Shown: piece after piece, positions 1 through 64,000 of the stretch | How positions within the stretch are numbered: position 1 is the first letter of the stretch | How the letters are laid out: each line of letters opens with the position of its first letter | Source of the DNA: a virus | Taxonomy: Duplodnaviria; Caudoviricetes | Virus record (IMG/VR): IMGVR_UViG_3300010371_000003 | Coordinates: 946-64,945 of that record | DNA length: 64,000 nucleotides | Direction: 5' to 3' (one strand) | Translations under genes and position numbers: made by a program | Notes under the pieces: generated by a model | What the model was told of the DNA's origin: nothing | Databases searched by the model: none | The model's input: the letters and a program-made list of their open reading frames with translations, nothing else

Positions 1-900
1 GTCGAGACTCCTGTACCCACCTCCGTAGGCGATCGCCCGCTCCGCTGCTTTGCCCTCGAGGACCTGCTGGCCGCTCGCCTTGGCCTCCTTGGACCGGATC
101 TGCCAGAGCGCGTCCAGCTTGCCGCGGAAGCAGACGCGGTCCGTGCACATGTCGGCGCGCGCGGCGTCGGGGAACAGCTCGCGCTGCTGGCCCGTCCGCT
201 TGGGGCAGGCCGTGCAAGCGCCGGCCTTGGGCACCAGCGTCGCGCTCGCGATGTCGAACGGCGCCTGATCGAGCCGCAGCAGGTAGCTTTCCTCGAGGCG
301 CCGCTTCGCCTCCTGCGCGGACATCCCCTCCCACAGGCTGTCGAGGGCCTCCGCCTGCAGGCTGGGCGGTACGCGGGCAATCAGGACCGCGACGCCCAAC
401 GAGATTTCCTCCTCGTCGAGGGCGGCGCGTGCCTCTTTGCCGAGCTCGCAGAGCTTGAGGCGCTGGGCGACGTAGGTCGGCGGCCGCCCCAGCTTGTCGG
501 CGATCTGCTGGACGGTTCGGCCGCGTTCGATCATCCGCTTGAACCCGTCGGCCTCGTCGAGCGGGTGCATGTCGTTTCGGTGCACGTTCTCGATCAGCTG
601 GGCGTCGAAGACGTCGTCGTCCGACATCTCGCGCACGATCGCGGGGATCGTCGCGCGCTTCGCCAGCACCGAGCCCGCGTGGCGGCGGTGGCCGAAGACG
701 ATCTCGAAGTCCCCAGCCTTCCCCACACTGGCGCGGACGACGATCGGCTGCAGGACGCCCTTCTCCCTGATCGACGCGACGAAGTCGTCGTCCATCTTCT
801 CGCCGCCGCGGCGGCGAGGCTGGGTCGGGGACTTGTGGCACTGGTCGACCGGAAGCAGGACAACTGTCTCGGTCGCGTTGTTCTCGACGGCGTGGTTCAT
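1..900 (-). CDS. ParB/RepB/Spo0J family protein (3' end outside window)
   Basis: Translated by hand, not in ORF track: MNHAVENN...SIREKGVLQPIVVR...EIVFGHRR...QLIENVHRNDMHPLDEA...IADKLGR...AGACTACPKRTG; SD AGAAAGGG upstream. Confidence 0.92.
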   Translation of the reverse strand, partial: MNHAVENNATETVVLLPVDQCHKSPTQPRRRGGEKMDDDFVASIREKGVLQPIVVRASVGKAGDFEIVFGHRRHAGSVLAKRATIPAIVREMSDDDVFDAQLIENVHRNDMHPLDEADGFKRMIERGRTVQQIADKLGRPPTYVAQRLKLCELGKEARAALDEEEISLGVAVLIARVPPSLQAEALDSLWEGMSAQEAKRRLEESYLLRLDQAPFDIASATLVPKAGACTACPKRTGQQRELFPDAARADMCTDRVCFRGKLDALWQIRSKEAKASGQQVLEGKAAERAIAYGGGYRSLD

Positions 901-941
901 GTTGCTGATTCCCTTTCTGGTCAGGTCAGCGCGCAGGGGCT

Positions 942-1259
942 TCAGAAGGCGCGCCCGACCTCCCAGCCGGGCTGGTCCGGGTCCGCGACCGGCACTGCGT
1001 CGCTGCACGAACTAGGCGGGATCGAAGAGCGCCGAGCCGCCTCGTTTAGCGGCGCCCCCCTTTGGGCATTTCGCGGCGCCCACGCGCCGCCGGGTCGTCC
1101 AACAGACCCGTCTCCCTGGCCAGGGAAGAGCATCATCCACACCCCGGCGACGAGCGGCGCGAGCACCAGCCCGACGGCGACGGCAACCGCGAGCACCGCG
1201 CCGACCTCCCCTTCGGCGCGGTGCCCGCGTACATGGAGACTTGCCTGAAGGCGCGTCAC
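942..1259 (-). CDS. Hypothetical membrane protein
   Basis: One hydrophobic segment; start overlaps stop of upstream gene. Confidence 0.5.
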   Translation of the reverse strand: MTRLQASLHVRGHRAEGEVGAVLAVAVAVGLVLAPLVAGVWMMLFPGQGDGSVGRPGGAWAPRNAQRGAPLNEAARRSSIPPSSCSDAVPVADPDQPGWEVGRAF

Positions 1260-1552
1260 GACAGCAACGCCTGCCCTTCATCGCCGCGCGCCAGCCACGC
1301 GGTGTTCGCCTCGCGCAGCGCCCGTTCGACCTTGATCAGGGCGTGCAGCGCCTCGAGGGTCGCGGGAGTACTGGCGGCCGGGCCGGCAAGGGCGACGCGG
1401 TAGATCTCGAGCTCTCGCTCACGAAGTCGCATCTCGTCGGTCAGCGCGCGGATGGCCGGGTCGTCGTTGTAGGCCCGGACGTGACACGCGCACAGGCTCT
1501 GCCCGAACGCCGCGTCGTGCTTGCAGTTGAGCTTGGCGCAGTTCACGGTCAC
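1256..1552 (-). CDS. Hypothetical protein
   Basis: GTGA-coupled in operon; Cys/His-rich N-terminus. Confidence 0.6.
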   Translation of the reverse strand: MTVNCAKLNCKHDAAFGQSLCACHVRAYNDDPAIRALTDEMRLRERELEIYRVALAGPAASTPATLEALHALIKVERALREANTAWLARGDEGQALLS

Positions 1553-1890
1553 GCCTCGTCCTCGGTCCTGCCCTCGTCGCTTCCGACGACCTCGCCGTCG
1601 GTCACCGGCGCGAGCCGCCGCGGCGTCATCTCGACGTCGTACGGATGCACGGGCCGCGGCCTACTCGCCCGGACCACGCCCTTGGCGGTCTCCTCCGTCG
1701 TGGGCGTGATCCGGTACAGCGACGCGCCCGCCACGAACGTCGTGAAGGGCTTCGCGTCGCAGTCGTCGAGGCCGGGGACGTCGAGCTGGAGCATCTTCGT
1801 CCCGAACTGCTCGACCTCGCGGACCTGGCCCGCCATGCGGACGTGGCCCATCAACTCAACGATCGCCCAGCCCTCGAACGCCAGAGGCAT
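1549..1890 (-). CDS. Conserved phage hypothetical protein
   Basis: WAIVELMGH..AG...FG...LDVP...SLYRITPTTEE pattern; operon coupling. Confidence 0.8.
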   Translation of the reverse strand: MPLAFEGWAIVELMGHVRMAGQVREVEQFGTKMLQLDVPGLDDCDAKPFTTFVAGASLYRITPTTEETAKGVVRASRPRPVHPYDVEMTPRRLAPVTDGEVVGSDEGRTEDEA

Positions 1891-1893
1891 GGG

Positions 1894-2367
1894 TCAGCTC
1901 ACCCGCGCGGTCGCCAGTTTCAGCTGCGACGGTTCGATCTCGACGGTCGCGAACCCGCCGACGTTGCGTCCGAACCACGCCCAGGCGGCGCCGTCGAACA
2001 GGAACTCGAACTCCAGCGCGACCGACGGCCGGCTGTCCTCGGTCTTCGCCTTCGTACCCGTCGCCTTCTTGCCGAAGCTGCGCGGCACGAACACCTTGTC
2101 GGTCCGTGGGTTGTCGGCTTTCTCGCCGGCGACCACGACGTGCAGGTCGAGCGAGGCGATCACCTCGTCGATGGGCATCACCGCCTTTTCGAGACCGCCG
2201 GTCTCGAGTGCCTGCAGGACCTTCAGCCCCTCGCCACCCAGAGCCTTCGCCAGAAGCACGTCGAACTCCCGCGTTAGCTGGACGGTCATCTTCCGGACCA
2301 TCTGGCTGTCGATCAGCTTGCTCTTGACGGCCACCTTCGTGATTTGCATCTCACACGCCAGTTGCAT
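1894..2367 (-). CDS. Hypothetical protein
   Basis: SD AAGGAG; globular composition. Confidence 0.75.
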   Translation of the reverse strand: MQLACEMQITKVAVKSKLIDSQMVRKMTVQLTREFDVLLAKALGGEGLKVLQALETGGLEKAVMPIDEVIASLDLHVVVAGEKADNPRTDKVFVPRSFGKKATGTKAKTEDSRPSVALEFEFLFDGAAWAWFGRNVGGFATVEIEPSQLKLATARVS

Positions 2368-2566
2368 CGTTCGCTCCTTGGGTCGTCGGAATCGTTGTCG
2401 GTTCGCCGAAGTGGCAGTCGACGCAGGGCAGCCCGTCGTGCGGCGGGTCCTTGTCGGCCTTCACGAGGTACTTCAGGGCCTCGCGGCGCTCCTTGTGGGG
2501 CTCGCACAGCCAGACCCACTCGGAGAAGGCGCGATCGAGCTGGTAGATGCGGACGGGTTTGCTCAT
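2351..2566 (-). CDS. Small hypothetical protein
   Basis: MSKPVRIYQL...CVDCH; ATGA overlap with initiator stop. Confidence 0.55.
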   Translation of the reverse strand: MSKPVRIYQLDRAFSEWVWLCEPHKERREALKYLVKADKDPPHDGLPCVDCHFGEPTTIPTTQGANDATGV

Positions 2567-3633
2567 CCGGCTGCCGCCTTCGGGGGGTGGCGCTCTCGCT
2601 GCAGCGTCTGGCGCATCTCCTCGAGCTGCTCGGGCGTCCACGTCTTCTCGCCGGCGGCCCGCAGCTCGGCGACCTTCCGCTCGGTGGCCGCCGCCAGTGC
2701 GTCGGTCAGCAGACCCGGGTCGCTCTGTCGCGTGCCGCTGGCCGCCCTTGCGTGCCGACACTCGGGGCAGCTGTCGTGCCCGCCGTCGCGCGGCAGCTTG
2801 CCGCGTGTACCGTGCGCGCGGTGGAACGCGCAGCGCTCGTCGGCGGCACCCCGCTTCGCCGGCACGCGAAGGCCTCCCCATTCCTGGACGAAGAACACGA
2901 ACGGGTGGCGGCGCTGTACCGTGCGCGGCTCGGTGCTCCCCAGGAACTCGGCGAACATTTGAGGCGCGCGCGCCTGCGCCTCGCGTCGCTCCCGGTCGGG
3001 GATCGGTTCCAGCACCAGGTCGAGCTCGCCGCAGGCCTTCGCGTCGCCGGCGGCGCCGTACGTGATGCGGCCGTACTTCGCGCACCAGGCCTCGCCAAAT
3101 TTCGCGCGCCAGTCCCAGGCAGACCAGATCTTGGCCTCCGGTGTGCTACGCGCGGGCGCGGGCGGGACGGGGGGATCAAGAGCGGGAGCGGGAGCGGGAG
3201 CGGGAGGAGCGACATTTGCCTGCAAACGGCGGACATGTGCATCTCGCTCAGCCCAGGCCTTGCGCGCGGCCTCCTGTCTAATCTCGCGTAATGTAAGCCC
3301 CTTTTCCTTGCGCTGGGCCTCCCGCTGCCAGCGCTTGAGGACGTAGTCCGGGGCGTGGTCCTCCAGGTCGTGGACGCGATACACATGTCCGCCGTTTGCA
3401 TCCGTTTGCACGTCAACGAACCCGGCCTGCTTCAGAGCAGCGGCGAGCTCGCCGGGCTCGCCGCGCCAATCGGCGATCACCTCCAGGGCCTCGGCGTCGC
3501 CGACCACCGGCTCCCCGGAGGCGTAGCAGGTCTCCCAGATCAGCTCGAGGACGCCACGAGCCAGGGCGCGGCCCTTCAGCCGCGCCGACAGCTTCGCGAA
3601 CTTCGGGTGCGAGCTGAGGGTCGGGCGGGCCAT
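2563..3633 (-). CDS. Putative phage replication initiator
   Basis: N-terminal HPKF..L....LW...IADWRG...AAL...GF winged-helix-like domain, Pro/Ala linker, internal inverted repeats; position in replication module. Confidence 0.7.
   Translation of the reverse strand: MARPTLSSHPKFAKLSARLKGRALARGVLELIWETCYASGEPVVGDAEALEVIADWRGEPGELAAALKQAGFVDVQTDANGGHVYRVHDLEDHAPDYVLKRWQREAQRKEKGLTLREIRQEAARKAWAERDAHVRRLQANVAPPAPAPAPALDPPVPPAPARSTPEAKIWSAWDWRAKFGEAWCAKYGRITYGAAGDAKACGELDLVLEPIPDRERREAQARAPQMFAEFLGSTEPRTVQRRHPFVFFVQEWGGLRVPAKRGAADERCAFHRAHGTRGKLPRDGGHDSCPECRHARAASGTRQSDPGLLTDALAAATERKVAELRAAGEKTWTPEQLEEMRQTLQRERHPPKAAAG
3221..3400. repeat. 19-bp perfect inverted repeat inside initiator gene; candidate replication origin
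   Basis: TGCAAACGGCGGACATGTG (3221-3239) / CACATGTCCGCCGTTTGCA (3382-3400), extra CCGTTTGCA at 3402-3410, AT-richer spacer. Confidence 0.65.
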
Positions 3634-4104
3634 CTATGACGCCGCCAGCCTTCGCAGCTTGGCGCCAAGCCGCGGGTCCGACGCGACCTCCGCATCGACC
3701 TTCCGGACGCACCACATCGCGCTCGTGTGGTCGCGGCGTCGTGTGATGGCTGCAACCTCCGGGTACGAAAGCTTGCGCACCCGGTAGAGCGCCCAGGCCG
3801 CCCAGGCCCGAGCTCGGCTGGCGGTTCGCGATCGGTCGGACCCGATGAGCTGGCCGACCTCCACGCCGGCAACGCGGGCCACGCGCTCGATGACCACCAC
3901 GTGCGTCTCGACGAGCTGACGATGGGTGCTCAGCTGCCGCCGCTGGCGTACGCGGCCATCCGCGCTGGCGCGAGCTCGCGCGCGGCCCATGCCCAGCACA
4001 ACTGCGGCCTTGACGGTCTCCAGGCACGCCCGCAAATCGCGGTCAGTTTCGGTCCAGCGCGCGAGGAAAAGCTCCTCGAGCGCGTCGAGCGATGGCGACC
4101 TCAT
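3634..4104 (-). CDS. Stand-alone DnaA C-terminal (domain IV) helix-turn-helix protein
   Basis: VARVAGV..GQLIGSDRSR..SRAR..A.W......SYPEVA....RDHTSAM...RKV. Confidence 0.85.
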   Translation of the reverse strand: MRSPSLDALEELFLARWTETDRDLRACLETVKAAVVLGMGRARARASADGRVRQRRQLSTHRQLVETHVVVIERVARVAGVEVGQLIGSDRSRTASRARAWAAWALYRVRKLSYPEVAAITRRRDHTSAMWCVRKVDAEVASDPRLGAKLRRLAAS

Positions 4105-4364
4105 GCCGCCGCCTCGTCATCGGAGACCTCGATTTCGAAGGTGATCGGGCCGGCCGTTCCCAGGCAGTCGAAGCACCTGACAAATTCCTTCGCGACCTGG
4201 GGCGCCTTGATCTCGTCGCCGCCGATGATGAACCCGTCCGGGTAAACGTCGACGACCCGACCGGGTAGGACACGCTTCATCGCCACGGCGATCGGGCACC
4301 GGCATGGGTCGCCGGCCACGCCGTCGACGATGTCGCCCGGCGTCACCTCGACGACGACCCTCAC
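4101..4364 (-). CDS. Hypothetical protein
   Basis: VRVVVEVTPGDIVDG...CRCPIAVAMKR; coupled at both ends. Confidence 0.65.
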   Translation of the reverse strand: MRVVVEVTPGDIVDGVAGDPCRCPIAVAMKRVLPGRVVDVYPDGFIIGGDEIKAPQVAKEFVRCFDCLGTAGPITFEIEVSDDEAAA

Positions 4365-4966
4365 GACTGCGCCTCGGCGTACGAGTGATAGGCGAGCAGG
4401 AATTCCCGCTCCGCGCGCTCTGGCGCCCACGGATCGATCGGCGCGTGGTCGGATGGACCGGTCTTCCATGCGGCCGTCGGGTGCATCAGGTCCCGCCGCT
4501 CGGCGATCAGGACCTCCCGGTCGGCGGCGTGCACCTCGTCGGGTAGGTGCAGCAGCTTCTCGCCCAGGCCGAGATCGAGACCGATCGTTAACGACCAGAG
4601 GTTTTCGAGCGTCTTGTAGCCGGCCAGGGCGCGCTTGAGCGGCCGGATGATGTCCTGCAGGTAGGCCTCGCTCGCGTCGTGCAGCAGGCCGACCAGCTGA
4701 TTGGGCGGCGTGCAGAGGCGCGAGACCAGGACGCTGTGCTGGGCGACCGAGTACATGCCCCGGCAAGCACCGGCGAACCTGCACTGCAGCGACAGGTGGT
4801 GGGCGATGTCGCGGATGTCGACGTCGCCGACCTGCGGATCCTGGGGCCAGAACTTGCGGCCGGTGAAGGTGACGCCCCAGTCGCCGATCCGCTTGTCGTC
4901 CGGGAGGGGACAGGGGCGGCCCTCGCGCTGGTGCGCGGTGGCGAGAGCGAACTCGGGGAACGTCAC
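4361..4966 (-). CDS. HD-domain phosphohydrolase (YfbR/YfdR-like deoxynucleotidase)
   Basis: DIAHHLSLQCRFAG...YSVAQHSVLVS...LLHDASEAYLQDIIRPLK. Confidence 0.9.
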   Translation of the reverse strand: MTFPEFALATAHQREGRPCPLPDDKRIGDWGVTFTGRKFWPQDPQVGDVDIRDIAHHLSLQCRFAGACRGMYSVAQHSVLVSRLCTPPNQLVGLLHDASEAYLQDIIRPLKRALAGYKTLENLWSLTIGLDLGLGEKLLHLPDEVHAADREVLIAERRDLMHPTAAWKTGPSDHAPIDPWAPERAEREFLLAYHSYAEAQS

Positions 4967-5320
4967 AGCCGCGACCCCGCTGGCGGCTCAGCGCAGACGC
5001 ACGCCGCGCCGAGGTCCCGCCCGTCAGCCGCGACGCGGTGCTCGAACCACCCGTCGACCACCAGCGGCGAGCACATCGCCCGGCAGGCGGCCATCTGGGC
5101 GGCGGCCGGCGGGATGGCAGCGGGGGTGGCCGCTGGGCGCGGCTTGCAGCTCAGGATCCCGGCGATCGCCAGGAGGCAGGCGGCGGCGATTCCGGCGCGC
5201 CCGCGGGCCTCGCCAGGACGACCATGCTGCACCGCCCCTTTTCGCTCACCGGATGGGGTAAGCGGGGCGCTTGTTCTCGGGTTTCGTGCCTCGGTAGCGT
5301 CGAGCCGGGCTTGCCGTTCT

Positions 5321-5349
5321 TGGTGACCCCATCGGGAATCGAACCCGAG
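5321..5349 (-). other. attP core: 3' end of a tRNA (T-arm, acceptor strand, CCA), Glu-like
   Basis: Minus strand CTCGGGTTCGATTCCCGATGGGGTCACCA about 310 bp downstream of integrase; no canonical 5' half. Confidence 0.8.
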
Positions 5350-5425
5350 ATGATCAGGGCCAAGAGTTTGGCCAGTTTCGCCCGCTCGGCTACCGAAGGC
5401 ACCCATCGGGCCTTCGGTATCTCGC

Positions 5426-5660
5426 ATCGCCGTTCAGCCTCCTAGTGGACCGTTGCCGCTTGCATTGAAGGGAACGCACTTGTCGAGGATGCGAGCCACA
5501 CCAACGGCAAACGGCCCACCACGAGACTGAATGGCTCGATTGTGTGCCGGTAAATACATCCTCGACGAGCGCAACGATAAAGCGCGGGTTCGTGGCGCGT
5601 CAATGAAAATTCACACAACGGCGTATTGACTGTCGCCGCGACCCTTGATAGTGCCGCGCG
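5426..5660. ncRNA. Candidate structured RNA (long stem, pseudoknot, hairpin) between attP and integrase
   Basis: 5426-5462 pairs with 5502-5540; loop GTCGAGGATG 5482-5491 pairs with CATCCTCGAC 5557-5566; hairpin 5586-5604/5625-5644. Confidence 0.55.
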
Positions 5661-5661
5661 C

Positions 5662-6876
5662 CTATTGGTGTTTTAGCCGCCTGCGATCGGCGATATTTTT
5701 TTCGGGCGCTCGCTGCGGACCGCGCCGCTGCTCCTCGAGGGCGAGGCGTTCTTTCTCGCGCGCATCTTCCATCCGGTCGCGCACGACGATCGTGTCGATG
5801 TTGCTGTAGATGTCGTATCGCTCAAACGCGGTCGCTGTCGCGTGCCCGCTCATCTGCATGATGTTGCGGGTGTCCTCGCCGCGCCTGCGCGGCAGCGTGA
5901 TGAACGATCGGCGGCAGTCGTGGAGCCAGAGCGCGCCGCTGGGACCGACCATGCCCCGGCGCTCGGCCAGCGCGCGGAACCGCACGGTGAGGTGGCCGGG
6001 CTCGTAGTGGGTCCAGGTCTTCGGCGAGACGAAGACGTATGGGTTCCGGTACCGATGCGGGAATGGCAGCGTCTGCCAGTAGTCGTCGATCGCCTGCAGA
6101 GCCTCTTCGCTGAGGATCGTGGAGCGGCCCTTGCGCTCGCCCTTCTTCCCCTTCGAGATGCCGGGCGGGATCCGGACGATCCTCAGCGGCTGCCCGTCGG
6201 GCCCCGGTCGTCGGTCGATCCACGCCCGTTGCATCAGCGCCAGTTCGCGCCGGCGCATGCCGGAGCTATGCGCGACCAGCACCAGCGCGCGCTCGAATAG
6301 ATCGGCGTCAGCCAGCAGGTCCTCCAGCGTCAGCGACCCTTCCCGGTTGTCCTCGATCACGTTGAGCCGGACGTTCTCGATCGCCTCGAAGAGGTCGCCG
6401 CGCTCGTACCCGGCGAACGGATTGGCCTGCAACAGCGGCGGCTTCTGGCGGGAGGCCCACCGCGACATCCGCAAAATCAACTCGATCTCGCGGTTGCGGG
6501 TGGTGGGGGTCGTCAGCTTCTTCCGGATGGTCGTCTCGGTCTTGCGGACCTCGCGGTAGTGGCGGACCGTGTGCATCGTCGATTCGGCCACGCGCAGGTG
6601 GCCGATGATCCGCAGGACGTGCTTCGCCCTGCCCTGCACGGTCGTCCAGGACCCCAGCTTGCCGGCCTCGAACTCGGAGTAATGGGTCCAGAGCTCGGCC
6701 CAGGTCAGCGACGCGTGCGGGACCGGCGGTGCCGGCGGTGCCGGTGGCGCCGCCGCTTCACCTGGCGGGCGCGCTGCGAGCAGCGCCATCAGCTGCTTGT
6801 TCTGCTCGGCCTGCGCCCGCGCCGTCTCCACCAAGGCGGCGATCAGCGCAGCCTGCTTGTCCTCATCCTGACCCAT
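5662..6876 (-). CDS. int: Tyrosine integrase
   Basis: SGMRRRE (R), KG (K), LHDCRRSFIT (HxxR), SGH (H), FERY (Y); start placed at MGQDEDK. Confidence 0.95.
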   Translation of the reverse strand: MGQDEDKQAALIAALVETARAQAEQNKQLMALLAARPPGEAAAPPAPPAPPVPHASLTWAELWTHYSEFEAGKLGSWTTVQGRAKHVLRIIGHLRVAESTMHTVRHYREVRKTETTIRKKLTTPTTRNREIELILRMSRWASRQKPPLLQANPFAGYERGDLFEAIENVRLNVIEDNREGSLTLEDLLADADLFERALVLVAHSSGMRRRELALMQRAWIDRRPGPDGQPLRIVRIPPGISKGKKGERKGRSTILSEEALQAIDDYWQTLPFPHRYRNPYVFVSPKTWTHYEPGHLTVRFRALAERRGMVGPSGALWLHDCRRSFITLPRRRGEDTRNIMQMSGHATATAFERYDIYSNIDTIVVRDRMEDAREKERLALEEQRRGPQRAPEKNIADRRRLKHQ

Positions 6877-6966
6877 CACCCGAAGCAAACGACGCAACAC
6901 GGGGCTGCCAGAGTATTGACCCCGTGCGCGGCCTGGAAGGTGGTTTTTGCGGCTCCATTGGACGTA

Positions 6967-7013
6967 GAGGTTTCGAAACCTCGGTCCGATCGCGGTTTCG
7001 TAACTGAAACCGC
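6967..7013. promoter_or_regulatory. Two GGTTTC/GAAACC palindromes upstream of integrase
   Basis: GAGGTTTCGAAACCTC (6967-6982) and GCGGTTTCGTAACTGAAACCGC (6992-7013). Confidence 0.5.
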
Positions 7014-7015
7014 CC

Positions 7016-7240
7016 TCAGCGTTTGCGCGCCCTCTTTTTGCTGACGGGGTCCGGCTCGTCAGGCGGCTCGATCTGTCCCCACTGGCCATGCGGCATGTCG
7101 CTGAACCGCTCCCACGCCCGCCCGCGCGAGTCGACGCCGACGATGCGAGTCCTCACCGCCACGCCGGGCGCGCCCGCCACTGCATTCGGCGGTACGACGT
7201 GGGTTGCGAGATGGATGAACTGGACCTTCTTTCTGAGCAT
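7016..7240 (-). CDS. Small hypothetical protein
   Basis: ORF divergent from RHH gene, upstream of int. Confidence 0.55.
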   Translation of the reverse strand: MLRKKVQFIHLATHVVPPNAVAGAPGVAVRTRIVGVDSRGRAWERFSDMPHGQWGQIEPPDEPDPVSKKRARKR

Positions 7241-7267
7241 GGCGTGTATGTCCTGTGTTCAACAAAC

Positions 7268-7287
7268 GTACACCGGTAGTACACCGG
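7268..7287. promoter_or_regulatory. Tandem GTACACCGG repeat in divergent intergenic region (candidate RHH operator)
   Basis: GTACACCGG at 7268-7276 and 7279-7287, 11-bp period. Confidence 0.5.
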
Positions 7288-7336
7288 CGGATAACCAAAT
7301 TTTGCCGACCCGTGACCGGATGGTAAGCGTCGCGGC

Positions 7337-7519
7337 ATGGCCACAAAGGCGAAGCCCACGAAGAGCAGGGGCCAGCGGAAGCACCGCGGCGTCAGGTTCT
7401 CGGATGCCGAGTGGGCGGAGCTCGAGGCCGCCGCAGAACGGCACGTTATGCCGTCGGCGTCAGCGTTCATCCGGCAGTCGTCGCTGCGCGCGGCGCGGGG
7501 TGAGACGGAGAAGCGCTGA
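7337..7519 (+). CDS. Ribbon-helix-helix DNA-binding protein
   Basis: RGVRFSDAEWAELEAAAERH..SASAFIRQ. Confidence 0.8.
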   Translation: MATKAKPTKSRGQRKHRGVRFSDAEWAELEAAAERHVMPSASAFIRQSSLRAARGETEKR

Positions 7520-7747
7520 AGTCTTCGAGCTAGGATCCACAGGAGGGGCCGGCGAGGTTCCAATGCGGTTGTCGGCGGACACCGCCCAGAAGTTGCTGAC
7601 GGGGCCCCTCCTTCCCCGTCGTGGCTGTCCGGCCGCCCCTGGTAGGTGTCGCTGCAATGCGGATGGTCACTCACCGTTTTTCGCCAGCTTTGCAGGCGGA
7701 AACCTGCTCGCATCCGTTGTGTTGCTGAGGTGGCATCCCCTCGCGGG

Positions 7748-9547
7748 TCAGTCCCCGATGGCCTGCGACAGCGGCGATCCCATGCGGTCGGGCGCGTTCT
7801 CGAAATGGCCATCCCGCATCGCGTCCAGTCCGCGAACTTCCAGCTGACGGACGCGCTCGCGCGTGATGTTCAGGATCGCGCCGGTTTCTTCGAGCGTGAT
7901 CCCGCCGCGATCGGCCACGTCCAGCGAGCAGGTCTCGGCCAGCTGGTCGACCTCGAGGTGCGGGAAGTTCAGCTTGAGCGCACCGCTCTCTGGGTTGACC
8001 TCCAGATACAGGTGGTGCGAGCACGAGACAAAAGGACACGGCCGCGGCATGTCGGCGCAGTCGCCGCGCGTGCGCGGTCGTTGGACGTCGGCGGGATAGT
8101 CCAGCTCGGCGCCCGCGACGCGCTCGGAGCGCGACAGGCGCGCGGCGCTGATGGTCTTCGAGCGGATGCGGCCGTCGATGACCGTCAGCTTCGCGCGTAC
8201 GCGCTCCACTGCGGGCGTGGCGGGCGTTTCGTCGGGCAGCTGCGGCTCCGGGGCCTCTGGCTGCCGCAAGATGGCCAGCAGCGGGTCCGGCGCGTTCCGG
8301 TAGGCCGGCGGCGGCTCCCGGTCCTGGTCCGTGATCGGATTGCCCTCGGCCGCCCGTTCCGCCTCCCACCGCAACAGGCGCTTGACCTTCTGGCGCGCGC
8401 CATTCACGCGCCCGCTGATGACGTTCGGCGTGACGTCCTCGGTCCAGGCCATCGTCTGAAAGCTGAGGCCCTCGAGCGCGACGCCCTCGTATGCACGACG
8501 GATTTCCGGCGCCAGCCAGCCCAGGACCCAGTCCGGCGGCCGCTGGTCGGCGCCAGGCGACTGCGGTGCGTCCGCGATCGCGAAGCATGCCTGGCAGGTC
8601 ACATCGGCCCGGCCGGTGACCAGCTGCAGCCCGGCCTGGAAGCGCAGCGTGCACGCCGGCGTGCCGCCGCTCTCTGGCGACCAGAGGTGCACCAACGCCG
8701 CGTCGGCTTCAGGCGGCGGCGGGACGTCGGTGAAATCCGCGTCCGGATCCGAACGGTCCCATCCCGTGGGGTCGTTCACCGGAACCTCGTCGCCATTCCG
8801 CGCCGGCGACGGCTCGATCACCGCCGTAGTGGGCCCGTCGTTCGCGGGCGCGACGTAGCCGACCCCATCCGCGCCGAGCAGCTCCCAGTCGACCCTGGGC
8901 CCCTTGACCTCCTTCGGCGGGCGGCGATTGAGCAGATCCCTCGCGATGCGAGGTGCCGCCGGGTGCAGGTCGGCGAATGCCGCGGCGACCGCCGCCGGCT
9001 CACCCTCGTCGTCGGACGCCGGCGTCTCGCCCGGCTTGCCCTTCGCGCGCGCCTCGCGCAGCGCGCTGCGCCCCCGCATGACGTCGTTCATGACGTCTTT
9101 GTTCGTGATCCCCAGCTTGTCGCCGATGACCTGCGGGGACATCCCGGAGGCGCGCATCTCTACGCTCTTTCGCTTTCGGCCGTCGATCGCGCCGATCCAC
9201 GGCAGCAGGGCCGTCAGCTCGGCGGCCACCGGGTCGCCACGACGCACGCCCTTCGACTCCGGCGGCTTCGCTTCCGCTGCAGCAGCAGGTCGACCGGCGA
9301 TCGCGCGCGCCCGCGGCGTCTCGGCTGTCGTGACCGGCTCGGTCGGCGCCAGGGCGGCCACCGCCAGCTCGCCCACCGACCCGAGTTCCGCCAGCGCCTG
9401 GTCGCACGCGGCGACTTCGGCGAGCGCGCGCTCACGCCGCGCCCGAAGCTCGGCCTTGATCGCCTCGGTGCGTTCGCGCATGGCCCGCAGCTCGGCGAAC
9501 ACGTCCAGGGCGCGAGAGGTTGTCGCGGTCGATCGTCCTCGTGGCAT
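7748..9547 (-). CDS. Multi-domain sigma-70 region 4-like protein with myxobacterial-type Cys/His module
   Basis: C-terminal RPRTRGDC...[16 protein letters not shown]...[33 protein letters not shown]; two further HTH-like segments; SD AAGGGAG before MPRGRST. Confidence 0.8.
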
Positions 9548-9744
9548 CGTCGCTCCCTTCGTTCTCATCACGCTGTTGGGGGCAGATCTGTGTCGGAGGT
9601 CTTGGACGGCGCGCACGGCAGCACCTTGTGCGGCGGCGCCGGCGCTCGCCGCGCGGGTTTGCGCCGCGCTCGGACGGGTCCGCGTCGTTTCGCCATGACG
9701 ACGATGGTGCGGACCGCCGGAGCGACGCCCAAGTTTCGGGGGCC

Positions 9745-10275
9745 TCATCCACCGCCGCCGATCTCTTTCAGGGTCGCCTCGAACGCCCGCCAGGCCTTCC
9801 AGGCCTGCTCGACCTCGGCGGGCGTTCCCACCCAGCCCGCGCCACACGCGGCGCAGAACAGGGTCGCGTTTTCGGGTCCACTCCAGCGTCCGGGCTCGAC
9901 ACCGCAGTCCGCCACCGCGGGCGTGGCGATCGGCGTCTTGCATTCGGGGCAGGCCGGGCAGTCCAGCGGCGTGGGAACCTGAGCCGCCTTGCGCGGGATG
10001 CGGCGCCGGCCCCGCTCGTAGTCCATCAGCGGGTCGTGTACAAACCGGCCGTCGCCGTCCTTCAGACGCACCCAGTAGCGGCCATTCGACGGCCTCCAGT
10101 CCATCGTGTTGTCCAGCTCGATCAGGCACGCGACGAACCGCCGCTGCCACTCGGGCGGCATCGACTGCAGCACGCTGCGCGGGATAGTGAGGTACTGCGC
10201 ATAAGACAACTCGAACCAGCCGTGGATCGGCTCGGGGTCGAGGTTCTCGGGCTTGATGTCGCGATCCTTGCTCAT
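9745..10275 (-). CDS. Conserved phage hypothetical protein with C-terminal Zn-finger-like motif
   Basis: [31 protein letters not shown]; CPEC...CAAC. Confidence 0.75.
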
Positions 10276-10484
10276 ACCGGCCTGACCTCCAGCAGCGGGC
10301 ACGCAGGGCCGCAAGGTCGCAGGTCGCCGGGGCTGAAGATGACGCCCCAGCCGTCGCACACGTCGCAGGTCTCGCTGTCCCAGTCGCATGCCGGGCACTC
10401 GCGCGTCGTCAAGCCGTGCGCCTCCTGGGCATGCGCCAGCCGGGCGAGCTGCTGGGTCTCGGTGCCGATGCCTTCGTCGCTCAT
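10272..10484 (-). CDS. Small Cys-rich hypothetical protein
   Basis: CPAC, CDVC, CGPAC; coupled. Confidence 0.6.
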
Positions 10485-10681
10485 CGAGGCGTCCCACCTT
10501 CCTTGGGTTTCTTCAGGTTCCTCAGCGCCAGAGCGGCGCCCAGCTCCGTTGCGACACGCTCGATGATCGGGTGGGCAAGCTCCGGCTTGTCGACCTCGAG
10601 CAGCCTGGCAGCCAGGCGCAGCTTGTCGGGCGCCGGCAGCGCGTCGATCTTCGCCTTGAGGGCGAGCAGCTCTGCGTTCAC
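10481..10681 (-). CDS. Small hypothetical protein
   Basis: VNAELLALKAK...; coupled. Confidence 0.6.
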   Translation of the reverse strand: MNAELLALKAKIDALPAPDKLRLAARLLEVDKPELAHPIIERVATELGAALALRNLKKPKEGGTPR

Positions 10682-10914
10682 GGTCGCCACTCGGGTTGGG
10701 GAACCAGCCTCTCGCCCGTATTCACGTCGATCGCGACCATGGGCGAGCCGCACGAGCGGCACTCGATTTCCTGTTCGACCACCGCGCCGACGAGCGGGCC
10801 GTCGCAGACTCGTTCACCGATGCAGCAGCATTCGTCACCGCTCGTCGAGCACGCGCACGTATAGTTGCCCTCGGTGTCGCAGATCCAATTCGCCACTGCG
10901 GCGGCGCTCATCAT
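10678..10914 (-). CDS. Small Cys-rich hypothetical protein
   Basis: Coupled at both ends. Confidence 0.55.
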   Translation of the reverse strand: MMSAAAVANWICDTEGNYTCACSTSGDECCCIGERVCDGPLVGAVVEQEIECRSCGSPMVAIDVNTGERLVPQPEWRP

Positions 10915-11258
10915 GTTGACCTCGGCGGTTCAGCGCTGGCCCCCGTGAACGGCTTCCCGTCGAAGTCGAAGACGGGCGTCTTGCTGCCGCTGTCGCGCTG
11001 AACAAACACCGGCCCCGCGAATAGCCCGTACGCCGCCCAGTCGCACCCGACGCCTCGGATGTGCCGGCCGATGCATTCGGATTCCACGGAGTACTTGCCC
11101 GCCCGGAGCTGCTCGAGCGACTCGGCGTGCTCGGTCCGGGCCTTCTCCATCGACTCGACGTTGCCGCAGCGCGGGCACACGAACCGCCAGTTGGTTTGCT
11201 CGCGCGCGAACAGCTCGGCGCCCTTGGCCCACCAGTCCGCCTCGGAGATCGCCGCCAT
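10911..11258 (-). CDS. VVA0879-like phage protein
   Basis: WRFVCPRCG...CIGR...GCDWAAYGLF. Confidence 0.75.
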   Translation of the reverse strand: MAAISEADWWAKGAELFAREQTNWRFVCPRCGNVESMEKARTEHAESLEQLRAGKYSVESECIGRHIRGVGCDWAAYGLFAGPVFVQRDSGSKTPVFDFDGKPFTGASAEPPRST

Positions 11259-12922
11259 TACGCCACCAGCCTCAAGCTCTCGACCGCCCGGAACCCGCCG
11301 GTCGTCTTCTCGATCAGCCCGCAGCCGGACAGCTGACCCCAGTAGGTGCGCGCGGTCCCGCCGGCGGGGTCGAGCCCGATCTGCTTCAGCGCGTCCGCCT
11401 TCGGGATCGGTCGCGACCCGTTCGCGGCGAGGAACTCCAGCAGGTCCTTCGCCTTGCCCTGGAAGCGATCGCGCCAGACGGCCAGCAGCTCGGCCGGCGA
11501 CTTGGGCCGCTCGACCGGCCCGGCCGCGCGCAGCCCCTCGGCCGTGATGCGCAGGAAGTCGCCGTCCTTGACCACCAGGCCGGCGCCGGTCAGCTTGCCC
11601 CGGTAGGTGCGATAGGTGCCCCCCTTCCGGGACATGCCGGCCAGCACCGCGACCTGCTGCTCGGTCAGCGGCGTTGGGTGGCGGGCGGCCAGGGCGCGCA
11701 GCATGCGCATGGCGCCGTCGCCCGTGTCGTTGGCGGCGGGCTGGTGGTGCACGCCGTTGGTCGGCTGCGCGACCGGGTGCGCGGGCCAGCGGCCGGCCTG
11801 GGCCGCCTCGACGAGCTGGCCGTGGTGGCCGTCCGACATCAGGACGCCCATCTGCACCAGGTCGCGCAGGTGCGCGGTCAGGTCGCCGGCCTCCTTTTCG
11901 ACGACGCGCAGCTTTTCGACCACCTCGCGGGGGAAGACCTGGACCCGCTCGGGCGGGCGCGCCCGGAGCTCGGCCAGCTCCCGCTCGAGCGCGGCGTGCT
12001 TGGCGTCAGGCTTGCCGGCGTGGCGCGCCGCCTTGCCGGCCTCGTCCTCGGCTTCCACCACCTCGGCCATCGCGGCGCGGATCGCCGCCAGGTCGATCTT
12101 CGGGAGCGTGGCGGCCGCCGTCGGGTCGCCCGCCTCGGGGGTCTTGCTGCTGTCGAAGGTCCGCTTGGGGTTGGCCCGGATCCTGACGGCGCCGTGGTCG
12201 CCCCATGCCAGCATAGTGCCCCGCGGCAGGGTCGGCAGCTCCGCCAGAACGCGGTCGTCGGCGTCCTGGTCGCGCGCCCAGCCCTCGATCGCCTTCCGGT
12301 CCTGCGGGCCTTTGAGCTTGCCCGCGAACATGTACGTGCTCAGGTTGAGCGCGGATTTGCTCATCTCGGCGATCCGCTGCGAGATCAGCATCCCCCCGAT
12401 GCCGAAGTTCCGGCCGATCTTCCAGAGCCGCTTGACGACGCCGACCATCTCGGCGGCGCCGGCGTCCACCTGCTGGGGCAGGAACTCGTGAGCCTCTTCG
12501 AGGACGAGGTGAATCGGCGAACGGTTGCGCTTCTTCGCCTCGAAAAGCTCGCGCGCGAACGCCACGACGAACCGGCGCTGCTGGCTCATCGTGAACTCGG
12601 AGATGTCGAGCACGGCCGACATGCGCCGCTCCGCCGCCAGCCGGGCGACGAGCTCGCCCGCCCCCGGCTCCAGCGGGATGTCCCCGTGGATGCCGCCGAA
12701 GACCGGGATGTCGAGCCCCTTGCCCTTGCCGTCCGCCGCGAGCCGTAGCCCCCACCAGGTCGACACGGGGTCGATGACGACGACCTGGGCGCCGCCGTCG
12801 ACGAACGTCTCGACGATCTTGCCGGCCAGGTAGGTCTTGCCGCTGCCCCGCGTCCCGACCGCGGCGATGGTGTCGGCGACGGCGCCGGCGGGTAGCGTGA
12901 AGTTGTCGGCGATCTTGAACAT
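11258..12922 (-). CDS. HerA/DUF87-like P-loop ATPase with C-terminal winged-helix-like region
   Basis: GTRGSGKT, VVIDP, LVLEEAHEF, GRNFGIG...ISQR. Confidence 0.85.
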   Translation of the reverse strand: MFKIADNFTLPAGAVADTIAAVGTRGSGKTYLAGKIVETFVDGGAQVVVIDPVSTWWGLRLAADGKGKGLDIPVFGGIHGDIPLEPGAGELVARLAAERRMSAVLDISEFTMSQQRRFVVAFARELFEAKKRNRSPIHLVLEEAHEFLPQQVDAGAAEMVGVVKRLWKIGRNFGIGGMLISQRIAEMSKSALNLSTYMFAGKLKGPQDRKAIEGWARDQDADDRVLAELPTLPRGTMLAWGDHGAVRIRANPKRTFDSSKTPEAGDPTAAATLPKIDLAAIRAAMAEVVEAEDEAGKAARHAGKPDAKHAALERELAELRARPPERVQVFPREVVEKLRVVEKEAGDLTAHLRDLVQMGVLMSDGHHGQLVEAAQAGRWPAHPVAQPTNGVHHQPAANDTGDGAMRMLRALAARHPTPLTEQQVAVLAGMSRKGGTYRTYRGKLTGAGLVVKDGDFLRITAEGLRAAGPVERPKSPAELLAVWRDRFQGKAKDLLEFLAANGSRPIPKADALKQIGLDPAGGTARTYWGQLSGCGLIEKTTGGFRAVESLRLVA

Positions 12923-14454
12923 CAGGCCGCCGCCTTCCCGGCCGGCGCCAGCGCCTCGACCACCAGCTCGCCGCGCGACACCCGGGTGCCGATCAGCTGG
13001 AACCCGTCCGCCGTGGCGACCTCGACGAACTGCTCGAGCGCGTCAGCGTCGAGCCGTTCGAGACCGTCAACGATCAGGATGCCCGCCCCGGCGTTCAGCC
13101 TCTTGCAGAGGTCGACGCTGAACCGCATCTGCTCGGCCCCCGACAACGAGTCGAGCGAGACGCCGTCGAGCGTGATGATGTCGCCCGTGACGGCGAGCCC
13201 CGGGATCAGCGCCGACCGCTTGGCGAGATCCTGGGGCGCCTCGGTGGCGAGCCGGCGCACGATCGCGTCGATCTCGGCGGCGTCCGCCTCGCGCTTGGTG
13301 GCCACGGATTCGAGGCGCGCGTGCTCGGCGGCGGCTTCCGTAGCGGCCTGGGCGGCCTTGGCGTCCTCCAGGGCGGCGACACTGGCGTCCAGCGCCTGGT
13401 GAGCGGCGGCGAACTCCTCAGGCGGGACGCCCATCGCGTCGACGTCGGCGAGGCTGGCGCGCAACTCGGCGGCGCGGGCGTCCTCCTGCTCGGCGCACTG
13501 GCGCGCGTGCTCGGCAGACGCCTTGCCGGCTTCCAGGGTAGTCAGCGTCGCCTGCGCCTTGCTCTCCACCGCGCGGGCGCCCGCGAGGGCGATCTCAAGA
13601 CGCCGGACCTCTTCGGTGGCGTCCTGGTAGACCCCTCGGGCGACCGCCAGCGCATCGTCGGACGGCCCATATCCAGCCTGCCGATGGAGGGCCTTCGCGC
13701 GCTGCTCGACCTGCTCGATCAGGGCCCGCGTCCGCTCGGCCCCCTTCTTCGCCTCGGCCGCGGCCATCTCCCGCGCCCTGAGTTCCATCAGGCGCCGGCC
13801 GGCCTCGGTGTTGGCCTTGGCCGCGTCCTCGATGCTGGGCGCGCCCTCGGGCCCGGGCGGGTAGTTCCCGGCCGCGTTGGCCTCGGCGCGCGCGTCCTTC
13901 GCCGCCTTGTTGACGTCCTTCCGCACGTCGTAGAACAGCTGGTGCAGCCGCTCCAGCACCTCCAAGCCGTGCCCCTCCAGGGACACGCGTTGCAGCAGCT
14001 TCGTCGCTCCCGGGCACCAGCGGGCGACGTCCTCGGCGGTCACCACCACCGGCAGCGCCTCCAGCACCATCCGGCGCCGCTCCTTGGGGTCGGCCAGGAA
14101 GAACGACAGGGCGTCGAGCGCGGCCGTCCCGAACAGCTCGTTCAGGCGGGTCTGCGGCTTCGACCAGTTGTCGCCCTCCTGGTTCTTGACCGTCAGGCTG
14201 CCCCCCTTGGCGGTGATCGAGCGGCGCACCTTGATCGCGTCGAGGTCGACCAGGATCTCGGCCTGGTCGGCGCCCAGCCGGATCGCGTCGGGCCCGATGC
14301 CCTGGCCCGCCAGCGCGGCCGAGATGGCCTTGAGGACGGACGACTTGCCCCGCGCGTTGCCGCCGCTGATGACGGCCCCCTCACGCGGCACGTCGATCGC
14401 CAGCTCCCGGATACCCCGGAACGACTTGATTTCGAGTCTCGTGATCTTCGGCAT
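12922..14454 (-). CDS. SMC/SbcC-like coiled-coil ABC ATPase
   Basis: GGNARGKSS Walker A, long coiled coil, LSGAEQ signature, ILIVDGLE Walker B. Confidence 0.9.
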   Translation of the reverse strand: MPKITRLEIKSFRGIRELAIDVPREGAVISGGNARGKSSVLKAISAALAGQGIGPDAIRLGADQAEILVDLDAIKVRRSITAKGGSLTVKNQEGDNWSKPQTRLNELFGTAALDALSFFLADPKERRRMVLEALPVVVTAEDVARWCPGATKLLQRVSLEGHGLEVLERLHQLFYDVRKDVNKAAKDARAEANAAGNYPPGPEGAPSIEDAAKANTEAGRRLMELRAREMAAAEAKKGAERTRALIEQVEQRAKALHRQAGYGPSDDALAVARGVYQDATEEVRRLEIALAGARAVESKAQATLTTLEAGKASAEHARQCAEQEDARAAELRASLADVDAMGVPPEEFAAAHQALDASVAALEDAKAAQAATEAAAEHARLESVATKREADAAEIDAIVRRLATEAPQDLAKRSALIPGLAVTGDIITLDGVSLDSLSGAEQMRFSVDLCKRLNAGAGILIVDGLERLDADALEQFVEVATADGFQLIGTRVSRGELVVEALAPAGKAAA

Positions 14455-14457
14455 CGG

Positions 14458-15627
14458 TCAGCCCTCCCCGCGCGGCGCGGCCGCGCTCCCGTTGGTCTTG
14501 GCTTTGGCGGCCTCGGCCGCCGCGATCTCCTCCGGCGTCGGCTCGTCGCCGCGGTCGTCGGCCGGCGGCTCGTCGTCGTCGGTGGGCGGCGTGCTCACGG
14601 CAAACGCGGCAGCGACCGAAAGCTCCTTTGCCTTCACGCGATTCACTAGCTGCGAAAGCGTCTCGTGGTCGCGCGTGTCGATGTGGTCGACGCTGGCCTT
14701 GCCGAGCTTCGCCAGAACCTGCTCGACCGGCACGCCGCGCTTCGTCGTCCAGTCCAGCCAGGCCTTCGTGATCTGCGCGATCTTCTCGTTGACGGCGATA
14801 GTCGGTGCGTCGCCGCCGACCGCCCACCGGGCCATCTTCTCGCCCATCTCCTCGTCGAGCTGCGCTCGGGCGCCGAACATGTCCTTGAACTGGCGCGGCA
14901 GCTTGATCACGTCCATTTCACCCCGAAGGTTCGAGGTCCATGTCGGAACGCCCTCCGCCCCGTTGTAGAGCAGGATGTTCGTCGTCATCTCGAACCGCAG
15001 TTCGGGGTCGGCGATCGGCTGCAAGCCGAGCTTTTCCGCCTCCTTTGCGCCGCGCTCGATCTTCAGCTTGTCCTTCGCGCGGAAGCACACGATCAGGTTC
15101 AGGGCGAGGTCAGGCCGGCCGAGGCCCGTGGTCACCGCGTTGATAAACTGTCGCAGTTGCGCCTTCGGCTTCGCCCACGCGGCGAAGTTGTTCTTGAGGT
15201 CGCCACCCATCCGCTGCAGCTCTGCCTCGTGCATCTCCAAGATGCCGCCGGGGCCGTCGTGCATGTGGCTGCCGCTGTCGAGCACGATCGTCCGCGCGCC
15301 CTTGGCCACCACGTGCTCGAGCACGTCGAGATAGTCGAGCGGCGAGAACGGCGGCCCGAACGGGATATGACGGAAGTCGAACGTCCCGCGCGCTGGGTCC
15401 GCCTTCTGGCCCGGATTCGGCGCGTAGTGCTTCATCCGGTTCGCTTCGGTGTCGACCCCCGCGATGTCGCCTCCGACGACGCGCTGGATGCCGGTCGCGA
15501 GCCGGAGCGCCGAGTAGGTCTTGCCGCCACCGGACGGGCTGTTGATGCCGATGAGCAGCGGCACGGCGGTTCGCGTCGCCGGGTTATAGTCGAACTTGCG
15601 CGGCTGCCTAGAAGGGGTGCTTCCCAT
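14458..15627 (-). CDS. Sak4-like (AAA_24) recombination ATPase
   Basis: SPSGGGKTYSALRLA, VDTE, IVLDSGSH. Confidence 0.85.
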   Translation of the reverse strand: MGSTPSRQPRKFDYNPATRTAVPLLIGINSPSGGGKTYSALRLATGIQRVVGGDIAGVDTEANRMKHYAPNPGQKADPARGTFDFRHIPFGPPFSPLDYLDVLEHVVAKGARTIVLDSGSHMHDGPGGILEMHEAELQRMGGDLKNNFAAWAKPKAQLRQFINAVTTGLGRPDLALNLIVCFRAKDKLKIERGAKEAEKLGLQPIADPELRFEMTTNILLYNGAEGVPTWTSNLRGEMDVIKLPRQFKDMFGARAQLDEEMGEKMARWAVGGDAPTIAVNEKIAQITKAWLDWTTKRGVPVEQVLAKLGKASVDHIDTRDHETLSQLVNRVKAKELSVAAAFAVSTPPTDDDEPPADDRGDEPTPEEIAAAEAAKAKTNGSAAAPRGEG

Positions 15628-16708
15628 TGTCGTTCTCCATTCGGTTGGCTTCTGTTTCGCTGTCTTTGGTCACGGCCCACGCGGGTGCGCCCACGCGCAG
15701 CACGCCCGCCGAGTAGTCGGGCCAGTGGTTCGTTTCCGTTGAGCGGCGCCAGATCTCCTTGGCCCGCTTCCACTTCTTCCGGCCGAGCTCGCGCAGGGTG
15801 CCGTCGGGCTCGATGACGGTCACCGCGTGCGGCGGGTCGGCTTCGACGAACACGAACTGCATCCGCGCGCGGCCCGCGGCGTCCGAGATGAGCGTCTCGA
15901 ACCCCTCGACGTACGCGGCGCCCTGGATGTCGTACCCGAAGGCGATCATCTTGCGCGTGATCTCCTCGGGCGACGCCGTCGCGCAGAATTTCAGGTCTTG
16001 GATCAGGAAGTCGGTCGCCAGCAGCTTGTCGAACCGCCCCCTGCAGAGCACGCCGTCGCGCTCCCAGATCGCCGTGACCTCGCTCTCGCCGGCGAGCGTG
16101 ACGCCTTTGTCCGCCAGGCGCCGGCGCAGCAGCTCGCCGAGATCGAGCAGCTCCTCGTATTCGCCGGCCAGAATCGGCACCTTGCCCGCCGCGATCGCCG
16201 CGTCCCTCGCTTGCTGGGCGGCCTTGGTCCGGAAGTTCTCCGCCTCGATCGGCTCGATCTCCTGGCCGGTGCCCAGCAGCAGCGCGTGCAGGATCGAGCC
16301 GCGCTCCTTGGCGGCCGACTCGTCATCCGACCTGCCGCCGCCCAGGCGCGGGTGCAGGTAGTGCGCGTGCAGGGGGGACCGCTCCGTGATGATCTGCGCG
16401 ATCGACGAGCTGAGGGACGGCCGCTCGGCGGGATCGCGGACGTAGTCCTCATGCGAAACGTCGAGGTGCAGCCCGACCGGCAGCCGCAGCTCCTGGCGCG
16501 CGGGCGGCGGCGGCACCGGCTCCGGAGCGAGCGCCTCTGCCAGCTTCGCGGACAGCTCCAGCGCCTCGGGACGCTTCGCGAGCGGGACCAGCGCAGTGGG
16601 CGCCACGGGCTGCGCCGGCTGCACCGGAACGGCGCGCGCGGGCCGGCGCGGCGCCTTGGCCGGTTTCTCGGGCGGGAAGAACTCATCTAGAACGTCGTCG
16701 AGTGCCAT
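15608..16708 (-). CDS. PD-(D/E)XK RecE/ExoVIII-like exonuclease (DUF3799-like)
   Basis: LSSS...GSILHALLL...CRGRFD...DLK...GYDIQGAAY...FVFVE. Confidence 0.88.
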   Translation of the reverse strand: MALDDVLDEFFPPEKPAKAPRRPARAVPVQPAQPVAPTALVPLAKRPEALELSAKLAEALAPEPVPPPPARQELRLPVGLHLDVSHEDYVRDPAERPSLSSSIAQIITERSPLHAHYLHPRLGGGRSDDESAAKERGSILHALLLGTGQEIEPIEAENFRTKAAQQARDAAIAAGKVPILAGEYEELLDLGELLRRRLADKGVTLAGESEVTAIWERDGVLCRGRFDKLLATDFLIQDLKFCATASPEEITRKMIAFGYDIQGAAYVEGFETLISDAAGRARMQFVFVEADPPHAVTVIEPDGTLRELGRKKWKRAKEIWRRSTETNHWPDYSAGVLRVGAPAWAVTKDSETEANRMENDNGKHPF

Positions 16709-16856
16709 TGGTCGTGTCCGTCCTCGTTGCGCAATGAAGGCAGCCACGTCTGCGGCTGCCAACGTCGGCGTTATTCGCGCGGCATTCCGCGCACTTCTGC
16801 CTGGTAGTAATCTGTGAGTAGTGCCCGCAACGATCCGCGGGCGATGTCGCCGCCCG

Positions 16857-17126
16857 CTACGGCGAAGCGACGTCGAGCGTCGAGGCGAGGTGCTCCGCGA
16901 TGCGCGCCGCGGGGATGCCGATCTGGCGCGAGAGGTGGTCGGACGCCGCTTCGATCGCCGCCTCGATCGAGGGCTTGAGTGCGAACGACCAGCCCGGGCG
17001 GTCGCGGCGTTCGTGCGGGCGGGCCAGCGCGACGTCGAACGCGGGCGGGTGAACGTCATCGCGCCGCCAGAGCGCGAACCACCACCCACCATGGACCTCG
17101 ACGCCGACGACCAGGACGCGGTTCAT
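16857..17126 (-). CDS. Hypothetical protein
   Basis: Operon coupling. Confidence 0.55.
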   Translation of the reverse strand: MNRVLVVGVEVHGGWWFALWRRDDVHPPAFDVALARPHERRDRPGWSFALKPSIEAAIEAASDHLSRQIGIPAARIAEHLASTLDVASP

Positions 17127-17341
17127 GACGTCGGCCCGTCTTCGATCGCCGCTACGCCCAAGCGCCGTTCCTGCGAGACACCGGGGTCGTGTCGCGCCAC
17201 CTCGATCCAGCCCGCGCGGACGCGCAGCTCGGCGGCCAGCTGGCGCTCCGCCAGCGTCGGCCCGAGGTGCGAGGCCGCAAGGCGAATCAGCTCAGACGTC
17301 CGCATGTCGGCGTACGACGGACGCTTCGGGTGCGCGGCCAT
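17123..17341 (-). CDS. Hypothetical protein
   Basis: Operon coupling. Confidence 0.55.
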   Translation of the reverse strand: MAAHPKRPSYADMRTSELIRLAASHLGPTLAERQLAAELRVRAGWIEVARHDPGVSQERRLGVAAIEDGPTS

Positions 17342-17757
17342 CAGTGCACCGTCCGCGGCTGCCGGGTGAAGTCGCGCCGATAGAGCTCGCCAGCCTCACG
17401 CCCGGCGGCGTAGAGGGCGCGGTGGATCGACTCGCCCCAGCTCTCGGACGCGTGCTCGTCGTCGAGCGCCTCCTGCAGGCCATGGATCCACGCGGCCGGC
17501 GCCGACAGCGCCTCGGCCGCGGCGGCGTAGCGCTCGGTGGCCATCGGCTGCCGTTCGAGGATCGCGGCGCCGATCGGGTCGACCGCCCGGGCCGCCGGCT
17601 CCATCTCCCAGCGGGAGCCGTCGTGGCTGGACACGCAGTGGACGCCCCACGCGACCCCGAGGCGGACGGGGACCTGGCGGGCGCGCGCCCATTCGACGGC
17701 GGCGCGCAGGACGAGGATCGGGTGTGGCTTGGACGGACGGATCGCGGGCGTGGGCAT
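17341..17757 (-). CDS. Hypothetical protein
   Basis: SD GGAGGAG before MPTPAIRP. Confidence 0.65.
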   Translation of the reverse strand: MPTPAIRPSKPHPILVLRAAVEWARARQVPVRLGVAWGVHCVSSHDGSRWEMEPAARAVDPIGAAILERQPMATERYAAAAEALSAPAAWIHGLQEALDDEHASESWGESIHRALYAAGREAGELYRRDFTRQPRTVH

Positions 17758-17879
17758 GTGCTCCTCCAGTTGCGTTTGGAAGCGAGCCACCCCAAGATCC
17801 GAGGTCTTCGGGGCTCGGGCGGGGCGACTCGCTCGTGTTCCAGGCTCCGTCCCGGCGTTAGCGCGCCGGGCGGGGCCAC

Positions 17880-18125
17880 CTACTTCGTGCTCGGCGTCGC
17901 CTCCTCTGGCCACATCGCGCGAAACATCTCGGCGGCGATGCGCGGATTTACGGACGGCCGAGACTTGATCGTCCCGCACCTGGGGAAGTGCACGAAGGGG
18001 TGGTCGTTGCTCTGCGGGCAGCCGCAGATCCGGCAGCAGCGGTCCCCCGTGCGGACCTTCCACGCCGGGTCGCCGGGCCCGATCGCCTGCCGTGCCGTTC
18101 GATACGGAGCGGGCTTAGCTGCCAC
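17880..18125 (-). CDS. Hypothetical protein
   Basis: CRICGC..H pattern. Confidence 0.5.
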   Translation of the reverse strand: MAAKPAPYRTARQAIGPGDPAWKVRTGDRCCRICGCPQSNDHPFVHFPRCGTIKSRPSVNPRIAAEMFRAMWPEEATPSTK

Positions 18126-18375
18126 GAACGACCTCGGCCTCGGGCGCGCGGCCCTGCAGTAGAATCCGAACGATGACCTCCGAGCCGATCGGCGGCTCCG
18201 ACAGGCAGGGGGTGCAGACGCAGGGCAATCCCTTGACCCGGCCGTAGAGCTCCCAGGCGGCGTGCAGCGCGCAGACGCCGGCCTGGACCATGTACCGGGC
18301 GATCTCGGTCTGCTTGGCCTGGGGCGCGTACCAGAAGAGTTGGGCGACCATGGCGCGGGCGTCCGCGAGCGTCAC
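18115..18375 (-). CDS. Hypothetical protein
   Basis: Coupled GTG start. Confidence 0.55.
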   Translation of the reverse strand: MTLADARAMVAQLFWYAPQAKQTEIARYMVQAGVCALHAAWELYGRVKGLPCVCTPCLSEPPIGSEVIVRILLQGRAPEAEVVRGS

Positions 18376-18596
18376 GGCGACACCGCCAGCAGCGCTCGCA
18401 GCGCCGACAACCCTTCCGGCGGCAGAAACACCCCGCACTCGGGGTCGGGATGCCACTCGCTCAGTCCGGCCTCGTCGTATCGGTCGTAGACGAGGATCAG
18501 AAGACGCCCGTCGACGACGGCCGCGCGAATCTCCCGGTCGTGCCTGCCCCACAGCAGGGTCATTTCCTCGCGTGCCGGGTGGGCGCTAGAAGCCAT
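18372..18596 (-). CDS. Hypothetical protein
   Basis: SD-like AGAAGGTGG; overlap with upstream gene. Confidence 0.55.
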   Translation of the reverse strand: MASSAHPAREEMTLLWGRHDREIRAAVVDGRLLILVYDRYDEAGLSEWHPDPECGVFLPPEGLSALRALLAVSP

Positions 18597-19209
18597 GGGC
18601 CACCTTCTCCTCGACGGCCGGTGCCGTGTCCGGCTCCCCCGCGTCCACCGCGACACCAGCCCGGACAACCGTGGTGGCCACCTCGCCAACGCTGTCGTCG
18701 TCCGAGCCGGCCACGAACCCGAGGGACGGGGGCGCGTCGTGCTTGAGGGGCGCCGTGTAGACGCTCGGGCCGGCCGCGAGCTGGCCGACCTGCTCGACCT
18801 CGGGCGCCGCGACGTGGGCCGCGCAGCCCTGGCCGGTGACGGCGGCCAGCACCAGCGCGGCGACGGCGGCCAGGCGCGCCAGCCAGCCGGCCGACACCGC
18901 CGCGGTGGTCTGGTACGGCTCGACGACCGTCTTGCAGGTCGGGTCCGCGTCGACCGCCGCGGGGGCGGCCGGGCAGTGGCAGGTCGTGCCGTCGCAGCGG
19001 TTCTCGATGTGGCGGTCCCAGGCCGCGACGCAGCGGGCGTGCATCAGCTCGCCGTCGTGCGTGACCAGCGCCTCGGTCTCGCAGAAGCTGCTCGGGCAGT
19101 CCTCGCGCAGGCAGCCGGGCTGCTCGCACTCGAGGCAGCAGGGGTGCGCGTCGCGGTGCATCTCCTCGGCCGCCGCAGCGGACACCGTCCAACCGTGCTG
19201 GTAGCTCAC
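18586..19209 (-). CDS. Cys-rich membrane protein
   Basis: Cys/His-rich N-terminus, then hydrophobic helix ending GQGC. Confidence 0.55.
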   Translation of the reverse strand: MSYQHGWTVSAAAAEEMHRDAHPCCLECEQPGCLREDCPSSFCETEALVTHDGELMHARCVAAWDRHIENRCDGTTCHCPAAPAAVDADPTCKTVVEPYQTTAAVSAGWLARLAAVAALVLAAVTGQGCAAHVAAPEVEQVGQLAAGPSVYTAPLKHDAPPSLGFVAGSDDDSVGEVATTVVRAGVAVDAGEPDTAPAVEEKVAHGF

Positions 19210-19473
19210 GAGCGCACCACCTGCAGCGAGCCGTCCTTGTCGGTCAGCCAGGCGCCCTCGAATCCGGCGGCGATCCCGAAGCCGCGCAGCGTGATGACGA
19301 ACATCATGTGCGGCTGGTTCCGGTTGCGCATGGTGCCGTACACCGCGCCGCGCTTGCCGGTCAGGATGTAGCGGCGGCCTTCCTTGGCCTCCATCGAGGA
19401 GACCGCGAAGTCGCCGGCCCCGGAGGCGGATCGTCCCTTCCGGCTTCGTCTCGGTCGTTGTCGCGTTCGTCAT
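19206..19473 (-). pseudogene. First gene of leftward operon, apparently frameshifted near 19415
   Basis: MTNATTTETKPEGTIRLRGR joins DFAVSSMEAKEGRRYILTGKRGAVY if one base is removed. Confidence 0.55.
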
Positions 19474-19605
19474 GGTTACAAAGTACCACCGTGGTTATAC
19501 GCCGCAACCAATTTCTAACCACCATTGGTCGATTTGGACGCGACGCGGCGGCTACGAATCGGCTTGACGGCGTAACCGGCGCGGTATCACAGTGAAGTCA
19601 GCCTT
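19474..19605. promoter_or_regulatory. Divergent early promoter region with TAACC-N5-GGTA operator-like sites
   Basis: Leftward TTGCGG-16-TACTTT-6-ATG; rightward TTGACG at 19564; sites at 19484-19497, 19573-19586 and a degenerate one at 19516-19529. Confidence 0.7.
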
Positions 19606-19800
19606 ATGGCCCCCAAAAGAGACGATGAGATCGCCGTAACCATCCGGTTCCCGAAGGACCTGCACGAGGACGCCACGAAGGCGGCGGCGGTCGACGAGCG
19701 ATCGTTCAACCTTTATGTCGTCCGAGCTGTCAGGGCCCAGGTCGAACGCGATTCTGGCCTTGCCCCTGCCGATACGGTGCCCAGGAAGAAGCCGAGGTGA
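19606..19800 (+). CDS. Arc-family ribbon-helix-helix repressor
   Basis: VTIRFPKDLHEDATKAAAVDERSFNLYVVRAV. Confidence 0.85.
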   Translation: MAPKRDDEIAVTIRFPKDLHEDATKAAAVDERSFNLYVVRAVRAQVERDSGLAPADTVPRKKPR

Positions 19801-19997
19801 ACGCCATGCCGAACTGCCGTGAGCGAATCGTGGTGATCGAAGACTTCGACGAGCGCGAGATCGTCGTCCGCGAGCCGGCCGCCGAGCTGGAGTTCCGCGG
19901 GTGCGGACCCGCGCGCGGCGCCTACGAGGACCAGGTCCGGGCGGCGAACGACGTGCGCGTCGAGTACGAGCCGCCACGGCGCGGGCGGGCGGCGTGA
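19797..19997 (+). CDS. Hypothetical protein
   Basis: Coupled to Arc gene. Confidence 0.55.
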   Translation: MNAMPNCRERIVVIEDFDEREIVVREPAAELEFRGCGPARGAYEDQVRAANDVRVEYEPPRRGRAA

Positions 19998-20191
19998 TGG
20001 CGACCCGGCGCGAGCTGGCCGAGCGCATCGTCAACGCGCTGGGCGACCACCTGCGGGCCACGGAGCAGATCGACAAGGTCTACGCCCTGCAGGACAAGAA
20101 CAACGCCGTGAAAGCCGCCGCCGCGGCGCGCGACCGGTTGATCGACTCGATAGAGGCGGCACTGGAAGACGCGGCCAAGGCCAGCCAGTGA
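19997..20191 (+). CDS. Hypothetical protein
   Basis: TGATG coupling; helical. Confidence 0.65.
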   Translation: MATRRELAERIVNALGDHLRATEQIDKVYALQDKNNAVKAAAAARDRLIDSIEAALEDAAKASQ

Positions 20192-20520
20192 GCGCGCCCG
20201 ACCATCCCCCGCCGTGGCGGTGGGAAGGAATCGAGGACTTCGTCGTCAGGACGGGGCCGTTCGCGGGCACGACGGCCCACACGGCAACGGCGCTGGTCGA
20301 CGTGCAGGGCCGGGAGATTGCCGCCCTGAAGGTTCCCGACTCGTTGGAATTCAGCTCCTACTACGGGCGCGAAGTACTCGGCGCCGCCGGCGAGATGGAA
20401 GTGCTCCTGCGCCGCTTCGTCGAAGGCCCTGACCGCGAGACGATCGCCCGGGCGCGCAGCGTGCTCAGCTGCATCGACGCGGCGCGGGCTGCCGACGAGG
20501 CCAGGAAGGCGGGCGGCTGA
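20188..20520 (+). CDS. Hypothetical protein
   Basis: Coupled. Confidence 0.65.
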   Translation: MSAPDHPPPWRWEGIEDFVVRTGPFAGTTAHTATALVDVQGREIAALKVPDSLEFSSYYGREVLGAAGEMEVLLRRFVEGPDRETIARARSVLSCIDAARAADEARKAGG

Positions 20521-20720
20521 TGGCCGGCCGCGTGATCACCTGCAAGCTGCACAACGGGTCGCGCAAGATCGTGTTCAGCGCGCCGAACATGGTCCTACCT
20601 GGAAGCGACGCCGCCCGCGCGAAGGGCTGCACCTGCCCGTCCGAGCAGCCGGACGACCCGAACCAGGTGAGCTTCTCGACGGACTGCCCGGTTCACGAGT
20701 TGGGGATGGCGGGAGACTGA
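20520..20720 (+). CDS. Small Cys/His protein
   Basis: PGSDAARAKGCTCP...DCPVH. Confidence 0.7.
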   Translation: MAGRVITCKLHNGSRKIVFSAPNMVLPGSDAARAKGCTCPSEQPDDPNQVSFSTDCPVHELGMAGD

Positions 20721-21030
20721 TGGCGCCTGGGGCCCTGCAGTCGCTCGAAGAACTCGCCGGCGCGCCCGACTTCGCCGTCTGCGTGATGGTGTGGCCGTGG
20801 CCTGATGGCGGATGGAACGCAGGAACGCGCTGACGAACCGGGCGTGGGCCGAGGAACAGGGCATGCCTGCCGCGGTGCTGGCGCTGACGGAAGATCTCGA
20901 CCCGCCATGGAACGCGTTCGACGGGTTCAAGAATGGCATCAACGTGCACGCGCCGAATCCGGAGGAGGCGATTGCGCGCCTGGTGGCCAAGACGCAACCG
21001 CCGGCCGGCGCCGGACGAGAACAGGGCTGA
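20720..21030 (+). CDS. Hypothetical protein, probably one gene with a single-base frameshift near 20825
   Basis: MAPGALQ...PDGGWNAG continues as NALTNRAWAEEQG in another frame. Confidence 0.45.
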
Positions 21031-21248
21031 TGAGCACGGACATCGAGGTGACCGCAGCATCAATCGTCGACGACCTTCTCGTCGCGGCCAAACGCCAGGT
21101 GACGCCCGCCGACCCGAGCCCGCTGAACCTGGCGGGCCTCGAAAAGGGCGACCTGCGTTCGGCAGAAGCGTTCATCAGCCGCAACTGGTCGGCCGCGATG
21201 GCCAAGGCGATCATGGCCGAGTTGCGGCATCGCCTGGGCGAGACGTGA
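21030..21248 (+). CDS. Hypothetical protein
   Basis: TGATG coupling. Confidence 0.6.
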   Translation: MSTDIEVTAASIVDDLLVAAKRQVTPADPSPLNLAGLEKGDLRSAEAFISRNWSAAMAKAIMAELRHRLGET

Positions 21249-21445
21249 GCGACGCCGCCCACGTCACCCAGCAGCCCCGCGCGAACGAGCCGACGATCCA
21301 CGCCCGCCGCGGGTCCGACTACCGGGCGCTCTGCGGCGCGAACCCGGGCAGCCCCTGGACGCGCCAGCGGGCGTTCGTGACGTGCGAGCGGTGCCGGGCG
21401 GAGATTGCGCGGCGGGACGCTGAACGACTGAACGCCAGGCGGTAA
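21245..21445 (+). CDS. Small H-x-LCG...VTCxxC protein
   Basis: IHAR...ALCG...VTCERC. Confidence 0.6.
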   Translation: MSDAAHVTQQPRANEPTIHARRGSDYRALCGANPGSPWTRQRAFVTCERCRAEIARRDAERLNARR

Positions 21446-21467
21446 GTCGGGGGTCCGAATCCCGCGA

Positions 21468-21499
21468 AGTTGGGGTCGGCCGGTGCGCAGCGCGACCAT
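21468..21499 (+). promoter_or_regulatory. Late promoter motif copy (endolysin)
   Basis: AGTTGGGG-18-GACCAT-6-ATG. Confidence 0.75.
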
Positions 21500-21505
21500 G
21501 GAGGC

Positions 21506-22057
21506 ATGCCGCGCGACACGGACCGATCCCATCTTCACCCCGTCTTCCGCGCCAAGCTGGCGGGCCTCGAGACGGCGCTGGCCGCGGCCGGGCTGCCGCT
21601 GCTGCTGTTCGAGGCCGGCCGCTCCCCGCAGCGTCAGCAAGAGCTGTTCGCCCAAGGCCGCGCGCCGGGCTGCGGGACCTTCGGGAAACACGTCACCAAC
21701 GCGAAGCCGTGGCAGTCGTTCCACCAGTTCGGCTTGGCCGCCGATTACGTCTTCTTCGTCAACGGGAGATGGACCTGGGACGAGCCGACGTCGGGCGCCT
21801 GGGCGCGCTACACCCAGATCGCGGCGCAGGTCGGCCTGCGCAGCCTGTCGTTCGAGCGGCCGCACGTCGAATTGCCCGTGGCGCTGGCTGTCCTGCAGGC
21901 CGGCCACTACCCGGATGGGGGCGATCAGACCTGGATCGACTGGCTCGACTCGATGATCGAGGGCTGGCCGCACAGCGCGACCACCATCGACGGCATCACC
22001 TACCCGGGCGCGCCGCCCATGCCGACTGCGATCCTGCGCCCTCCCCTGGTCGCCTGA
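21506..22057 (+). CDS. Endolysin, M15 family L-Ala-D-Glu peptidase
   Basis: EAGRSPQRQQELFAQGR...VTNAKPWQSFHQFGLAAD...ERPHVE. Confidence 0.92.
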   Translation: MPRDTDRSHLHPVFRAKLAGLETALAAAGLPLLLFEAGRSPQRQQELFAQGRAPGCGTFGKHVTNAKPWQSFHQFGLAADYVFFVNGRWTWDEPTSGAWARYTQIAAQVGLRSLSFERPHVELPVALAVLQAGHYPDGGDQTWIDWLDSMIEGWPHSATTIDGITYPGAPPMPTAILRPPLVA

Positions 22058-22281
22058 TGACGGTCTCGGACGAGGCCCGCGAGCTGCACGAGGACGAGCG
22101 CCGCGCCGCCGACGACCTGACGGCGGTCCGGCGCGAGATCGAGGAGACCGTCGCGGCGGGCGGGGGTCATATCGGCCCGGAGGCGGCCGCCGAGTTCGGG
22201 CGCCGGCTCGAGGCGGCGCAGGAGCGCGTCCGGCGGGCGCGGATCGCGCGGCGGGAGCTGGGCGGCGCTACCCAAGCTTGA
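22057..22281 (+). CDS. Hypothetical protein
   Basis: Coupled to endolysin. Confidence 0.55.
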   Translation: MTVSDEARELHEDERRAADDLTAVRREIEETVAAGGGHIGPEAAAEFGRRLEAAQERVRRARIARRELGGATQA

Positions 22282-22633
22282 CGCCCGCCCGCTCCGCCAG
22301 CTTCTTTACGATCGCGTCCGCCCAGGACGGCCGAGCCCCATCGGCCAGCAGGTGCTCGCGGACGGCGTGCAGCACCTTGGCCGCGCCGCGGTGCTCCTGG
22401 CCGGCGAGCAGGTAGTCCCACTTCGCGAAAAACTCCCGCTCCGCGTCGCGCCAGCCGAGCCGGTACCCAGGCAGCTTGTCGGCGGCGCGCGTGGGCGTCA
22501 GTTCGTCCGCGTCCAACTCGACAAGGACGGTCGGGTCGAGCTCTACGGGGTGCTCGACCGCCGTATCGCGCTTCTCCCCCCATTCGGCTGTCGGATCCGC
22601 CTCGTCGTCCGGCGGCGGCCCGCCGGGGGGCAT
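22268..22633 (-). CDS. Hypothetical protein
   Basis: Coupled to ruvC; last gene of late arm. Confidence 0.6.
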   Translation of the reverse strand: MPPGGPPPDDEADPTAEWGEKRDTAVEHPVELDPTVLVELDADELTPTRAADKLPGYRLGWRDAEREFFAKWDYLLAGQEHRGAAKVLHAVREHLLADGARPSWADAIVKKLAERAGVKLG

Positions 22634-23142
22634 CAGGCGGCCGCCCGCTCGCCCCGGCCGTCCAGCGGGTGGAGGAGCGCGTGCGTCAACGCAACCGCCA
22701 GGGCATCGGCCGCGTCAGGCGCCGGCGTCTTGTTCAGGCCGAGCAGCTGCTTGACCATCCGACCGACGCGCGGCTTGTCGGCGCGCCCGCTGCCGGCGGC
22801 CGTCGCCTTCACGGTGGCCGGCGCGTACTCGACGACCCGCAGGCCGACGCGCGCCGCCAGGTAGCCGCCCATGCCGCGCGCGGCCGCGCTGACGAGCGCC
22901 CCCTGCTGATGCTTACCGCGCACCTTGTTCACGAACCCGTGCTCGAGCGCGACGACGTCTGGCCGCAGCTCCATCAGGACGGCCTCGAGGTCCGCTCCGA
23001 TCTCGGCGAGGCGCTGGTAGACCGGCCTGCTCGCCGGCGCCGTCAGCACGCCGGCGTCGACGAACGTCAGGTGCGGTCCGTCGACCAGCACCAGGCCGTA
23101 GCCGAACCGGACCGATCCGGGGTCGAGACCGAGCACCCGCAT
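22633..23142 (-). CDS. ruvC: Holliday junction resolvase RuvC
   Basis: MRVLGLDPGS..FGYG, VALE, EYAPATVK...GSGRADK, DAADALAVALTH. Confidence 0.95.
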   Translation of the reverse strand: MRVLGLDPGSVRFGYGLVLVDGPHLTFVDAGVLTAPASRPVYQRLAEIGADLEAVLMELRPDVVALEHGFVNKVRGKHQQGALVSAAARGMGGYLAARVGLRVVEYAPATVKATAAGSGRADKPRVGRMVKQLLGLNKTPAPDAADALAVALTHALLHPLDGRGERAAA

Positions 23143-23288
23143 CAGGGCCGCCCGCGAAAGCAGCGCGTGCCGACCAGGTACGCTGCCGCATACGCGGCGA
23201 TAACCACCACCACCGCCAGCAGCCCGACGGCCACGCGGCGCCAGCAGTAGCCGCACCGCCAGCCGCGGCAATGGACCGGAGCGTCCAT
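23142..23288 (-). CDS. Small membrane protein
   Basis: MDAPVHC...VAVGLLAVVVVIAAYAAAYLVG; TGATG-coupled at both ends. Confidence 0.5.
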   Translation of the reverse strand: MDAPVHCRGWRCGYCWRRVAVGLLAVVVVIAAYAAAYLVGTRCFRGRP

Positions 23289-23557
23289 CAGCTGGGCTTG
23301 CGGGCGGCCGCCCCGCGCATTCGCTCCTCGAGGCGGCCGCCGACGGTCAGATCCTCGAGGATCGGACGTTGCAATGAGACGCCAGCGAACGCCGCCGACG
23401 CGATGACGATGCCGCGGTTCAGGCCATCAGCGAAGCCGCGCCTGCGCCCGAGCTCCATCCCGTCCGCCACGCCGGTGAGCCTCCCGCGCTGGTAGGCGCG
23501 GCGGACGGCGACCGCGACGCCGGCGGCGCCCGCCAGGAGCAGGCCGGCCAGCTTCAC
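23288..23557 (-). CDS. Small membrane-anchored protein
   Basis: VKLAGLLLAGAAGVAVAVRRAY. Confidence 0.55.
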   Translation of the reverse strand: MKLAGLLLAGAAGVAVAVRRAYQRGRLTGVADGMELGRRRGFADGLNRGIVIASAAFAGVSLQRPILEDLTVGGRLEERMRGAAARKPS

Positions 23558-23931
23558 GGCGTCCCCGTGGGGGGCGGCTGGGGCACGGGCGGCGCATGGG
23601 GGATCAGGCTCTTGCCCATCACGCCGATGACGGCCGCCATCACGCCGACGGAAGTCCAGAGCCAGGGGTGCGGGTTCGCGCCGGGATGGACGTTGCCGGC
23701 GTGCACCAGGACGCCGGCGGACATGACGCCGCCGACAAACGTGCACAGGCGCTTGTAGAGCTCGGGCAGGTCGATCGGCGAGATCCCCAGGATGCCCGCG
23801 CCGCCCGCGATGCTCTGCACCAGGAACAGCGTCTGGGGCGAGATCTGGACCGGTTCTCCGGACGCCAACACGGCCGCGGCCGCGCTGACGACCAGCGCGG
23901 CCACGGACAGGATGATCTTCAGGATGCGCAT
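23554..23931 (-). CDS. Multi-pass membrane protein, holin candidate
   Basis: Four hydrophobic segments in 125 aa; SD GAAAGGA. Confidence 0.6.
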   Translation of the reverse strand: MRILKIILSVAALVVSAAAAVLASGEPVQISPQTLFLVQSIAGGAGILGISPIDLPELYKRLCTFVGGVMSAGVLVHAGNVHPGANPHPWLWTSVGVMAAVIGVMGKSLIPHAPPVPQPPPTGTP

Positions 23932-23944
23932 GTGGTCGTTCCTT

Positions 23945-24280
23945 TCAGCCTTGCGAGAGGCGTTCGAACGCGCGGCCGAGGTTTTCGAAAATGACGGAGA
24001 TCTCGTCGCGCATGTGGTCAGACAGCCCGTGGCAGTGGGCCGCCAGCTTCACGTAGATGGCGCGGACCTGAGCGTCGCTTCCACCTCGCTGCACCAGGCG
24101 TTCCACGTCGTCGAGGAGGTGCTCAGTGCGTTCGTGGGCGCCTCGAGAATCTCGGAGCCGAAGCCGGACGCGAGCGATGCGCTTGAGGATGTCCTCGATC
24201 CCGGCGGGGACGATGATCGGGGTGCGTTCCTCGTCTTCGTCAAAACCCGTAGGGCCAGGCGTCTTTGGCTCATTCGACAT
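23945..24280 (-). CDS. Hypothetical protein
   Basis: Helical ORF in late operon. Confidence 0.55.
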   Translation of the reverse strand: MSNEPKTPGPTGFDEDEERTPIIVPAGIEDILKRIARVRLRLRDSRGAHERTEHLLDDVERLVQRGGSDAQVRAIYVKLAAHCHGLSDHMRDEISVIFENLGRAFERLSQG

Positions 24281-24286
24281 CCCATC

Positions 24287-24676
24287 TCACTTGGTTGAGC
24301 CGCCATTCGGCGGGTGTTTCGTGACGAAATCGAGGGCGGTGGTGGCCAAGCCGGTCGGGGGCGGCTGGTCGGGCGGCGGCACCCCCCGGTCGGCGTAGAA
24401 CGTCCATGCCCGTCGCATGGCGTGCGCGGCGCTGGCCGCGTACTTGTAGAGCGCTATTCCGCCGCTGATCACGGCCACGGTGCTCCCCACCACCACCGCC
24501 GCGGTCTTGAGGTGCCGCGCCGCCTCTTCCCAGAACGCCACCCAGCGCGGCCAGCGCTCCCGCCGTCGCTCCCGGCGCTCGACCCGCTGCAGCTCCCGCC
24601 GCTCGCGGCTCTCCTCGCGCGCCCGCCGGCGCAGGTCCGCCTGCTCCAGCTGCTTGAGGTCCTTCGGTCGCTTCAC
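24287..24676 (-). CDS. Single-pass membrane protein
   Basis: Charged N-terminus, then one TM helix. Confidence 0.6.
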   Translation of the reverse strand: MKRPKDLKQLEQADLRRRAREESRERRELQRVERRERRRERWPRWVAFWEEAARHLKTAAVVVGSTVAVISGGIALYKYAASAAHAMRRAWTFYADRGVPPPDQPPPTGLATTALDFVTKHPPNGGSTK

Positions 24677-25134
24677 CGGTCACGCTGCCCCCCATTCTCG
24701 ACGGGATGGGTCAGCGCCCCTACTTTCGCGGGGCGCAACATGTGGCGGATGTGGGCGATCAGCCCCCCGCCGGGTTCCACGTCCCGGGCGGGGTCGTTCA
24801 GGCGGGCGGCCACCATCAAGACGAGCTCCTCTTCCTGCCAGTGGTACTCGGAGCTCGCCGGCCGGCGCCGGTCCCGCTGGTCAGCCGGGGCGGCGCCGAG
24901 CAGGTCAGCCACCGCCCGCAACACCGGCGAGATCGTCCCGAAGACGGCCGCGAGCGCGGCGTGTAGGGCGTCGTGCTCGCGGTTCATGGCCGCGCCGTCC
25001 GGGTACCCCAGGCGCGCGGCGTCCGCGGCGTAGCTGGCCGTGGCGTGTGGCCTGGCGGGGATGACCCGGCCGTCGGCCAGCTCCACCTCGCTGTAGCCGT
25101 CCCCCGGCCGCCAGTCGACCGCGCCGATCTTCAC
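24673..25134 (-). CDS. Hypothetical protein
   Basis: AARLGY....MNREHDALH...SPVL...WQEEE. Confidence 0.65.
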   Translation of the reverse strand: MKIGAVDWRPGDGYSEVELADGRVIPARPHATASYAADAARLGYPDGAAMNREHDALHAALAAVFGTISPVLRAVADLLGAAPADQRDRRRPASSEYHWQEEELVLMVAARLNDPARDVEPGGGLIAHIRHMLRPAKVGALTHPVENGGQRDR

Positions 25135-25634
25135 GGCTTGCCGGCCGCCGGTGCTACTGGCGGGCGGTAGGTCTCGGCGTCCAGACGTCGGATCACCTCG
25201 TCGGTCAGGTCCTCGGCCGACCACAGGCGGCCGTCCGGCTGGACGTCGGCGGTCGAGAGGTGGCGCTCGGCGGCGATCCGCGCGACGACGGGGCGGACGG
25301 CGTCCCGGAGCTTCTGAACGACCTGCGCCTCGTGCCGGGTTACCTCGGCCTGGAACGTGGCCTGCTTCTGGGCGGCCACGGCCCGCATCGTCTCGAGCTG
25401 CTTGTCCTTCGCCTTCTCGGCGGCGGCAAGTTGCTGGGACATCTTATCCAGCTCGTCCTGGCGAGACTTGAACACCGTCGCGTGCTCGTCAGCCAGGCGC
25501 TTGCCCAGTGCAGACTCCGAGGCCACCCGGGCGAGGTCGACCCAGCCGGCCGTCGGGGCAGCGGGCGGTGGCAGACGGCCGGCGCAGCCGGCCAGCATGG
25601 CGACAATGACGAAGGTCTTCGGGATCAGTTCCAT
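25131..25634 (-). CDS. OmpH/Skp-like chaperone with lipoprotein signal
   Basis: Lipobox LAGC; GWVDLARVASES.LGK, coiled coil, VVARIAAE, DLTDEVIRRLD. Confidence 0.8.
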   Translation of the reverse strand: MELIPKTFVIVAMLAGCAGRLPPPAAPTAGWVDLARVASESALGKRLADEHATVFKSRQDELDKMSQQLAAAEKAKDKQLETMRAVAAQKQATFQAEVTRHEAQVVQKLRDAVRPVVARIAAERHLSTADVQPDGRLWSAEDLTDEVIRRLDAETYRPPVAPAAGKP

Positions 25635-26371
25635 GTGTTCGCGTACGCGGCGACCGCGCTCCAAAGTGTGTGGCCCATCGTGGTGTAGCCGGAATCAGTC
25701 GGGTGGACGCCGCCGACCTGGACCTGGGCGCCCGTGACGATCGAGTGCATGCCGACGAACAGGCACGGCGGCAGCGACGAGCAGATGGACGGGATCAACC
25801 CGTTGTAGGTGACCGACACAGACTCAAGCGCGTCGTTGCGCGGCACCATGTCCGTGACGACGAACAGCGCGCCGGGCGCCGCGCCTCGCGCTGCAGTCAA
25901 CATCGTGGTCAGCTTGCTCGCCGTCGTCGCCGCCGAGTCGCCGTTGGTGATGTTGTTCGTGCCGTTGTTGGCGAAGATGACGATGTCGGGGTGGCCGTAC
26001 TGCCAGAACAGCGGGCTGGCCGACGAGATCAGCCCATCGATCTGCGCGCCCGGGAACCCAAAGCAGGCTTGCTGATTGAACCCGGCGTCGCCATCGAGCT
26101 GATTGCCGACCATGCGGGGCTTCTTCCCCGCGGCGACGGCGTCCTGGACGAAGACGTACCGCCATCCAGCCTCGAACAGCGCCGCAGTCGAATTGACCCC
26201 CGCGGTAATCGAATCGCCCACCGTCGCGATGGTCGTCGCTCCCAGGGTCGGGACCTTCGTCGCGACGGCGTGCCACTGATATTGCTTCTGGACGACCTGG
26301 GCGCTGGCGGGCGCGGCCATCGCGACAGCGGCCACGACGGTGATCGCAACCCCGACGAGCACCCGCCTCAC
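25625..26371 (-). CDS. Secreted SGNH/GDSL hydrolase
   Basis: Signal peptide (ASA/Q); GDSIT, PG, NGTN, VHP blocks. Confidence 0.88.
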   Translation of the reverse strand: MRRVLVGVAITVVAAVAMAAPASAQVVQKQYQWHAVATKVPTLGATTIATVGDSITAGVNSTAALFEAGWRYVFVQDAVAAGKKPRMVGNQLDGDAGFNQQACFGFPGAQIDGLISSASPLFWQYGHPDIVIFANNGTNNITNGDSAATTASKLTTMLTAARGAAPGALFVVTDMVPRNDALESVSVTYNGLIPSICSSLPPCLFVGMHSIVTGAQVQVGGVHPTDSGYTTMGHTLWSAVAAYANTWN

Positions 26372-27315
26372 GGTGTCACCGCCGCGTCGATCATGACGTT
26401 GTAGACGTACGCGCTCGGCTGCGTGGCCGCCACGGCCGTAACCCCTTGGACGATGGCGTACCAGTTGCCGCCGGCCGAGGTGTGTGGGAACGCCGTCGCG
26501 GCCGGGCCAATCGTCACGTCGCCGGTGTCGGTCGTTCCGTCGTAGCCCTCAAATTTCAGCGTCGTCCCGTCCGACCAGATCATCACCGAGTAGAGCGAGC
26601 CGGCGTTGTACGGCAGCGTCGCGGTCGTCGTCGGCGTCGTCGTGTTCGGCAGCCCCCCGGCGACGTGGCCCGTGAGCGCGCCGAATTGCGTCCCGAAAAA
26701 CCCGACCGCGGCGAACCCGTCGGTGCCTTGGTAAGGACCGATGATGAAGGTCGCGTTCGCGTCGGTGGTGATGAGCCTGAACTGTCCACCGAAACACCAG
26801 CGCTGGCTTCCGAGTGCCCCGATCGTCTTCTTCGAGTTGACGTTGTTGACCAGCGCGTACCCGGTGCTTCCCACGGACGGCCCGGTCAGCTTGTAAACCG
26901 CCGTCGCGTCGAAGGCGTCGCCACCGAACGCCGTGCCCGTTCCCGAGGCGCCGGGCGTCACGCCCGAGTTGCTGCCGTTCTCGAATCCCCAGGGTTCGAC
27001 CTTTTCAGTCCGGGGGTCGGCGATCCCGGCGCTCGATCGGCACTTCTGGGCTACGTAGTCGCGCCAGCCGCCCGACCCTGACGACGTCACGGTGGAGCTT
27101 CCGCCGCCGCCGATGGCAGGGTTGCCGCCGTAGGTTGCCGCGAGGACGACGACAGAGGCGCCGGTACCCGAGTACTCCGCGGACACGTCGGACCGCCTCT
27201 TGGCGTGCTTGTAGGCATGGCTGTGAGCGCTGGCCGGAATGGCCAGCCCGGCGACGACGACCAGGACCGCCGATGCGACGGCCGTCCGTAGCTTTCTCGC
27301 GATGATGGTGCGCAT
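26368..27315 (-). CDS. Secreted beta-rich protein
   Basis: Signal peptide ending PASA; G/T/S-rich. Confidence 0.75.
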   Translation of the reverse strand: MRTIIARKLRTAVASAVLVVVAGLAIPASAHSHAYKHAKRRSDVSAEYSGTGASVVVLAATYGGNPAIGGGGSSTVTSSGSGGWRDYVAQKCRSSAGIADPRTEKVEPWGFENGSNSGVTPGASGTGTAFGGDAFDATAVYKLTGPSVGSTGYALVNNVNSKKTIGALGSQRWCFGGQFRLITTDANATFIIGPYQGTDGFAAVGFFGTQFGALTGHVAGGLPNTTTPTTTATLPYNAGSLYSVMIWSDGTTLKFEGYDGTTDTGDVTIGPAATAFPHTSAGGNWYAIVQGVTAVAATQPSAYVYNVMIDAAVTP

Positions 27316-27318
27316 TCT

Positions 27319-27795
27319 TCAGCCCCCCTTTCGCATGTCGCTGATCGTCACGTTGCCGGATCCAGTGCAACCGGACAGGCCGAAGCGGACGTATCCCCAC
27401 GGCCACATTGGGTACTGGACGGGGATGAGGTTGACCCCAGACGCAAGGGCCGGCGGCGACGTCGTCAGCGTGATCGAGAACCACTTCGTCAGGTCCGAGA
27501 ACGAGTCGACCGTCGACTGATAGGAGTTGCTCCCGTACATCGTGATCGTCGTGCAGGCGGCCGTGCTGGACCCGTCCGTTCTGATCTCGTACCCGAGCAG
27601 ATCGATTGCCCCCGTGTATCTGGGCGAGCTGAGCGCGGAGCTGGTCGACACCGCGACCGTTTCACTGCTCGATGCGTTGATCGCCCCCGATCCCAGCTTC
27701 CCCGGCGTGTTCGGCGGCGGCGCGTTGTGGATGTTGTCTCCGCAGCCGGCGAGCGCCGCGGCCACGGTGAAGGCGAGAACGATTCGACGACGCAT
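27319..27795 (-). CDS. Lipoprotein
   Basis: MRRRIVLAFTVAAALAGC; SD GAAAGGG. Confidence 0.75.
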   Translation of the reverse strand: MRRRIVLAFTVAAALAGCGDNIHNAPPPNTPGKLGSGAINASSSETVAVSTSSALSSPRYTGAIDLLGYEIRTDGSSTAACTTITMYGSNSYQSTVDSFSDLTKWFSITLTTSPPALASGVNLIPVQYPMWPWGYVRFGLSGCTGSGNVTISDMRKGG

Positions 27796-27824
27796 GGTAC
27801 TGGCCCTTTCTTTGTTGGAGGTGT

Positions 27825-28373
27825 TCATCGCGACGCCAGCTCGAGGACGACGGGAACGGCCAGCCATTGCGGCAGGACGTCCGACTCGACGATGAAGGTC
27901 GACTTGGAGTAGACGTCCAGGACGCCCGACCGTCTGACGACGACGCCGGGCGGCTTCGTGGGATGTGCTGAGACGGATTCCCATTCTCCCATCGGTCGAC
28001 ACTCGTCGTCCTTGCAGACGTACTGCGTACTGGCCCGGGACAGACGGAGGCTCGTCTCCGGCGGCCCGGCCGGCCTGTCCGCGCCCGGCGTGCGCGGCGC
28101 CGCCTCCAGCTTCTTCGCGGGAGCCTTGGCCCTTTTCGCGCCAGCCTTCTTCGGCGCAACCTTCGCCTGATACGCCTGGCACTCGACCTGCGTCGCGAAC
28201 CAGACACCGCCGCCGGTCTTGTCGACGTACAGCCAGCCGGAGCAGTCCCGACCCGTAGTCGCGTCGCACATGTCGTGATTGTCGACGCACCCGACGGCGC
28301 CCTGGGCGTAGGCGCCCCGCTCGACGCCGACGCCGACCGCGACGGTCGCGAGAATGAGGATGATTCTACGCAT
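27825..28373 (-). CDS. Secreted Cys-containing protein
   Basis: MRRIILILATVAVGVG...AYA/Q. Confidence 0.7.
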   Translation of the reverse strand: MRRIILILATVAVGVGVERGAYAQGAVGCVDNHDMCDATTGRDCSGWLYVDKTGGGVWFATQVECQAYQAKVAPKKAGAKRAKAPAKKLEAAPRTPGADRPAGPPETSLRLSRASTQYVCKDDECRPMGEWESVSAHPTKPPGVVVRRSGVLDVYSKSTFIVESDVLPQWLAVPVVLELASR

Positions 28374-28375
28374 GA

Positions 28376-29068
28376 TCAGCTATCCTTTCCGGTTGGGTTG
28401 GCGGCCGAGTAGAGGCCGATGTGCTCGACGAGGTGGTGCGTCTGCTCGAAGGTCCAGCCGTGGAAGCCGCCCACGACTCCGATTGCGCGGTCCACCCACA
28501 CGGCGCCGCCGACCAGGAAGCGATAGCGCGTCTCGGCGTCCGCCAGCGCGCAGAGCGAGCGATGGGGGATCTTCACGGCCTGGGACTGGCGGAAGGTCAC
28601 CGCCGGGTGAACGCCTACGGCACGCCCGAAGCTGAAAAACGACGTCCACGCCGCTCCCTCTGGGACCTCATGCCGCAGCATCTCCGCGAACGCGCCGCGG
28701 TGAACAGCCCTTACATCGTCTTCAAGAAACAGCAGGTCTGCGCCCATCGCCCAAGCAGTCCGGAGCGCCACCCACCCTGGGGTGATGTTCTCGTTGAATG
28801 CCCCCCGCGCGCGGTTGCGCGGCGGCAGGACTGCGCTCGTCCAGCCGTCGGCCACTACTTCTGGGCCGTCGCACACCAGCAGGCGCGGAACGTCCGGCGT
28901 CACCTCGGCGTCGACGGACGCCAGCGTGCCCGACAGGTAGCCCGCCCCGTGCGGTCGCGGGCAGGTCAGAACCGAGATCATCAAGCTGGTGGAGGCCCGC
29001 GCCGGGCGTGACCCCAGCGCCGCAACCGCTGCGGCGGCGCAACCGATAAAGTGTCGTCTCGTGTGCAT
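28376..29068 (-). CDS. GT-A-like glycosyltransferase with Tat-like signal
   Basis: TRRHFIG...ARA/S; LLVCD; LLFLEDD; LVEHIG. Confidence 0.7.
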   Translation of the reverse strand: MHTRRHFIGCAAAAVAALGSRPARASTSLMISVLTCPRPHGAGYLSGTLASVDAEVTPDVPRLLVCDGPEVVADGWTSAVLPPRNRARGAFNENITPGWVALRTAWAMGADLLFLEDDVRAVHRGAFAEMLRHEVPEGAAWTSFFSFGRAVGVHPAVTFRQSQAVKIPHRSLCALADAETRYRFLVGGAVWVDRAIGVVGGFHGWTFEQTHHLVEHIGLYSAANPTGKDS

Positions 29069-29081
29069 GCATGCCCCCAGG

Positions 29082-32000
29082 TCAGTAAAGGACCGCCTGA
29101 CAATCGATGTTCATCTCGGTCACGCTCTTGCCCGTCGCCGAGTCCGTCCGATAAACGGCGACGAACAGCATCGCCCCGGATGGGATGCTTCCCGAGAACG
29201 TTGCCCGTCCGAGCGGACCCAGCGTCGTCCCCCAGTTGCTCGTCGTGAGCGACGCGGCCAAGTTGTAGGCCGACAGGTCGGTGGAGTAGTAGAGGCCGAA
29301 GACCTCGGTGTCAGTTCCGCTGCCGCTCGTCGCTCCGCTGTAGTAGTTGGAGCAGGTGAACACGCCGCCGGTAAACGTCCGCGTCGTGGTGTACCCAATT
29401 GGGAATGTGGCATCAACGCCTCGGTGAGCATTGAGTGTCAGGCCCACCGAACCGCTGACTGTTGTGTACACGTCTGTATTGGACGTCTGACTTCCGAGGG
29501 ACCCGTTTGGGAAGAAGATGACCGCCATGTTCGCGGTCAACCCGACACCGCTGGCTGACAGGGCCTGGGACCATGTCATGGTCTGAGACGCGGGAGACGT
29601 AATGGGGGCCTGGTAATCGACGCCAGCGACGGCCGCCTGCAACACATGGCCAGTGCTCGTTTTGACCATGCTTGTGCCGGCGACGCTGTCCACCTCCAGG
29701 TTGTTCTTGACGACCGTGTCGCCGGCGTTCGTGAGCCGCATCCCCTCGGCCCACGACGTCCCGTTGAACACCGACAACACCAGGTCGCTCGTTATCGCGG
29801 TCCCGGGGACGCTGTTGCCGACCGCGACAGCCTTGGTCGGTGAAGCATCTTTCCAGAACTGCGTGGTCACGCCCGTAGAAGAGGTTGGGATTTCCTGAAG
29901 TCCATTCGCGTTGTTGGTCGAGAGTGTCCCGCTCGAATCGAGCAAAAGGTGACTGTTGCCGCCGGACATCAACGTAAACAGACTGGAATTGCCGACGCCG
30001 GTCCCGATGTCAAAGCGTCCGTTCAGCTTGGAGATCTCCTGCGTGGCGCTCTGGTTCAGCGCCAGCGCAACAGTGCTCGCGTCGGACCCGTCGATTTCCA
30101 CGGGACCGCCCTGAACCCAGATCGCGGGCCGCGTCGTGCATGACGCCGATCCCGTGCAGGTCCACGGCCCGGCGACGGTCAGGGTCGCGAGCTCGTCGAC
30201 GGTGACCGCGGAGCTCGACGTGAGCGTGTTGGCGCCCAGGTAGAGGCCGCCCTGGTGCGAGGTGACGTGCGTCGTCCCGGTCAGCGTCTCGGTCACGCCG
30301 TCGAAACGATAGAGGCCCTGCAAGCTGGCCGCGCTCGCAGTCGACTGCGGGGTCATGGACCACTCGACCGTCGTGGGCGACGTCGGCGCGAGCGGCGTGC
30401 CGCTGTTCGTCCACGTCGCGCCGACCAGGTTAACGCCCTCGATGACGCCGCTCGCGGTGATCGACTGACGAGTCGTCCCGCCCGTGTACGAGTTGAATGC
30501 GTTGGCGCTCGACGTCCCGGCGTAGAGATTGCCGCCGGTCTTGTTGATTTGCTGGTCGGCGGCCTGGTTCAGCACGAGCGCGTAGCCGCTGCCGTTCGAC
30601 GACCCGATCGTCACCGCGCCGGTCGTCAGGGTGAAGGTGCTCGCACCGGTCAGGCCGGTGCCGGTCCCGATCGCGATCTGGGGCGACGCCGGGTAGGTCG
30701 TCGTGGCAGCCGAAAGCGTGCCACCGGATAAGGTCAGACCGGACAGCGCGACGCGCGTAAGCTGGCCGCTGGCCGCGTTGGCGTAGACGAGCGCGTCGGA
30801 CCCGCCGGCCAGGTTCGGGATCTGAACCTCGCCGGTCGACAGCGCGATGACCCGCGAGATGTTGCTCGACATCAGCGTGGCCATGTCTGGGCCCGTCGTC
30901 CCGAAGTCCACGCGGCCGCCCGACTTGGCGATCTGCTGGGTGCCGGCCTTGTTCAACAGGATGGACACGCCGCTCGCGTCCGAGTTGTTCAGGGTCGCCC
31001 GCTGGTTCGCGCTGTCCCAGACGAAGCCGGCGTCACCGGTCAGGATCGTCCCGTTGCTGTAGGCGACGCGCCCGGACCCAGGCACGGCTCCCGAGGTAAG
31101 CGCGCCGGCGGCGCCGTAGAGGACGCCCGTCGGGTAGGTAATCGGCGCCTGGTAGTCGAACCCGGGCGAGGCGATCCCGACGTTGCCGCTGGCATCGGTC
31201 TTCAGCATGCCGGCGCTGTAGGCCGTCAGCTGGAGCAGCCCGCCCGCGCCGACGACAACGCGGCTGATGTTGCCGGTCATGAGGGTCACCTGAAAAGCCC
31301 CGGCCGTTCCGACGTCGAGACGACCGTTGAACTTGGCGAGCTGCTGGGTCGCGGACTCGGTCAGCGCGAGCGCGACGGACGACCCATCGTCGCCCGTGAG
31401 CGTCAGGTGGTGCGCGGTCACCAGGTGGGTCACGGTGCTCTCGGTGAACGTCGAATCGCCGACCGGGCCCGTCGCCGCCGCGACCAGCACGTCGGGCGCC
31501 GCCGGCCAGCCCGTGCTGAGGTTCGAGATCGAGTCACCGGTCGCGAGGTAGTCGAGGGGGTGCGTCGCGAGCGCGAGCTGCCCGCCGGTCGACGGGAGGA
31601 TCTTGGCCATGCCGCCAGCCGCGTACTGGGGCAGGAACACCGCAGCCGAGGTCAGGGTCAGCGCAAGCACCCCGCTCGGCGCGAAGTGGATGTAGTTGCC
31701 GGTGCCGCTGCTGGTCTCGATGGTGAGCCGGTTCGGACCGCCATCGCTGCCGGCGTAGGTCGAGCTGCCGAGGAAGATGTCGGCGATGGTGCCGACGTTG
31801 TTGATCAGCCGCAGCTCCGAGTAGGCGCTGTTTCCGGCGTTGTTGTTCTGGACGTACGCGCCGACGCCCCCCGTCGAGTTCCCGACGATGTGCAGCGGCG
31901 CGGATGGCGACACCGTGCCGAGACCGAACCTATGAGCTGCTGGATCGTAAAAGAAGTTCGAGTGGTCCTCGGCGAGCCCGCCGTTCCAGAAAATGACTGA

Positions 32001-33677
32001 CCCGTTCGAGAAGCTGCCGAGGCCGGTGGCGGGGACCGTTCCCGTCAGCGTCGAGTAGGCCAGCGACTGGCAGACGACACCCGCACCAGTCGTCTGGAAG
32101 ATCTGGCCGGTGCCGGTGCAGGTGACGTCCTGCACGTTGGCCGTCCCGACGCCAGGGTTGCCCACCAGCGACAGGCCGGCGCTCTGGCGAAGCTTCGCGT
32201 TGCTGACGACGTTGGGCTGGATCGTGGCCGGGACCGTGCCGGGGCCGGTGAACGCGACGTCGCCCGTCCCGCCAGTCACGTAGGCGCCAGGCCCCTGGAT
32301 GTCGGCTCCCCCGGTGGTGGCACCGCTGGCCTGGATGGTGGCGGCGGCCAGCGCCGACCCGGTCCACTTCAGGACGCCCGTCGGCGGCGCGATCGTGCTC
32401 AGCAGCTGCGCGCCGGTGGCGATGGACGGGAGGCAGTCGCCGGCCGAGACCGCGCACCACAAGGGGCCAGTCGTCAGGCTGCCCAGGTTGAAGGCATTCA
32501 CGGGCGCGCTCGTGGCCCGCCGGACCAGGTAGTAGCCGTTCGCGTTGGCGCCCGTGGTGGCTGAATTGGACGGCCGCCACGCCGATCCGTTCCAGGTCAG
32601 GACCTGGCCGCTGGTGGCGCCGTATTGGGACAGGGTCAGCGTGATCGGTCCGACGGCGGGGCCGACCCCCTGAACGTCGCCATCAAATCCGATGTTCGTG
32701 GTGGGCGTGACGAACGTCTGCGCGGTCGCGCCGGTGATTCGCCCGTAGACGTCGCGCTGGATGGCCGCGATCCCGCTTCCGCCGTAGTTCGTCTCGGGGC
32801 CCAGGACGGGGAGGTCGAACGTCGGGTTGCCGCCCGATCCGTTGCCGTTGCCGATTGAGATGGTGCCCAGCGGCGATGTCAGCGTGCGTGTGGCCGCCCA
32901 GGCGCCGGCCGAGGCGACCCCGAACCCGGTGCCCCCAGGCGCCGAACTGGCCGGGTTGGCCGGCGCCCAGGCGCTGCCGTTCCAGCCCAGGATCTGGCCC
33001 GACGTGGCGCCGCCCTGGGCGATGCTGGCCGGGGGCACGAGCGCCCACGTCAGCGCGCCGGCCGCCCGCTGGAAGACCTGCCCGTCAGCCGTGGCCGGGA
33101 CGTCCTGGGGCGCCGCGGTGGCGTTCGTGGCGTTGGCCTTGGCCGTCAGGGCCGGCATCGTGGCGGCCTGGGCGTTGCCCACGGCGCCGCTGGCGATGCC
33201 CGCGCTTCCGACCTGACCCCAGCTGGCCGCCGGGCCGGCGCCGGTTACCAGCACCTGGCCCAGCGTGCCCGGCGTCAGGTTCCCCAGCGGCAGCAGCCCG
33301 GTCACGTAAATGCCGGCGTCGAGGTGGAGCGTCAGCGCCGCTGACCCGGGGCCGGCCGCCGTCCCGCCGCCGGTGAGCGCGTTCAGGTAGGCGCCGGGCC
33401 CCTGAAAGTCAGATCCGCCCGTCGTCGCGCCGGCCGCCTGGGCGACGCCGCAGCGGAACAGCGGCGAGCCACCCGTGAACACGACCACGCACGGAAGCCC
33501 GCTCCCCGGCATGTCGCCGCGACGCACCGGCTCGCCGCCGGTCACCGGGGTCAGTAGGTTTCGGATCCGGAACTGGTTCTGAAAATCCTGGTTCGTGTAG
33601 ACCGGTGCATCGGCGCGCGCGGCACGGACGGCCGTCAGCACCAGCAGTAGCGCGAGGATGACCCGGCGGCCGAACAT
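29082..33677 (-). CDS. Long tail-fibre-like protein with Sec-type signal peptide
   Basis: MFGRRVILALLLVLTAVRAARA/DA; ATSGQ.L.WNGSAW x2; GATTGG.D.QGPGAY x2; RFGLGTVSPSAPLHI; four ALxLN..AtQQIxK.xGR repeats. Confidence 0.85.
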   Translation of the reverse strand: MFGRRVILALLLVLTAVRAARADAPVYTNQDFQNQFRIRNLLTPVTGGEPVRRGDMPGSGLPCVVVFTGGSPLFRCGVAQAAGATTGGSDFQGPGAYLNALTGGGTAAGPGSAALTLHLDAGIYVTGLLPLGNLTPGTLGQVLVTGAGPAASWGQVGSAGIASGAVGNAQAATMPALTAKANATNATAAPQDVPATADGQVFQRAAGALTWALVPPASIAQGGATSGQILGWNGSAWAPANPASSAPGGTGFGVASAGAWAATRTLTSPLGTISIGNGNGSGGNPTFDLPVLGPETNYGGSGIAAIQRDVYGRITGATAQTFVTPTTNIGFDGDVQGVGPAVGPITLTLSQYGATSGQVLTWNGSAWRPSNSATTGANANGYYLVRRATSAPVNAFNLGSLTTGPLWCAVSAGDCLPSIATGAQLLSTIAPPTGVLKWTGSALAAATIQASGATTGGADIQGPGAYVTGGTGDVAFTGPGTVPATIQPNVVSNAKLRQSAGLSLVGNPGVGTANVQDVTCTGTGQIFQTTGAGVVCQSLAYSTLTGTVPATGLGSFSNGSVIFWNGGLAEDHSNFFYDPAAHRFGLGTVSPSAPLHIVGNSTGGVGAYVQNNNAGNSAYSELRLINNVGTIADIFLGSSTYAGSDGGPNRLTIETSSGTGNYIHFAPSGVLALTLTSAAVFLPQYAAGGMAKILPSTGGQLALATHPLDYLATGDSISNLSTGWPAAPDVLVAAATGPVGDSTFTESTVTHLVTAHHLTLTGDDGSSVALALTESATQQLAKFNGRLDVGTAGAFQVTLMTGNISRVVVGAGGLLQLTAYSAGMLKTDASGNVGIASPGFDYQAPITYPTGVLYGAAGALTSGAVPGSGRVAYSNGTILTGDAGFVWDSANQRATLNNSDASGVSILLNKAGTQQIAKSGGRVDFGTTGPDMATLMSSNISRVIALSTGEVQIPNLAGGSDALVYANAASGQLTRVALSGLTLSGGTLSAATTTYPASPQIAIGTGTGLTGASTFTLTTGAVTIGSSNGSGYALVLNQAADQQINKTGGNLYAGTSSANAFNSYTGGTTRQSITASGVIEGVNLVGATWTNSGTPLAPTSPTTVEWSMTPQSTASAASLQGLYRFDGVTETLTGTTHVTSHQGGLYLGANTLTSSSAVTVDELATLTVAGPWTCTGSASCTTRPAIWVQGGPVEIDGSDASTVALALNQSATQEISKLNGRFDIGTGVGNSSLFTLMSGGNSHLLLDSSGTLSTNNANGLQEIPTSSTGVTTQFWKDASPTKAVAVGNSVPGTAITSDLVLSVFNGTSWAEGMRLTNAGDTVVKNNLEVDSVAGTSMVKTSTGHVLQAAVAGVDYQAPITSPASQTMTWSQALSASGVGLTANMAVIFFPNGSLGSQTSNTDVYTTVSGSVGLTLNAHRGVDATFPIGYTTTRTFTGGVFTCSNYYSGATSGSGTDTEVFGLYYSTDLSAYNLAASLTTSNWGTTLGPLGRATFSGSIPSGAMLFVAVYRTDSATGKSVTEMNIDCQAVLY

Positions 33678-34081
33678 CAGAGCGTCGCCATCGCCTGCCC
33701 TGCCGCGGCCGCCTCGAGGCGCGCCTGCATGTCGGCCCGCGCCTCGCGCGCGGCGACCTGGCGGGCATCGGGGTCGATCCGCGTCCAGATCTGAAGGCGT
33801 CCCATTCGGAGCGCCGCCGTGATCATGACGCCGTCGCAGTTGAGGCCGCGGCTCTCGAGGATCTGCCGCGCCAGCTGCACAACGGCCGCGTCGCTCCTGA
33901 TCTGCCCCGGCGTTCCTTCGAGCAGCTCCGCCTGGGCGTCGAGCGACTGAGCGAAGTCCGCCTTGCGCAGCTCGACGTCGACGAGGTCCTTGCGTCGGCC
34001 GATGCGACGCATCGCCTTCTCGAAAGCGTTCTCTTCGGGCGTGCGCCGGCGCTCACGCCGGATTCGCGCTTGCTTTCCCAT
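33677..34081 (-). CDS. Hypothetical protein
   Basis: SD AAGGAG; coupled to fibre. Confidence 0.6.
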   Translation of the reverse strand: MGKQARIRRERRRTPEENAFEKAMRRIGRRKDLVDVELRKADFAQSLDAQAELLEGTPGQIRSDAAVVQLARQILESRGLNCDGVMITAALRMGRLQIWTRIDPDARQVAAREARADMQARLEAAAAGQAMATL

Positions 34082-34304
34082 CGGTCTCCTTTGGGTGGGC
34101 TGCCTGCCACCGGTTGATGGCGCAGCTGCACACGTCCGTCCGCGGCACCGCGACCCCGCCCTTTCGGAACGGGACGGCTCGCGTCAAGAGCCCCAGGTCG
34201 CAGCCGAGGGGGCAGCGCGGGTCATAGGAATCAGCCACTTCCGCCCCGTCGACCTTTCGGCCGTCGAAGGTCCGGATGACCTGGGTGTAGGGGGCGTCCG
34301 CCAC
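34053..34304 (-). CDS. Small Cys-containing protein
   Basis: CPLGC...VCSCA; directly follows late promoter motif. Confidence 0.6.
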   Translation of the reverse strand: MADAPYTQVIRTFDGRKVDGAEVADSYDPRCPLGCDLGLLTRAVPFRKGGVAVPRTDVCSCAINRWQAAHPKETDGKASANPA

Positions 34305-34310
34305 AGGCCG

Positions 34311-34341
34311 ATGGTCCGCCGCCCCGGGCGCCGCCCCAACT
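34311..34341 (-). promoter_or_regulatory. Late promoter motif copy (fibre/export cassette)
   Basis: AGTTGGGG-17-GACCAT-6-GTG. Confidence 0.75.
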
Positions 34342-34513
34342 TCGGGGCGGCGCGGCTTCCTGAACGCGCGCCCAGCTTGCGCCCACCCCCACCTCGACCG
34401 GAGACTGCTCGAGCTGGCCCGGCCGGCCGACTGATCATCGGCTGGTGGGCGGAGGGCGCTCCCCGACGCCCGGGGCCAGCGTTGACCGGGGAGCAGAGGT
34501 CAGGAGCGGACCC

Positions 34514-35218
34514 ATGGGACTTGATCTGAAACCCTGTCTTGGTTGCCGGCAACTCGTAGATGTCTCGACGCCGGCGTGCTTCGCGTGTGGGCGAAAGAGA
34601 CCGACGGCGCGCGGCCCGCGCAAGGCCATCATCTGGTTCATCGTGGCGGTCGGCGTCCTGCTGATCGTCGGCCTGGCGAGCTCCTGCGGAAGCGTCAGCA
34701 ACACCCCGGCCGGCGCCGGCGGCGCCGCCGGATCACCGACCCCAGCAACCGGCGGCGCCGCCGGCCGCCTCGGCGTGACCCCCAGCGGAACCGGTGGCGG
34801 CGCCGCGGGTGGCAGCGCGGCTGGGGCCTCCGGCGACGCTGGCGCCGCCGGAGGCGGGGCCGGCACGGTCGGCTGTGGCGACACCTTGTCCGATCCGAAC
34901 AACTGCGGCGCATGCGGCCACGTCTGCCCCGCGAACCCGTACCAGACGTTCCCCGCTGCGCCGGAGGTCTGCTACCAGGGCAGCTGCTTGCTGCCCGGCG
35001 GATCGCTCTGCCAGGCCGACTCGGAGTGCCTCACCACGAGGTGCGCCAGTAACAACGGCCAGGCGAAGGAATGCCAGCTCAGGTCGTGCGCCCGGGATAG
35101 CGACTGCCCGGCCCAGATGTCGAAGTGCACGGAGACCGCCCCCGACAACGGTCTTCCGTGCGCTTCTGCGCCGCACCCGGATGGCGGCTGGTCCTGCGTC
35201 TGCTTCGCGGTTCAGTAG
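34514..35218 (+). CDS. Moron: Zn-ribbon, TM helix and myxobacterial-type Cys-rich extracellular domain
   Basis: LKPCLGC...CFACG; TM; Gly linker; DTLSDPNNCGACGHVC; SD CAGGAG. Confidence 0.8.
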   Translation: MGLDLKPCLGCRQLVDVSTPACFACGRKRPTARGPRKAIIWFIVAVGVLLIVGLASSCGSVSNTPAGAGGAAGSPTPATGGAAGRLGVTPSGTGGGAAGGSAAGASGDAGAAGGGAGTVGCGDTLSDPNNCGACGHVCPANPYQTFPAAPEVCYQGSCLLPGGSLCQADSECLTTRCASNNGQAKECQLRSCARDSDCPAQMSKCTETAPDNGLPCASAPHPDGGWSCVCFAVQ

Positions 35219-36290
35219 GCGAGGTCGCCGGCGCCGCGCGCGGCGGCGAAGTCCACCACCCCGTAACGCCCGCGGCCCGTGTTGCCGGTGCTGAGCTGCC
35301 AAAAGAAGGGGTAGTAGAGCATCCGGTCGACCGGGTTCGGGGGCGTCAAATCGACGCCGAAGTTCTTCACGGGCGCCCCGTCGACGTAGACGATGACGCG
35401 CGGCGACCCGTCGTCGGAGGCGTTCGCGCCCTGGTACTCGAGCCGGACTCGGGAGCCGGTGGTGATCCCGAGATCCGTGTACGTCGGTGACCCAGCGGAC
35501 AGGCAGGTGTAGAGCTGCCAGTGCGTGTCGGTCAGGCGGGCGACGATCGCGATTCCGATCGGCGCCGTCGCCGCGAAGGTGGTGCTGGTCCCGATCAACA
35601 CCGGGTCACCGGCCGAGGCGAGCAGCCCGAACGCCCCCTCGCAGGACGACCCGAATAGGCCGCTCAGGCTGAGCACGTCGACAGAGAGCGCCATGTCGGT
35701 GTCTTCGGTGATCCATGTGCCGCACAGCGGGTTCGCCTCGACCACCGCGATCGCCTGGCCGCTGGTCGAGACGTTGCCCGTGTCGAGGACGAGCGAACCG
35801 CCGGCGTACGGCGGCGGTGTTCCCGGGCCAGCCGGTAGCCCGAAGAACGCGGGGTAGATCTGGGGCGCGCCGGGCCCGACGTGAATGCCGTACTTCCAGC
35901 GTCCCGCCCATACGCCGCTGCCGCCCGTGTTCTTCGTGACCAGGCCGACGTCGTCCCAGCGTTCCTGCCACCTCGTGACCTTGGCCATGTTGCGAAGCCT
36001 CGGTGGTCGACGAAGTCTCGGCGTTGGCCTCTCGGACTGCGCCACGCCTTGATCGGCTGGACGTACGCGGCATCGAGCCCCGCCGGAGACGTGGGCGCTG
36101 TGCCCGTCGGTTGCTTTTCCCAGGCGATCTCGTTCGCCAGCGCCTGGAAGCCCTGGTTCACGGTCGCGGCATCGACCGGATCGGTCAGGTCTGTCGGCAC
36201 GCCGAGGACCGGGACGGTGTCGGGGCCCGGCAGCGCAGAAGGCGTCGCAACGCCCGTCGGGTTCCCCGTGATGGTCGTAGATCCAGGCAT
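35212..36290 (-). CDS. Baseplate-proximal tail protein split by a single-base frameshift near 35993
   Basis: MPGSTTITGNP...FVDHRGF joins RNMAKVTRWQERW if one base is added. Confidence 0.6.
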
Positions 36291-36308
36291 CGACTCAGCT
36301 CCTTGTCG

Positions 36309-37007
36309 TCATGGTGAAACGAATCGCACGCTGCCCCCGCCCCACTTGATTCCGGACGGGTCCCACATCCTCGTCGGCGGCCAGCCCCACACCGGCGCGG
36401 AGAGGATCACCGCGCAGCCCTTGTAGACCCACTTCGACGGCTTCCAGCCGTAGATGATCGAGTTGAAAAGGTCGGCGCTCGGGTCGCCATCCTCGAACGT
36501 GAAGCCGATCGGGGGCGTGAAGTCCGCGCCGATCACCACCATGAACTGGTTCCACAGGGCGGGCGAGCTCCCGTCGAACGACATCGGTGCATGCGTCCCG
36601 TAGGTCACAACGCCGGCGTCCAAGTAGCTGTAGGTCTTGGCGCGCTTGACGATGTTCACCCCGCTGGCCGTGCCCATCGGGAAGCCCGCGCGTGCGAGCT
36701 CGAACAAGATGCTTCCGTCCGAGCCGCAGAAGGACGGCCCCGCTGGATCGTCGAAGCAGGTGCGCAACCGCTCGGCGTATGCGTCGTCGGTCTCACCGAC
36801 CGCACGTCGGAGCTTCCGTTCCGCGCCGATGTAGGGCAACGCGTCGGGCGGCCCGTAGCCGGGCAGGCTCGCCATCACACCTTGGCGAGCTCGGTCCATG
36901 CTGACGTCCTTCTCGGCGCCGTAGGCCGTCTCCAGGACGGTGCCGTTCGCGCGCTGGAGGCACCCCGGCGCGCGCCTGCTCTGGTAGATCGCGTAGAGGC
37001 TGCCCAT
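36309..37007 (-). CDS. Baseplate wedge protein (Mu gp48/P2 I-like)
   Basis: PPDALPYIGAERKL....ETDDAYAERLR; follows J-like genes. Confidence 0.75.
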   Translation of the reverse strand: MGSLYAIYQSRRAPGCLQRANGTVLETAYGAEKDVSMDRARQGVMASLPGYGPPDALPYIGAERKLRRAVGETDDAYAERLRTCFDDPAGPSFCGSDGSILFELARAGFPMGTASGVNIVKRAKTYSYLDAGVVTYGTHAPMSFDGSSPALWNQFMVVIGADFTPPIGFTFEDGDPSADLFNSIIYGWKPSKWVYKGCAVILSAPVWGWPPTRMWDPSGIKWGGGSVRFVSP

Positions 37008-38137
37008 CAGAAAGGACTCCAGAGAAGTTGCGACGCCAGGCTGCCGCCGGCGACTGGCACGTGTCCTGAGGCCAGGGTGAGATCAGCGGGCGTGCCGTTC
37101 AGGGTCTTGCCTGTGAAATCGACGGCGCCCTGGTCCATGACGGCCTGGTTCAGGGCAGAGAGCGCCAGCAGGCCACCGATCTGATTTCCTGCCAGCGCGC
37201 GCGCCCACGCAGCATCGGCTGCGGCCTGGGCGCCCGACAGCTGGTCCGGGGCCCACGAGGCCGGATAGAGCACCGTCCCGGCCGCGTTGACCGTCGTCGT
37301 CACTGCAGCCACAGCGGTCACGTCGTCGAAGGTCCTGGCGTTCACGTAGTTTTGGACCGTGGTCACCTCGCCCGAGGGTATGCCGCCGGTGTTGTTCGCC
37401 AGGACGAGAATGGCCCCGCCGGGGGTCGCCGGGTCGGCGTAGATGCGGACCCGCGTTGTCGACGTGCCTGCAGCGAGTGACCACTTTTGCAGGCGATCTT
37501 GGGTCCCCGGGGCGGCGTCGAGATCTTCGAAACGCCCGTCCATGCGAGCCTTGTAGGCGGTATCGGACTCGGCGTCCGAACCGAACTGGCCGGCGCCGCC
37601 GACGACCTTGATCGCTGCGGACTGGACGGTGACCCCAGGAAGCGGCGACACCAGCGTCGCGACAAGTCCACGGGCCGCGCCCAGGCTGGTCGCGCCGACG
37701 TCGATCGTCAACGTCGATCCACTGGGCAGCGTCCCGCCGGCCAGGCCCTGATAAATCGATCCGTCGGTTGCCTTGTAGAGGCGTCCGGCGGCTATCGGAT
37801 ACGGCCCCTCGTCCGCCGTGCACGCGAGAGTGATGGTCTGGGTCGCGGCGGTCGGTGCGCCACGATCGAGCCCGAATTGTCCTCGCCCGACGACCGACAG
37901 CGACGGGCCGGACGTGTCCGGGTAGCCGTTCCCGATGATCCCGGGGATCACGTTGGCGACGAGGTCCTGCATGATGTACGCCTCCAGCTCGTACATCGTC
38001 CGCAGGACCGCGCCCGAGTGCCAATCCGTGACGGGGTTCTCGTCGACGGCGATGAACGGCAGCAGGAGGCGGCGGACGTCGTCGATGCTCGGCGGCGTCC
38101 AGATCTCCGAGATGTCGATCGCCGGCAGCGTGGTCAT
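37007..38137 (-). CDS. Baseplate J-like protein
   Basis: GSDAESDTAYKARM motif; position. Confidence 0.8.
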   Translation of the reverse strand: MTTLPAIDISEIWTPPSIDDVRRLLLPFIAVDENPVTDWHSGAVLRTMYELEAYIMQDLVANVIPGIIGNGYPDTSGPSLSVVGRGQFGLDRGAPTAATQTITLACTADEGPYPIAAGRLYKATDGSIYQGLAGGTLPSGSTLTIDVGATSLGAARGLVATLVSPLPGVTVQSAAIKVVGGAGQFGSDAESDTAYKARMDGRFEDLDAAPGTQDRLQKWSLAAGTSTTRVRIYADPATPGGAILVLANNTGGIPSGEVTTVQNYVNARTFDDVTAVAAVTTTVNAAGTVLYPASWAPDQLSGAQAAADAAWARALAGNQIGGLLALSALNQAVMDQGAVDFTGKTLNGTPADLTLASGHVPVAGGSLASQLLWSPF

Positions 38138-39660
38138 GTCGGGATCCAGCCGATCGTGTTCGCGATGGTCTGCCCGGCCGCCATCACCGCGACCTCGTTC
38201 TTGGCGAGCACGAGGTCAGAGGTCAACGACGGCGCGCGATCGGCGATTTGGATGCTGACGGCGTCTTCGACGCCGTTGTCGCTGAGGATGTCCTCGAGGA
38301 CGGCGGCGCGCACCACGGCGCCCTTCTGGCCCCCGATCGGGATGCTCCGCAGATAGGCGTCCCAGCCCTTTGCCGAACCGGCCTGGGCGGCGGCGATCTT
38401 CGCGCGAGGAACGTACGCCAGACCGAGCGGAAACACCTCGTGTCGTATTGCGCTCGACACCTGCACAGTCTCCTGCAGCGAGGTGAAGCCCGGTGCGGCG
38501 GCGACACCTTGATAGCCCAGCAGGCGGGCTGAGATGAAATCCTCGACGGCCACCAGCGCCTGGGGCGAGGCGGGGCCGCTCGAGCTCGCGATGGTCACCA
38601 GGATGCCACCCGGGATATTGGGGTCCGCCTCGCTCCAGACCCGCTCCACCTCCTGCGACGCCTGATGCGTCCAGAGCGCGATCTTGTCCTCCGTCGGAAC
38701 GTCCGAGAGCGCCCGCCAGCGGTAAGAGCAGCGTGTGCCGAACGCGACAGGGGTCTCCGCGTCCGCCCCCCTCTGCAGGAGCGCGTCGCCCAGGAAGGTC
38801 GTGAAGATGTCGCCGGTCAGAAAGCTCGGAGCCGCGCCGGCAGTGAACCTCAGCGTCACGCCGCCGGGCACGACGATCGTCGGCTGGATTGTCCCACCAT
38901 TCACCCACGTCGCGCCGCCGTCGGTCGAGAGCTGGTAATACGCGAACCCGATCTGGCCGCCGCGCGTGATTCGCACCCGCACAGACGCGAAGGTTGGCCG
39001 GACGCCGGGCGTCGTAAAGCTGGCGGCCATGCCGCCCGAGCTCCCGAGCGCGGAGCGGGCTGCCGTGAAGTCCGCGGGCGCGACGTTCGTGCACACCACG
39101 CCGGCGCGCGCCGTGACCATCGTGGTCACGGTCCCGGCCGGATCGTCGTAGGAGGACCCGGGCTTCTCGGCCTGGCACGGGAGATCGAGCGTCCCTCCGG
39201 GCTGGAGCTGGCCGCCCTCGACGTTCGTGTAGAGGTTGCCCGTCGCGTCCGCGCGGACGGTCAGCTCTCCGGGCGCAAACGTGTAGCTCGACGGCGTGCC
39301 GATCGTCGAGAACCGCATGTTCTGGATGGTGTAGGTGGCGTCCCGCATCGGGAGCTTGTAGAAGTCGCGCCCCAGCTTCTTGAGCAGGAGCGTCGCGACG
39401 GCAGGGGTCGTCTCGGCGGCGGCGGCCGCCACCGCGGTGGGCAGAAGCCTGCCCGTCACCGCCTGAGCGATGCGCTGTGCCGCCAGCGCGGCCATGCCGT
39501 TCGCCACCATGTCCAGGCGGAGGTTCTCGACGCCGCCTGTCGACGACGGCGCCCAACTGCTTACCGGAACGCCGGCCGCGGTCAGTCGGTCCACCAGCCG
39601 CTGGCGAATGGTTGCGACCGTCTCGGCCGTGCGCAGGTCGGCAAAGGTGTAGGTGGGCAT
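38134..39660 (-). CDS. Second baseplate J-like protein with inserted beta domain
   Basis: CQAEKPGSSY...GADAETP; parallel layout to neighbour. Confidence 0.75.
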   Translation of the reverse strand: MPTYTFADLRTAETVATIRQRLVDRLTAAGVPVSSWAPSSTGGVENLRLDMVANGMAALAAQRIAQAVTGRLLPTAVAAAAAETTPAVATLLLKKLGRDFYKLPMRDATYTIQNMRFSTIGTPSSYTFAPGELTVRADATGNLYTNVEGGQLQPGGTLDLPCQAEKPGSSYDDPAGTVTTMVTARAGVVCTNVAPADFTAARSALGSSGGMAASFTTPGVRPTFASVRVRITRGGQIGFAYYQLSTDGGATWVNGGTIQPTIVVPGGVTLRFTAGAAPSFLTGDIFTTFLGDALLQRGADAETPVAFGTRCSYRWRALSDVPTEDKIALWTHQASQEVERVWSEADPNIPGGILVTIASSSGPASPQALVAVEDFISARLLGYQGVAAAPGFTSLQETVQVSSAIRHEVFPLGLAYVPRAKIAAAQAGSAKGWDAYLRSIPIGGQKGAVVRAAVLEDILSDNGVEDAVSIQIADRAPSLTSDLVLAKNEVAVMAAGQTIANTIGWIPT

Positions 39661-40568
39661 CAGTTGCTCTGGATCGTGAGGGTGATGTCACGCATCCGGG
39701 CGGCGACGCCGGCACCAGGGGAAGTGACCGTCATGATCGCGCGGCTGTACCCGCCGGGGTTGGTGATGATCGCGCTGTCGTGGATGTCGGTGTACGACGA
39801 GGACGCCGCGGTCAGGGTGCAGACGGCTGTTCCGTCGATCCCCCCGTCGCCGCCTCCCACGCGCAGGATGAATTGAGCGCTTCCCGAGTCGCACATACCG
39901 GCTCCCGCGACTTCGACCGTCAACGAACTTCCCAGCGCGCCCCAGTTGATCACCAGCTGGGTCTGGAGCTGTGGTGTCTCTGTACCGCTCGAGTCCTCCA
40001 CCGGCTGCAGGCCAAAGCTTCTGGACGGGTTCGATGTGCCTGGCGGTCCGGGCGGCCCAGGCGTGCTGCCGCCAGAGCCGGTGACGATGATGATCCCACC
40101 CGTCCCGACGACCGGCGCCCCGGTGACGGACACCGGCTCCGGTAGGGTCGTGCCGTTGACCGATAGGATGTCGACCGTGATGCTCGACGCGCGCAGGACC
40201 AGGGCAAACGGACCGGTCGCCGTGTCGTTATCGACGGCGATCAAGAGGCTCTCCGTCACGCTGTCGAAGGTGACCGTCGCGCGGGACCGCAAGGTCCGCG
40301 GATCGCTGACCTGCGTGGCCGCGATCTTTCCCTGGAGCGCAGAGACCTTAGCCTTGTCCATTCTCGAGCTGAGATAGCCGCGGATGTCGAAGCACCGGTA
40401 CGTCGGGTCGTAGAAGTCCATCGAGCCCTCGCGCTGCGTGAGATGGCGCGCGCTGGCCATGGCGTAGTTCAGGTCGTCACTGGCGAGACCCCAGACGGGC
40501 TGCAGGTCGTCCAGCAGCGCGACATCGGTGCCGAAGTCGGTGGCGTTCGGGTCGAAGGGGGTCGTCAT
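39660..40568 (-). CDS. Baseplate gp25/gp46-like protein with C-terminal extension
   Basis: DFGTD...RHLT..GS....Y..FDIRGYL...DPR...GPF.LVL. Confidence 0.7.
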   Translation of the reverse strand: MTTPFDPNATDFGTDVALLDDLQPVWGLASDDLNYAMASARHLTQREGSMDFYDPTYRCFDIRGYLSSRMDKAKVSALQGKIAATQVSDPRTLRSRATVTFDSVTESLLIAVDNDTATGPFALVLRASSITVDILSVNGTTLPEPVSVTGAPVVGTGGIIIVTGSGGSTPGPPGPPGTSNPSRSFGLQPVEDSSGTETPQLQTQLVINWGALGSSLTVEVAGAGMCDSGSAQFILRVGGGDGGIDGTAVCTLTAASSSYTDIHDSAIITNPGGYSRAIMTVTSPGAGVAARMRDITLTIQSN

Positions 40569-41755
40569 CAGCTGGTCACCGTGACGCTGCCGGACAGCAA
40601 CGTGGTCGGTTCAGGCGGAGCCGCCGACCCGCCCAGGCTGTTGATCGCGGCGGCGAGCGACGCGAGATAGGTCACCAAGCCAGTGCCGAGGGGCACCGGC
40701 TGCGGCAGCGCGCCGCCCCCGAGATGCAGGGCGGCTGGCGCCAGCTTGAGCGAAGCCACCGAGACATCCGCATCGAAGCAGACCGCGTAGGCCTTGGCCC
40801 GGTCGCCGCCGCGCCAGCCGACCAGGACGTTCCCTCCGGCCAATCCGTCCGTCGTCGCCCCAGGCAGCCCCAGCATCAGCGGGATCGCGCCCATGTCCGG
40901 CATCGACGTCAGCTCCGGCTCGACGTGGACCCTGGTCCCGATCTGCGCCACCACCCGCGCGAGGTACATCGCCCGGTAGTCCACCGGCGGGGGGCCCGCG
41001 CTGCGCACCGCACGCTCGAACGCCCCGGCCAGACGGTCCTCCATGGAGGCCTCGCCGGCGTCCGAGAACCACACGCGCATGCGAGGGCCGAGTCCGCCCT
41101 CGTCGCCGTCGATCGTGTGCACGACCAGGGACACGCGCTGGCCGTTGAACGTGGTGCCCGGCCGCAACGCTCCCGCCGCCTCTTCGTTGACGGTCGCCAG
41201 CCATGACCCGTCCTCGAAGCGCTGCTCCATCACCTGATACGAGTCGTCTTCGATTCCCGCGTCCGGCCACGTCTCGCGCCCGATCCAGACCGTTCCGTCC
41301 GGCAGCACGCGCCAGACAGCGCCGCCGCCCACGCTCTCGACCAGCGCCGATAGGATGGTCCCGATCGGCTCGGCCGAGGTGGTCCACGCCGGCAACACGG
41401 TCTGCAGGACGTCCTGGTCTGACGAGGGGGAGAGCGTCTCGCCGGCGGTGGCCAGCAAGCTGCTGACGACCAGCTGAAGGCTAACGCCGCTGTATTGGCG
41501 CTTCTCGGCGGCCTTGCCCATCCCTCCCGCGCCCAGCACGACGCGCGTGCGGTCGGTGTCCTCGAACTCGCCACCACGGTCGATCGCCCCGCGGAACTCG
41601 CGGTCGCCCACCTGGATGACGACCCGACCAGATCGTGGGGTGATGTCGTCGAACAGCACGTCGGCGGTTCCGACGCCAACGCGCGGCAGCCACAGCCGCA
41701 GGCTGATGATGTCGTCGCCGTCAGCCGTCGCGAGAGCCACGTCAGGAGACTCCAC
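40568..41755 (-). CDS. Baseplate hub fused to spike-like domain
   Basis: WRVLPDGTVWIG hub motif; VLVGWRGGD OB-fold-like segment. Confidence 0.7.
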   Translation of the reverse strand: MESPDVALATADGDDIISLRLWLPRVGVGTADVLFDDITPRSGRVVIQVGDREFRGAIDRGGEFEDTDRTRVVLGAGGMGKAAEKRQYSGVSLQLVVSSLLATAGETLSPSSDQDVLQTVLPAWTTSAEPIGTILSALVESVGGGAVWRVLPDGTVWIGRETWPDAGIEDDSYQVMEQRFEDGSWLATVNEEAAGALRPGTTFNGQRVSLVVHTIDGDEGGLGPRMRVWFSDAGEASMEDRLAGAFERAVRSAGPPPVDYRAMYLARVVAQIGTRVHVEPELTSMPDMGAIPLMLGLPGATTDGLAGGNVLVGWRGGDRAKAYAVCFDADVSVASLKLAPAALHLGGGALPQPVPLGTGLVTYLASLAAAINSLGGSAAPPEPTTLLSGSVTVTS

Positions 41756-42470
41756 CGGCCGGCGTGAAGAGCTGCGGCGCCAGGCTCATGTTGTCGGGGT
41801 TGTAGGACGGCGGCGGAAGCTGCGAGCTGTTCTGCGGGCGCGGGCCGTCGAAGTTCGGGTGGCGCTTGACGGGAGCCGGCTTCGGCGTGGCGGTCACGTT
41901 CTTGCTGCCGGGGTCTCGGTTCTCCAGGCACTTGATGTCGAACACCATCTCGCCCGGCTCTTTCCCGTCGTGCGGAAGACCCCACTGGGTGATCACCGCG
42001 TACCGGATGTTGAAGGCCTGCAGCTTCGGGTGGTCGACGGCGTGGGTGAACTGCGCGGGGTCGATGTTCTTGGTGCGCCCGATGTAGCGCGGATTCGAAA
42101 GCGGCTGGTTCCAGAGCGCGTCGATCATCTCCTGCATCAGGTCCCACTGCGACGGCGTCCAGATCGTGCAGGTGATGTCGAACTCGATCGGCTCGTAGCC
42201 CAGCAGCGTGGGCCTGTTGCCCTTCGAGCCGGGCGCCTTCTTGCTCTTGACCTTGCACTTCGGCAGGCCCTTCACGTCGCTGACCCCGGGCAGGCGGATG
42301 TCGTCGAACGAGAACACGTTCCACGGGTTGCCGTCGTAGTCGCGGCCGGTGAACCCGACCACCGTGCGGTCATCGTTGATGAGCGCGGTGGAGTCGGCGC
42401 CGACCCGCTTCTGCGCCAGGTCCGCGTCAGCGTTCGCGAGCACCCCGTCCCAAAAGATCACGCCCGCCAT
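41742..42470 (-). CDS. Tail tube initiator-like protein
   Basis: LPG...KKAPGSKG...GY...HP.L; follows tape measure. Confidence 0.6.
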   Translation of the reverse strand: MAGVIFWDGVLANADADLAQKRVGADSTALINDDRTVVGFTGRDYDGNPWNVFSFDDIRLPGVSDVKGLPKCKVKSKKAPGSKGNRPTLLGYEPIEFDITCTIWTPSQWDLMQEMIDALWNQPLSNPRYIGRTKNIDPAQFTHAVDHPKLQAFNIRYAVITQWGLPHDGKEPGEMVFDIKCLENRDPGSKNVTATPKPAPVKRHPNFDGPRPQNSSQLPPPSYNPDNMSLAPQLFTPAGGVS

Positions 42471-42472
42471 CT

Positions 42473-44347
42473 TCAGCCGCCCTTCCGCTTGGCGATGCGT
42501 TCCATGATGCGCAGGAACATCAGCTCGACCTCGTCCTCCATGCCGCGCGCGATCAGGCGCCCATGCTCGTAGCTATCGCCGCCGGCGGCGCCCTCCACCG
42601 TCACGTAGATGCCCTCGACCACGATCGACGGCGTCCCCCCGCCCCCACCGCCGCGCGCGGCCGCGCTGGCGAGGTCGAACGACTCGGCGACGTCCTCGAG
42701 GTCGCCTTGCCGGCCGGTGATGCCCTGGACGTAGCCGGCCATGTCCAGCTCGCCGATCTCCCGGAACAGCGCGGACGGCGAATGCTGCTCGTGCGCCGTT
42801 TTGAGGGCGTCGACCGTGGCGTCCGCGACCGTCGACATCGCGCGCACCGCGCCGGGAGCGCCCGCGAGAACGCCCTCGGAGTAGCCGGCCATGTCGTTCT
42901 GACCGGCCTGCTGGGTTTCCTTCCCGAACCGGAGCGCCCAGAAGTGCGGGTTGAAGACCCGATCCTCCAAGAACTGGTAGCCCGGAACGTGCGATGCCAG
43001 GAAGGCGCCCGTGCCCGACTGCGAGGGGAGCGCCCCGTCGCGCGCCATGATGTCCAAAGCCTTCTGGCTGCGGTCCTGGGAGCTGTGTAGGGGGTCGCCG
43101 AGGATCCCCAGCGGCGTGTACTTCATCGCCAGGTCCTTGGCCTCGCCGAGCCCCGTCTTCACCGTCGAGATGAAGTCGACGATGTCCTTGAACAGCTGCC
43201 AGGCCTCCTTTACGGCGGGCACGAAGTCGTCGCGGACGAAGGCGCTGGCGCTCCGGACGTCCTCCGGCAGCTCCTTGATGAAGCCAGCGACGTCGCCGAC
43301 CACCTCCTGCAGGTTGATCGTCGACAGCGTGTCGCCCAGGCCGGCGAAAGCTTCCTCGAGGGTGCCGGATAGGATCTGCCCGAGCGCGCTCTTCGGGTCG
43401 AGCGCCTCGCTGACCTGGGCGACGAAATCGCTCAGCTCGTGGTAGCCCGCGGTGTCCTTCATGTTCTCGAAGAACAGGTCGGGCCTCTCCTTCAAGTGGG
43501 CCCACCGCGCCAGCAGCGTGTCGGTCATGCCGGTGCCGACACCGCCCAGGTCGTCGCCGGTCTTGTTCGTGATCGTGTGATAGAGGCTGTTCAGCGTCGT
43601 CTCGATGGGGATCTTTCCGGCCTCCATCTCCTTCCGCATCGCCTTGAGACCCAGCCCCGTCTCGGCCGACAGCTCCTTCTCGAACTCGCCCTTTTGAATG
43701 CCAAATGGCATCAGCGCGCGCCCTTCGATGCGCCCGGTCGTCATGATCCGGCGCAGCGCTTCGACCGCCTCCATCCCGCCGGCGACCGGGTTCTCGGTCA
43801 TCGACGCGAGGTCGGCCGCGGCCGCGATCGCGTTCTTCAGGTTCTCGCCCTGGAACCCCGACTTGGCCAGCTCAAGCCCCATGCCCTTGATCTGGTCGTG
43901 GGTGAACTCGGTCTTGTCTGCGATGGCCTCGAAGTACTCGGATGCCTCCTTGCCGACCTCGGGCCCGAGAGCGTTCTGGAAGGCGCGCCCGAGACGTTCC
44001 TCCTTTGCCGCGGCGTCGAGGATCTCCTCCGTGAGCTCCTTGACCTTGTCGGCCAGCTGCTCCGGGAACTCGAGCAGCTTCTCGGTCCCCTCGCGGATGA
44101 ACTCGAACTCAGCGATCTCCTTCGCCTTGTGCAGGAAGGGCTCTAGCCCCTTGTGCAGCGCCTTGTCGAACGCGTCGCCGGCCTCCTCGGCCCCTTTGCC
44201 CGCGCGCCGCGCGCCCTCGTCCAGCCCCTTGAGTCCCTGGTGGCCTTTGCCCAACGAGACGTTCGCCTTGTCGAGCTTGCCGAGCAGATCGTCCAGGCCG
44301 GGCGTGTTCGCGTCGATCTGGAAGATGAACTGCATGCCGTCGGCCAC
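42473..44347 (-). CDS. Tail tape measure protein
   Basis: Helical, HSPS motif near C-terminus, follows chaperones. Confidence 0.88.
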   Translation of the reverse strand: MADGMQFIFQIDANTPGLDDLLGKLDKANVSLGKGHQGLKGLDEGARRAGKGAEEAGDAFDKALHKGLEPFLHKAKEIAEFEFIREGTEKLLEFPEQLADKVKELTEEILDAAAKEERLGRAFQNALGPEVGKEASEYFEAIADKTEFTHDQIKGMGLELAKSGFQGENLKNAIAAAADLASMTENPVAGGMEAVEALRRIMTTGRIEGRALMPFGIQKGEFEKELSAETGLGLKAMRKEMEAGKIPIETTLNSLYHTITNKTGDDLGGVGTGMTDTLLARWAHLKERPDLFFENMKDTAGYHELSDFVAQVSEALDPKSALGQILSGTLEEAFAGLGDTLSTINLQEVVGDVAGFIKELPEDVRSASAFVRDDFVPAVKEAWQLFKDIVDFISTVKTGLGEAKDLAMKYTPLGILGDPLHSSQDRSQKALDIMARDGALPSQSGTGAFLASHVPGYQFLEDRVFNPHFWALRFGKETQQAGQNDMAGYSEGVLAGAPGAVRAMSTVADATVDALKTAHEQHSPSALFREIGELDMAGYVQGITGRQGDLEDVAESFDLASAAARGGGGGGTPSIVVEGIYVTVEGAAGGDSYEHGRLIARGMEDEVELMFLRIMERIAKRKGG

Positions 44348-44359
44348 GCTGGTCTCTCC

Positions 44360-44940
44360 TCAGCGACGTGGCTTCAGGTAGGCCTTCGCGAGGCCGCGAA
44401 CGTGTTGGAAATGCTGGGCTTCGAGCATTGCACCGATCATCGCTACCTCGCCGTTGTCGCCGCGGCGGTAGGCCATGAGAGCCTCCGCCGCGACCACGAT
44501 GTCCGTCTCCGCGTGCGAGTCGCGGAGGCGGTTCAGACTTTTTCCCGAACCGTCCCCTTGATGGCGCCGGCCATCTCGGCGATCTCGCCGGCCCACACGT
44601 CGACGATGGCCGGGTACCGCTTCAAGGTCGCCGTCAGCTCCGGCCCCTTGGGGTAGATGACGCAGGTGTTCACGATGAGCCGGTTCGCGCTGGCGCGGTT
44701 GTTGGCGTCGACGTCCATCTGCTTGGCCTTGACCATCAGCCATTCGGCCGTGGTGGGCAGACGCGCCACGGCCACCACGAAGTCGCCTTCAGTGTTCACG
44801 GGGGTCCGTAAGCGCTCGAGGTGGGCATCCTGGTGCTCCGTCCGATAGGCGTCGATCGCCGCTTGGGCGGCTTTGAGGGCGGGATCGTCGGCGTCGGACT
44901 TCTGGGCGTCCGACGCCTCGGTCTGGGCGGGTGTGTTCAT
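44360..44940 (-). CDS. Tail assembly chaperones G (44533-44940) and GT via -1 frameshift
   Basis: CGG GAA AAA GTC TGA slippery site (44539-44546) with open -1 frame to 44360. Confidence 0.85.
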
Positions 44941-44947
44941 GCCGACC

Positions 44948-44978
44948 ATGATCTAGTGCCGGCTAGCCGGCCCCAACT
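44948..44978 (-). promoter_or_regulatory. Late promoter motif copy (chaperone/tape measure)
   Basis: AGTTGGGG-17-GATCAT-7-ATG. Confidence 0.75.
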
Positions 44979-44982
44979 CTGG

Positions 44983-45438
44983 TTACAGCGGGACGACGCC
45001 CGGATTCCCGTTCCAGAGGATCGGCACGATGATCGCGAGGTCGTGCTTCACCGTGATCCCGTCGGTGCTGTCGCTGCTGCCGCCGGTGCTGTTTTTCTTG
45101 AGCTTCGCCACCACGGTGTCCGTCTTCGCCGCCCCGAATGCAGGCTCCCAGTAGCTCACCAGCAGCGGGAAGACGACAGTCATGAAGCCCGGTCCCCCGA
45201 GCAGCTCGACGAACTCGTCGAACTGGTCCCGGTACAGCTCGATGTCACCGTCCGCCTGGTAGTTCCCGAGGGTGTAGCCGCGGGCCAGCGGCCCCTTGCC
45301 GCGCGGCATGCCCGGGTCGAGGTTGTCGCTGTAGTTGATGGCCTTGATCCCATCGAACGGCATGCCGGCGCCGGCGCCGATGCCGACCTCGATGGAGCTC
45401 CAGCTGTAGAGTCGCCCGTTGATGAACTGGTTCGCCAT
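44983..45438 (-). CDS. Tail tube protein
   Basis: INGRLYSWSSI...GIKAINY...G.Y.ADG; follows sheath. Confidence 0.85.
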   Translation of the reverse strand: MANQFINGRLYSWSSIEVGIGAGAGMPFDGIKAINYSDNLDPGMPRGKGPLARGYTLGNYQADGDIELYRDQFDEFVELLGGPGFMTVVFPLLVSYWEPAFGAAKTDTVVAKLKKNSTGGSSDSTDGITVKHDLAIIVPILWNGNPGVVPL

Positions 45439-45453
45439 GACCGCGTGTCTCCT

Positions 45454-47154
45454 TTAGGCCCCGGGGCTGACGAGCCCGACGGTGGCGACGATGTCCTTCG
45501 GGTACCCGAACGGAGTGACGCCCACCGAGACCGGGAACCGCCCGGTCTGGATGATTTTCTCCGTCGGGCTGACCTGCGAGCTGACCGCCTGCGCGTCGTC
45601 CGTGTTGACGACCGCCAGGCCGTTGTAGTGGTCGAGGTCCTTCTCGACCCTGTCGCGGTCCAGCGGATGGATGGTGCCGAGGGCCGGGCCCGGAGTCGGA
45701 TCCGTCCGGATCTTGCTGGACAGGATCCGCACCAGGCGCTGGTAGGTCACCGAGCACACCCGGTCGACGATGCGGCGGTACTGGATCAGGTTGAAGTCCG
45801 AGCCCGCCGGCGCCATCAGGTTGCCGTTCGTGATGAAGTAGCCGTCGACCCCCTTGAAGGTGGTCAGCGTCGTGAAGCGCTGCGCGTCGAGGCTGAACGT
45901 CGCAGACGCCTCGTCGCGGTACAGCGAGTGCACGTTCGGCAGCATCTCCGGCGGGTCGCCCACCTCGGCCGGGTCGGTCCCCGGGCCGATGGAGGCGAGT
46001 CGCGTCGCCACGGCCGTCGCGCAGTTGCGCCGGATCATGGTCGCGTCGAGCGCCGACTCGTGCTCGATGTCGCCGGCGCAGACCATCACACGCTCGGAGA
46101 AGAACGACGTGAAGGTGCTGGCCACCGTCTGATCGCTTTCGGTGCTGCCGCCCGGCGACCCGTTGGTCGGGCACTCGATGATCGCGAACACGTATCGGTA
46201 CTCGAGCTCGCACGCGGTCATCTGCGTGTCGACCACCGAGGCCAGGCTGGCGGCCGCGGCGCTGTTGGCGCCCATCCCGTGGACGACCAGGAAGCCCCAC
46301 TCGACCGGCTGCGCGCGCAGCGCGACGATCGCGTTGGTCACGTCGCTGGTCGAGAAGCCGGCGGTGACCGTCGACAGGGCGTAGACGTCATCCGCCGTGA
46401 AGGTGCCCGCGAAGGTCAGCACCACGCCGGTGCTCGGGATCGCGAACGCCCCCCCGCTGGGGATCAGGATGGAGGCCGACCAGTGCTCGCCGCCATCGAC
46501 GGAGTACTTGAACTGGCCCGCGCCGAGGGCGCCGGCCGTGGTGATCAGCACCTCGACCTTGTAGTCGTCAAGCGGGCTGGACACCTGGGTCACCCAGCCG
46601 ACGGTTCCCGTGCCGGTCAGGGTGATCACCCCCGCGGTCGAGATCGACCACACCGCGGCCGCGGTGTACGTCTGGGCGGCGAAGGTCACCGTCGTCAGCG
46701 TCCCCGGAATCAGCACGGAGTACGGGCCGCCGGCCACGGTGGTCTTCGCCGTCGACCAGGGCCCGCCGTTGACGCGGTAGGCGTAGGTCATCGTGCCCAG
46801 CGCGCCGGGCGTGACGATCTTCAGGTCGACCTGGTACTCGGGAGCCGAGGAGCCGGCCAGAGTGCCGGTACCGGTCACCTCGGAGATGTCGGTCGCCGAG
46901 ACGCTGCCCGCCACGGACGGCAGGATCGGAACGCCGTACTGGCCCTGCCCCGCGTTCGTGATCCGGTCAGCCAGGTTCTCGACGAGCGAGCCCTGCCCGA
47001 AGTCCTGCTGCAGGCTGTCCGTCGTTCCGAACGAGGACGCGACATTCGGCGTGCCGTTGCTGCAGACCCCGAGCGAGACGCAGACCTGCGCCGGCGACGG
47101 CGGCACCCGCTTCAGGCCGTTCCGGTTGATCTTGATGGTGACCGTCGGACGCAT
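45454..47154 (-). CDS. Tail sheath protein (DUF2586-like)
   Basis: LDAQRFTTL.TF.G..GYFITNGNLMAPAGSDFNLIQYRR. Confidence 0.88.
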   Translation of the reverse strand: MRPTVTIKINRNGLKRVPPSPAQVCVSLGVCSNGTPNVASSFGTTDSLQQDFGQGSLVENLADRITNAGQGQYGVPILPSVAGSVSATDISEVTGTGTLAGSSAPEYQVDLKIVTPGALGTMTYAYRVNGGPWSTAKTTVAGGPYSVLIPGTLTTVTFAAQTYTAAAVWSISTAGVITLTGTGTVGWVTQVSSPLDDYKVEVLITTAGALGAGQFKYSVDGGEHWSASILIPSGGAFAIPSTGVVLTFAGTFTADDVYALSTVTAGFSTSDVTNAIVALRAQPVEWGFLVVHGMGANSAAAASLASVVDTQMTACELEYRYVFAIIECPTNGSPGGSTESDQTVASTFTSFFSERVMVCAGDIEHESALDATMIRRNCATAVATRLASIGPGTDPAEVGDPPEMLPNVHSLYRDEASATFSLDAQRFTTLTTFKGVDGYFITNGNLMAPAGSDFNLIQYRRIVDRVCSVTYQRLVRILSSKIRTDPTPGPALGTIHPLDRDRVEKDLDHYNGLAVVNTDDAQAVSSQVSPTEKIIQTGRFPVSVGVTPFGYPKDIVATVGLVSPGA

Positions 47155-47163
47155 GGAGATCTC

Positions 47164-47646
47164 CTATCGAAAGACGTGGGCGTTCGGCGCCTCGAGGGCG
47201 GCCAGGAATTCCTCTTCGGTCACCTCGTGACCGACGGGCCAGCCGTGGTGGTGCTTGGCCTGGCCGAAGGCGTCGTACTTCGGGTTGATCCGACCCGGGA
47301 TCATCCGGAACTGCATCTCCGGCGCGTTCCCCTTGGCCTTCCCGGCGATCCGGGGCTGGTCGAGGATCTTGGGCAGCATCCCGTGCTTCTTCGCCCAGTG
47401 CTCGACGGTGGCCTTCGGGCCCGCCGGCTTGCTTTCGGGCGCCGGCGTCGGGATGGGGTCAGCGGGGATCGGCTGCTCCAGCCTTTCGCCCGGGTGGCCC
47501 GCGGGCCCCGGCGTCGGTTTCGCATCGGCCGGGATGGGCTGGTCGAGCTGCTCGCCCGGATGACCGGTCGGCGCCGGCGTCGGTTCAGCGGCAGCAGCTT
47601 CCTGCGCCCCGGCCGGTTCGATGATGATCTTCTCGTCGCTGTTCAT
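47164..47646 (-). CDS. Hypothetical protein with N-terminal Pro-rich duplication
   Basis: PTP.P.GHPGE.L.QPIPAD x2; GWPVGHEVTEEEF..A. Confidence 0.7.
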   Translation of the reverse strand: MNSDEKIIIEPAGAQEAAAAEPTPAPTGHPGEQLDQPIPADAKPTPGPAGHPGERLEQPIPADPIPTPAPESKPAGPKATVEHWAKKHGMLPKILDQPRIAGKAKGNAPEMQFRMIPGRINPKYDAFGQAKHHHGWPVGHEVTEEEFLAALEAPNAHVFR

Positions 47647-47657
47647 GCGGGTCTCCC

Positions 47658-48200
47658 TCACGATGACGGCTGGTCGATCTGGCCGTCGATCGACATCGAC
47701 GTCGCCTGCACGGCCGGGATGAACTCCCGAGACCAGATGGTGTAAAAGCGCACGCCGAGCACGAGCTCGTTGCCGAACGCGGTGTCCTCGCTCGGCAGCC
47801 ACTGTTCCCCGACCGGCTCGTAGAGGCCGGCGCACTGGTCGTGAATGGCGGCGACCAGGTGGTTCGCCAACACCTCGGTCTCGGTGTCATCCTTGTCCCA
47901 GACGTGGAACTGCAACACGACGTTGCGGCCCCAGAGCGCCCAGGCCGACGTGACGCCGTTGCCGTGCCGGTTCAACGTCCCGCCGTTCGAGCCCCTGTCC
48001 GGCACGCACACGATGCGCGGCGGCGAGCTGTACCGCTTCAGGTGCTTGGCGCCGTAGCCCGTCTTCGGCAAGGCCAGACCCATCTGGCGCATGTTGCCGA
48101 TCAGCTTCGTCTCGATCTCATCGAAGATCGCCCGCAAGCTGCGCGGCGGCTTCTTCGACTGGTCGTCGGTGCCGACGTCCTCGCTGTCGGGCGCGCTCAT
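47658..48200 (-). CDS. Tail terminator/neck protein
   Basis: PPRIV.VP; position before sheath. Confidence 0.6.
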   Translation of the reverse strand: MSAPDSEDVGTDDQSKKPPRSLRAIFDEIETKLIGNMRQMGLALPKTGYGAKHLKRYSSPPRIVCVPDRGSNGGTLNRHGNGVTSAWALWGRNVVLQFHVWDKDDTETEVLANHLVAAIHDQCAGLYEPVGEQWLPSEDTAFGNELVLGVRFYTIWSREFIPAVQATSMSIDGQIDQPSS

Positions 48201-48766
48201 CGGCCCATGGTCCTTTCGACCAGCGCCCGGGATTCCTGGCGGAACTTCCGCTGCCACAGGTACGGCAGCCCGCCCTGGTCGGGCGTGGGAACCATCGGGC
48301 GGGCCGGGATGCCCCCCGACATTCCGGCCGGCAGGAACCGAACGTCCACGCTGCCGCGCTTCTTCTTCCCGGCGCGCGCGCGCGACTGGAAGCGGCCGCG
48401 CTTGTCGACCGGCTGGAACCGGGCCCGGCGGCGCGCCGGCCTGGCGCCGTACTGGTGGTACGGCGCGTACGAGGCGGTGGCGTCCATGCGGAATCCGCCG
48501 TCGACCACCTGGACGGCGAAGCTCGCCCGGAGGCGGCCGGTGTCGAGCAGCGGCTTCTTCCCGCCGCGGCGCCGGTGGCGCACGATGGGCTCCCAGGGCG
48601 TCCCGTACGGGTCGACGCCGCGGCGGAACTCGTCGGCGACCAGCTTCAGCGCGGCAGCTCCGCAGACCTCGGCCAGGTCATGGCGGAAACCAGACCCGTC
48701 GACGCGGGCCAGCTGCTCGCGCAGCCCCGGGATCGTCAGGCGACCCTTGCTGATCACGCCGCTCAC
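48197..48766 (-). CDS. Phage virion morphogenesis protein (Mu gpG-like)
   Basis: F...VDPYGTPW...LLDTGRLRAS...YAPYHQYG...IPARP. Confidence 0.88.
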   Translation of the reverse strand: MSGVISKGRLTIPGLREQLARVDGSGFRHDLAEVCGAAALKLVADEFRRGVDPYGTPWEPIVRHRRRGGKKPLLDTGRLRASFAVQVVDGGFRMDATASYAPYHQYGARPARRRARFQPVDKRGRFQSRARAGKKKRGSVDVRFLPAGMSGGIPARPMVPTPDQGGLPYLWQRKFRQESRALVERTMGR

Positions 48767-48768
48767 GG

Positions 48769-49218
48769 TCAGTCCCCCTGGAACGGCAGCCGGCAGCGGC
48801 CGGTGCCCCGCGCCGTCAGCCCGCGCGAGCTCGCGCTGATGACCTTGCCGCCACGGAATCCGCTGCGTGCGTCGGCTGGCGGGCTGGCGCTGTCGGTGAC
48901 CAGCGGGCGCGGGCCGCCCGCCTGAATCTTCTCCAGCCAGCGCGTCCAGTAGGTGACGCGCTGGCGGAGGGTCTCGGCGTCCTCCTGCCCCGTCCCCCGT
49001 GACTCCACCAGCGCGGCGAACGTCAACACCGCGCAGCACTTCCTGACCGAGAGGTCCCAGTCGGTAAGCGGCAGGGTGAACCGGCCGTCGAAGTACGAGT
49101 TCATGAAGTCGGACTGGACGTTGATCTCTTGCGAGATCTGATCCGGCTCGAGGGTCTCGAGAGCCTCGGCGTTTCCGCCGAGGGTCCCGACCTCGCCAAC
49201 TTCGCAGTACGACGCCAT
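48769..49218 (-). CDS. Head-tail connector (Mu gp36/DUF1320-like)
   Basis: SYC...MNSY..GRFTLPL...RWLEKIQAG. Confidence 0.8.
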   Translation of the reverse strand: MASYCEVGEVGTLGGNAEALETLEPDQISQEINVQSDFMNSYFDGRFTLPLTDWDLSVRKCCAVLTFAALVESRGTGQEDAETLRQRVTYWTRWLEKIQAGGPRPLVTDSASPPADARSGFRGGKVISASSRGLTARGTGRCRLPFQGD

Positions 49219-49233
49219 CGACGACCGGGGGCC

Positions 49234-49653
49234 TTACTTCCCCTTGCTGCCCTTGTCCTCGCCCTTGCCCTTGCCCGCGTCGGCGCCGCCGGTGACCTTC
49301 CCCGGGTCGGTGGCCTGGGCGAGCAGCGCCTCGAGCTCCGCGATGCGGGTCTCGTGGGCCGTGACCTTGGCCTGCAGGGCCGCCTTCTCCGCGTCCGCGT
49401 CGGCGCCGCCGGTGACCGACACGATGTCGGTGAAGATCTCCGGGTCCTCCTTCAGGACCTGGAACGTCTTCTGGCCGATGGCGAACTCGCCCTCGTGCAG
49501 GCGCCCGGGCGGGTCCTCGTCCTGGTCGAGCACGAGGACCTCGCGGAAGCGGCCCATGCCGCGCGGCCACGCCTCGCCGGCGCGGCGCCGGTCGACGAAG
49601 CCGTCGCGGGCGGCCGCGTTCACGCGGTACTTCTTGCCCGTGACCGAGGCCAT
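49234..49653 (-). CDS. HI1506-like (Mu gp35-like) protein
   Basis: DGF..RRRAG.AW...LKEDP; directly after capsid. Confidence 0.7.
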   Translation of the reverse strand: MASVTGKKYRVNAAARDGFVDRRRAGEAWPRGMGRFREVLVLDQDEDPPGRLHEGEFAIGQKTFQVLKEDPEIFTDIVSVTGGADADAEKAALQAKVTAHETRIAELEALLAQATDPGKVTGGADAGKGKGEDKGSKGK

Positions 49654-50603
49654 TACGAGGCCCCCGAGCAGATCGCGAACTGCGGCAGGCCGTAGCCGAA
49701 GGCCGCGCGCACGAAGTGCCCCCACTTGAGCTTCCGCTCGCGGCGGTAGCTCTCGGCCTGGGGATCGAGGACCCCCACCAGCCCCTCGTCCTCGCGCAGC
49801 TGGTAGAGCAGCGGCTTGAGGCCGCGCGTGGTGCAGAGCGCGTGCACGCGGGTCGAGCTCTGGATCCACGGCGTGACGATGCCGATCGCCTTGCCGATGA
49901 AGACGTTCGTCACGCCGGCGGCGGCGACGGGGGTGCCGGCGTTCTTGACGATGTCCGTCACGAACGTCGCCTCGACCGCCTTCGCGATCGAGTACTCCAT
50001 GTCGGGGCCGCCGATCAGGATGTTCGGCACCAGGCCGATGCGGGTGCCATCGTCACGCTGCAGCTTCATGAAGGCCGCGCGCACCTGGCGGAACGTCCCG
50101 GACGGGTCGGCGACCCAGTCGTAGCTGGCGCCGATCAGCAGGTTGCTGAACTGCCCCTTGGCGGCGTTGTCGATGTCGACGGGGTGGTCGGTGTCGTAGA
50201 AGAACTGCCCGTCCCAGCAGGTCTGCGACGTCCCGGCCTCGAGTGTCGCGAAGACGTTCTGGTCGGGGAACTCCGCCCGCGAGCGACCGGCGTCGGCGAC
50301 CACATCGCCGAACAGGCCGATGGTATCGTCCTTCACGTCGTCGACCGAGAGGTCGAAGCCCATGCGGAACGTCTTGTTGACCAGGGTGTAGTCCCGGCTC
50401 TTGACGTTCGCGTCCTCGTTGTCCCCGTTCCACTCCTTGAAGGCCGGGAGCTTGGACATCCAGGGATAGACGTTCTTGGCCGTCTTGCTCGGGACCTGCG
50501 TGGCGACGTAGTCCCAGTGGGTCGGTGTCTGCAACTGCGCCGCCGCGTAGCGCATGTCGACCTGCTGATTGAGCTCGGCGATTTTGTCTCGTAACGCGTC
50601 CAT
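49653..50603 (-). CDS. Major capsid protein (Mu gpT-like)
   Basis: YPWM.KLP.FKEW.G...YTLVNKTF...DDTIG...CWDGQFFYDTDHP...GYGLPQ. Confidence 0.95.
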   Translation of the reverse strand: MDALRDKIAELNQQVDMRYAAAQLQTPTHWDYVATQVPSKTAKNVYPWMSKLPAFKEWNGDNEDANVKSRDYTLVNKTFRMGFDLSVDDVKDDTIGLFGDVVADAGRSRAEFPDQNVFATLEAGTSQTCWDGQFFYDTDHPVDIDNAAKGQFSNLLIGASYDWVADPSGTFRQVRAAFMKLQRDDGTRIGLVPNILIGGPDMEYSIAKAVEATFVTDIVKNAGTPVAAAGVTNVFIGKAIGIVTPWIQSSTRVHALCTTRGLKPLLYQLREDEGLVGVLDPQAESYRRERKLKWGHFVRAAFGYGLPQFAICSGAS

Positions 50604-50639
50604 GGCTGCTGTTTCTCCTTGTCCCTGGCTCGCGCCCGG

Positions 50640-51071
50640 TTAGCTGTTGATCCCCAGACCCGACTGCACCCAGACGCCGTCGCTGTCGACAGCCTGGATG
50701 ATCCCCGCGACGGACCGCGTCCCGGTCCCGTCGGTCTTCGCCACCGTGTGGTCGTCGACGATGTAGCAGGCCTTGCCGACGTCGGCCTGGGTGATCAGGT
50801 CGCCGGCCGAGCTGTTGTCCCACTTGAAGGTGCCGGACTCGGCCTGCGCGTAGATCGCGCCGTCCGCACCGCTGGTGTTGTCCGAGGTCTTCCGGCAGCG
50901 GCCGACGCAGACGAGGCCGGTTGCCGTCGAGCCCGGCGCGAGGTAGCCGGCCTGCAAGACGGACAAGGCGCCGAACCAGAGCTTCGTCGCCCCCTTTTGC
51001 TTGAAGCCGTGCAGCGTCGAGAGCGAGCTGTCCAGCTTCGTGGTGTCTCGGATCGCGCTCAGAGCAGCCAT
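50640..51071 (-). CDS. Head decoration-like protein
   Basis: ITQADVGKACYIVDDHTV...AG.I..VDSDGVWV. Confidence 0.8.
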   Translation of the reverse strand: MAALSAIRDTTKLDSSLSTLHGFKQKGATKLWFGALSVLQAGYLAPGSTATGLVCVGRCRKTSDNTSGADGAIYAQAESGTFKWDNSSAGDLITQADVGKACYIVDDHTVAKTDGTGTRSVAGIIQAVDSDGVWVQSGLGINS

Positions 51072-51095
51072 GTCGAATCTCCCTTCGGTTGCCGG

Positions 51096-52274
51096 TTAGC
51101 GGGCGGCCGCCGGCCGACCGTGGTTCTTCATCTTTTCCGCCCAGGCCACCGGGTCCGTGCGGAAGAGCTCGATGTCTTCGACCTTGATCCCCATCTGCAC
51201 GGCCACGACGCGGGTCGCGTCCGTGATCTCGGGGGAGCCGGGCTTCTTCTGCCCGACCTCGTCGGTGCTGACCTGCTTGCCGCGCGCCTCGATGCGCCCG
51301 CGCAGGTACGAGATCCCCTCCTTGGAGGGCTTGCCGGCGCCCTTGGCGAGCGCGGCCGCCTCGAAGATCTCCCGGTCGCCGGGGGCGATCTTCGCGGCCT
51401 TGATCCCGTCGTCGAGGACGGTGTTCAGCTCGGTCGCCAGCGCGGCGGCCTCGATCGAGGCCTGCTTGGCCACCAGTACGTCGGCCTGGCCGGCCTTCTC
51501 CTTCCAGGTCTCGACGACGCCGATGGCGCCGGCGTCCGACTCCTGCCCGGTCAGCTTGCGCAGGTCCGCGCGCAGCAGCAGCATCCCGTGCACGGCCTGT
51601 GCACGCTCGGCGGCGCCGGCGCTCGAGCCGAGCTGCAGCGTCCCGGTGAGCACGGTGACCTCGTGCTGCGCCTGGCGCAGCGTTGCGATCTCCGTCTCGA
51701 GCTGGCGGTTGCGGTCCTGGAGCGCTTTGATCTCGGCCTCGTTCATGACGGTCTCCTGCGTGGTGGTGGCGGCGGCGCCGGCGGCGATCTGCTGGACTCC
51801 ATCCAGGCCGGCCAGGTTGAGAATCGCGACGTTGTGGAGGGCGAACGGACGGCGGATGCCGTCTTCGGTGTCGATGTAGTCGAACCACGGCGAAAAGAGG
51901 CTGTACTCACCGCCCTTGATGCGGCCGTACGCCTCCTGGGTCCACATGCAGCCGACCGCCAGCAAGGCGCCGTCGCGCACCTCGATGTCGAAGTCGCCGG
52001 CGGACTTGCCCTGCTCCGCGGTGGCGTACCGCAGAGCCATGCCGTGGTTGTAGTCGAACTTCAGCGGGTTCGCCTTCTGCGCCCGGTTCTGCATGATGAA
52101 CGCGGCGGCGATCTCGTCGAAGGTCACCGGCCCGTAGTCGCTCTCGTTGACGCCGGGCTTGAAGATCACGAACTCGGTGACGGGCGTCTTGTCGGCCAGC
52201 ACCGGCAGCGGGGACGCGGTGCGCCCCGTGAATTCGCCGGTGCCGATCCTGCCCTTCGGAAGTGTCACGTCCAC
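51096..52274 (-). CDS. Prohead protease/scaffold (Mu gpI-like)
   Basis: FDYNH...WT.EA...I..GEY..FSP.F...NVAI.N; coiled-coil C-terminus. Confidence 0.9.
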   Translation of the reverse strand: MDVTLPKGRIGTGEFTGRTASPLPVLADKTPVTEFVIFKPGVNESDYGPVTFDEIAAAFIMQNRAQKANPLKFDYNHGMALRYATAEQGKSAGDFDIEVRDGALLAVGCMWTQEAYGRIKGGEYSLFSPWFDYIDTEDGIRRPFALHNVAILNLAGLDGVQQIAAGAAATTTQETVMNEAEIKALQDRNRQLETEIATLRQAQHEVTVLTGTLQLGSSAGAAERAQAVHGMLLLRADLRKLTGQESDAGAIGVVETWKEKAGQADVLVAKQASIEAAALATELNTVLDDGIKAAKIAPGDREIFEAAALAKGAGKPSKEGISYLRGRIEARGKQVSTDEVGQKKPGSPEITDATRVVAVQMGIKVEDIELFRTDPVAWAEKMKNHGRPAAAR

Positions 52275-52277
52275 CCC

Positions 52278-52308
52278 AGGATCGGGGCGGTGAAATCAAG
52301 GCCCAACT
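52278..52308 (-). promoter_or_regulatory. Late promoter motif copy (protease/capsid)
   Basis: AGTTGGGC-17-GATCCT. Confidence 0.7.
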
Positions 52309-52345
52309 TCGCCGATGTCGATTTCCGGCTAGCCGGACCAGGCGG

Positions 52346-53050
52346 TCAGGCGGCCAGGCGCTCGTCGAGCTCGTTGCCGATTCCGTCCGGGTAATCGGAC
52401 GTGTCTGGGTCCCAGTCGCCGCCGCCGGCGCCGGCGGGCGGCGACCCGAAGCCAGCCGACACCTCGACGTCGGGCGGGTCGGTCGTGATCCCCTCGGCCT
52501 CGGCCTCGACTTGCGACACCGCGGTCGCGATGCACCTGCAGTTCGGGTGGAGGATCGGATAGTGGCGCTGCCACCATGGGTGATCCTGGGGCAGCATGAC
52601 GCCGCCGCAGCGCTCGCAGATGTCGCACGTGCGCGGACCGTCGCCGATGGCGTCGAAGCGCCAGTACGGGCGCGCCTTGGCCACCGCCGGCGACGTCATC
52701 ACGTCGTAACGCCCGGCGCTGTAGGCGTCCATCACGTTGGTCCGGAAGATGGTCTCGAGGCGCGCGGGGTCGTCGCCGCCCCACTCGTCCGCCAGCTGTG
52801 GGCCGACGTCGGCTTGGAAGTCCTCGAAGGGGGTTCCGTCCTCGATCGCTCTCTGCAGCGCCTCGTACACCTGGGCGACCAGGTCGGCCTGGGCGACGTT
52901 CGCCACCGTGAACGCGAAGTCCTGCTCTGCCTCCTCGAGGGCGTCGTATTGCTCCTCGGTCATCGGCACCAGCGCGCGGAACCGGTCGATCGCCTCTTGG
53001 AACCGGACCGGGTCGTCGCCGACGTCGTCGCCGTGGTCGTGCGCGTCCAC
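52346..53050 (-). CDS. MuF-like minor head protein
   Basis: AFTVA...RLETIFRTN..AYSAGR...RPYW...YP.LH.NCRC. Confidence 0.92.
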   Translation of the reverse strand: MDAHDHGDDVGDDPVRFQEAIDRFRALVPMTEEQYDALEEAEQDFAFTVANVAQADLVAQVYEALQRAIEDGTPFEDFQADVGPQLADEWGGDDPARLETIFRTNVMDAYSAGRYDVMTSPAVAKARPYWRFDAIGDGPRTCDICERCGGVMLPQDHPWWQRHYPILHPNCRCIATAVSQVEAEAEGITTDPPDVEVSAGFGSPPAGAGGGDWDPDTSDYPDGIGNELDERLAA

Positions 53051-53059
53051 CAGCGTGAC

Positions 53060-53404
53060 CTACGGCTTTGCGACGACCTCGAACACCTGGTGCTTGCGCC
53101 CTGCGATAGCTGGCCACGTCACCACCTCGCTGCTGGCGAGCGTGACGATCCAGACGATCCGGTAGACGCCCGGCGCCGGCGCCGGCGCGAACGTAAAGGC
53201 AATGGTCGCCGGCTGCCCCGTCACCGGGACGACATCGCCCGGCGCTTCGACGGCCGCCGCGCTCGCATCGTAGATCCGATAGTGGACGGTGACCGAGCCG
53301 CCGGTCGGGTCGATCGCTGTGCCATCCTCGTCGTGGATCGACTGCGACCAGGTGACGCCCGTGTCGCCCTCGCCGAGGGTGAAGTCGATACCGGCTGCCG
53401 TCAC
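53060..53404 (-). CDS. Small Ig-like (BppU-like) protein
   Basis: FTLGEGDT...IDPTG.SV...G.Y...W.VT....TWP. Confidence 0.55.
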   Translation of the reverse strand: MTAAGIDFTLGEGDTGVTWSQSIHDEDGTAIDPTGGSVTVHYRIYDASAAAVEAPGDVVPVTGQPATIAFTFAPAPAPGVYRIVWIVTLASSEVVTWPAIAGRKHQVFEVVAKP

Positions 53405-53712
53405 TTGCACTTGGTGTCGACGGCCGCGCACGACGACTGCCGGACGCGGCAGTCGAGGTCCCACGGCGCGATGCCGACGGTTTGGTTGTTCGAGCACACC
53501 GTCGAGCACGGCACGCCCAGGTCGGTGTCGGCCGCCCAGGTGCAGCCCAGTTGCTGGCCGCGACGGCAGTAGTCCAGGCAGGTGGCCGGTCCGCCGTCCA
53601 ACGGCGCCGGCGAGCTGGCGTCCTTGGATGGGCGGACCACCGGCGCCGGGCCCGGGCACCCCTGGCAGCCGGCGCCCAGGGCCAGCAGCAGGACAAGCCC
53701 GAGGCGCCTCAC
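53401..53712 (-). CDS. Cys-rich lipoprotein
   Basis: VRRLGLVLLLALGAGC; many Cys. Confidence 0.7.
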   Translation of the reverse strand: MRRLGLVLLLALGAGCQGCPGPAPVVRPSKDASSPAPLDGGPATCLDYCRRGQQLGCTWAADTDLGVPCSTVCSNNQTVGIAPWDLDCRVRQSSCAAVDTKCK

Positions 53713-54539
53713 GCGCGCCTCCCCGTGAAGTCGACGACCCAGATGTCCTCGGTCAAGACCCACTCCATATAGGCGTAGGTGAACCAGCAGCGGCCGTTGT
53801 CGCCCCAGTTCGGGCCCCAGGAATTCGGGACGCGGACCCGCGCGTTCGCCGGGTCGTCACCGGAGCCCATCAGGGCATGGCCGCCGGCGAGGGGCTGGTC
53901 CTGGGGCACGTCGACGGTGAAGTCGGGCCCGAGCTTGTTCTCGCAGAAGTCCTCGGTCACCTGCGTCCCGAAGACGATCGGCAGGCGCGCCGCCAGCGCC
54001 TTTCGGATGTCGTCGATGCGGCGGCCGCCCTCCGTCAGGATGCGCGTCGCGTGGAACGGCGCGATCGCGTCGAACGCCTCGCGGTACGCCTCGGCCGAGG
54101 GCTTGGTCTTGTACGGCCCGTTGGGGTCGTCGCTGTACGGCCAGATATGCTCTGGCGGCAGGCCCAGCTTCTGGATCGCCTCGAACGCGTCCGAGATGAT
54201 CCCGCCGTCGAACGACTCGACGTCGTGCTCGAGCGCGTGGGCGAAGTAGACCACCCAGAGGCGCGAACCGAGCTCCGGGACCGGCGACGCGCCGTTCAAC
54301 ACCTGCAGCGCGCGGATCGCCTGCAGGGGGGCGTTCGCAAAACAGAACGGCGCGCCGCCCTGGTTCACGACCTCGCCCACCGCCGCGTCGATGTCCATCG
54401 TGCCGAGGCTGCCAGCGGCCGGCAGCGCCGCTAGCTTCGGCGCCGCGTCCGGGTACGGGAGCCCGAGCTTGTGGCGCCCGTCGGGCTTGTAGCCCAGGCC
54501 GCGGCCGGCGTGGGCCAGCTTGGTGCCGCGCGCGGGCAT
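53709..54539 (-). CDS. Papain-family (C1) cysteine peptidase
   Basis: NQG...C.ANA, GGHA, NSWG.NWGDNG. Confidence 0.92.
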   Translation of the reverse strand: MPARGTKLAHAGRGLGYKPDGRHKLGLPYPDAAPKLAALPAAGSLGTMDIDAAVGEVVNQGGAPFCFANAPLQAIRALQVLNGASPVPELGSRLWVVYFAHALEHDVESFDGGIISDAFEAIQKLGLPPEHIWPYSDDPNGPYKTKPSAEAYREAFDAIAPFHATRILTEGGRRIDDIRKALAARLPIVFGTQVTEDFCENKLGPDFTVDVPQDQPLAGGHALMGSGDDPANARVRVPNSWGPNWGDNGRCWFTYAYMEWVLTEDIWVVDFTGRRA

Positions 54540-54703
54540 CACCAGCACCATCCGTGGTATCCAAGTTTCTCGGGCGCGCCCTCCGGGTCGGCCTTCGCCA
54601 GTCTGCGCAGCTTCCGGTGAACGCGATTTTTCTCGAACGCGCGCGACTTGCGCGCACCGGAATGAAGGTGCTGCGCGAGCTTCTCGGGACGGCCCAGGCT
54701 CAT
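54539..54703 (-). CDS. Small basic hypothetical protein
   Basis: Coupled at both ends. Confidence 0.5.
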   Translation of the reverse strand: MSLGRPEKLAQHLHSGARKSRAFEKNRVHRKLRRLAKADPEGAPEKLGYHGWCW

Positions 54704-55302
54704 CGCGCCACGTCGCCCCGCCAGCACTCGCACCCGCCGCCGGGCACCGGCGTGCCGTGGCGTGCACCGCAGTAGGTGTCGCAGGTGGCCAGCGCCTGCG
54801 CGTCGCCTGCACCGATGCGGCGCATGCGCTGAACGTCCCTCGCCGCCCCCATGATCCATTCGTGCTCGTCAGGACTGAGCTGGTTCCACGACAGGAACAC
54901 GCCGCGCTCGCTGAGCAGCTTTGCCCGCTGGTCGCGTACAACCTCCTCCGGCGTCAACCCAGTCTTCCCGACGCGCGCGGCGGCGTCCTTGGCGATCTTG
55001 TCGATGACGCACTGGACGTCGGCCTTCCCGCTCGGCCCGATCTCTTCGGCGACCGTCTGGAGGCCTTCGATCACACAGGCGGGCAGCGCCTGGCCGCCGG
55101 AGCTCAACTCGCACACCAGCGCCGTTTCGATCCCGTTCACGAGGTCGCCGATCGCGCCCTTCACGTCGGGGCCGAAGCACTGGCGGATGTCGTCGGGGAC
55201 GTCCTTCACCTTCTTGGGCAGGAAGCAACCGGACGCGCCGGCGCCGAAGGCGGCCACGAAAGCGATGCCCATCCTCAGGGCGATGACTCTGTTTGGTCTC
55301 AT
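54700..55302 (-). CDS. Lipoprotein
   Basis: MRPNR...AFVAAFGAGASGC; SD AAGGAG. Confidence 0.7.
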   Translation of the reverse strand: MRPNRVIALRMGIAFVAAFGAGASGCFLPKKVKDVPDDIRQCFGPDVKGAIGDLVNGIETALVCELSSGGQALPACVIEGLQTVAEEIGPSGKADVQCVIDKIAKDAAARVGKTGLTPEEVVRDQRAKLLSERGVFLSWNQLSPDEHEWIMGAARDVQRMRRIGAGDAQALATCDTYCGARHGTPVPGGGCECWRGDVAR

Positions 55303-55532
55303 CGGGTCTGCTCCTTCTTTTCCTTGCGCTTGGCGTCGGTCGGGAACGGCGCGCAGGCCGGGTCCGTGTTCCACGGGTTCGTGCACGGCAGGCACGACCG
55401 ATCGTTCGGCGCGCACGGCTTCGGCGGCGGGTTGTTGCCGCAGCCGGAGACCGCCCCCGCGAAAAGGCTGATGGCCACGACCAGCAGCACGTCCGCGCTG
55501 ACTACCTGCAGCACGTTCCAGATCGTCTTCAC
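55299..55532 (-). CDS. Small Pro/Cys-rich lipoprotein
   Basis: LFAGAVSGC; follows late promoter motif. Confidence 0.65.
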   Translation of the reverse strand: MKTIWNVLQVVSADVLLVVAISLFAGAVSGCGNNPPPKPCAPNDRSCLPCTNPWNTDPACAPFPTDAKRKEKKEQTR

Positions 55533-55539
55533 GGGATCG

Positions 55540-55570
55540 ATGGTCAGGGCGTTTTTGGACGACCCCAACA
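55540..55570 (-). promoter_or_regulatory. Late promoter motif copy (lipoprotein/peptidase cassette)
   Basis: TGTTGGGG-17-GACCAT-7-GTG. Confidence 0.75.
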
Positions 55571-55752
55571 ATGGGAGCCGCTACGATGCGCGGATGCCGC
55601 GCCCGCCGCGCTCCGCGAACGACCCGCGGGTGCGCCCTTCGACCTGGCGGAAGACGCTGCGCGCCGAGGACCTGGTCGACGAGCTTGCGGCCAAGCGGGC
55701 AGAGGACAGGATCGTCGGCGAGGTGCCGGGGCGCGCCCAGGGCGCGGTGCGT

Positions 55753-55971
55753 TCAATGCTCCGCGGGCTTCGCCGGCGCCTGTTCGGGTAGGGCCACCTT
55801 TTCCCGTTCGCGCTGGGCGAAGTAGGCGCCCAGGGCGTCCTCGAGGATATCCCGCTGCGCGCGGCCCTCGAGGCGCGCTGCCTGAATCAGGCGGTTCTTG
55901 ACGCTGGTGGGGATCCAGACGGCGAGCTGCGAAAAGCCGGGCTGGTTCCGGCGGACGTTCGGCGCTGTCAC
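55753..55971 (-). CDS. Ribbon-helix-helix protein
   Basis: QLAVWIPTSVKNRLIQAARLEGR...DILEDAL..YF. Confidence 0.75.
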   Translation of the reverse strand: MTAPNVRRNQPGFSQLAVWIPTSVKNRLIQAARLEGRAQRDILEDALGAYFAQREREKVALPEQAPAKPAEH

Positions 55972-58160
55972 TTCGACGTCACGTCCCCGACCTGTTTGTG
56001 CGCCGACAGGCGCCCGCCCAGGTTCGCCATGATCCGCGTCTTCGCGACGGCCGCGGCGAGGGACTTCGGGTCCATCGTCTTGTAGAGCCGCAGCAGGCGC
56101 TGCTCGAGGTCCTGGGGCCCGCGCGCCGCCTCGATCTCGTGCTTCACCGCGACCAGGTCGACGGCCATCGCGCGCGCGCCGAGGGTGGTGGCCGCGCGCT
56201 CGAGGCCCTCGGCATACTTCAGCGCCTTGGGGCTGGGCGTCCGCTGGGCGGCCTGGCGCGCCTCGATGGTGCGGCGGAACAGCGTGGTCAGCGCGGTGAT
56301 GGTGGCGGCGCTGCTGGCGCGAATCTTACCGGTGCCGGTCCGCCGCTGCAGCTTCGCCTTGAACGCCGCCAGGGGCACGACCGACATGCCGCCGAAGGCG
56401 CGGTCACCGTCGTTCCGGTGCGCGAGGTAGGCCGCCTGGGCGGCGTCCGGCGACGCGAAGCCAAGCATCACCTTGTCCTCGTCGAACTTCTTGAAGTCCG
56501 GCCCCTGCAGCTGGTGCACGACGTGGACGTTCGCGGCGTCCTCGACGGGCCCGAGGTAGCAGTCGAGCTCCTCATCGTCGGCGCCGACGTGGCCCTCGAT
56601 GTAGCCGTAATCGCACTGCATCTCGGTCGATCCGCTCACGCGGCCGTCGGGACCGTCGTCGCGCCAGTAGCGCGTCGATCCCTTGGGGTTCTCGATCGCG
56701 ATGGGAAGCCCCGCGAAGGTCGTCCGCCTGACCACGGCGGCCGCCATCTGGGCGGAGCGCTTGCGGCCGCCCTGCTTCGCGCCGGGCGCCTCGACGTCGT
56801 CCTCGGGGCCTCCGCTGGCGGCTCGCGCGCGGGCGGCGTCTTCTTCCGCCTGGACGGCCTGCCGGGCCGCCTGCTCCTCTGGGGTGATGGTCGGCAGGCC
56901 CGCGGCCTCGAGGACGGCGCGGTCGTCGATCGGCGCGCCCGCCGTCTTCATCTGCACCAGGCCGGTGCCCATCTTGTTCAGGGTGTCCGCCTTCGACTGC
57001 TGGTCCTCGGGCGGGTCGACCTGCCACATCGGCCGCGGCGCGACCGTCATGTCGCGGTAGTTGTGCTCGGCGTCCCAGGTCAGGCACTGCTGGTGCAGGC
57101 AGGTGCCGATCCCGGCGTCCTTCCGCAGGTAGTTCAGGGACACGGCGGTCGCGCCGTCCATCCCCAGGCTGCCCTTGCCCTCCTTGACCTCCGTCGAGAG
57201 GTTGTGGCCGAGCAGCGCGATCGCGAGGTCGTTGTTGACGTCTTCCTTCGAGGCCTTGAACCCTTGCCAGGTCTGGGCCTTGGCCTCGACGAGATCGAGG
57301 TCGAACTTGCCGACTTTTGGGTCAATGCTCTGCTCGCACATCACGGCGCTCTCGCCGTTTCGGTTGGCGACCTTCTCGAAGTACTCGTTCTTGACGTCCT
57401 CGGGTGCCTCGGCCGGAACGATGGCCTTGTCGATGGCCAGGCCGTTCTTTTCGTTCTGTCGGCTCCAGTCGCGGTCCGTCCACTGCCGCTTGGTGATCAG
57501 GCGGGCGAGGCTGCGCACCGCGCCCTTCTTGAAGGCATCGGTGTAGCCGTATGGGCACCACAGGATCCACTTGCCGTCGCTGCGCGGGTTTTCGGTGATG
57601 TCGGGCAGCGTGATCTCCCCCTGCGCCGTCATGAGGCGGTAGCGGAAGATCGACCAGTCCCAGCGCAGCCACTGCGGGTTCCAGACCTTGAGGCGCGACG
57701 TCCAGCGCAGGCGCTTCCCGTTTCGGTACTGGGTGCCCGGCGCGACGTCGACCCAGTCTTCCTCGTCGTCCGTCCGCCAGATCAGCTCCCCGATCCCGAT
57801 TCCCATCAGGATGCCCCAGCCGATGAGGTCCTCGAGGACTGGCGCCGGGAACTGGGCGTCCCAGCGGCCGGGCAGATCGTCGACGCCGCCCAGGTTGGCG
57901 GCGACGCGCTTCGAGATCGCCCGGTCATCGGCCGGCTGGACGATGCGCGGCACGGATTCGAGGGCGTCCAGCCGCTTGCGCATCACGCCGTAGAAGCGGT
58001 CGTCCCGCCACAGCTGGTCGGCCATGATGGCCGCGTCGCGGAACTGGCCGTTCTCCAGCCGGGCGACCGTCGCGGCGATCTGGCCGAAGTCGTCCCACCC
58101 CGGGTAGGTCAGGGTGGGGAGCTGGCTGACCGCCTTGGTTAGGATGATCTCGACCGGCAC
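55968..58160 (-). CDS. Portal protein (Mu gp29/DUF935-like) with inserted InPase-like domain
   Basis: G.GELIW...GAVRSL...IALLGHNLSTE; insert FAGLPIAIENPKGS...YGYI.G.VGAD...DCYLGP...FDEDKVMLGF. Confidence 0.88.
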   Translation of the reverse strand: MPVEIILTKAVSQLPTLTYPGWDDFGQIAATVARLENGQFRDAAIMADQLWRDDRFYGVMRKRLDALESVPRIVQPADDRAISKRVAANLGGVDDLPGRWDAQFPAPVLEDLIGWGILMGIGIGELIWRTDDEEDWVDVAPGTQYRNGKRLRWTSRLKVWNPQWLRWDWSIFRYRLMTAQGEITLPDITENPRSDGKWILWCPYGYTDAFKKGAVRSLARLITKRQWTDRDWSRQNEKNGLAIDKAIVPAEAPEDVKNEYFEKVANRNGESAVMCEQSIDPKVGKFDLDLVEAKAQTWQGFKASKEDVNNDLAIALLGHNLSTEVKEGKGSLGMDGATAVSLNYLRKDAGIGTCLHQQCLTWDAEHNYRDMTVAPRPMWQVDPPEDQQSKADTLNKMGTGLVQMKTAGAPIDDRAVLEAAGLPTITPEEQAARQAVQAEEDAARARAASGGPEDDVEAPGAKQGGRKRSAQMAAAVVRRTTFAGLPIAIENPKGSTRYWRDDGPDGRVSGSTEMQCDYGYIEGHVGADDEELDCYLGPVEDAANVHVVHQLQGPDFKKFDEDKVMLGFASPDAAQAAYLAHRNDGDRAFGGMSVVPLAAFKAKLQRRTGTGKIRASSAATITALTTLFRRTIEARQAAQRTPSPKALKYAEGLERAATTLGARAMAVDLVAVKHEIEAARGPQDLEQRLLRLYKTMDPKSLAAAVAKTRIMANLGGRLSAHKQVGDVTSK

Positions 58161-58195
58161 GGGTCTAGCCTCTGTCGGCCGGCGCGCCGCCTCAA

Positions 58196-59632
58196 CTACT
58201 GGCGGCGGCGCCCCCCTACCCGGCCGCCGGTCCAGCGCGGCTGGACGCCCTCGAGCAAGAGCTCCGTCAGCGCCCAGACGAGCCAGTCGACCCGGTTCGG
58301 GCTACGGCTATCGGTGAGGGGGTTCCACTGGGTCATCTCGTCCTCGAGCTTCGCGAAGGCTCCCACGTGGTGCACCTTCCGCTGCTCGTAGAGCGCTGAC
58401 ACGGGCTCGGCTCGGATGGCCTTTCCGCGGCTGGCCGTGACCGCCTTGTAGCTGATGTTCGTGTCGTCCAGCGTCTTGATGGTCGACTCGACCATCTCGC
58501 CGCCGAAGTTGGTCTCGGCGACGACTCGGTCGGCGCGGCGCTTGTGATAGAGCTTTCTGACCCGCTCAGCCCAGTCGGCCGGCTTGAGGATGTCCGACTC
58601 GTCGTCGAGCACGAAGGCGTGCAGCTCGGGCTCGTCCCACGCGTTCTCGCATTTGCACCGGCACATCGCGACGCCGGCGGCGCCGATCCCAACCTCATCG
58701 CTTTCGCGCGTCGCATCCGACGCGCCGGGCACCTTCTTTTTCGAGCCGCCGGACGGGTCAACGGCCACCACCACCCGGATCAGCTCGGCCGGCACGTTTA
58801 GGACGCGGAGGTCCTCGATCTGCTTCAGCTTCCAGAGCGCGCCGGGGTTGTCGTCGATGACGTCGCCATCGAGCTCCTGCTTGCCGAGGCGCGTCCCCTT
58901 GTACTTCCGATAGACGCGCTCCATGAACTTCGCCGACAGGTGGCGCAGGTTCTCGTTCGTCGTGCCCCGGATGACGACCGTGTCGCGCTCGGCCAGGATT
59001 TCGCGAAAGACCTTCGTCGGCCTGGGCGTCGTCGTGTAGAGCACGCGCGGGTCGCCGAGCCGGATCATCATGTCGAGCTGATCGCGGACCTCGCCCGCGT
59101 ATCGCATCGCGCAGAGCTCGTCGACCCAGGCTTTCGAGCCCTGGGGGCCGCGCAGTCGGTCCGGCTTGTCGCCCGACCGCGTGTAGGCGATCACGCCGTT
59201 CGGCCAGACCAGCCGGCGCTTCGACGGCTCGTACCGCGGGCGGAAGTCCGGCGCCGACATCGCGAGGATTCCCGACTCGGCGCCTTCGACCATGACCGAG
59301 CGGACGTCGTCGCTGGTCGGCCCGATGATGTAGATCGGGTTCGGCTCCTGGTTCTCCGCCCAGTGGCGGACTGCCTCTGCCCCGAAACGGGTCTTGCCCC
59401 AGCCGCGGCCGGCCTGGACCACGCACGACATCCAGTCGCCGGGCGGCAGCGACTGCCCCTCGCGCCGGTTCCATTCCCAGTCGTAGAGGATCCGGCCCCA
59501 ATCGGCCTCGCTGAACTCTTGGGTAAGCGCCTCTCGGGCAGCCGTCGGGTCCTTCTGGTGCTCCTCGAGGAAGAGACCAAACAGCTGCTCGAGCCGGCTC
59601 TCAGTCCTCGTCGGTTGAAGCGTCGCCAGCAT
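58196..59632 (-). CDS. terL: Terminase large subunit
   Basis: AGRGWGKT, LRGPQ, WVDE, TTTP, VAVDP, SPNRVD.LVWA. Confidence 0.95.
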   Translation of the reverse strand: MLATLQPTRTESRLEQLFGLFLEEHQKDPTAAREALTQEFSEADWGRILYDWEWNRREGQSLPPGDWMSCVVQAGRGWGKTRFGAEAVRHWAENQEPNPIYIIGPTSDDVRSVMVEGAESGILAMSAPDFRPRYEPSKRRLVWPNGVIAYTRSGDKPDRLRGPQGSKAWVDELCAMRYAGEVRDQLDMMIRLGDPRVLYTTTPRPTKVFREILAERDTVVIRGTTNENLRHLSAKFMERVYRKYKGTRLGKQELDGDVIDDNPGALWKLKQIEDLRVLNVPAELIRVVVAVDPSGGSKKKVPGASDATRESDEVGIGAAGVAMCRCKCENAWDEPELHAFVLDDESDILKPADWAERVRKLYHKRRADRVVAETNFGGEMVESTIKTLDDTNISYKAVTASRGKAIRAEPVSALYEQRKVHHVGAFAKLEDEMTQWNPLTDSRSPNRVDWLVWALTELLLEGVQPRWTGGRVGGRRRQ

Positions 59633-60077
59633 CGTCGGGCTCGGGCTCTGTCGCCTTGACCGCCACGCCCATCACACGCCGGGCCACATCGTCCAGCCTG
59701 GTGCGCACGTCGTCGTACGTGATCCGGACCGGGCCGTCGTTCTCGCCCGTGACCTGGACATGTTGGCGCGCGCGGCCCTGATACTGCTCGAGGAACAGCT
59801 TCTGCGCCTGGTCGCCGCCCTTCTTCGCCTTCTGGAAGATCGCCTCCCGCACGGCCGCGACCCGCGTCTCGCCCTTCTTTCCGTCGGGGTCGGCCTCGTC
59901 GGCCCAGGCGACGAACGCCTCACGCTGGGCGCGCCCGTTAATTCCCTTCGGATTCCGCACCTCTCCGGGCTTGATGGGCCGGAGATTCTCGATCCTGCCG
60001 CGCCGCGGCGACTCCATTTCCTCGCCATTTCCTGGCGACGGCGGCTCGGCGGGCCGCTCGTCCTGCTCATCGGACAT
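59601..60077 (-). CDS. terS: Terminase small subunit
   Basis: NLRP.KPGE..NPKG; overlaps terL start. Confidence 0.75.
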   Translation of the reverse strand: MSDEQDERPAEPPSPGNGEEMESPRRGRIENLRPIKPGEVRNPKGINGRAQREAFVAWADEADPDGKKGETRVAAVREAIFQKAKKGGDQAQKLFLEQYQGRARQHVQVTGENDGPVRITYDDVRTRLDDVARRVMGVAVKATEPEPDDAGDASTDED

Positions 60078-60084
60078 CCCGACC

Positions 60085-60115
60085 ATGGTCGCGCCGGGCG
60101 GCGCCGGCCCCAACA
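60085..60115 (-). promoter_or_regulatory. Late promoter motif copy (terS)
   Basis: TGTTGGGG-17-GACCAT-7-ATG. Confidence 0.75.
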
Positions 60116-60341
60116 TCCGGGCCCGGCGCGCACGGGGGGCATACCCTTCATCGAGTACCGGATCCGGATCTGGCCCACCGTGGTTTCGCGGCGGCTCGCG
60201 CTTCGATCACTGCCGGGTCCCGGTTGGGCAGCTGGCCCCTGTCAGCTGCCCGCGGTCTCGCCCAGCGCACAGCTCACGGGGCTGGGTCGTCGTCGCGCGG
60301 GCGGCCGGACCTGCCGGCGGTATGGGTCTGCACGGCCGACG

Positions 60342-60372
60342 AGGATCGATCCGCCGCGTCCCGGCCCCAACA
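60342..60372 (-). promoter_or_regulatory. Late promoter motif copy upstream of terS
   Basis: TGTTGGGG-17-GATCCT-8-GTG. Confidence 0.7.
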
Positions 60373-60984
60373 TCGCCGGCTCAGCTTGCGGCCGCGTTTC
60401 GTGGCGACAACAGTGTCAGCATGAAAAACAACTTCGCTTCGCGTCTCCGAAACGGCATCCGCGCCACCCACCGCCACCGGGCCCAGCAATGGGCGGCGCC
60501 GGCCGTCGAGCGCATCGAGCGGCTGCTGCGCCAGCTGGGCAAGCGGCTCGACCCGCTCGGACGCTGATCGCCACCCGCCCCAAAATGCGCCCACGCTGGC
60601 CGACGCGGCCGGCGGGGGAAGCGTCAGCGCGCGCTCGACGAACGACGCATCGCATTGCGGAATGTGCCGTTTTGGCCGCAGCTTGCGCCCATTCCAAGGG
60701 TTGGCGTTGGCTGGCGCGCGCTCCAAGACCGGGTCGGACTTGAGCGCGATATCGCGCGCGCGCCGGTACAATCGCGCGCGCGCAGTGGACACAAGACAGA
60801 CTCACAGCGCGCGCGCCTTACATAACTACTTGATTTGACCCTGGTTAATTTCACTTAACCCCGACGACTGACGGTGAACGAAAACGTCCGACGAAAAATT
60901 CCGCCGTGCTCAAAAATTGTTTCCTCCGCATCTACCGGCCGTGCTACGTTCCTGGACAGGCAAACCGAGCATAGGAGACTGGAC

Positions 60985-61728
60985 ATGGCCGACGAACTCA
61001 AGACCCCACCATACGTCTCCTGGAAGACGCTCAATTCCGTGTTCGACACGCTCGCGGAGGGGATGCCGAGCCGCATCGACCGGAGCGTCTTCAGCAACCA
61101 GTCTGGCGGCGTCCAGGCGCAGCTGATGACTGCCTTCAAGTTCCTGGAGCTTATCGAGGAAGACGGCACGCCAACGGCCCTTCTGCGAGCCGTGGCGGTG
61201 CCCGGCGAACAGCAGCGCAAAAACGCCCTGACGACCATCCTGTCCTCGGCCTACCCCGAGCTCTTCGAGGCTGACCTCAAGTCGATGACGGCCGGCCAGC
61301 TCTACGAGCTCATGGGGAAGTGCTACAGCTGCACCGGCGAAACCCGGGAGAAAGCGATCCGATTCCTTCTCGCTGCCCTGCAGTACGCGGAGATTCCGGT
61401 CAGCCGGTTGTTGTCGCAGGCACGCGCGGCGACGGGTGGGATGCCCCGGAAGGCGCGTCGTACAGGCGCGCGCTCTCGAAGCGGTGGCGATGATACGGAC
61501 GACGACGAGGATGCCGACGAGATCGAGGCCGATCAGTCCCGCTCGGCCCCCGGCCAGACGAAGACGGTGCAGCTGAAGAGCGGAGGGAGCCTCACCGTCT
61601 CAGCAACGTTCGACCCATTCGTGATGACGGCCGACGACCGGACGTTCCTGTTCGACCTGATCGACAAGCTGAATGCCTACGAACGAGCCGGCTCCAGCAA
61701 GCAGACCACCGGCGGCTCAGACGCTTGA
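60985..61728 (+). CDS. Moron, DUF5343-like protein
   Basis: PPYVSWKT...PSRIDRS...FLELIEEDGTPT...AY..LF...KAIRFL; SD TAGGAG; opposite strand. Confidence 0.75.
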   Translation: MADELKTPPYVSWKTLNSVFDTLAEGMPSRIDRSVFSNQSGGVQAQLMTAFKFLELIEEDGTPTALLRAVAVPGEQQRKNALTTILSSAYPELFEADLKSMTAGQLYELMGKCYSCTGETREKAIRFLLAALQYAEIPVSRLLSQARAATGGMPRKARRTGARSRSGGDDTDDDEDADEIEADQSRSAPGQTKTVQLKSGGSLTVSATFDPFVMTADDRTFLFDLIDKLNAYERAGSSKQTTGGSDA

Positions 61729-61748
61729 CCCATCGCAAGGAGATGACC

Positions 61749-61784
61749 ATGCGAATCAGGAGGACGCTAGCCTCCGCCGTCTAG
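61749..61784 (+). CDS. Candidate 11-aa leader peptide MRIRRTLASAV
   Basis: SD AAGGAG 6 nt upstream; stop codon lies in hairpin loop. Confidence 0.35.
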   Translation: MRIRRTLASAV

Positions 61785-62013
61785 TCCACCGACGACGGAG
61801 GCTTTGACCACAAAAGGCGCGTAATCCCGGGGCTCTTGGCGGAACTCGGGTTGCAGCCGTGGTGGACCCACATACTGTAACACTGTCACGCGGCCGGTCT
61901 ACCGGTTCGCGAGGACCTGCGACTCGTTGCACCGTCCGGGCGACGCGCTGGTTCTTGGCTACCCGGGTTCGCGCGGATGCAGCTTGAGCCGATGGCGAAC
62001 CTGGGCGCCTTTT
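61769..62013 (+). ncRNA. Candidate structured RNA with pseudoknot and UUGGCG loop, with a predicted antisense RNA
   Basis: Hairpin 61769-61803; loop GTCCACC pairs GGTGGAC 61861-61867; CTTGGCGG loop; AAAAGGCGC/GCGCCTTTT; hairpin 61962-62005. Confidence 0.55.
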
Positions 62014-62818
62014 AACCGCCGGTGGGCAACGACCGCGCCCCGTTCGCCCAGCGCCGCATCTTCCGCATCGCCGCGCCTTCGATCTGGCGCACCCACTCCT
62101 CGGTGACGTTGGTCAGCTTGCCGACTTCCTCGAGGGACAGGGCGCCGCGCTTCGCCACCACGCGGTGGGCGCAGGTCTCGGCCAGCTCCCAGACCTGCTT
62201 GTCAGGGAAGTTGAGCTTGATGACGCCCGTGACGTCATCGACGTCGAGGTACAGGTGGGCCGTGCACGACACCCACGGGCACGGCCCCGGCTCTGCGGCG
62301 CAGTCGCCCAGTTCGACGGGCCGGTACTGCAGCACCTCGTGGGCCCGCAGCCAGGCCTCGTCACGTCTCAGCTGGCGCTTTTCCAGCTTGGTCAGCGGCT
62401 TGAGGCCCAGCGACCGCGGGCGCGCGCCTGGGCGCTGCTTTCGCTGCGGGACGACGCGCAGGGCGGCGGGCCGGATTGGCGCCAGCTTGGCCGGCTTGGG
62501 CGCCTGCCGAAGGGGCACACGCTTCGGTCGCGCCGGGGGTGCCCGCCGGGGGGCGCGCCGGACCGGCGCCCGGTAGGCCAGCAGGTCCCCGCCGCCTTCC
62601 ACGGGCGTCCGGACGCGCAAGGGGTGCCGCCAGGGGCGCGCCGGGGGCGCGGCGCCCTGCTGGTCGACCTGTTTCGCGCCCGGCGGCAACCGGCGCGCCG
62701 CGCGGGCCTCCGGCGGCTCCCGCACCACCAGCCGGTTGAACAGCACCGGCCGCAGCAGCAGCTGCTCGGGCTCGCGTCTTCGGGCCACATGCGCGAGGGC
62801 CACGGCGGGGGCGGACAT
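62012..62818 (-). CDS. Sigma-70 region 4-like protein, paralogue of 7748-9547 C-terminus; candidate late activator
   Basis: GDC...PCPWVSCTAHLYLDV...KLNFP...ETC...LSLEEVGKLTNVTEEWVRQIE; SD GGAGGG. Confidence 0.8.
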   Translation of the reverse strand: MSAPAVALAHVARRREPEQLLLRPVLFNRLVVREPPEARAARRLPPGAKQVDQQGAAPPARPWRHPLRVRTPVEGGGDLLAYRAPVRRAPRRAPPARPKRVPLRQAPKPAKLAPIRPAALRVVPQRKQRPGARPRSLGLKPLTKLEKRQLRRDEAWLRAHEVLQYRPVELGDCAAEPGPCPWVSCTAHLYLDVDDVTGVIKLNFPDKQVWELAETCAHRVVAKRGALSLEEVGKLTNVTEEWVRQIEGAAMRKMRRWANGARSLPTGG

Positions 62819-63107
62819 TCGGTTCCCTCCAGGTCTCGATCAGCCGGTCAACCGACCGTTTCGCCGCGGATTTTACCAGTCCACGCGGGACGATGTCTCT
62901 AGCAAGTGTAAGCGTGGCTGCATAAATCGGCTCGTCGCAAATGGACCGGAGTTGCCCGGGGTACGCCGTCCAGCGCACCACCATGAACTTCGCCGGCGAC
63001 CTGGTGGGCGCGTGATAGATCGCCCAGAACACGCGCGCGACGGGCGCCTCGGGCGCCGGAACGGTCGGCGGGGTGGGCGCGATGTCCGCCATCAGGGCGA
63101 CGGACAC
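62361..63107 (-). CDS. Hypothetical protein (only about the first 95 aa are convincing; rest overlaps next gene)
   Basis: WAIYHAP...FMVVRW...AR..VP.GL...IETW. Confidence 0.5.
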   Translation of the reverse strand: MSVALMADIAPTPPTVPAPEAPVARVFWAIYHAPTRSPAKFMVVRWTAYPGQLRSICDEPIYAATLTLARDIVPRGLVKSAAKRSVDRLIETWREPNVRPRRGPRACGPKTRARAAAAAAGAVQPAGGAGAAGGPRGAPVAAGRETGRPAGRRAPGAPLAAPLARPDARGRRRGPAGLPGAGPARPPAGTPGATEACAPSAGAQAGQAGANPARRPARRPAAKAAPRRAPAVAGPQAADQAGKAPAET

Positions 63108-63532
63108 GGACCTCCGTCACCAAGGGCCGCGGCAAGCGCCAGCCGCTCGCGTTGAGCCCGCATCACCAGCCGGACGTACCGCTCGCTGGCCTCGCCGGCG
63201 TCCACCTGGTCGCCGCTAACGCACAGGCCGTGCTCCTCACAGACCTGAACCTCGCCGATCGCCCAGCAGCCTGGGCAACTGTCGCTGTCGCCGATCAGCT
63301 GCAACACCTGGACGCCGGCGATGGACAAGCCCCTCAGAACGTTGGCATCGCTGCAGGGCTGGCGCGCCCACCGCTCGTCGTCCGGCAGCGGGAGGATGAG
63401 CCCGTCGACGACGTTCGGCTTGAGGCGCGCTGCGCGGCGACGCTCGACCCGGGTCAGGATCGCGCCTGCCAGGCGGTCCGCGATGAGCGCCGTGATGGCT
63501 CCGCCCCAGTACATGACCGTATCGCTGGTCAC
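63092..63532 (-). CDS. Hypothetical protein
   Basis: Coupled; N-terminal hydrophobic segment. Confidence 0.55.
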   Translation of the reverse strand: MTSDTVMYWGGAITALIADRLAGAILTRVERRRAARLKPNVVDGLILPLPDDERWARQPCSDANVLRGLSIAGVQVLQLIGDSDSCPGCWAIGEVQVCEEHGLCVSGDQVDAGEASERYVRLVMRAQRERLALAAALGDGGPCPSP

Positions 63533-63831
63533 GCCTTGGCCTTCTCCGGCGCGCCCGGGAGCGGCTCGCCCATCTCGAAGTGGTCGACCAGTTGCTGCCC
63601 CTGCGGCTTGGCCAGCCAGCGGTCAGCGCCGCCATGACGCCACTCGGCCAGCACCTTCGCAAACGCGCCCAGCGCCTCGATCGGCGTCTCGCCGGTCGCC
63701 TTGAGCGGCGTGTCCATCGGGTCGCCGTAGTCCTTCGGCATGACCGCGGTGTAGGGCCCCTCGGTGTCGTCGCGCCCGTTGTCGACGATGACGGTGTAGA
63801 CGTGCTTCATGCTGGTGTCCCTTTCGCTCAA
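63529..63831 (-). CDS. Hypothetical protein
   Basis: MKHVYTVIVD...GETPIEAL; internal SD AAAGGGA suggests start at 63810. Confidence 0.6.
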   Translation of the reverse strand: MSERDTSMKHVYTVIVDNGRDDTEGPYTAVMPKDYGDPMDTPLKATGETPIEALGAFAKVLAEWRHGGADRWLAKPQGQQLVDHFEMGEPLPGAPEKAKA

Positions 63832-64000
63832 ACGCTCGGGCGGAGGCGGCGCCCGAGCTCCGCCTCCGCCCTGCTCGACTCTTGCTGGCCTTGCGAGCGG
63901 ACCAGTGCGTGCGCGTCAGTCCCGCACGCCCCTACTGCCTTCGCGTTCTGGGAACCATGGTTCACCTCCATCTTGTCGCCGGCGCCGACGGTCTCGGCCA

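Follow-up and report, generated by a model that had tools for sequence, protein, structure and literature searches.

The window, i.e. the whole stretch of DNA analysed here, comprises 64,000 bases of a virus record with direct terminal repeats, which is 64,945 bp long and rated complete. All convincing genes within positions 1-17000 are co-directional and are carried by the minus strand. On this strand, recombination genes (exonuclease VIII-like and SbcC-like), an 800-codon frame with a match to sigma-70 region 4 and a 74-codon frame precede a tyrosine integrase gene, int (5662-6876, minus strand). Downstream of int follow about 440 nt without coding signal and then a lipoprotein-like gene, a dNMP phosphatase gene, a small gene of PHROG 19191, and genes for a DnaA-HTH protein and a replication initiator. 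The integrase was taken in its 404-aa form, which is that of the protein collection (P0002), and its open frame reaches 7089. It matches PHROG 1 (integrase) at 5e-23 and Pfam PF00589 at 26.4 bits, below the cutoff of 27.1.

The non-coding element described below lies between the integrase and attP, as the original prediction had placed it, with the int stop (5662) on one side and the attP core (5321-5351, minus strand) on the other. The core is a stretch of 31 nt identical to the T arm, the 3' acceptor strand and the CCA of a Polyangia tRNA-Glu(CTC); when aligned to four Polyangia tRNA-Glu genes, the identity runs from ATCTCGGG through the CCA end, which corresponds to 5351-5321 of the window. 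Models of tRNA-like Rfam families gave a sub-threshold match to the T arm (5325-5361, minus strand). A 28-mer around this match, with up to two mismatches allowed, is present in eight of the 61 Polyangia genomes searched. At each of the six loci retrieved, it forms the 3' terminus of a tRNA-Glu(CTC) gene adjoining tRNA-Gln(CTG). Next to the core, the alignment points to the remnant of a decayed tRNA-Glu copy (GGCCCgATGG ... AGCGG ... CTCT; 5352-5412, minus strand), the resemblance being judged by eye. The phage was located in a single sequencing run, a soil-metagenome DNA run, and the listing gave no RNA run that contains it. The assembly graph of this run branches exactly at 5320-5351, although the run may be the source sample and is therefore not independent. 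Short high-depth pieces are found at the break and one of them leads into other sequence, the pattern expected if the core also occurs in a tRNA gene of the host.

Between about 5655 and 5295, GC3 does not exceed 0.67 in any frame, as against at least 0.9 in the flanking genes, in agreement with the earlier statement that the element holds no convincing ORF. The long interrupted stem that had been proposed at 5426-5462/5502-5540 is present within a few bases of these positions. In the minimum-energy fold of the minus strand, 5433-5465 pairs with 5498-5531, and GCC/GGC at 5429-5431 pairs with 5535-5537. The isolated hairpin of 107 nt has a folding energy of -60.9 kcal/mol, compared with -36.8 +/- 3.8 kcal/mol for 100 dinucleotide shuffles (z = -6.3). 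For the whole region of 246 nt, the minus strand has a z of -3.10, matched by none of 200 shuffles, and the plus strand a z of -2.08, matched by five of 200. Read along the minus strand, the hairpin consists of a 5' arm (5498-5537), delimited by the fold and by covariation and including the anti-Shine-Dalgarno stretch TTCAGTCTC; an apical region (5466-5497) that contains the segment a' (CATCCTCGACA, 5491-5481); and a 3' arm (5429-5465) that holds the Shine-Dalgarno (SD) sequence AGGAGG (5443-5438) and a TGA (5436-5434). The apical loop of 9 nt displays CCTCGACAA and is closed by CGCAT/GTGCG.

The complementarity between this loop and an upstream strand was also recovered as it had been described: it joins 5476-5491 to 5557-5572 over 16 nt and is 88% complementary (pair I1), its perfect core being CATCCTCGAC/GTCGAGGATG at 5481-5491/5557-5567. 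The upstream partner, the 5' segment a (CGTCGAGGATG; 5557-5567, minus strand), could alternatively pair through its CGTCG with CGATG of the start-codon region. With RNAduplex, the 45 nt upstream of the hairpin and its apical third gave -33.5 kcal/mol in the window, a value reached by none of 300 shuffles. As a side observation, the 11-mer of the loop has 15 matches in the window at up to one mismatch, where 3.6 are expected, and the motif is probably made of frequent codons. Two shorter hairpins flank the long one. Six nucleotides past the ATG discussed below stands a 10-bp hairpin (TACCGAAGGC/GCCTTCGGTA; 5391-5419, minus strand; pair I4, 100% complementary). The other, at 5586-5604/5625-5644, is a GC-rich hairpin directly past the int stop (5586-5644, minus strand), with the -35-like hexamer TTGACG in its 3' arm. 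It had been predicted as part of the element and does occur in the folds of both strands, but it is lineage-specific and not conserved, falling in a 46-nt gap of the alignment with L007, the related locus closest among those that can be aligned; it may be an int terminator without a U-tract.

Forty relatives of the integrase were found in the protein collection, one of them in a record named Polyangia. DNA was reached for 12 of the loci, about 28 further relatives being proteins only, among them the 81% and 76% relatives, which belong to contigs of 67 kb and 54 kb. L005 and L006, whose DNA ends before the int stop, and L013, whose contig range is that of L002, were left out; L004, in which the 520 nt after int look coding, was left out of the folding. 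The comparative set consists of the window and eight loci, thus nine sequences, of which L010 and L011 are nearly identical. Grouped by what follows int, they form group A (the window, L007 and L003), group B (L008 and L009) and group C (L002, L010, L011 and L012). The integrase of L007 is 62% identical to that of the window, and its int-attP interval aligns at 73% column identity. L003 comes from a Polyangia MAG, and its tRNA piece resembles, by eye, the 3' part of initiator tRNA-Met. Group B carries tRNA-Pro(CGG) from the anticodon arm to the 3' end in forward orientation, and group C the 5' half of tRNA-Pro(CGG), reversed.

All these loci have the same order of features on the int-sense strand: a T-rich stretch with a TTGNNN hexamer, a 5' segment of 7-16 nt, a long imperfect hairpin of 91-113 nt with an apical region complementary to the 5' segment, a Shine-Dalgarno sequence with an ATG, and a tRNA piece. 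Because the covariance model of group A (R1) finds no match in groups B or C, what the groups have in common is, as judged from their sequences, an architecture and not a sequence; nor does R1 find a second copy in the window. Group A loci possess a second stable hairpin 4-8 nt after the ATG, unrelated in sequence, so that L007 and L003 bear a hairpin of their own in the position matching 5391-5419 of the window.

The element has few relatives in the collections searched. INPHARED phages yielded no nucleotide match and no integrase protein match, and the protein scans of viral_contigs (P0001, profile A1, P0003 and P0006) yielded one true relative in total, L002; two weak viral_contigs matches of 53 residues were not used. 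The pattern CGTCGAGG..CCTCGACA..CGATG occurs at no fewer than 118 viral_contigs loci, and none of these 118 has an integrase relative or nucleotide similarity. When the integrase profile was run against 401 Myxococcota genomes, with four candidates scored per genome, a single genome was retained, the source of L003. A loose version of the pattern matched 333 of 401 Polyangia genomes and was discarded as noise from common codons. R1 gave two matches in 151 Polyangia genomes: one is in the genome of L003 and the other, inside a coding frame with no tRNA nearby, was rejected as false. Judged by these sequence searches, the element is rare, with three sequences of its own kind, an analogous form in six more and none in the other 150 Polyangia genomes to which R1 was applied.

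Covariation in the int-attP intervals of relatives had been named as the check on an RNA fold, and compensatory changes were found in both groups with at least three members. The long stem of group A has 26 pairs, eight of them changed on both sides, and 94.7% of its cells are paired; when the partners are slid by 1-3 columns, this falls to 34-56%, and none of 500 shuffles reach the observed scores, such counts not being probabilities in sets that are small and made of related sequences. The stem of group C (four loci) has 32 pairs, of which seven are compensated and 95.2% of cells are paired, and four of 25 predicted pairs are compensated in the two-sequence alignment of group B. The hairpins of the eight relatives have z values between -3.9 and -8.2 against shuffles, and that of the window falls within this range (-6.3).

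The helix between the 5' segment and the loop is also compensated. In group C it has 15 pairs and one bulge, with four compensated pairs and 96.5% of cells paired; the compensated pairs distinguish L010/L011 (GCCAACCC with GGGTTGGC) from L012/L002 (GCCACCGA with TCGGTGGC). The corresponding helix of group A has ten pairs, one of them compensated, and its core GTCGAGG/CCTCGAC is invariant; the loop pairing of this group is barely tested by the sequences at hand because seven of the ten pairs never vary. The number of shuffles, out of 300, that reach the observed loop duplex is 0 for the window and for L012, two for L002, seven for L011, 12 for L010 and 18 for L007, and the duplex is no better than shuffles in L003 (122/300), L008 (150/300) and L009 (140/300). 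By eye, group B has a 7-bp loop pairing with three swapped pairs (GGGCGCT/GGCGCCC versus GCCGGCT/GGCCGGC), which constitutes weak evidence, these being GC-rich near-palindromes.

The strand, which had been considered ambiguous, can be assigned from the mismatches in the stem. The 5' arm was aligned to the reverse complement of the 3' arm in the nine sequences with all mismatches scored alike. Among transition mismatches, 44 are G.U on the int-sense strand (the minus strand of the window) and ten are A.C there, i.e. G.U on the other strand. Split by group, this ratio is 12:3, 15:2 and 17:5, and the binomial p over all of them is 3e-6, computed over rows that are not independent. The sense hairpin is more stable than the antisense one in eight of the nine sequences, L003 being the exception. 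Because the mismatches favour G.U on the int-sense strand by 44 to 10, the fold is assigned to the minus strand, and wobble pairs confined to one strand suggest a fold of that strand in single-stranded form, most simply RNA. Part of the G.U excess could also arise without selection, through a C-to-T mutation bias linked to transcription. Taken as a whole, the conserved fold is well supported.

This fold corresponds to no family that we could name. Rfam 15, whose models include tRNA, tmRNA, C4 antisense RNA, known ribozymes and phage motifs, has at gathering score no match in the whole window and none in the eight related loci, in keeping with the earlier remark that the family was not recognised. 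At E <=10, sub-threshold matches only were obtained in 5100-5900, including mir-8489 at 23 bits (threshold 99). A limited literature search found no description of a conserved RNA fold between int and attP. As far as its sequence can tell, the element is a candidate new RNA family that matches no Rfam family and in which two helices covary and seem to compete.

The 3' foot of the hairpin bears a conserved ATG (5425-5427, minus strand), and the succession of Shine-Dalgarno sequence, spacer and ATG is found in all nine sequences. The Shine-Dalgarno sequence is inside the stem in the three loci of group A (consensus) and in the two of group B (minimum-energy folds). All four loci of group C have it outside the stem, at least 13 columns 3' of it, and for this reason burial in the hairpin would not be universal. 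From the ATG, a frame of 154 codons (4963-5427, minus strand) crosses the core into the lipoprotein-like gene, with a GC3 of 0.53 for codons 1-70 and 0.91 thereafter. In all nine sequences, the frame that begins at the conserved ATG is longer than the other two frames and passes through the tRNA-derived core. It enters a gene with normal codon bias (high GC3) except in L003, where other DNA follows. In the window its stop overlaps the start of the next gene (4963-4966), and the same was seen by eye in groups B and C. Its first 70 codons speak against an ordinary coding function, the GC3 being like that of non-coding DNA and the peptide having no conservation among the relatives. We take the attP-crossing frame to be probably translated, under the constraints set by its functions in att and in the RNA. 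Because the 3' arm bears the conserved Shine-Dalgarno sequence and the ATG that opens this frame, the element reads best as a leader of the downstream genes and not as an appendage of int.

A possible promoter for such a leader is present in the window. The sigma-70-like site TTGACG (5603-5598), 18 nt, TATCGT (5579-5574) spans 5574-5603 on the minus strand, has nine of 12 matches and ends 6 nt before the 5' segment; one such site was found where 0.2 were expected. The same scan found no site in L010, L007 or L008. By eye, the relatives have a TTGNNN hexamer in register, and L007 has TTTACG, 18 nt, TAGATT. We also considered an upstream frame running through the hairpin, starting with an AUG or GUG that lies within the 5' segment or adjoins it and ending at a TGA 7-9 nt before the main ATG; it fits the three loci of group A and was set aside because no consistent picture emerges from the other groups. 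It also counts against this idea that none of the three frames of the window is closed across the hairpin.

The original prediction described the element as a pseudoknot. What stands is that the loop pairs with a strand outside the hairpin and that this pairing covaries; what does not stand, at least in group C, is that both helices form together. There, the 5' segment ends five columns before the foot of the 32-pair stem, and its partner takes up 15 of the 21 columns of the apical loop. On geometric grounds, a linker of 5 nt cannot span a stem of about 90 angstrom, and 15 pairs cannot form within a closed loop of 21 nt; the two covarying helices must therefore be alternatives in this group. 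With its linker of 19 nt, a strained knot is conceivable in the window. Another alternative pairing is available in group A, where CGUCG of the 5' segment can pair with CGAUG of the start-codon region in all three loci; the window has a longer version of this helix, with 15 pairs (5563-5579 with 5418-5432). When the loop pairing is imposed as a nested alternative, the fold is 8-20 kcal/mol less stable than the rod, and the Shine-Dalgarno region is left largely open. Folding and geometry make two alternative folds more likely than one fixed pseudoknot.

We favour the interpretation of the element as a cis-acting leader RNA of the minus strand with two states, which would gate translation across the attP joint, and give it a probability of about 0.45. 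What we infer is the transcript itself and its promoter, the order in which it folds, what triggers the change and how translation is affected. The leader would start near 5567, by initiation at a promoter close behind int or by read-through from int. In its stable state, the hairpin of about 100 nt (5429-5537) would bury the Shine-Dalgarno sequence (5443-5438), while a short closing helix and the second hairpin (5391-5419) would flank the ATG (5427-5425). Translation of the attP-crossing frame would be blocked in this state, and with it that of the genes coupled behind the frame, namely the lipoprotein-like gene and those for the dNMP phosphatase, the DnaA-HTH protein and the replication initiator. 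Alternatively, the 5' segment (5557-5567) could pair with the apical loop (5481-5491), a helix that would form first during transcription. This pairing would compete with the closed rod, or in group A possibly knot with it, and would thereby open the start site. Because the leader and the operon flank the att core on opposite sides, such control would be restricted to the circular genome, whether excised or incoming; in the prophage the leader would point into host DNA.

Temperate phages need different gene expression as a free circle and as a prophage, and the known solutions are promoters or protein ends split by attP. With a conserved RNA fold at the joint, this logic would gain a layer at the level of RNA, since the fold holds the ribosome-binding site of a frame found in the circular form alone. 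A further-reaching version, which we consider unlikely, is that the element is a new bistable, signal-tipped riboregulator serving as an RNA-level sensor of the integration state in a clade of Myxococcota phages that target different tRNA genes. If this were true, the balance between the closed rod and the fold in which the loop pairs with the 5' segment might be tipped by the integrase, by an excisionase or RNase, or by a small molecule, and the replication and partition genes beyond attP would be switched on only after excision and re-circularisation. We know of no experimental model among these uncultivated Polyangia phages.

Comparable arrangements have been reported for other integrating elements. 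ICEKp1 uses state-dependent promoters and stem-loops in the 5'-UTR at the att joint of a tRNA gene to control int (PMC13023037). The present locus is similar in that expression across the joined ends would differ between the excised and integrated forms and that stem-loops stand beside a tRNA att site; unlike in the account of ICEKp1, where int is regulated and the stem-loops act as an attenuating terminator, int is here upstream, the presumed targets lie past attP and the SD/ATG is covered (PMC13023037). In the mycobacteriophage BPs, attP is located inside a gene and immunity depends on integration (PMC4557955), and in Mx8, a phage of Myxococcota, attP lies within intP and integration changes the product (PMC6070905). 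An open frame likewise crosses the attP core in our window, where integration would change the product if the frame is translated. In those phages the 3' end of a well-defined protein, the repressor or the integrase, is reported to be exchanged, whereas here the 5' end, the start codon and the leader would be severed, and the N-terminal part has neither codon bias nor peptide conservation (PMC4557955, PMC6070905).

Several other explanations have to be weighed against a leader RNA. The element could belong to the 3'-UTR of int, as a processing or stability site of the RNase III type or a terminator without U-tract that sets the level of int mRNA and separates int from the downstream message, like sib/tI in lambda. 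It is situated directly downstream of int on the int-sense strand, an imperfect duplex of 30-40 bp is of the size that RNase III cuts, L004 is the one relative that lacks it among those whose int 3' end is intact, and the promoter for an independent transcript is weak outside the window. This would leave the conserved SD/ATG of the 3' arm and the covarying 5' partner of the loop unexplained, no U-tract follows the stem and 5429-5537 contains no terminator-like site; we judge it rather unlikely. Retroregulation of int in the manner of lambda was one of the options offered originally. In lambda, the sib/tI element forms a long and imperfect hairpin on the int-sense strand. It is downstream of int but on the far side of attP, so that integration parts it from int, and sib-type retroregulation depends on this uncoupling. 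Our element is similarly a long imperfect int-sense hairpin downstream of int and adjoining attP, and its meaning would likewise depend on which transcript contains both halves. The lambda scheme does not fit, however, because int and the hairpin are on one side of the att core (5429-5537 versus 5321-5351) and stay linked after integration, which cannot uncouple the two. Two further differences from sib/tI are that the present hairpin holds the ribosome-binding site for the frame that follows and that its loop has a covarying 5' partner. At the level of DNA, the complementarity could reflect the P arm of attP, with sites for the arm domains of the integrase, for an excisionase or for a bending protein and an RNA fold as a by-product. 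The position, 80-250 bp from the core, suits a P arm, and GCCGTT/AACGGC occurs five times in the 436-bp att region of the window, one copy being in the P' arm (P about 0.04 for the maximum count). This hexamer is not enriched in L007 or L003, and no 7- or 8-mer occurs three or more times in the window, L007 or L003, a count that would miss degenerate sites. Pairing is kept while the stem sequence changes, the mismatches are strand-asymmetric (44 to 10) and the three-way interleaved complementarity would be meaningless in duplex DNA, all of which makes the P-arm explanation improbable. The earlier preference for RNA structure over DNA operators is thus borne out by the compensatory changes in both helices, the strand-specific excess of G.U and the lack of a repeated motif of at least 7 nt.

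Two RNA-based alternatives to a two-state leader were also weighed. That the element is a riboswitch sensing a ligand or factor, or a self-cleaving ribozyme, in either case of a new class, seems to us hardly probable. Two alternative conserved helices are a hallmark of expression platforms and no known family is matched, but we saw no conserved unpaired core common to the three groups, the group-A model misses groups B and C, and the long helices are of simple build, none of them meeting in a multi-stem junction; nothing points to the ribozyme that had been suggested. Leaders that sequester the Shine-Dalgarno sequence, including riboswitch platforms, hold it in a conserved helix, and an upstream segment can form an alternative one. 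The leader RNA that we favour resembles these in its compensated helix around the Shine-Dalgarno sequence (groups A and B) and its alternative upstream segment, and differs from them in having no aptamer-like junction, in its unusually long stems (26-32 pairs) and in the position of the group C Shine-Dalgarno sequence outside the stem. Another possibility is a processed, trans-acting small RNA, its loop pairing with the 5' segment on other transcripts, for example those of superinfecting or excised copies. The antisense RNAs CI of P4 and c4 of P1 and P7 are hairpins encoded in phage leaders with a loop complementary to their own transcription unit, as is the case here. The loop sequence is presented in the 9-nt apical loop, its complement is upstream in the same transcription unit, the complementarity covaries in group C, and the downstream tRNA-like piece could recruit tRNA-processing enzymes. 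We nevertheless find this a poor prospect: there is no similarity to these RNAs in sequence or model, neither Rfam C4 nor another family is matched, and the transcription unit holds a single target copy. As a minor observation, 5533-5541 is complementary over 9 nt to 5337-5345 in the att core (pair I11), a single match seen by eye that touches on the idea of a guide RNA pairing its loop with the core.

The att core (31 nt, window 5321-5351, minus strand) is identical to the 3' end of a Polyangia tRNA-Glu(CTC). In X1, a soil-metagenome DNA run that contains the phage and is possibly its source sample, the summed word depth over the core (5320-5351) is 94.6, compared with 34-36 on each side, and one 40-nt piece leaves the core into non-phage sequence. 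Therefore, the core is present in at least one further context in this sample, presumably the tRNA-Glu gene of the host.

Upstream of the 31-nt core lies what appears to be the decayed remainder of an entire tRNA-Glu (5352-5412, minus strand), in which the matching pieces GGCCCgATGG, AGCGG and CTCT can still be found. The onetime 5' end of this tRNA is now the loop of the hairpin following the main ATG. The presence of such a remainder suggests that the attP region goes back to a whole tRNA gene that was captured by the phage.

The gene behind attP (4963-5235, minus strand) encodes a signal-peptide-like stretch, a lipobox-like ILSC motif and a Cys-rich tail; the related int-attP locus L007 has LMGC at the position matching ILSC. 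As judged by eye, use of an internal GTG near 5232 as the start could yield a normal lipoprotein precursor. In the integrated state, this lipoprotein-like gene would come to lie immediately behind the tRNA-Glu gene that integration restores in the host.

Two other groups of related phages carry the anticodon arm of one and the same tRNA-Pro(CGG), in opposite orientations relative to int: the 3' half is carried forward in L008 and L009, whereas the 5' half is carried reversed in L002, L010, L011 and L012. For the latter four phages, this arrangement implies that the 5' half of tRNA-Pro(CGG) would have to be supplied by the phage after integration, as presumably would the tRNA promoter. In L009, ARAGORN called an 86-nt tRNA-Trp(CCA) at 998-1083, and the Rfam tRNA model stayed below threshold in this locus; the call is probably the tRNA-Pro 3' half stitched onto leader sequence. 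In L003, a tRNA-fMet-like piece is followed (at about 1290-1480) by an AT-rich stretch and then by a frame that resembles the N-terminus of an IS701-type transposase. Consequently, L003 may not represent a free attP; it could be the junction of a prophage or a site that has undergone rearrangement.

In all three group-A sequences (the window, L007 and L003), a frame of 36-43 codons (5434-5559, minus strand, in the window) starts at an AUG or GUG that lies within or next to the 5' segment, spans the entire hairpin and stops at a TGA 7-9 nt ahead of the main ATG. It may be an upstream frame that serves coupling or, given that the hairpin of the window is open in each of the three frames, a chance product of GC-rich DNA. 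Upstream of int, an 800-codon frame (7748-10150, minus strand) matches sigma-70 region 4 (PF04545, 1.6e-9) close to its C-terminus, and may encode a phage sigma factor or comprise several genes miscalled as one.

Follow-up and report, generated by a model that had tools for sequence, protein, structure and literature searches.

Tailed virions assemble in the cytoplasm, and we know of no tailed phage that adds a periplasmic part to its particle, nor of export for tailed-phage fibres. Why, in the phage described here, does the gene of a long fibre-like protein begin with a signal peptide, and why do six further genes for apparently exported proteins follow it? The question is raised by a stretch of 64,000 nucleotides (hereafter the window), which makes up nearly the whole of a 65-kb contig from a soil myovirus with a Mu-like head, whose hosts are probably myxobacteria. 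We found no published description of an exported phage-fibre module.

Gene order and export signals of the fibre operon

The Baseplate_J genes (37007-39660, by Pfam) adjoin the gene of a signal-less short tail fibre (35212..36290, minus strand), a conventional virion fibre; in this gene one nucleotide is missing from the window record behind position 35991. Between the tail operon and the fibre operon lies an opposite-strand gene (34445..35218, plus strand) for a Cys-rich, one-pass membrane protein with a zinc ribbon. The fibre operon, read from the minus strand, opens with two genes whose products carry no export signal: an 83-aa protein (34053..34304), for which family searches returned zero matches, and a 134-aa basic protein (33677..34081), whose stop codon shares one nucleotide with the fibre start (TGATG). 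From there on, seven densely packed open reading frames (ORFs) are confirmed at 25131-33677, neighbours overlapping by up to 10 nt or lying up to 29 nt apart, and an independent assembly of the sequencing run that is the probable source is identical across the cassette.

The first of the seven encodes the fibre-like protein of 1531 aa (29082..33677), in which a Sec-type signal and an N-domain precede a repetitive, mosaic shaft that leads to a C-terminal tip domain. The earlier note had listed it as a fibre with a signal peptide, and this description is supported: the gene occupies a tail-fibre position behind the Baseplate_J genes, and the signal is unusual for a protein of its kind. It is followed by a GT-A-fold glycosyltransferase-like protein (GT) of 230 aa (28376..29068), with a twin-arginine (Tat-type) N-terminus at residues 1-26 and the triplet E116-D117-D118; a 182-aa Sec-signal protein (27825..28373) with six Cys and a Lys/Ala/Pro-rich linker; a 158-aa lipoprotein (27319..27795); a 315-aa beta-rich protein with a Sec signal (26368..27315), whose look-alikes, a lead only, are small viral proteins; a Sec-signal SGNH/GDSL hydrolase of 248 aa (25625..26371; Pfam Lipase_GDSL_2); and an OmpH/Skp-like lipoprotein of 167 aa (25131..25634; Pfam OmpH). 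Four more genes continue the same gap-free operon (23554..25134). They include those of a membrane protein (24287-24676), which has homologues downstream of the fibre in two related phage contexts (L014 and L018), and of a multi-pass membrane protein (23554-23931) that may be related to lysis. Further lipoprotein genes of the window lie at 53401-55571.

Export signals were called by manual reading of n-, h- and c-regions and of lipoboxes, together with a crude rule-based script. A Sec signal starts with a basic n-region, which is followed by a hydrophobic h-region free of charges and ~10-15 residues long, and it has small residues at -3 and -1; a lipobox reads [LVI][ASTVI][GAS]C and ends the h-region; a Tat signal combines S/T-R-R-x-F-L-K with an h-region of mild hydrophobicity and a c-region that is basic and contains AxA. 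Read manually in this way, the N-termini of all seven products carry a Sec, Tat-type or lipoprotein signal, the Sec type being found in the SGNH hydrolase, the fibre and the 182-aa and 315-aa proteins. The sequences ahead of the predicted cuts are MFGRRVILALLLVLTAVRAARA before DAPVY in the fibre (residues 1-22, ending in ARA; 33612..33677, minus strand), MHTRRHFIGCAAAAVAALGSRPARA before S in the GT, MRRIILILATVAVGVGVERGAYA before Q in the 182-aa protein, and MRRRIVLAFTVAAALAG and MELIPKTFVIVAMLAG, each before C, in the 158-aa and OmpH/Skp-like lipoproteins. Both lipoproteins show the lipobox LAG followed by the lipidated C when read from their sensible starts (27795 and 25634), with weak matches to Pfam LPAM_1 (E = 0.2-0.3); a start of the 158-aa lipoprotein at 28290, at the head of a long ORF, was rejected. 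Between the stop at 34052 and its start, the fibre ORF has no in-frame ATG, GTG or TTG. The export signals are no artefacts of start choice. The claim of seven consecutive exported proteins is thus borne out by signals in all seven, and those of the fibre and the GT are kept in relatives.

Could the fibre nonetheless be an ordinary tail fibre folded in the cytoplasm, its signal-like N-terminus and those of its neighbours being spurious or unused and their clustering a chance accretion of morons? The signal calls do come from manual reading and a crude rule-based scan; the script gave a signal to 12 of 91 candidate ORFs, antisense shadows among them, and assigned wrong signal classes. Against this stands the length of the run: the manual tally gives an export signal to 11 of 72 called genes, and with this tally as input a run of at least seven arose in 31 of 2,000,000 shuffles (1.5e-5). 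Further arguments come from the relatives of these proteins.

The fibre family and its companions

The conserved N-domain of the mature fibre, defined by family alignments, covers about residues 23-80 (33438..33611, minus strand) and includes a Cys63-Cys76 pair. When residues 1-160 were searched with phmmer against 1.84 billion representatives, 14 matches were obtained at E <= 0.001, half of which (1016-1611 aa) share this N-domain and have a signal peptide directly ahead of it. Together with the fibres of contexts L011 and L018, all 10 members found in this family have both elements. The family is rare: a phylum sample of 401 genomes contained it once, and among 89 genomes of the order it turned up in three, in one of them weakly. 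Beyond the N-domain the window fibre is related to signal-less phage fibres: it is 36% identical over 384 aa to a collagen/DUF5907 fibre (L002) and has patches in common with the proteins P0001-P0003, and a stretch of the L011 fibre resembles the middle region of P0001, which suggests to us a beta-helix of depolymerase type. The full 1531 aa matched no Pfam and no PHROG family, and Pfam detected neither a hydrolase family nor Peptidase_S74 in it.

Four phage contexts were compared: the window, L011, L014 and L018. The signal-bearing fibre recurs behind the baseplate genes of these related myovirus-type elements and is found in all three contexts outside the window. An exported OmpH/Skp-like protein lies near it in three of the four contexts (two of the three outside the window), the GT occurs in two of four (one of three) and the small lipoprotein likewise in two of four (one of three); the L014 homologue of the latter adjoins the exported fibre (29% identity, 157 aa, E = 1e-12). 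No GT is found in the L014 or L018 genome, and the L018 contig has no OmpH gene. In none of the three other contexts did we find the SGNH hydrolase or the proteins of 182 and 315 aa. Conservation of the cassette had been set beforehand as a point on which the proposal could fail. Its core recurs as just counted and three of its genes do not, so that the recurring set is an exported fibre with a Skp-like chaperone and often a Tat-type GT-A enzyme, rather than seven genes forming one fixed system.

The OmpH/Skp-like gene, which adjoins the fibre or lies close to it in the window, L011 and L014, scores above the Pfam OmpH (PF03938) cut-off of 32.4 bits in each (43.0, 61.7 and 49.0 bits, respectively). 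Two of the three copies are lipoproteins, and the window protein gives weak matches to solved OmpH chains. The SGNH hydrolase reaches 47.2 bits against a Lipase_GDSL_2 cut-off of 32.9 and has the catalytic-Ser block GDSITAG. Its block V reads GGVHPT; the His is present and the residue three positions before it is Gly, not the Asp of the Asp-x-x-His definition.

The GT gave no GT family at E <= 5 in Pfam or at E <= 1 in NCBIfam, and no PDB match by sequence. Its AF2 model (pLDDT 84, pTM 0.82) returned 117 Foldseek matches in the PDB at E <= 0.001, all of the matches listed being GT-A enzymes and the top ones enzymes that glycosylate proteins or collagen; an Atlas model agrees with the GT-A fold, and viral GT-A look-alikes exist. 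The alignment of homologues comprises 17 rows (10 with an N-terminal extension, six without and one fragment), in all of which the DxD-type motif E116-D117-D118, D67 and H216 are invariant. The RR motif and the hydrophobic stretch behind it are kept in 10 of 10 N-extended rows, and RR is also present in L011. In the window the N-terminus (TRRHFIG ... SRPARA before S) fits the Tat consensus, at 14 bits against the Pfam TAT_signal cut-off of 22.7, hence below it. For this enzyme the model supports a GT-A fold, behind a putative Tat-type N-terminus of the sort proposed in the earlier note.

Fibre and GT appear to be matched in compartment. The signal-bearing fibre is paired with an RR-bearing GT in the window and L011. 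GT relatives adjoin signal-less fibres in L002, L003 and L012, the relatives beside such fibres lacking the N-extension; in L002, which has two GTs, and in L012 the signal is missing from both fibre and GT. Two further pairs of a fibre and a GT representative, P0023/P0006 and P0024/P0005, have a longest contig in common (66231 and 31865 bases, respectively). As its gene or that of a relative adjoins a long fibre gene in L011, L002, L003, L012 and the window, the GT is a putative modifier of the fibre by sugar transfer.

These patterns make an ordinary cytoplasmic fibre very improbable. Despite sequence divergence, all 10 fibres and all 10 N-extended GTs retain their signal features, GTs beside signal-less fibres do without the extension, and a periplasmic chaperone family is found beside the fibre in three of four contexts. 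What still speaks for a cytoplasmic fibre, besides the manner in which signals were called, is the sugar donor: none is known for a GT-A enzyme in the periplasm, nor are nucleotide sugars known to occur there. That the fibre belongs to a module for export is, on balance, very likely.

Timing and site of action

Is the module expressed late? The earlier note had placed the cassette behind a single late motif. A 12-nt candidate regulatory site, GGGCGCAAGCTG, does lie at 34373..34384 (minus strand), 69 nt upstream of the operon's first gene, and a pattern scan with its degenerate form found three other sites (55681-92, 60382-93 and 60679-90). All four are intergenic and on the minus strand, against 0.2 sites expected, a count to be read with the pattern having been derived from the same data. 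The motif is common to the upstream regions of the fibre operon and of the packaging genes; it also stands upstream of a lipoprotein and peptidase gene cluster, which counts against the timing argument, and it is missing from 19 related loci. The late motif of the earlier note is thus verified in part: the site is overrepresented in the window, and its regulatory function is a prediction. Late expression would follow from this motif shared with the packaging region, from L014, where the fibre start overlaps the short-fibre stop (ATGA) and the two genes are thus coupled, and from L011, where module and tail genes run in line.

We propose that the fibre chain passes through Sec and that the phage-encoded Skp-like protein acts as a holdase, so that the fibre would stay soluble while it trimerises. 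Disulfides would form from the 10 Cys of the fibre, which are arranged as five close pairs; the mature 182-aa protein has six Cys, and the 158-aa lipoprotein and the 315-aa protein two each. The L011 fibre has seven Cys, an odd number that counts against maturation by disulfide pairing. The GT, folded in the cytoplasm and delivered by Tat, would then modify the fibre, which implies a sugar donor in the periplasm. If the module is made late, the mature fibre could reach cytoplasm-built virions no earlier than the breach of the inner membrane at lysis, at which point its conserved N-domain would attach it to them as a supplementary long fibre. The 182-aa protein, the 315-aa protein, the SGNH esterase and, in part, the small lipoprotein would be variable riders on the exported operon. 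This whole chain, docking included, is offered tentatively as our favoured reading. Cast more generally, it would amount to a secretory branch of tailed-phage assembly, in which a Sec-routed long fibre, a phage Skp, disulfides and Tat-delivered GT-A glycosylation yield a part mounted on finished tails at the holin breach, much as enveloped viruses acquire secretory-pathway spikes at exit; this more general form we regard as somewhat more speculative still.

Alternatively, the fibre may never enter a virion and serve the lysogen, as an adhesin supplied to the host together with its chaperone and modifying enzymes and anchored in the envelope by the N-domain, for adhesion, predation or the masking of receptors. 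Myxobacteria are a predatory group, and the one relative with a named record is a metagenome-assembled genome recorded as an uncultured Myxococcales bacterium. A separate, signal-less short fibre is present in four of four contexts. The N-terminal module of ~190 aa of the signal-less long fibre P0002 is missing from the exported fibres, and in L014 a module of this type is found on a separate protein of 296 aa. Moreover, at the position of the window gene at 34445..35218, L018 has opposite-strand genes with export signals (membrane or lipoprotein); in both phages such genes stand between the module and the tail operon, which counts against a virion fibre and suggests that these two modules have promoters of their own. 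More lipoprotein genes elsewhere in the phage, and an architecture like that of the Bdellovibrio MAT fibres (mosaic adhesive trimers; PMC10769870), point the same way. However, Pfam detects no outer-membrane translocator or barrel domain in the module, the coupling in L014 and the in-line position in L011 indicate expression when the cell is near death, the distal modules are common to signal-less phage fibres, as expected of host-range parts, and the family is as rare as given above. We thus regard an envelope fibre as rather unlikely, and favour a late product that joins the virion at lysis, the margin between these two destinations of the earlier note being small. Remodelling of surface glycans, which the note had also suggested, finds no direct support here. 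Since each of the four phages has its own signal-less short fibre, the exported one may be dispensable on the virion.

The same indications of late expression would also suit free factors that aid exit. Here the fibre, the esterase and lectin-like proteins would bind or strip receptors and polysaccharide on the producer's envelope, matrix or debris, so that progeny escape trapping, and would again never be part of a virion. The SGNH esterase and beta-rich proteins accompany the window fibre, and the putative depolymerase-type stretch of the L011 fibre fits such a role. Yet the esterase and the beta-rich proteins accompany the fibre in none of the other three contexts, Pfam detects no hydrolase family in the window fibre, and a conserved N-terminal anchoring domain would be superfluous. 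Release of free factors seems to us improbable.

Significance and comparison with known systems

If the fibre joins virions, the rule that all parts of tailed virions fold in the cytoplasm would be overturned. Disulfides and modification in the periplasm would then be open to phage fibres, which bears on fibre engineering, and host-range prediction would be affected because signal-bearing 'non-structural' proteins are routinely dropped as receptor-binding candidates. Either way, the Tat-type signal on a GT-A enzyme in 10 homologues raises the question of an extracytoplasmic sugar donor, and the phage-encoded Skp offers a testable chaperone-client pair.

The fibre systems of T4 (gp57A/gp38), P2 and Mu lack signal peptides and fold in the cytoplasm with the help of an assembly chaperone or protein. 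The window fibre resembles them in its place at the end of the tail module, its long repetitive mosaic with a conserved N-terminus and a variable distal part, and its adjacent helper gene; it differs in being Sec-signalled and in having a helper from a periplasmic chaperone family. The copies of that helper in the window, L011 and L014 exceed the Pfam cut-off for OmpH and carry export signals. Unlike Skp/OmpH of cells, they are phage-encoded, and their client would be the fibre rather than a barrel protein of the outer membrane.

In mycobacteriophages, virions are reportedly glycosylated by phage GT-A or GT2 enzymes. The window GT is likewise a small GT-A enzyme beside its presumed structural target, whereas the twin-arginine signal of its clade would place it outside the cytoplasm. 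Lambda Bor and T5 Llp, prophage moron lipoproteins or products of lysogenic-conversion genes, are comparable as exported or lipid-anchored products at the late-region edge of a temperate phage. They are small single proteins, in contrast to a 1531-aa exported fibre with a chaperone and a modifying enzyme, whose core recurs across related phages.

A close likeness is to the MAT fibres of Bdellovibrio bacteriovorus, which are chromosomal, number 21 per genome and in 13 of 21 cases carry a C-terminal S74 chaperone domain (PMC10769870). They share with the window fibre an architecture of signal peptide, adjoining conserved N-domain, mosaic distal parts and varied tips, and in each case a Gram-negative cell makes the fibre for a role beyond the cytoplasm. 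Should the window fibre remain cell-bound, these adhesins would have in it a first counterpart carried by a phage, which would show a possible origin of such fibres. Unlike the MATs, the window fibre is phage-borne, present once per phage and placed behind baseplate genes; no S74 chaperone-protease domain was detected in it, and it has a Skp-like chaperone and a Tat-type GT alongside.

The phage and its run of export-signal genes

The virus record comprises 64,945 bases with a G+C content of about 70%, the window covering bases 946-64945, and nearly all of the window's genes lie on the minus strand. Pfam matches identify a large terminase (58196-59632), a Mu-type portal fused to a C-terminal InPase domain (55968-58160), Mu F, Mu I protease and gpT capsid genes (49653-53050), a DUF2586 sheath-type protein (45454-47154), a tape measure (42473-44347), two Baseplate_J proteins (37007-39660), RuvC (22633-23271), a plus-strand VanY/M15 peptidase (21470-22057) and, weakly, an integrase (5662-7089). 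The portal's InPase (inorganic pyrophosphatase-like) domain spans residues 478-604 (E = 1.3e-31). On this gene content the window is a predicted myovirus-type phage, complete or nearly so and probably temperate. Among 50,697 phage records none is closely related to it: terminase relatives are distant only (<60% identity), and both megablast with the cassette and tblastn with the fibre gave no match. Searches within the window found no tRNA genes, Rfam families or sigma-70-type promoters, and terminator matches are no more frequent than chance.

The cassette is part of a series of 13 minus-strand genes that follow one another without gaps between 34304 and 23554. The earlier note had described seven consecutive genes (33677 to 25131) as each opening with an export signal, and this description holds when the N-termini are read by eye and with a crude script. 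All seven are on the minus strand: the fibre (29082-33677; Sec, MFGRRVILALLLVLTAVRAARA cleaved before DAPVY), the glycosyltransferase-like (GT) protein (28376-29068; twin-arginine, MHTRRHFIGCAAAAVAALGSRPARA cleaved before S), a 182-aa protein (27825-28373; Sec, ..GAYA before Q), a lipoprotein (27319-27795; lipoprotein signal, ..AALAG before C), a 315-aa protein (26368-27315; Sec), an SGNH hydrolase (25625-26371; Sec, ..APASA before Q) and an OmpH/Skp-like protein (25131-25634; lipoprotein signal, ..AMLAG before C). The fibre start is the first possible one in a frame that is open back to 34052, and shares one base with the stop codon of the gene before it. By our own tally, 11 of the 72 genes in the window bear a signal; given that number, 31 of 2,000,000 shuffles produced at least seven in a row. 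An independent assembly (Logan contigs from one soil DNA run, probably the source of the record) is identical over the cassette. No other sequencing run, and none of RNA, was listed as containing this DNA. Export is very probable for the fibre, the GT and the Skp-like protein alike.

Upstream of the operon's first gene, at a distance of 69 nt, stands a 12-nt motif with three further copies, two of them preceding the packaging genes and one a cluster of lipoprotein and peptidase genes. Its four sites (0.2 expected) are all intergenic and on the same strand; the motif is absent from the related loci. Two proteins match sigma-70 region 4 (7748-10150, 800 aa; 62012-62818, 268 aa), and either could be the reader of the recurring GGSSGCAAGCTS motif. 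Two of its copies fall within 1.9 kb devoid of called genes (60117-62011), upstream of a putative small terminase gene. A second cluster of exported proteins is found inside the head module, between the portal and Mu F genes (53401-55571, minus strand). It holds three small, Cys-rich genes of lipoprotein type (55299-55571, and from internal starts within 54700-55416 and 53401-53763) together with a papain-like Peptidase_C1 protein (53709-54941, minus strand).

The signal-bearing fibre family and its gene neighbourhoods

The fibre belongs to no Pfam or PHROG family. A word-indexed search of 5.8 billion proteins returned only three partial relatives, all long, fibre-like and lacking a signal peptide, two of them with collagen repeats. 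When residues 1-160 were compared by phmmer with 1.84 billion representatives, 14 matches were obtained at E <= 0.001. Seven of these (1016-1611 aa) open with a signal peptide, directly behind which stands the N-domain of the window fibre, with the pattern ..NLxxP..EPxRxGDxPGxGxPC....C, and the remaining seven align with internal fibre-like stretches. Two additional members were recovered from DNA, in the related phage contexts L011 and L018. The signal is present in all ten family members, the signal sequences themselves being divergent, and the N-domain is encountered only directly behind a signal; its structure model has a pLDDT of 50. The window fibre contains 10 cysteines in five close pairs (63/76, 408/415, 520/536, 1174/1180 and 1442/1526), and, in mature form, the 182-aa protein has 6, the lipoprotein 2 and the 315-aa protein 2. 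Such contents would fit oxidative folding outside the cytoplasm, a pattern that the L011 fibre, with 7 cysteines, matches less neatly.

Genomes rarely contain the family: it was detected in 1 of the 401 that sample a phylum and in 3 of 89 from one order, one of these three being a weak match. One further candidate context, G431 (L019), gave a weak N-domain profile match (E = 4e-4) in a neighbourhood that is not phage-like by ORF inspection alone, and is not counted. Profile and sequence scans of IMG/VR viral contigs with the fibre, the GT, the GT representative P0006, the fibre N-domain alignment A3 and A4 returned nothing; Baseplate_J led to one distant locus (L001) and the GT alignment A1 to L011-L013. 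Genome contigs scanned with A1 yielded nothing.

Synteny was counted over four contexts with DNA: the window, L011, L014 and L018. On L011, an IMG/VR contig of 68% G+C, the baseplate genes are followed in order by a short fibre of 382 aa that lacks a signal, a lipoprotein of the OmpH/Skp family (61.7 bits), a signal-peptide fibre of 1714 aa, an RR-bearing GT and, later, RuvC. An HNH/AP2 endonuclease gene (1459-2094) is inserted there between the baseplate and short-fibre genes, and a GGDEF diguanylate cyclase gene (15744-17165) follows RuvC. L014, a contig of a metagenome-assembled genome recorded as an uncultured Myxococcales bacterium, runs from Baseplate_J through a 296-aa short protein, a 1611-aa signal-bearing fibre whose ATG overlaps the preceding stop (ATGA), and a Sec-signal OmpH/Skp protein (49 bits) to homologues of two window genes, the small lipoprotein (29% identity over 157 aa) and the membrane protein 24287-24676. 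In L018, from a genome of the same order as L014, a pair of Baseplate_J genes comes first; next in order are a protein with 45% identity to that of window 36309-37007, a short fibre, two genes on the opposite strand with export signals, a signal-bearing fibre of 1427 aa, the membrane-protein homologue, RusA and VanY. No OmpH gene is found on the L018 contig, and no GT in the genome of either L018 or L014. The two opposite-strand genes of L018 (8563-9929, minus), one encoding a Gly- and Cys-rich lipoprotein, occupy the place equivalent to that of a plus-strand gene between the short fibre and the exported-fibre operon of the window (34445-35218), whose product is a Cys-rich, single-pass membrane protein with a zinc ribbon; no sequence similarity was detected between this gene and those two.

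The proposed conservation of the cassette thus stands in part: the fibre recurs, with the Skp-like gene in three of the four contexts and the GT and the lipoprotein in two each, but the 182-aa protein, the 315-aa protein and the SGNH hydrolase are confined to the window. Equal contig sizes, from which co-residence is inferred, suggest two more elements with fibre and GT (P0023/P0006, 66231 bases; P0024/P0005, 31865 bases) and one contig with GT and Skp (P0008/P0041, 5712 bases). In the Atlas, the 315-aa protein resembles small viral proteins, including one cluster named SO2946-like_C, which serves as a lead only; its BLASTP comparison with the short fibres was not significant. A role of the Skp-like lipoprotein as a spanin was rejected, since the protein lacks a membrane segment at its C-terminus and its gene in L011 precedes the fibre, at a distance from the lysis genes.

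The glycosyltransferase-like partner

The 230-aa GT-like protein has 16 homologues, and their alignment (A1) keeps D67, E116-D117-D118 and H216 invariant. An N-terminal extension is seen in ten rows, all of which have RR ahead of a hydrophobic stretch and small residues; another six begin at the core strand (MISVLTCPRP-like), and the last is a fragment. A structure model based on A1 (pLDDT 84, pTM 0.82) places residues 1-22 in a detached, low-confidence helix and starts the core at residue 28. Foldseek found 117 PDB matches at E <= 0.001, led by POMGNT1, mimivirus R655, collagen galactosyltransferase GLT25D1, GlcAT-P, GnT-I and SpsA, and 138 matches to viral models at the same threshold, many named glycosyltransferase; the Atlas model agrees. 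Curated sequence families gave no match. Together with the RR extension, these results indicate that the protein is, by its predicted structure, an enzyme with a GT-A fold and a putative Tat-type leader, from a family that is not curated.

Distant, low-G+C relatives of the GT adjoin long fibre genes, and there neither partner bears a signal. At locus L002, two GTs flank a 1750-aa collagen/DUF5907 fibre that shares 36% identity over 384 aa with the window fibre; at L012, the GT is followed by a 1453-aa protein; and at L003 the GT is leaderless, but the contig ends within the neighbouring fibre. Members of the high-G+C clade have signals on both proteins, of Sec type on the fibre and of Tat type on the enzyme. 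This matching of compartments is the strongest internal argument, drawn from gene pairs, that the signals are in use and that the enzyme would act on the fibre. It speaks against export signals that are carried and not used, which we regard as very improbable. Under every reading of the fibre's destination, a GT-A enzyme in the periplasm would need a sugar donor, and none is known there.

Destination of the fibre and known systems

Where does an exported fibre go? It may be made late and join virions at lysis, a possibility to which we give somewhat less than an even chance. Its gene occupies the tail-fibre position, is coupled to tail genes in L014 and stands in line with them in L011, and the protein combines a conserved N-terminal domain with swapped distal modules common to signal-less fibres. 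However, virions are assembled in the cytoplasm, so the compartments differ. Each phage, moreover, has a separate short fibre. That of the window (35212-36290, minus) changes frame near 35990-36000 in the record; the Logan contigs have one extra G behind 35991 (depth 36/39) that restores a single frame, which points to a 1-nt assembly error and not to a broken gene. The exported fibres also lack the N-terminal module of about 190 aa of the signal-less long fibre P0002 (1666 aa). These first residues of P0002 are 52% identical to the separate 296-aa protein of L014 (9114-10004), encoded just before the exported fibre, and it looks as if the long fibre had been split there into an N-terminal piece and an exported remainder. 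Virion docking, if true, would be a new kind of assembly route.

Two other fates are conceivable. The exported proteins might be free late exit factors, which seems improbable, or the fibre might belong to the cell envelope in the manner of the mosaic adhesive trimer (MAT) fibres of Bdellovibrio, which we consider unlikely, though less remote. No report of an exported tailed-phage fibre, a phage-encoded Skp or a Tat-exported GT-A enzyme was found in the openly accessible literature covered. By analogy, the nearest described thing is the MAT fibre family, whose members open with a signal peptide and a conserved N-domain and continue as a mosaic fibre (PMC10769870). All three features are common to the MATs and the window fibre, but the MAT genes are chromosomal.
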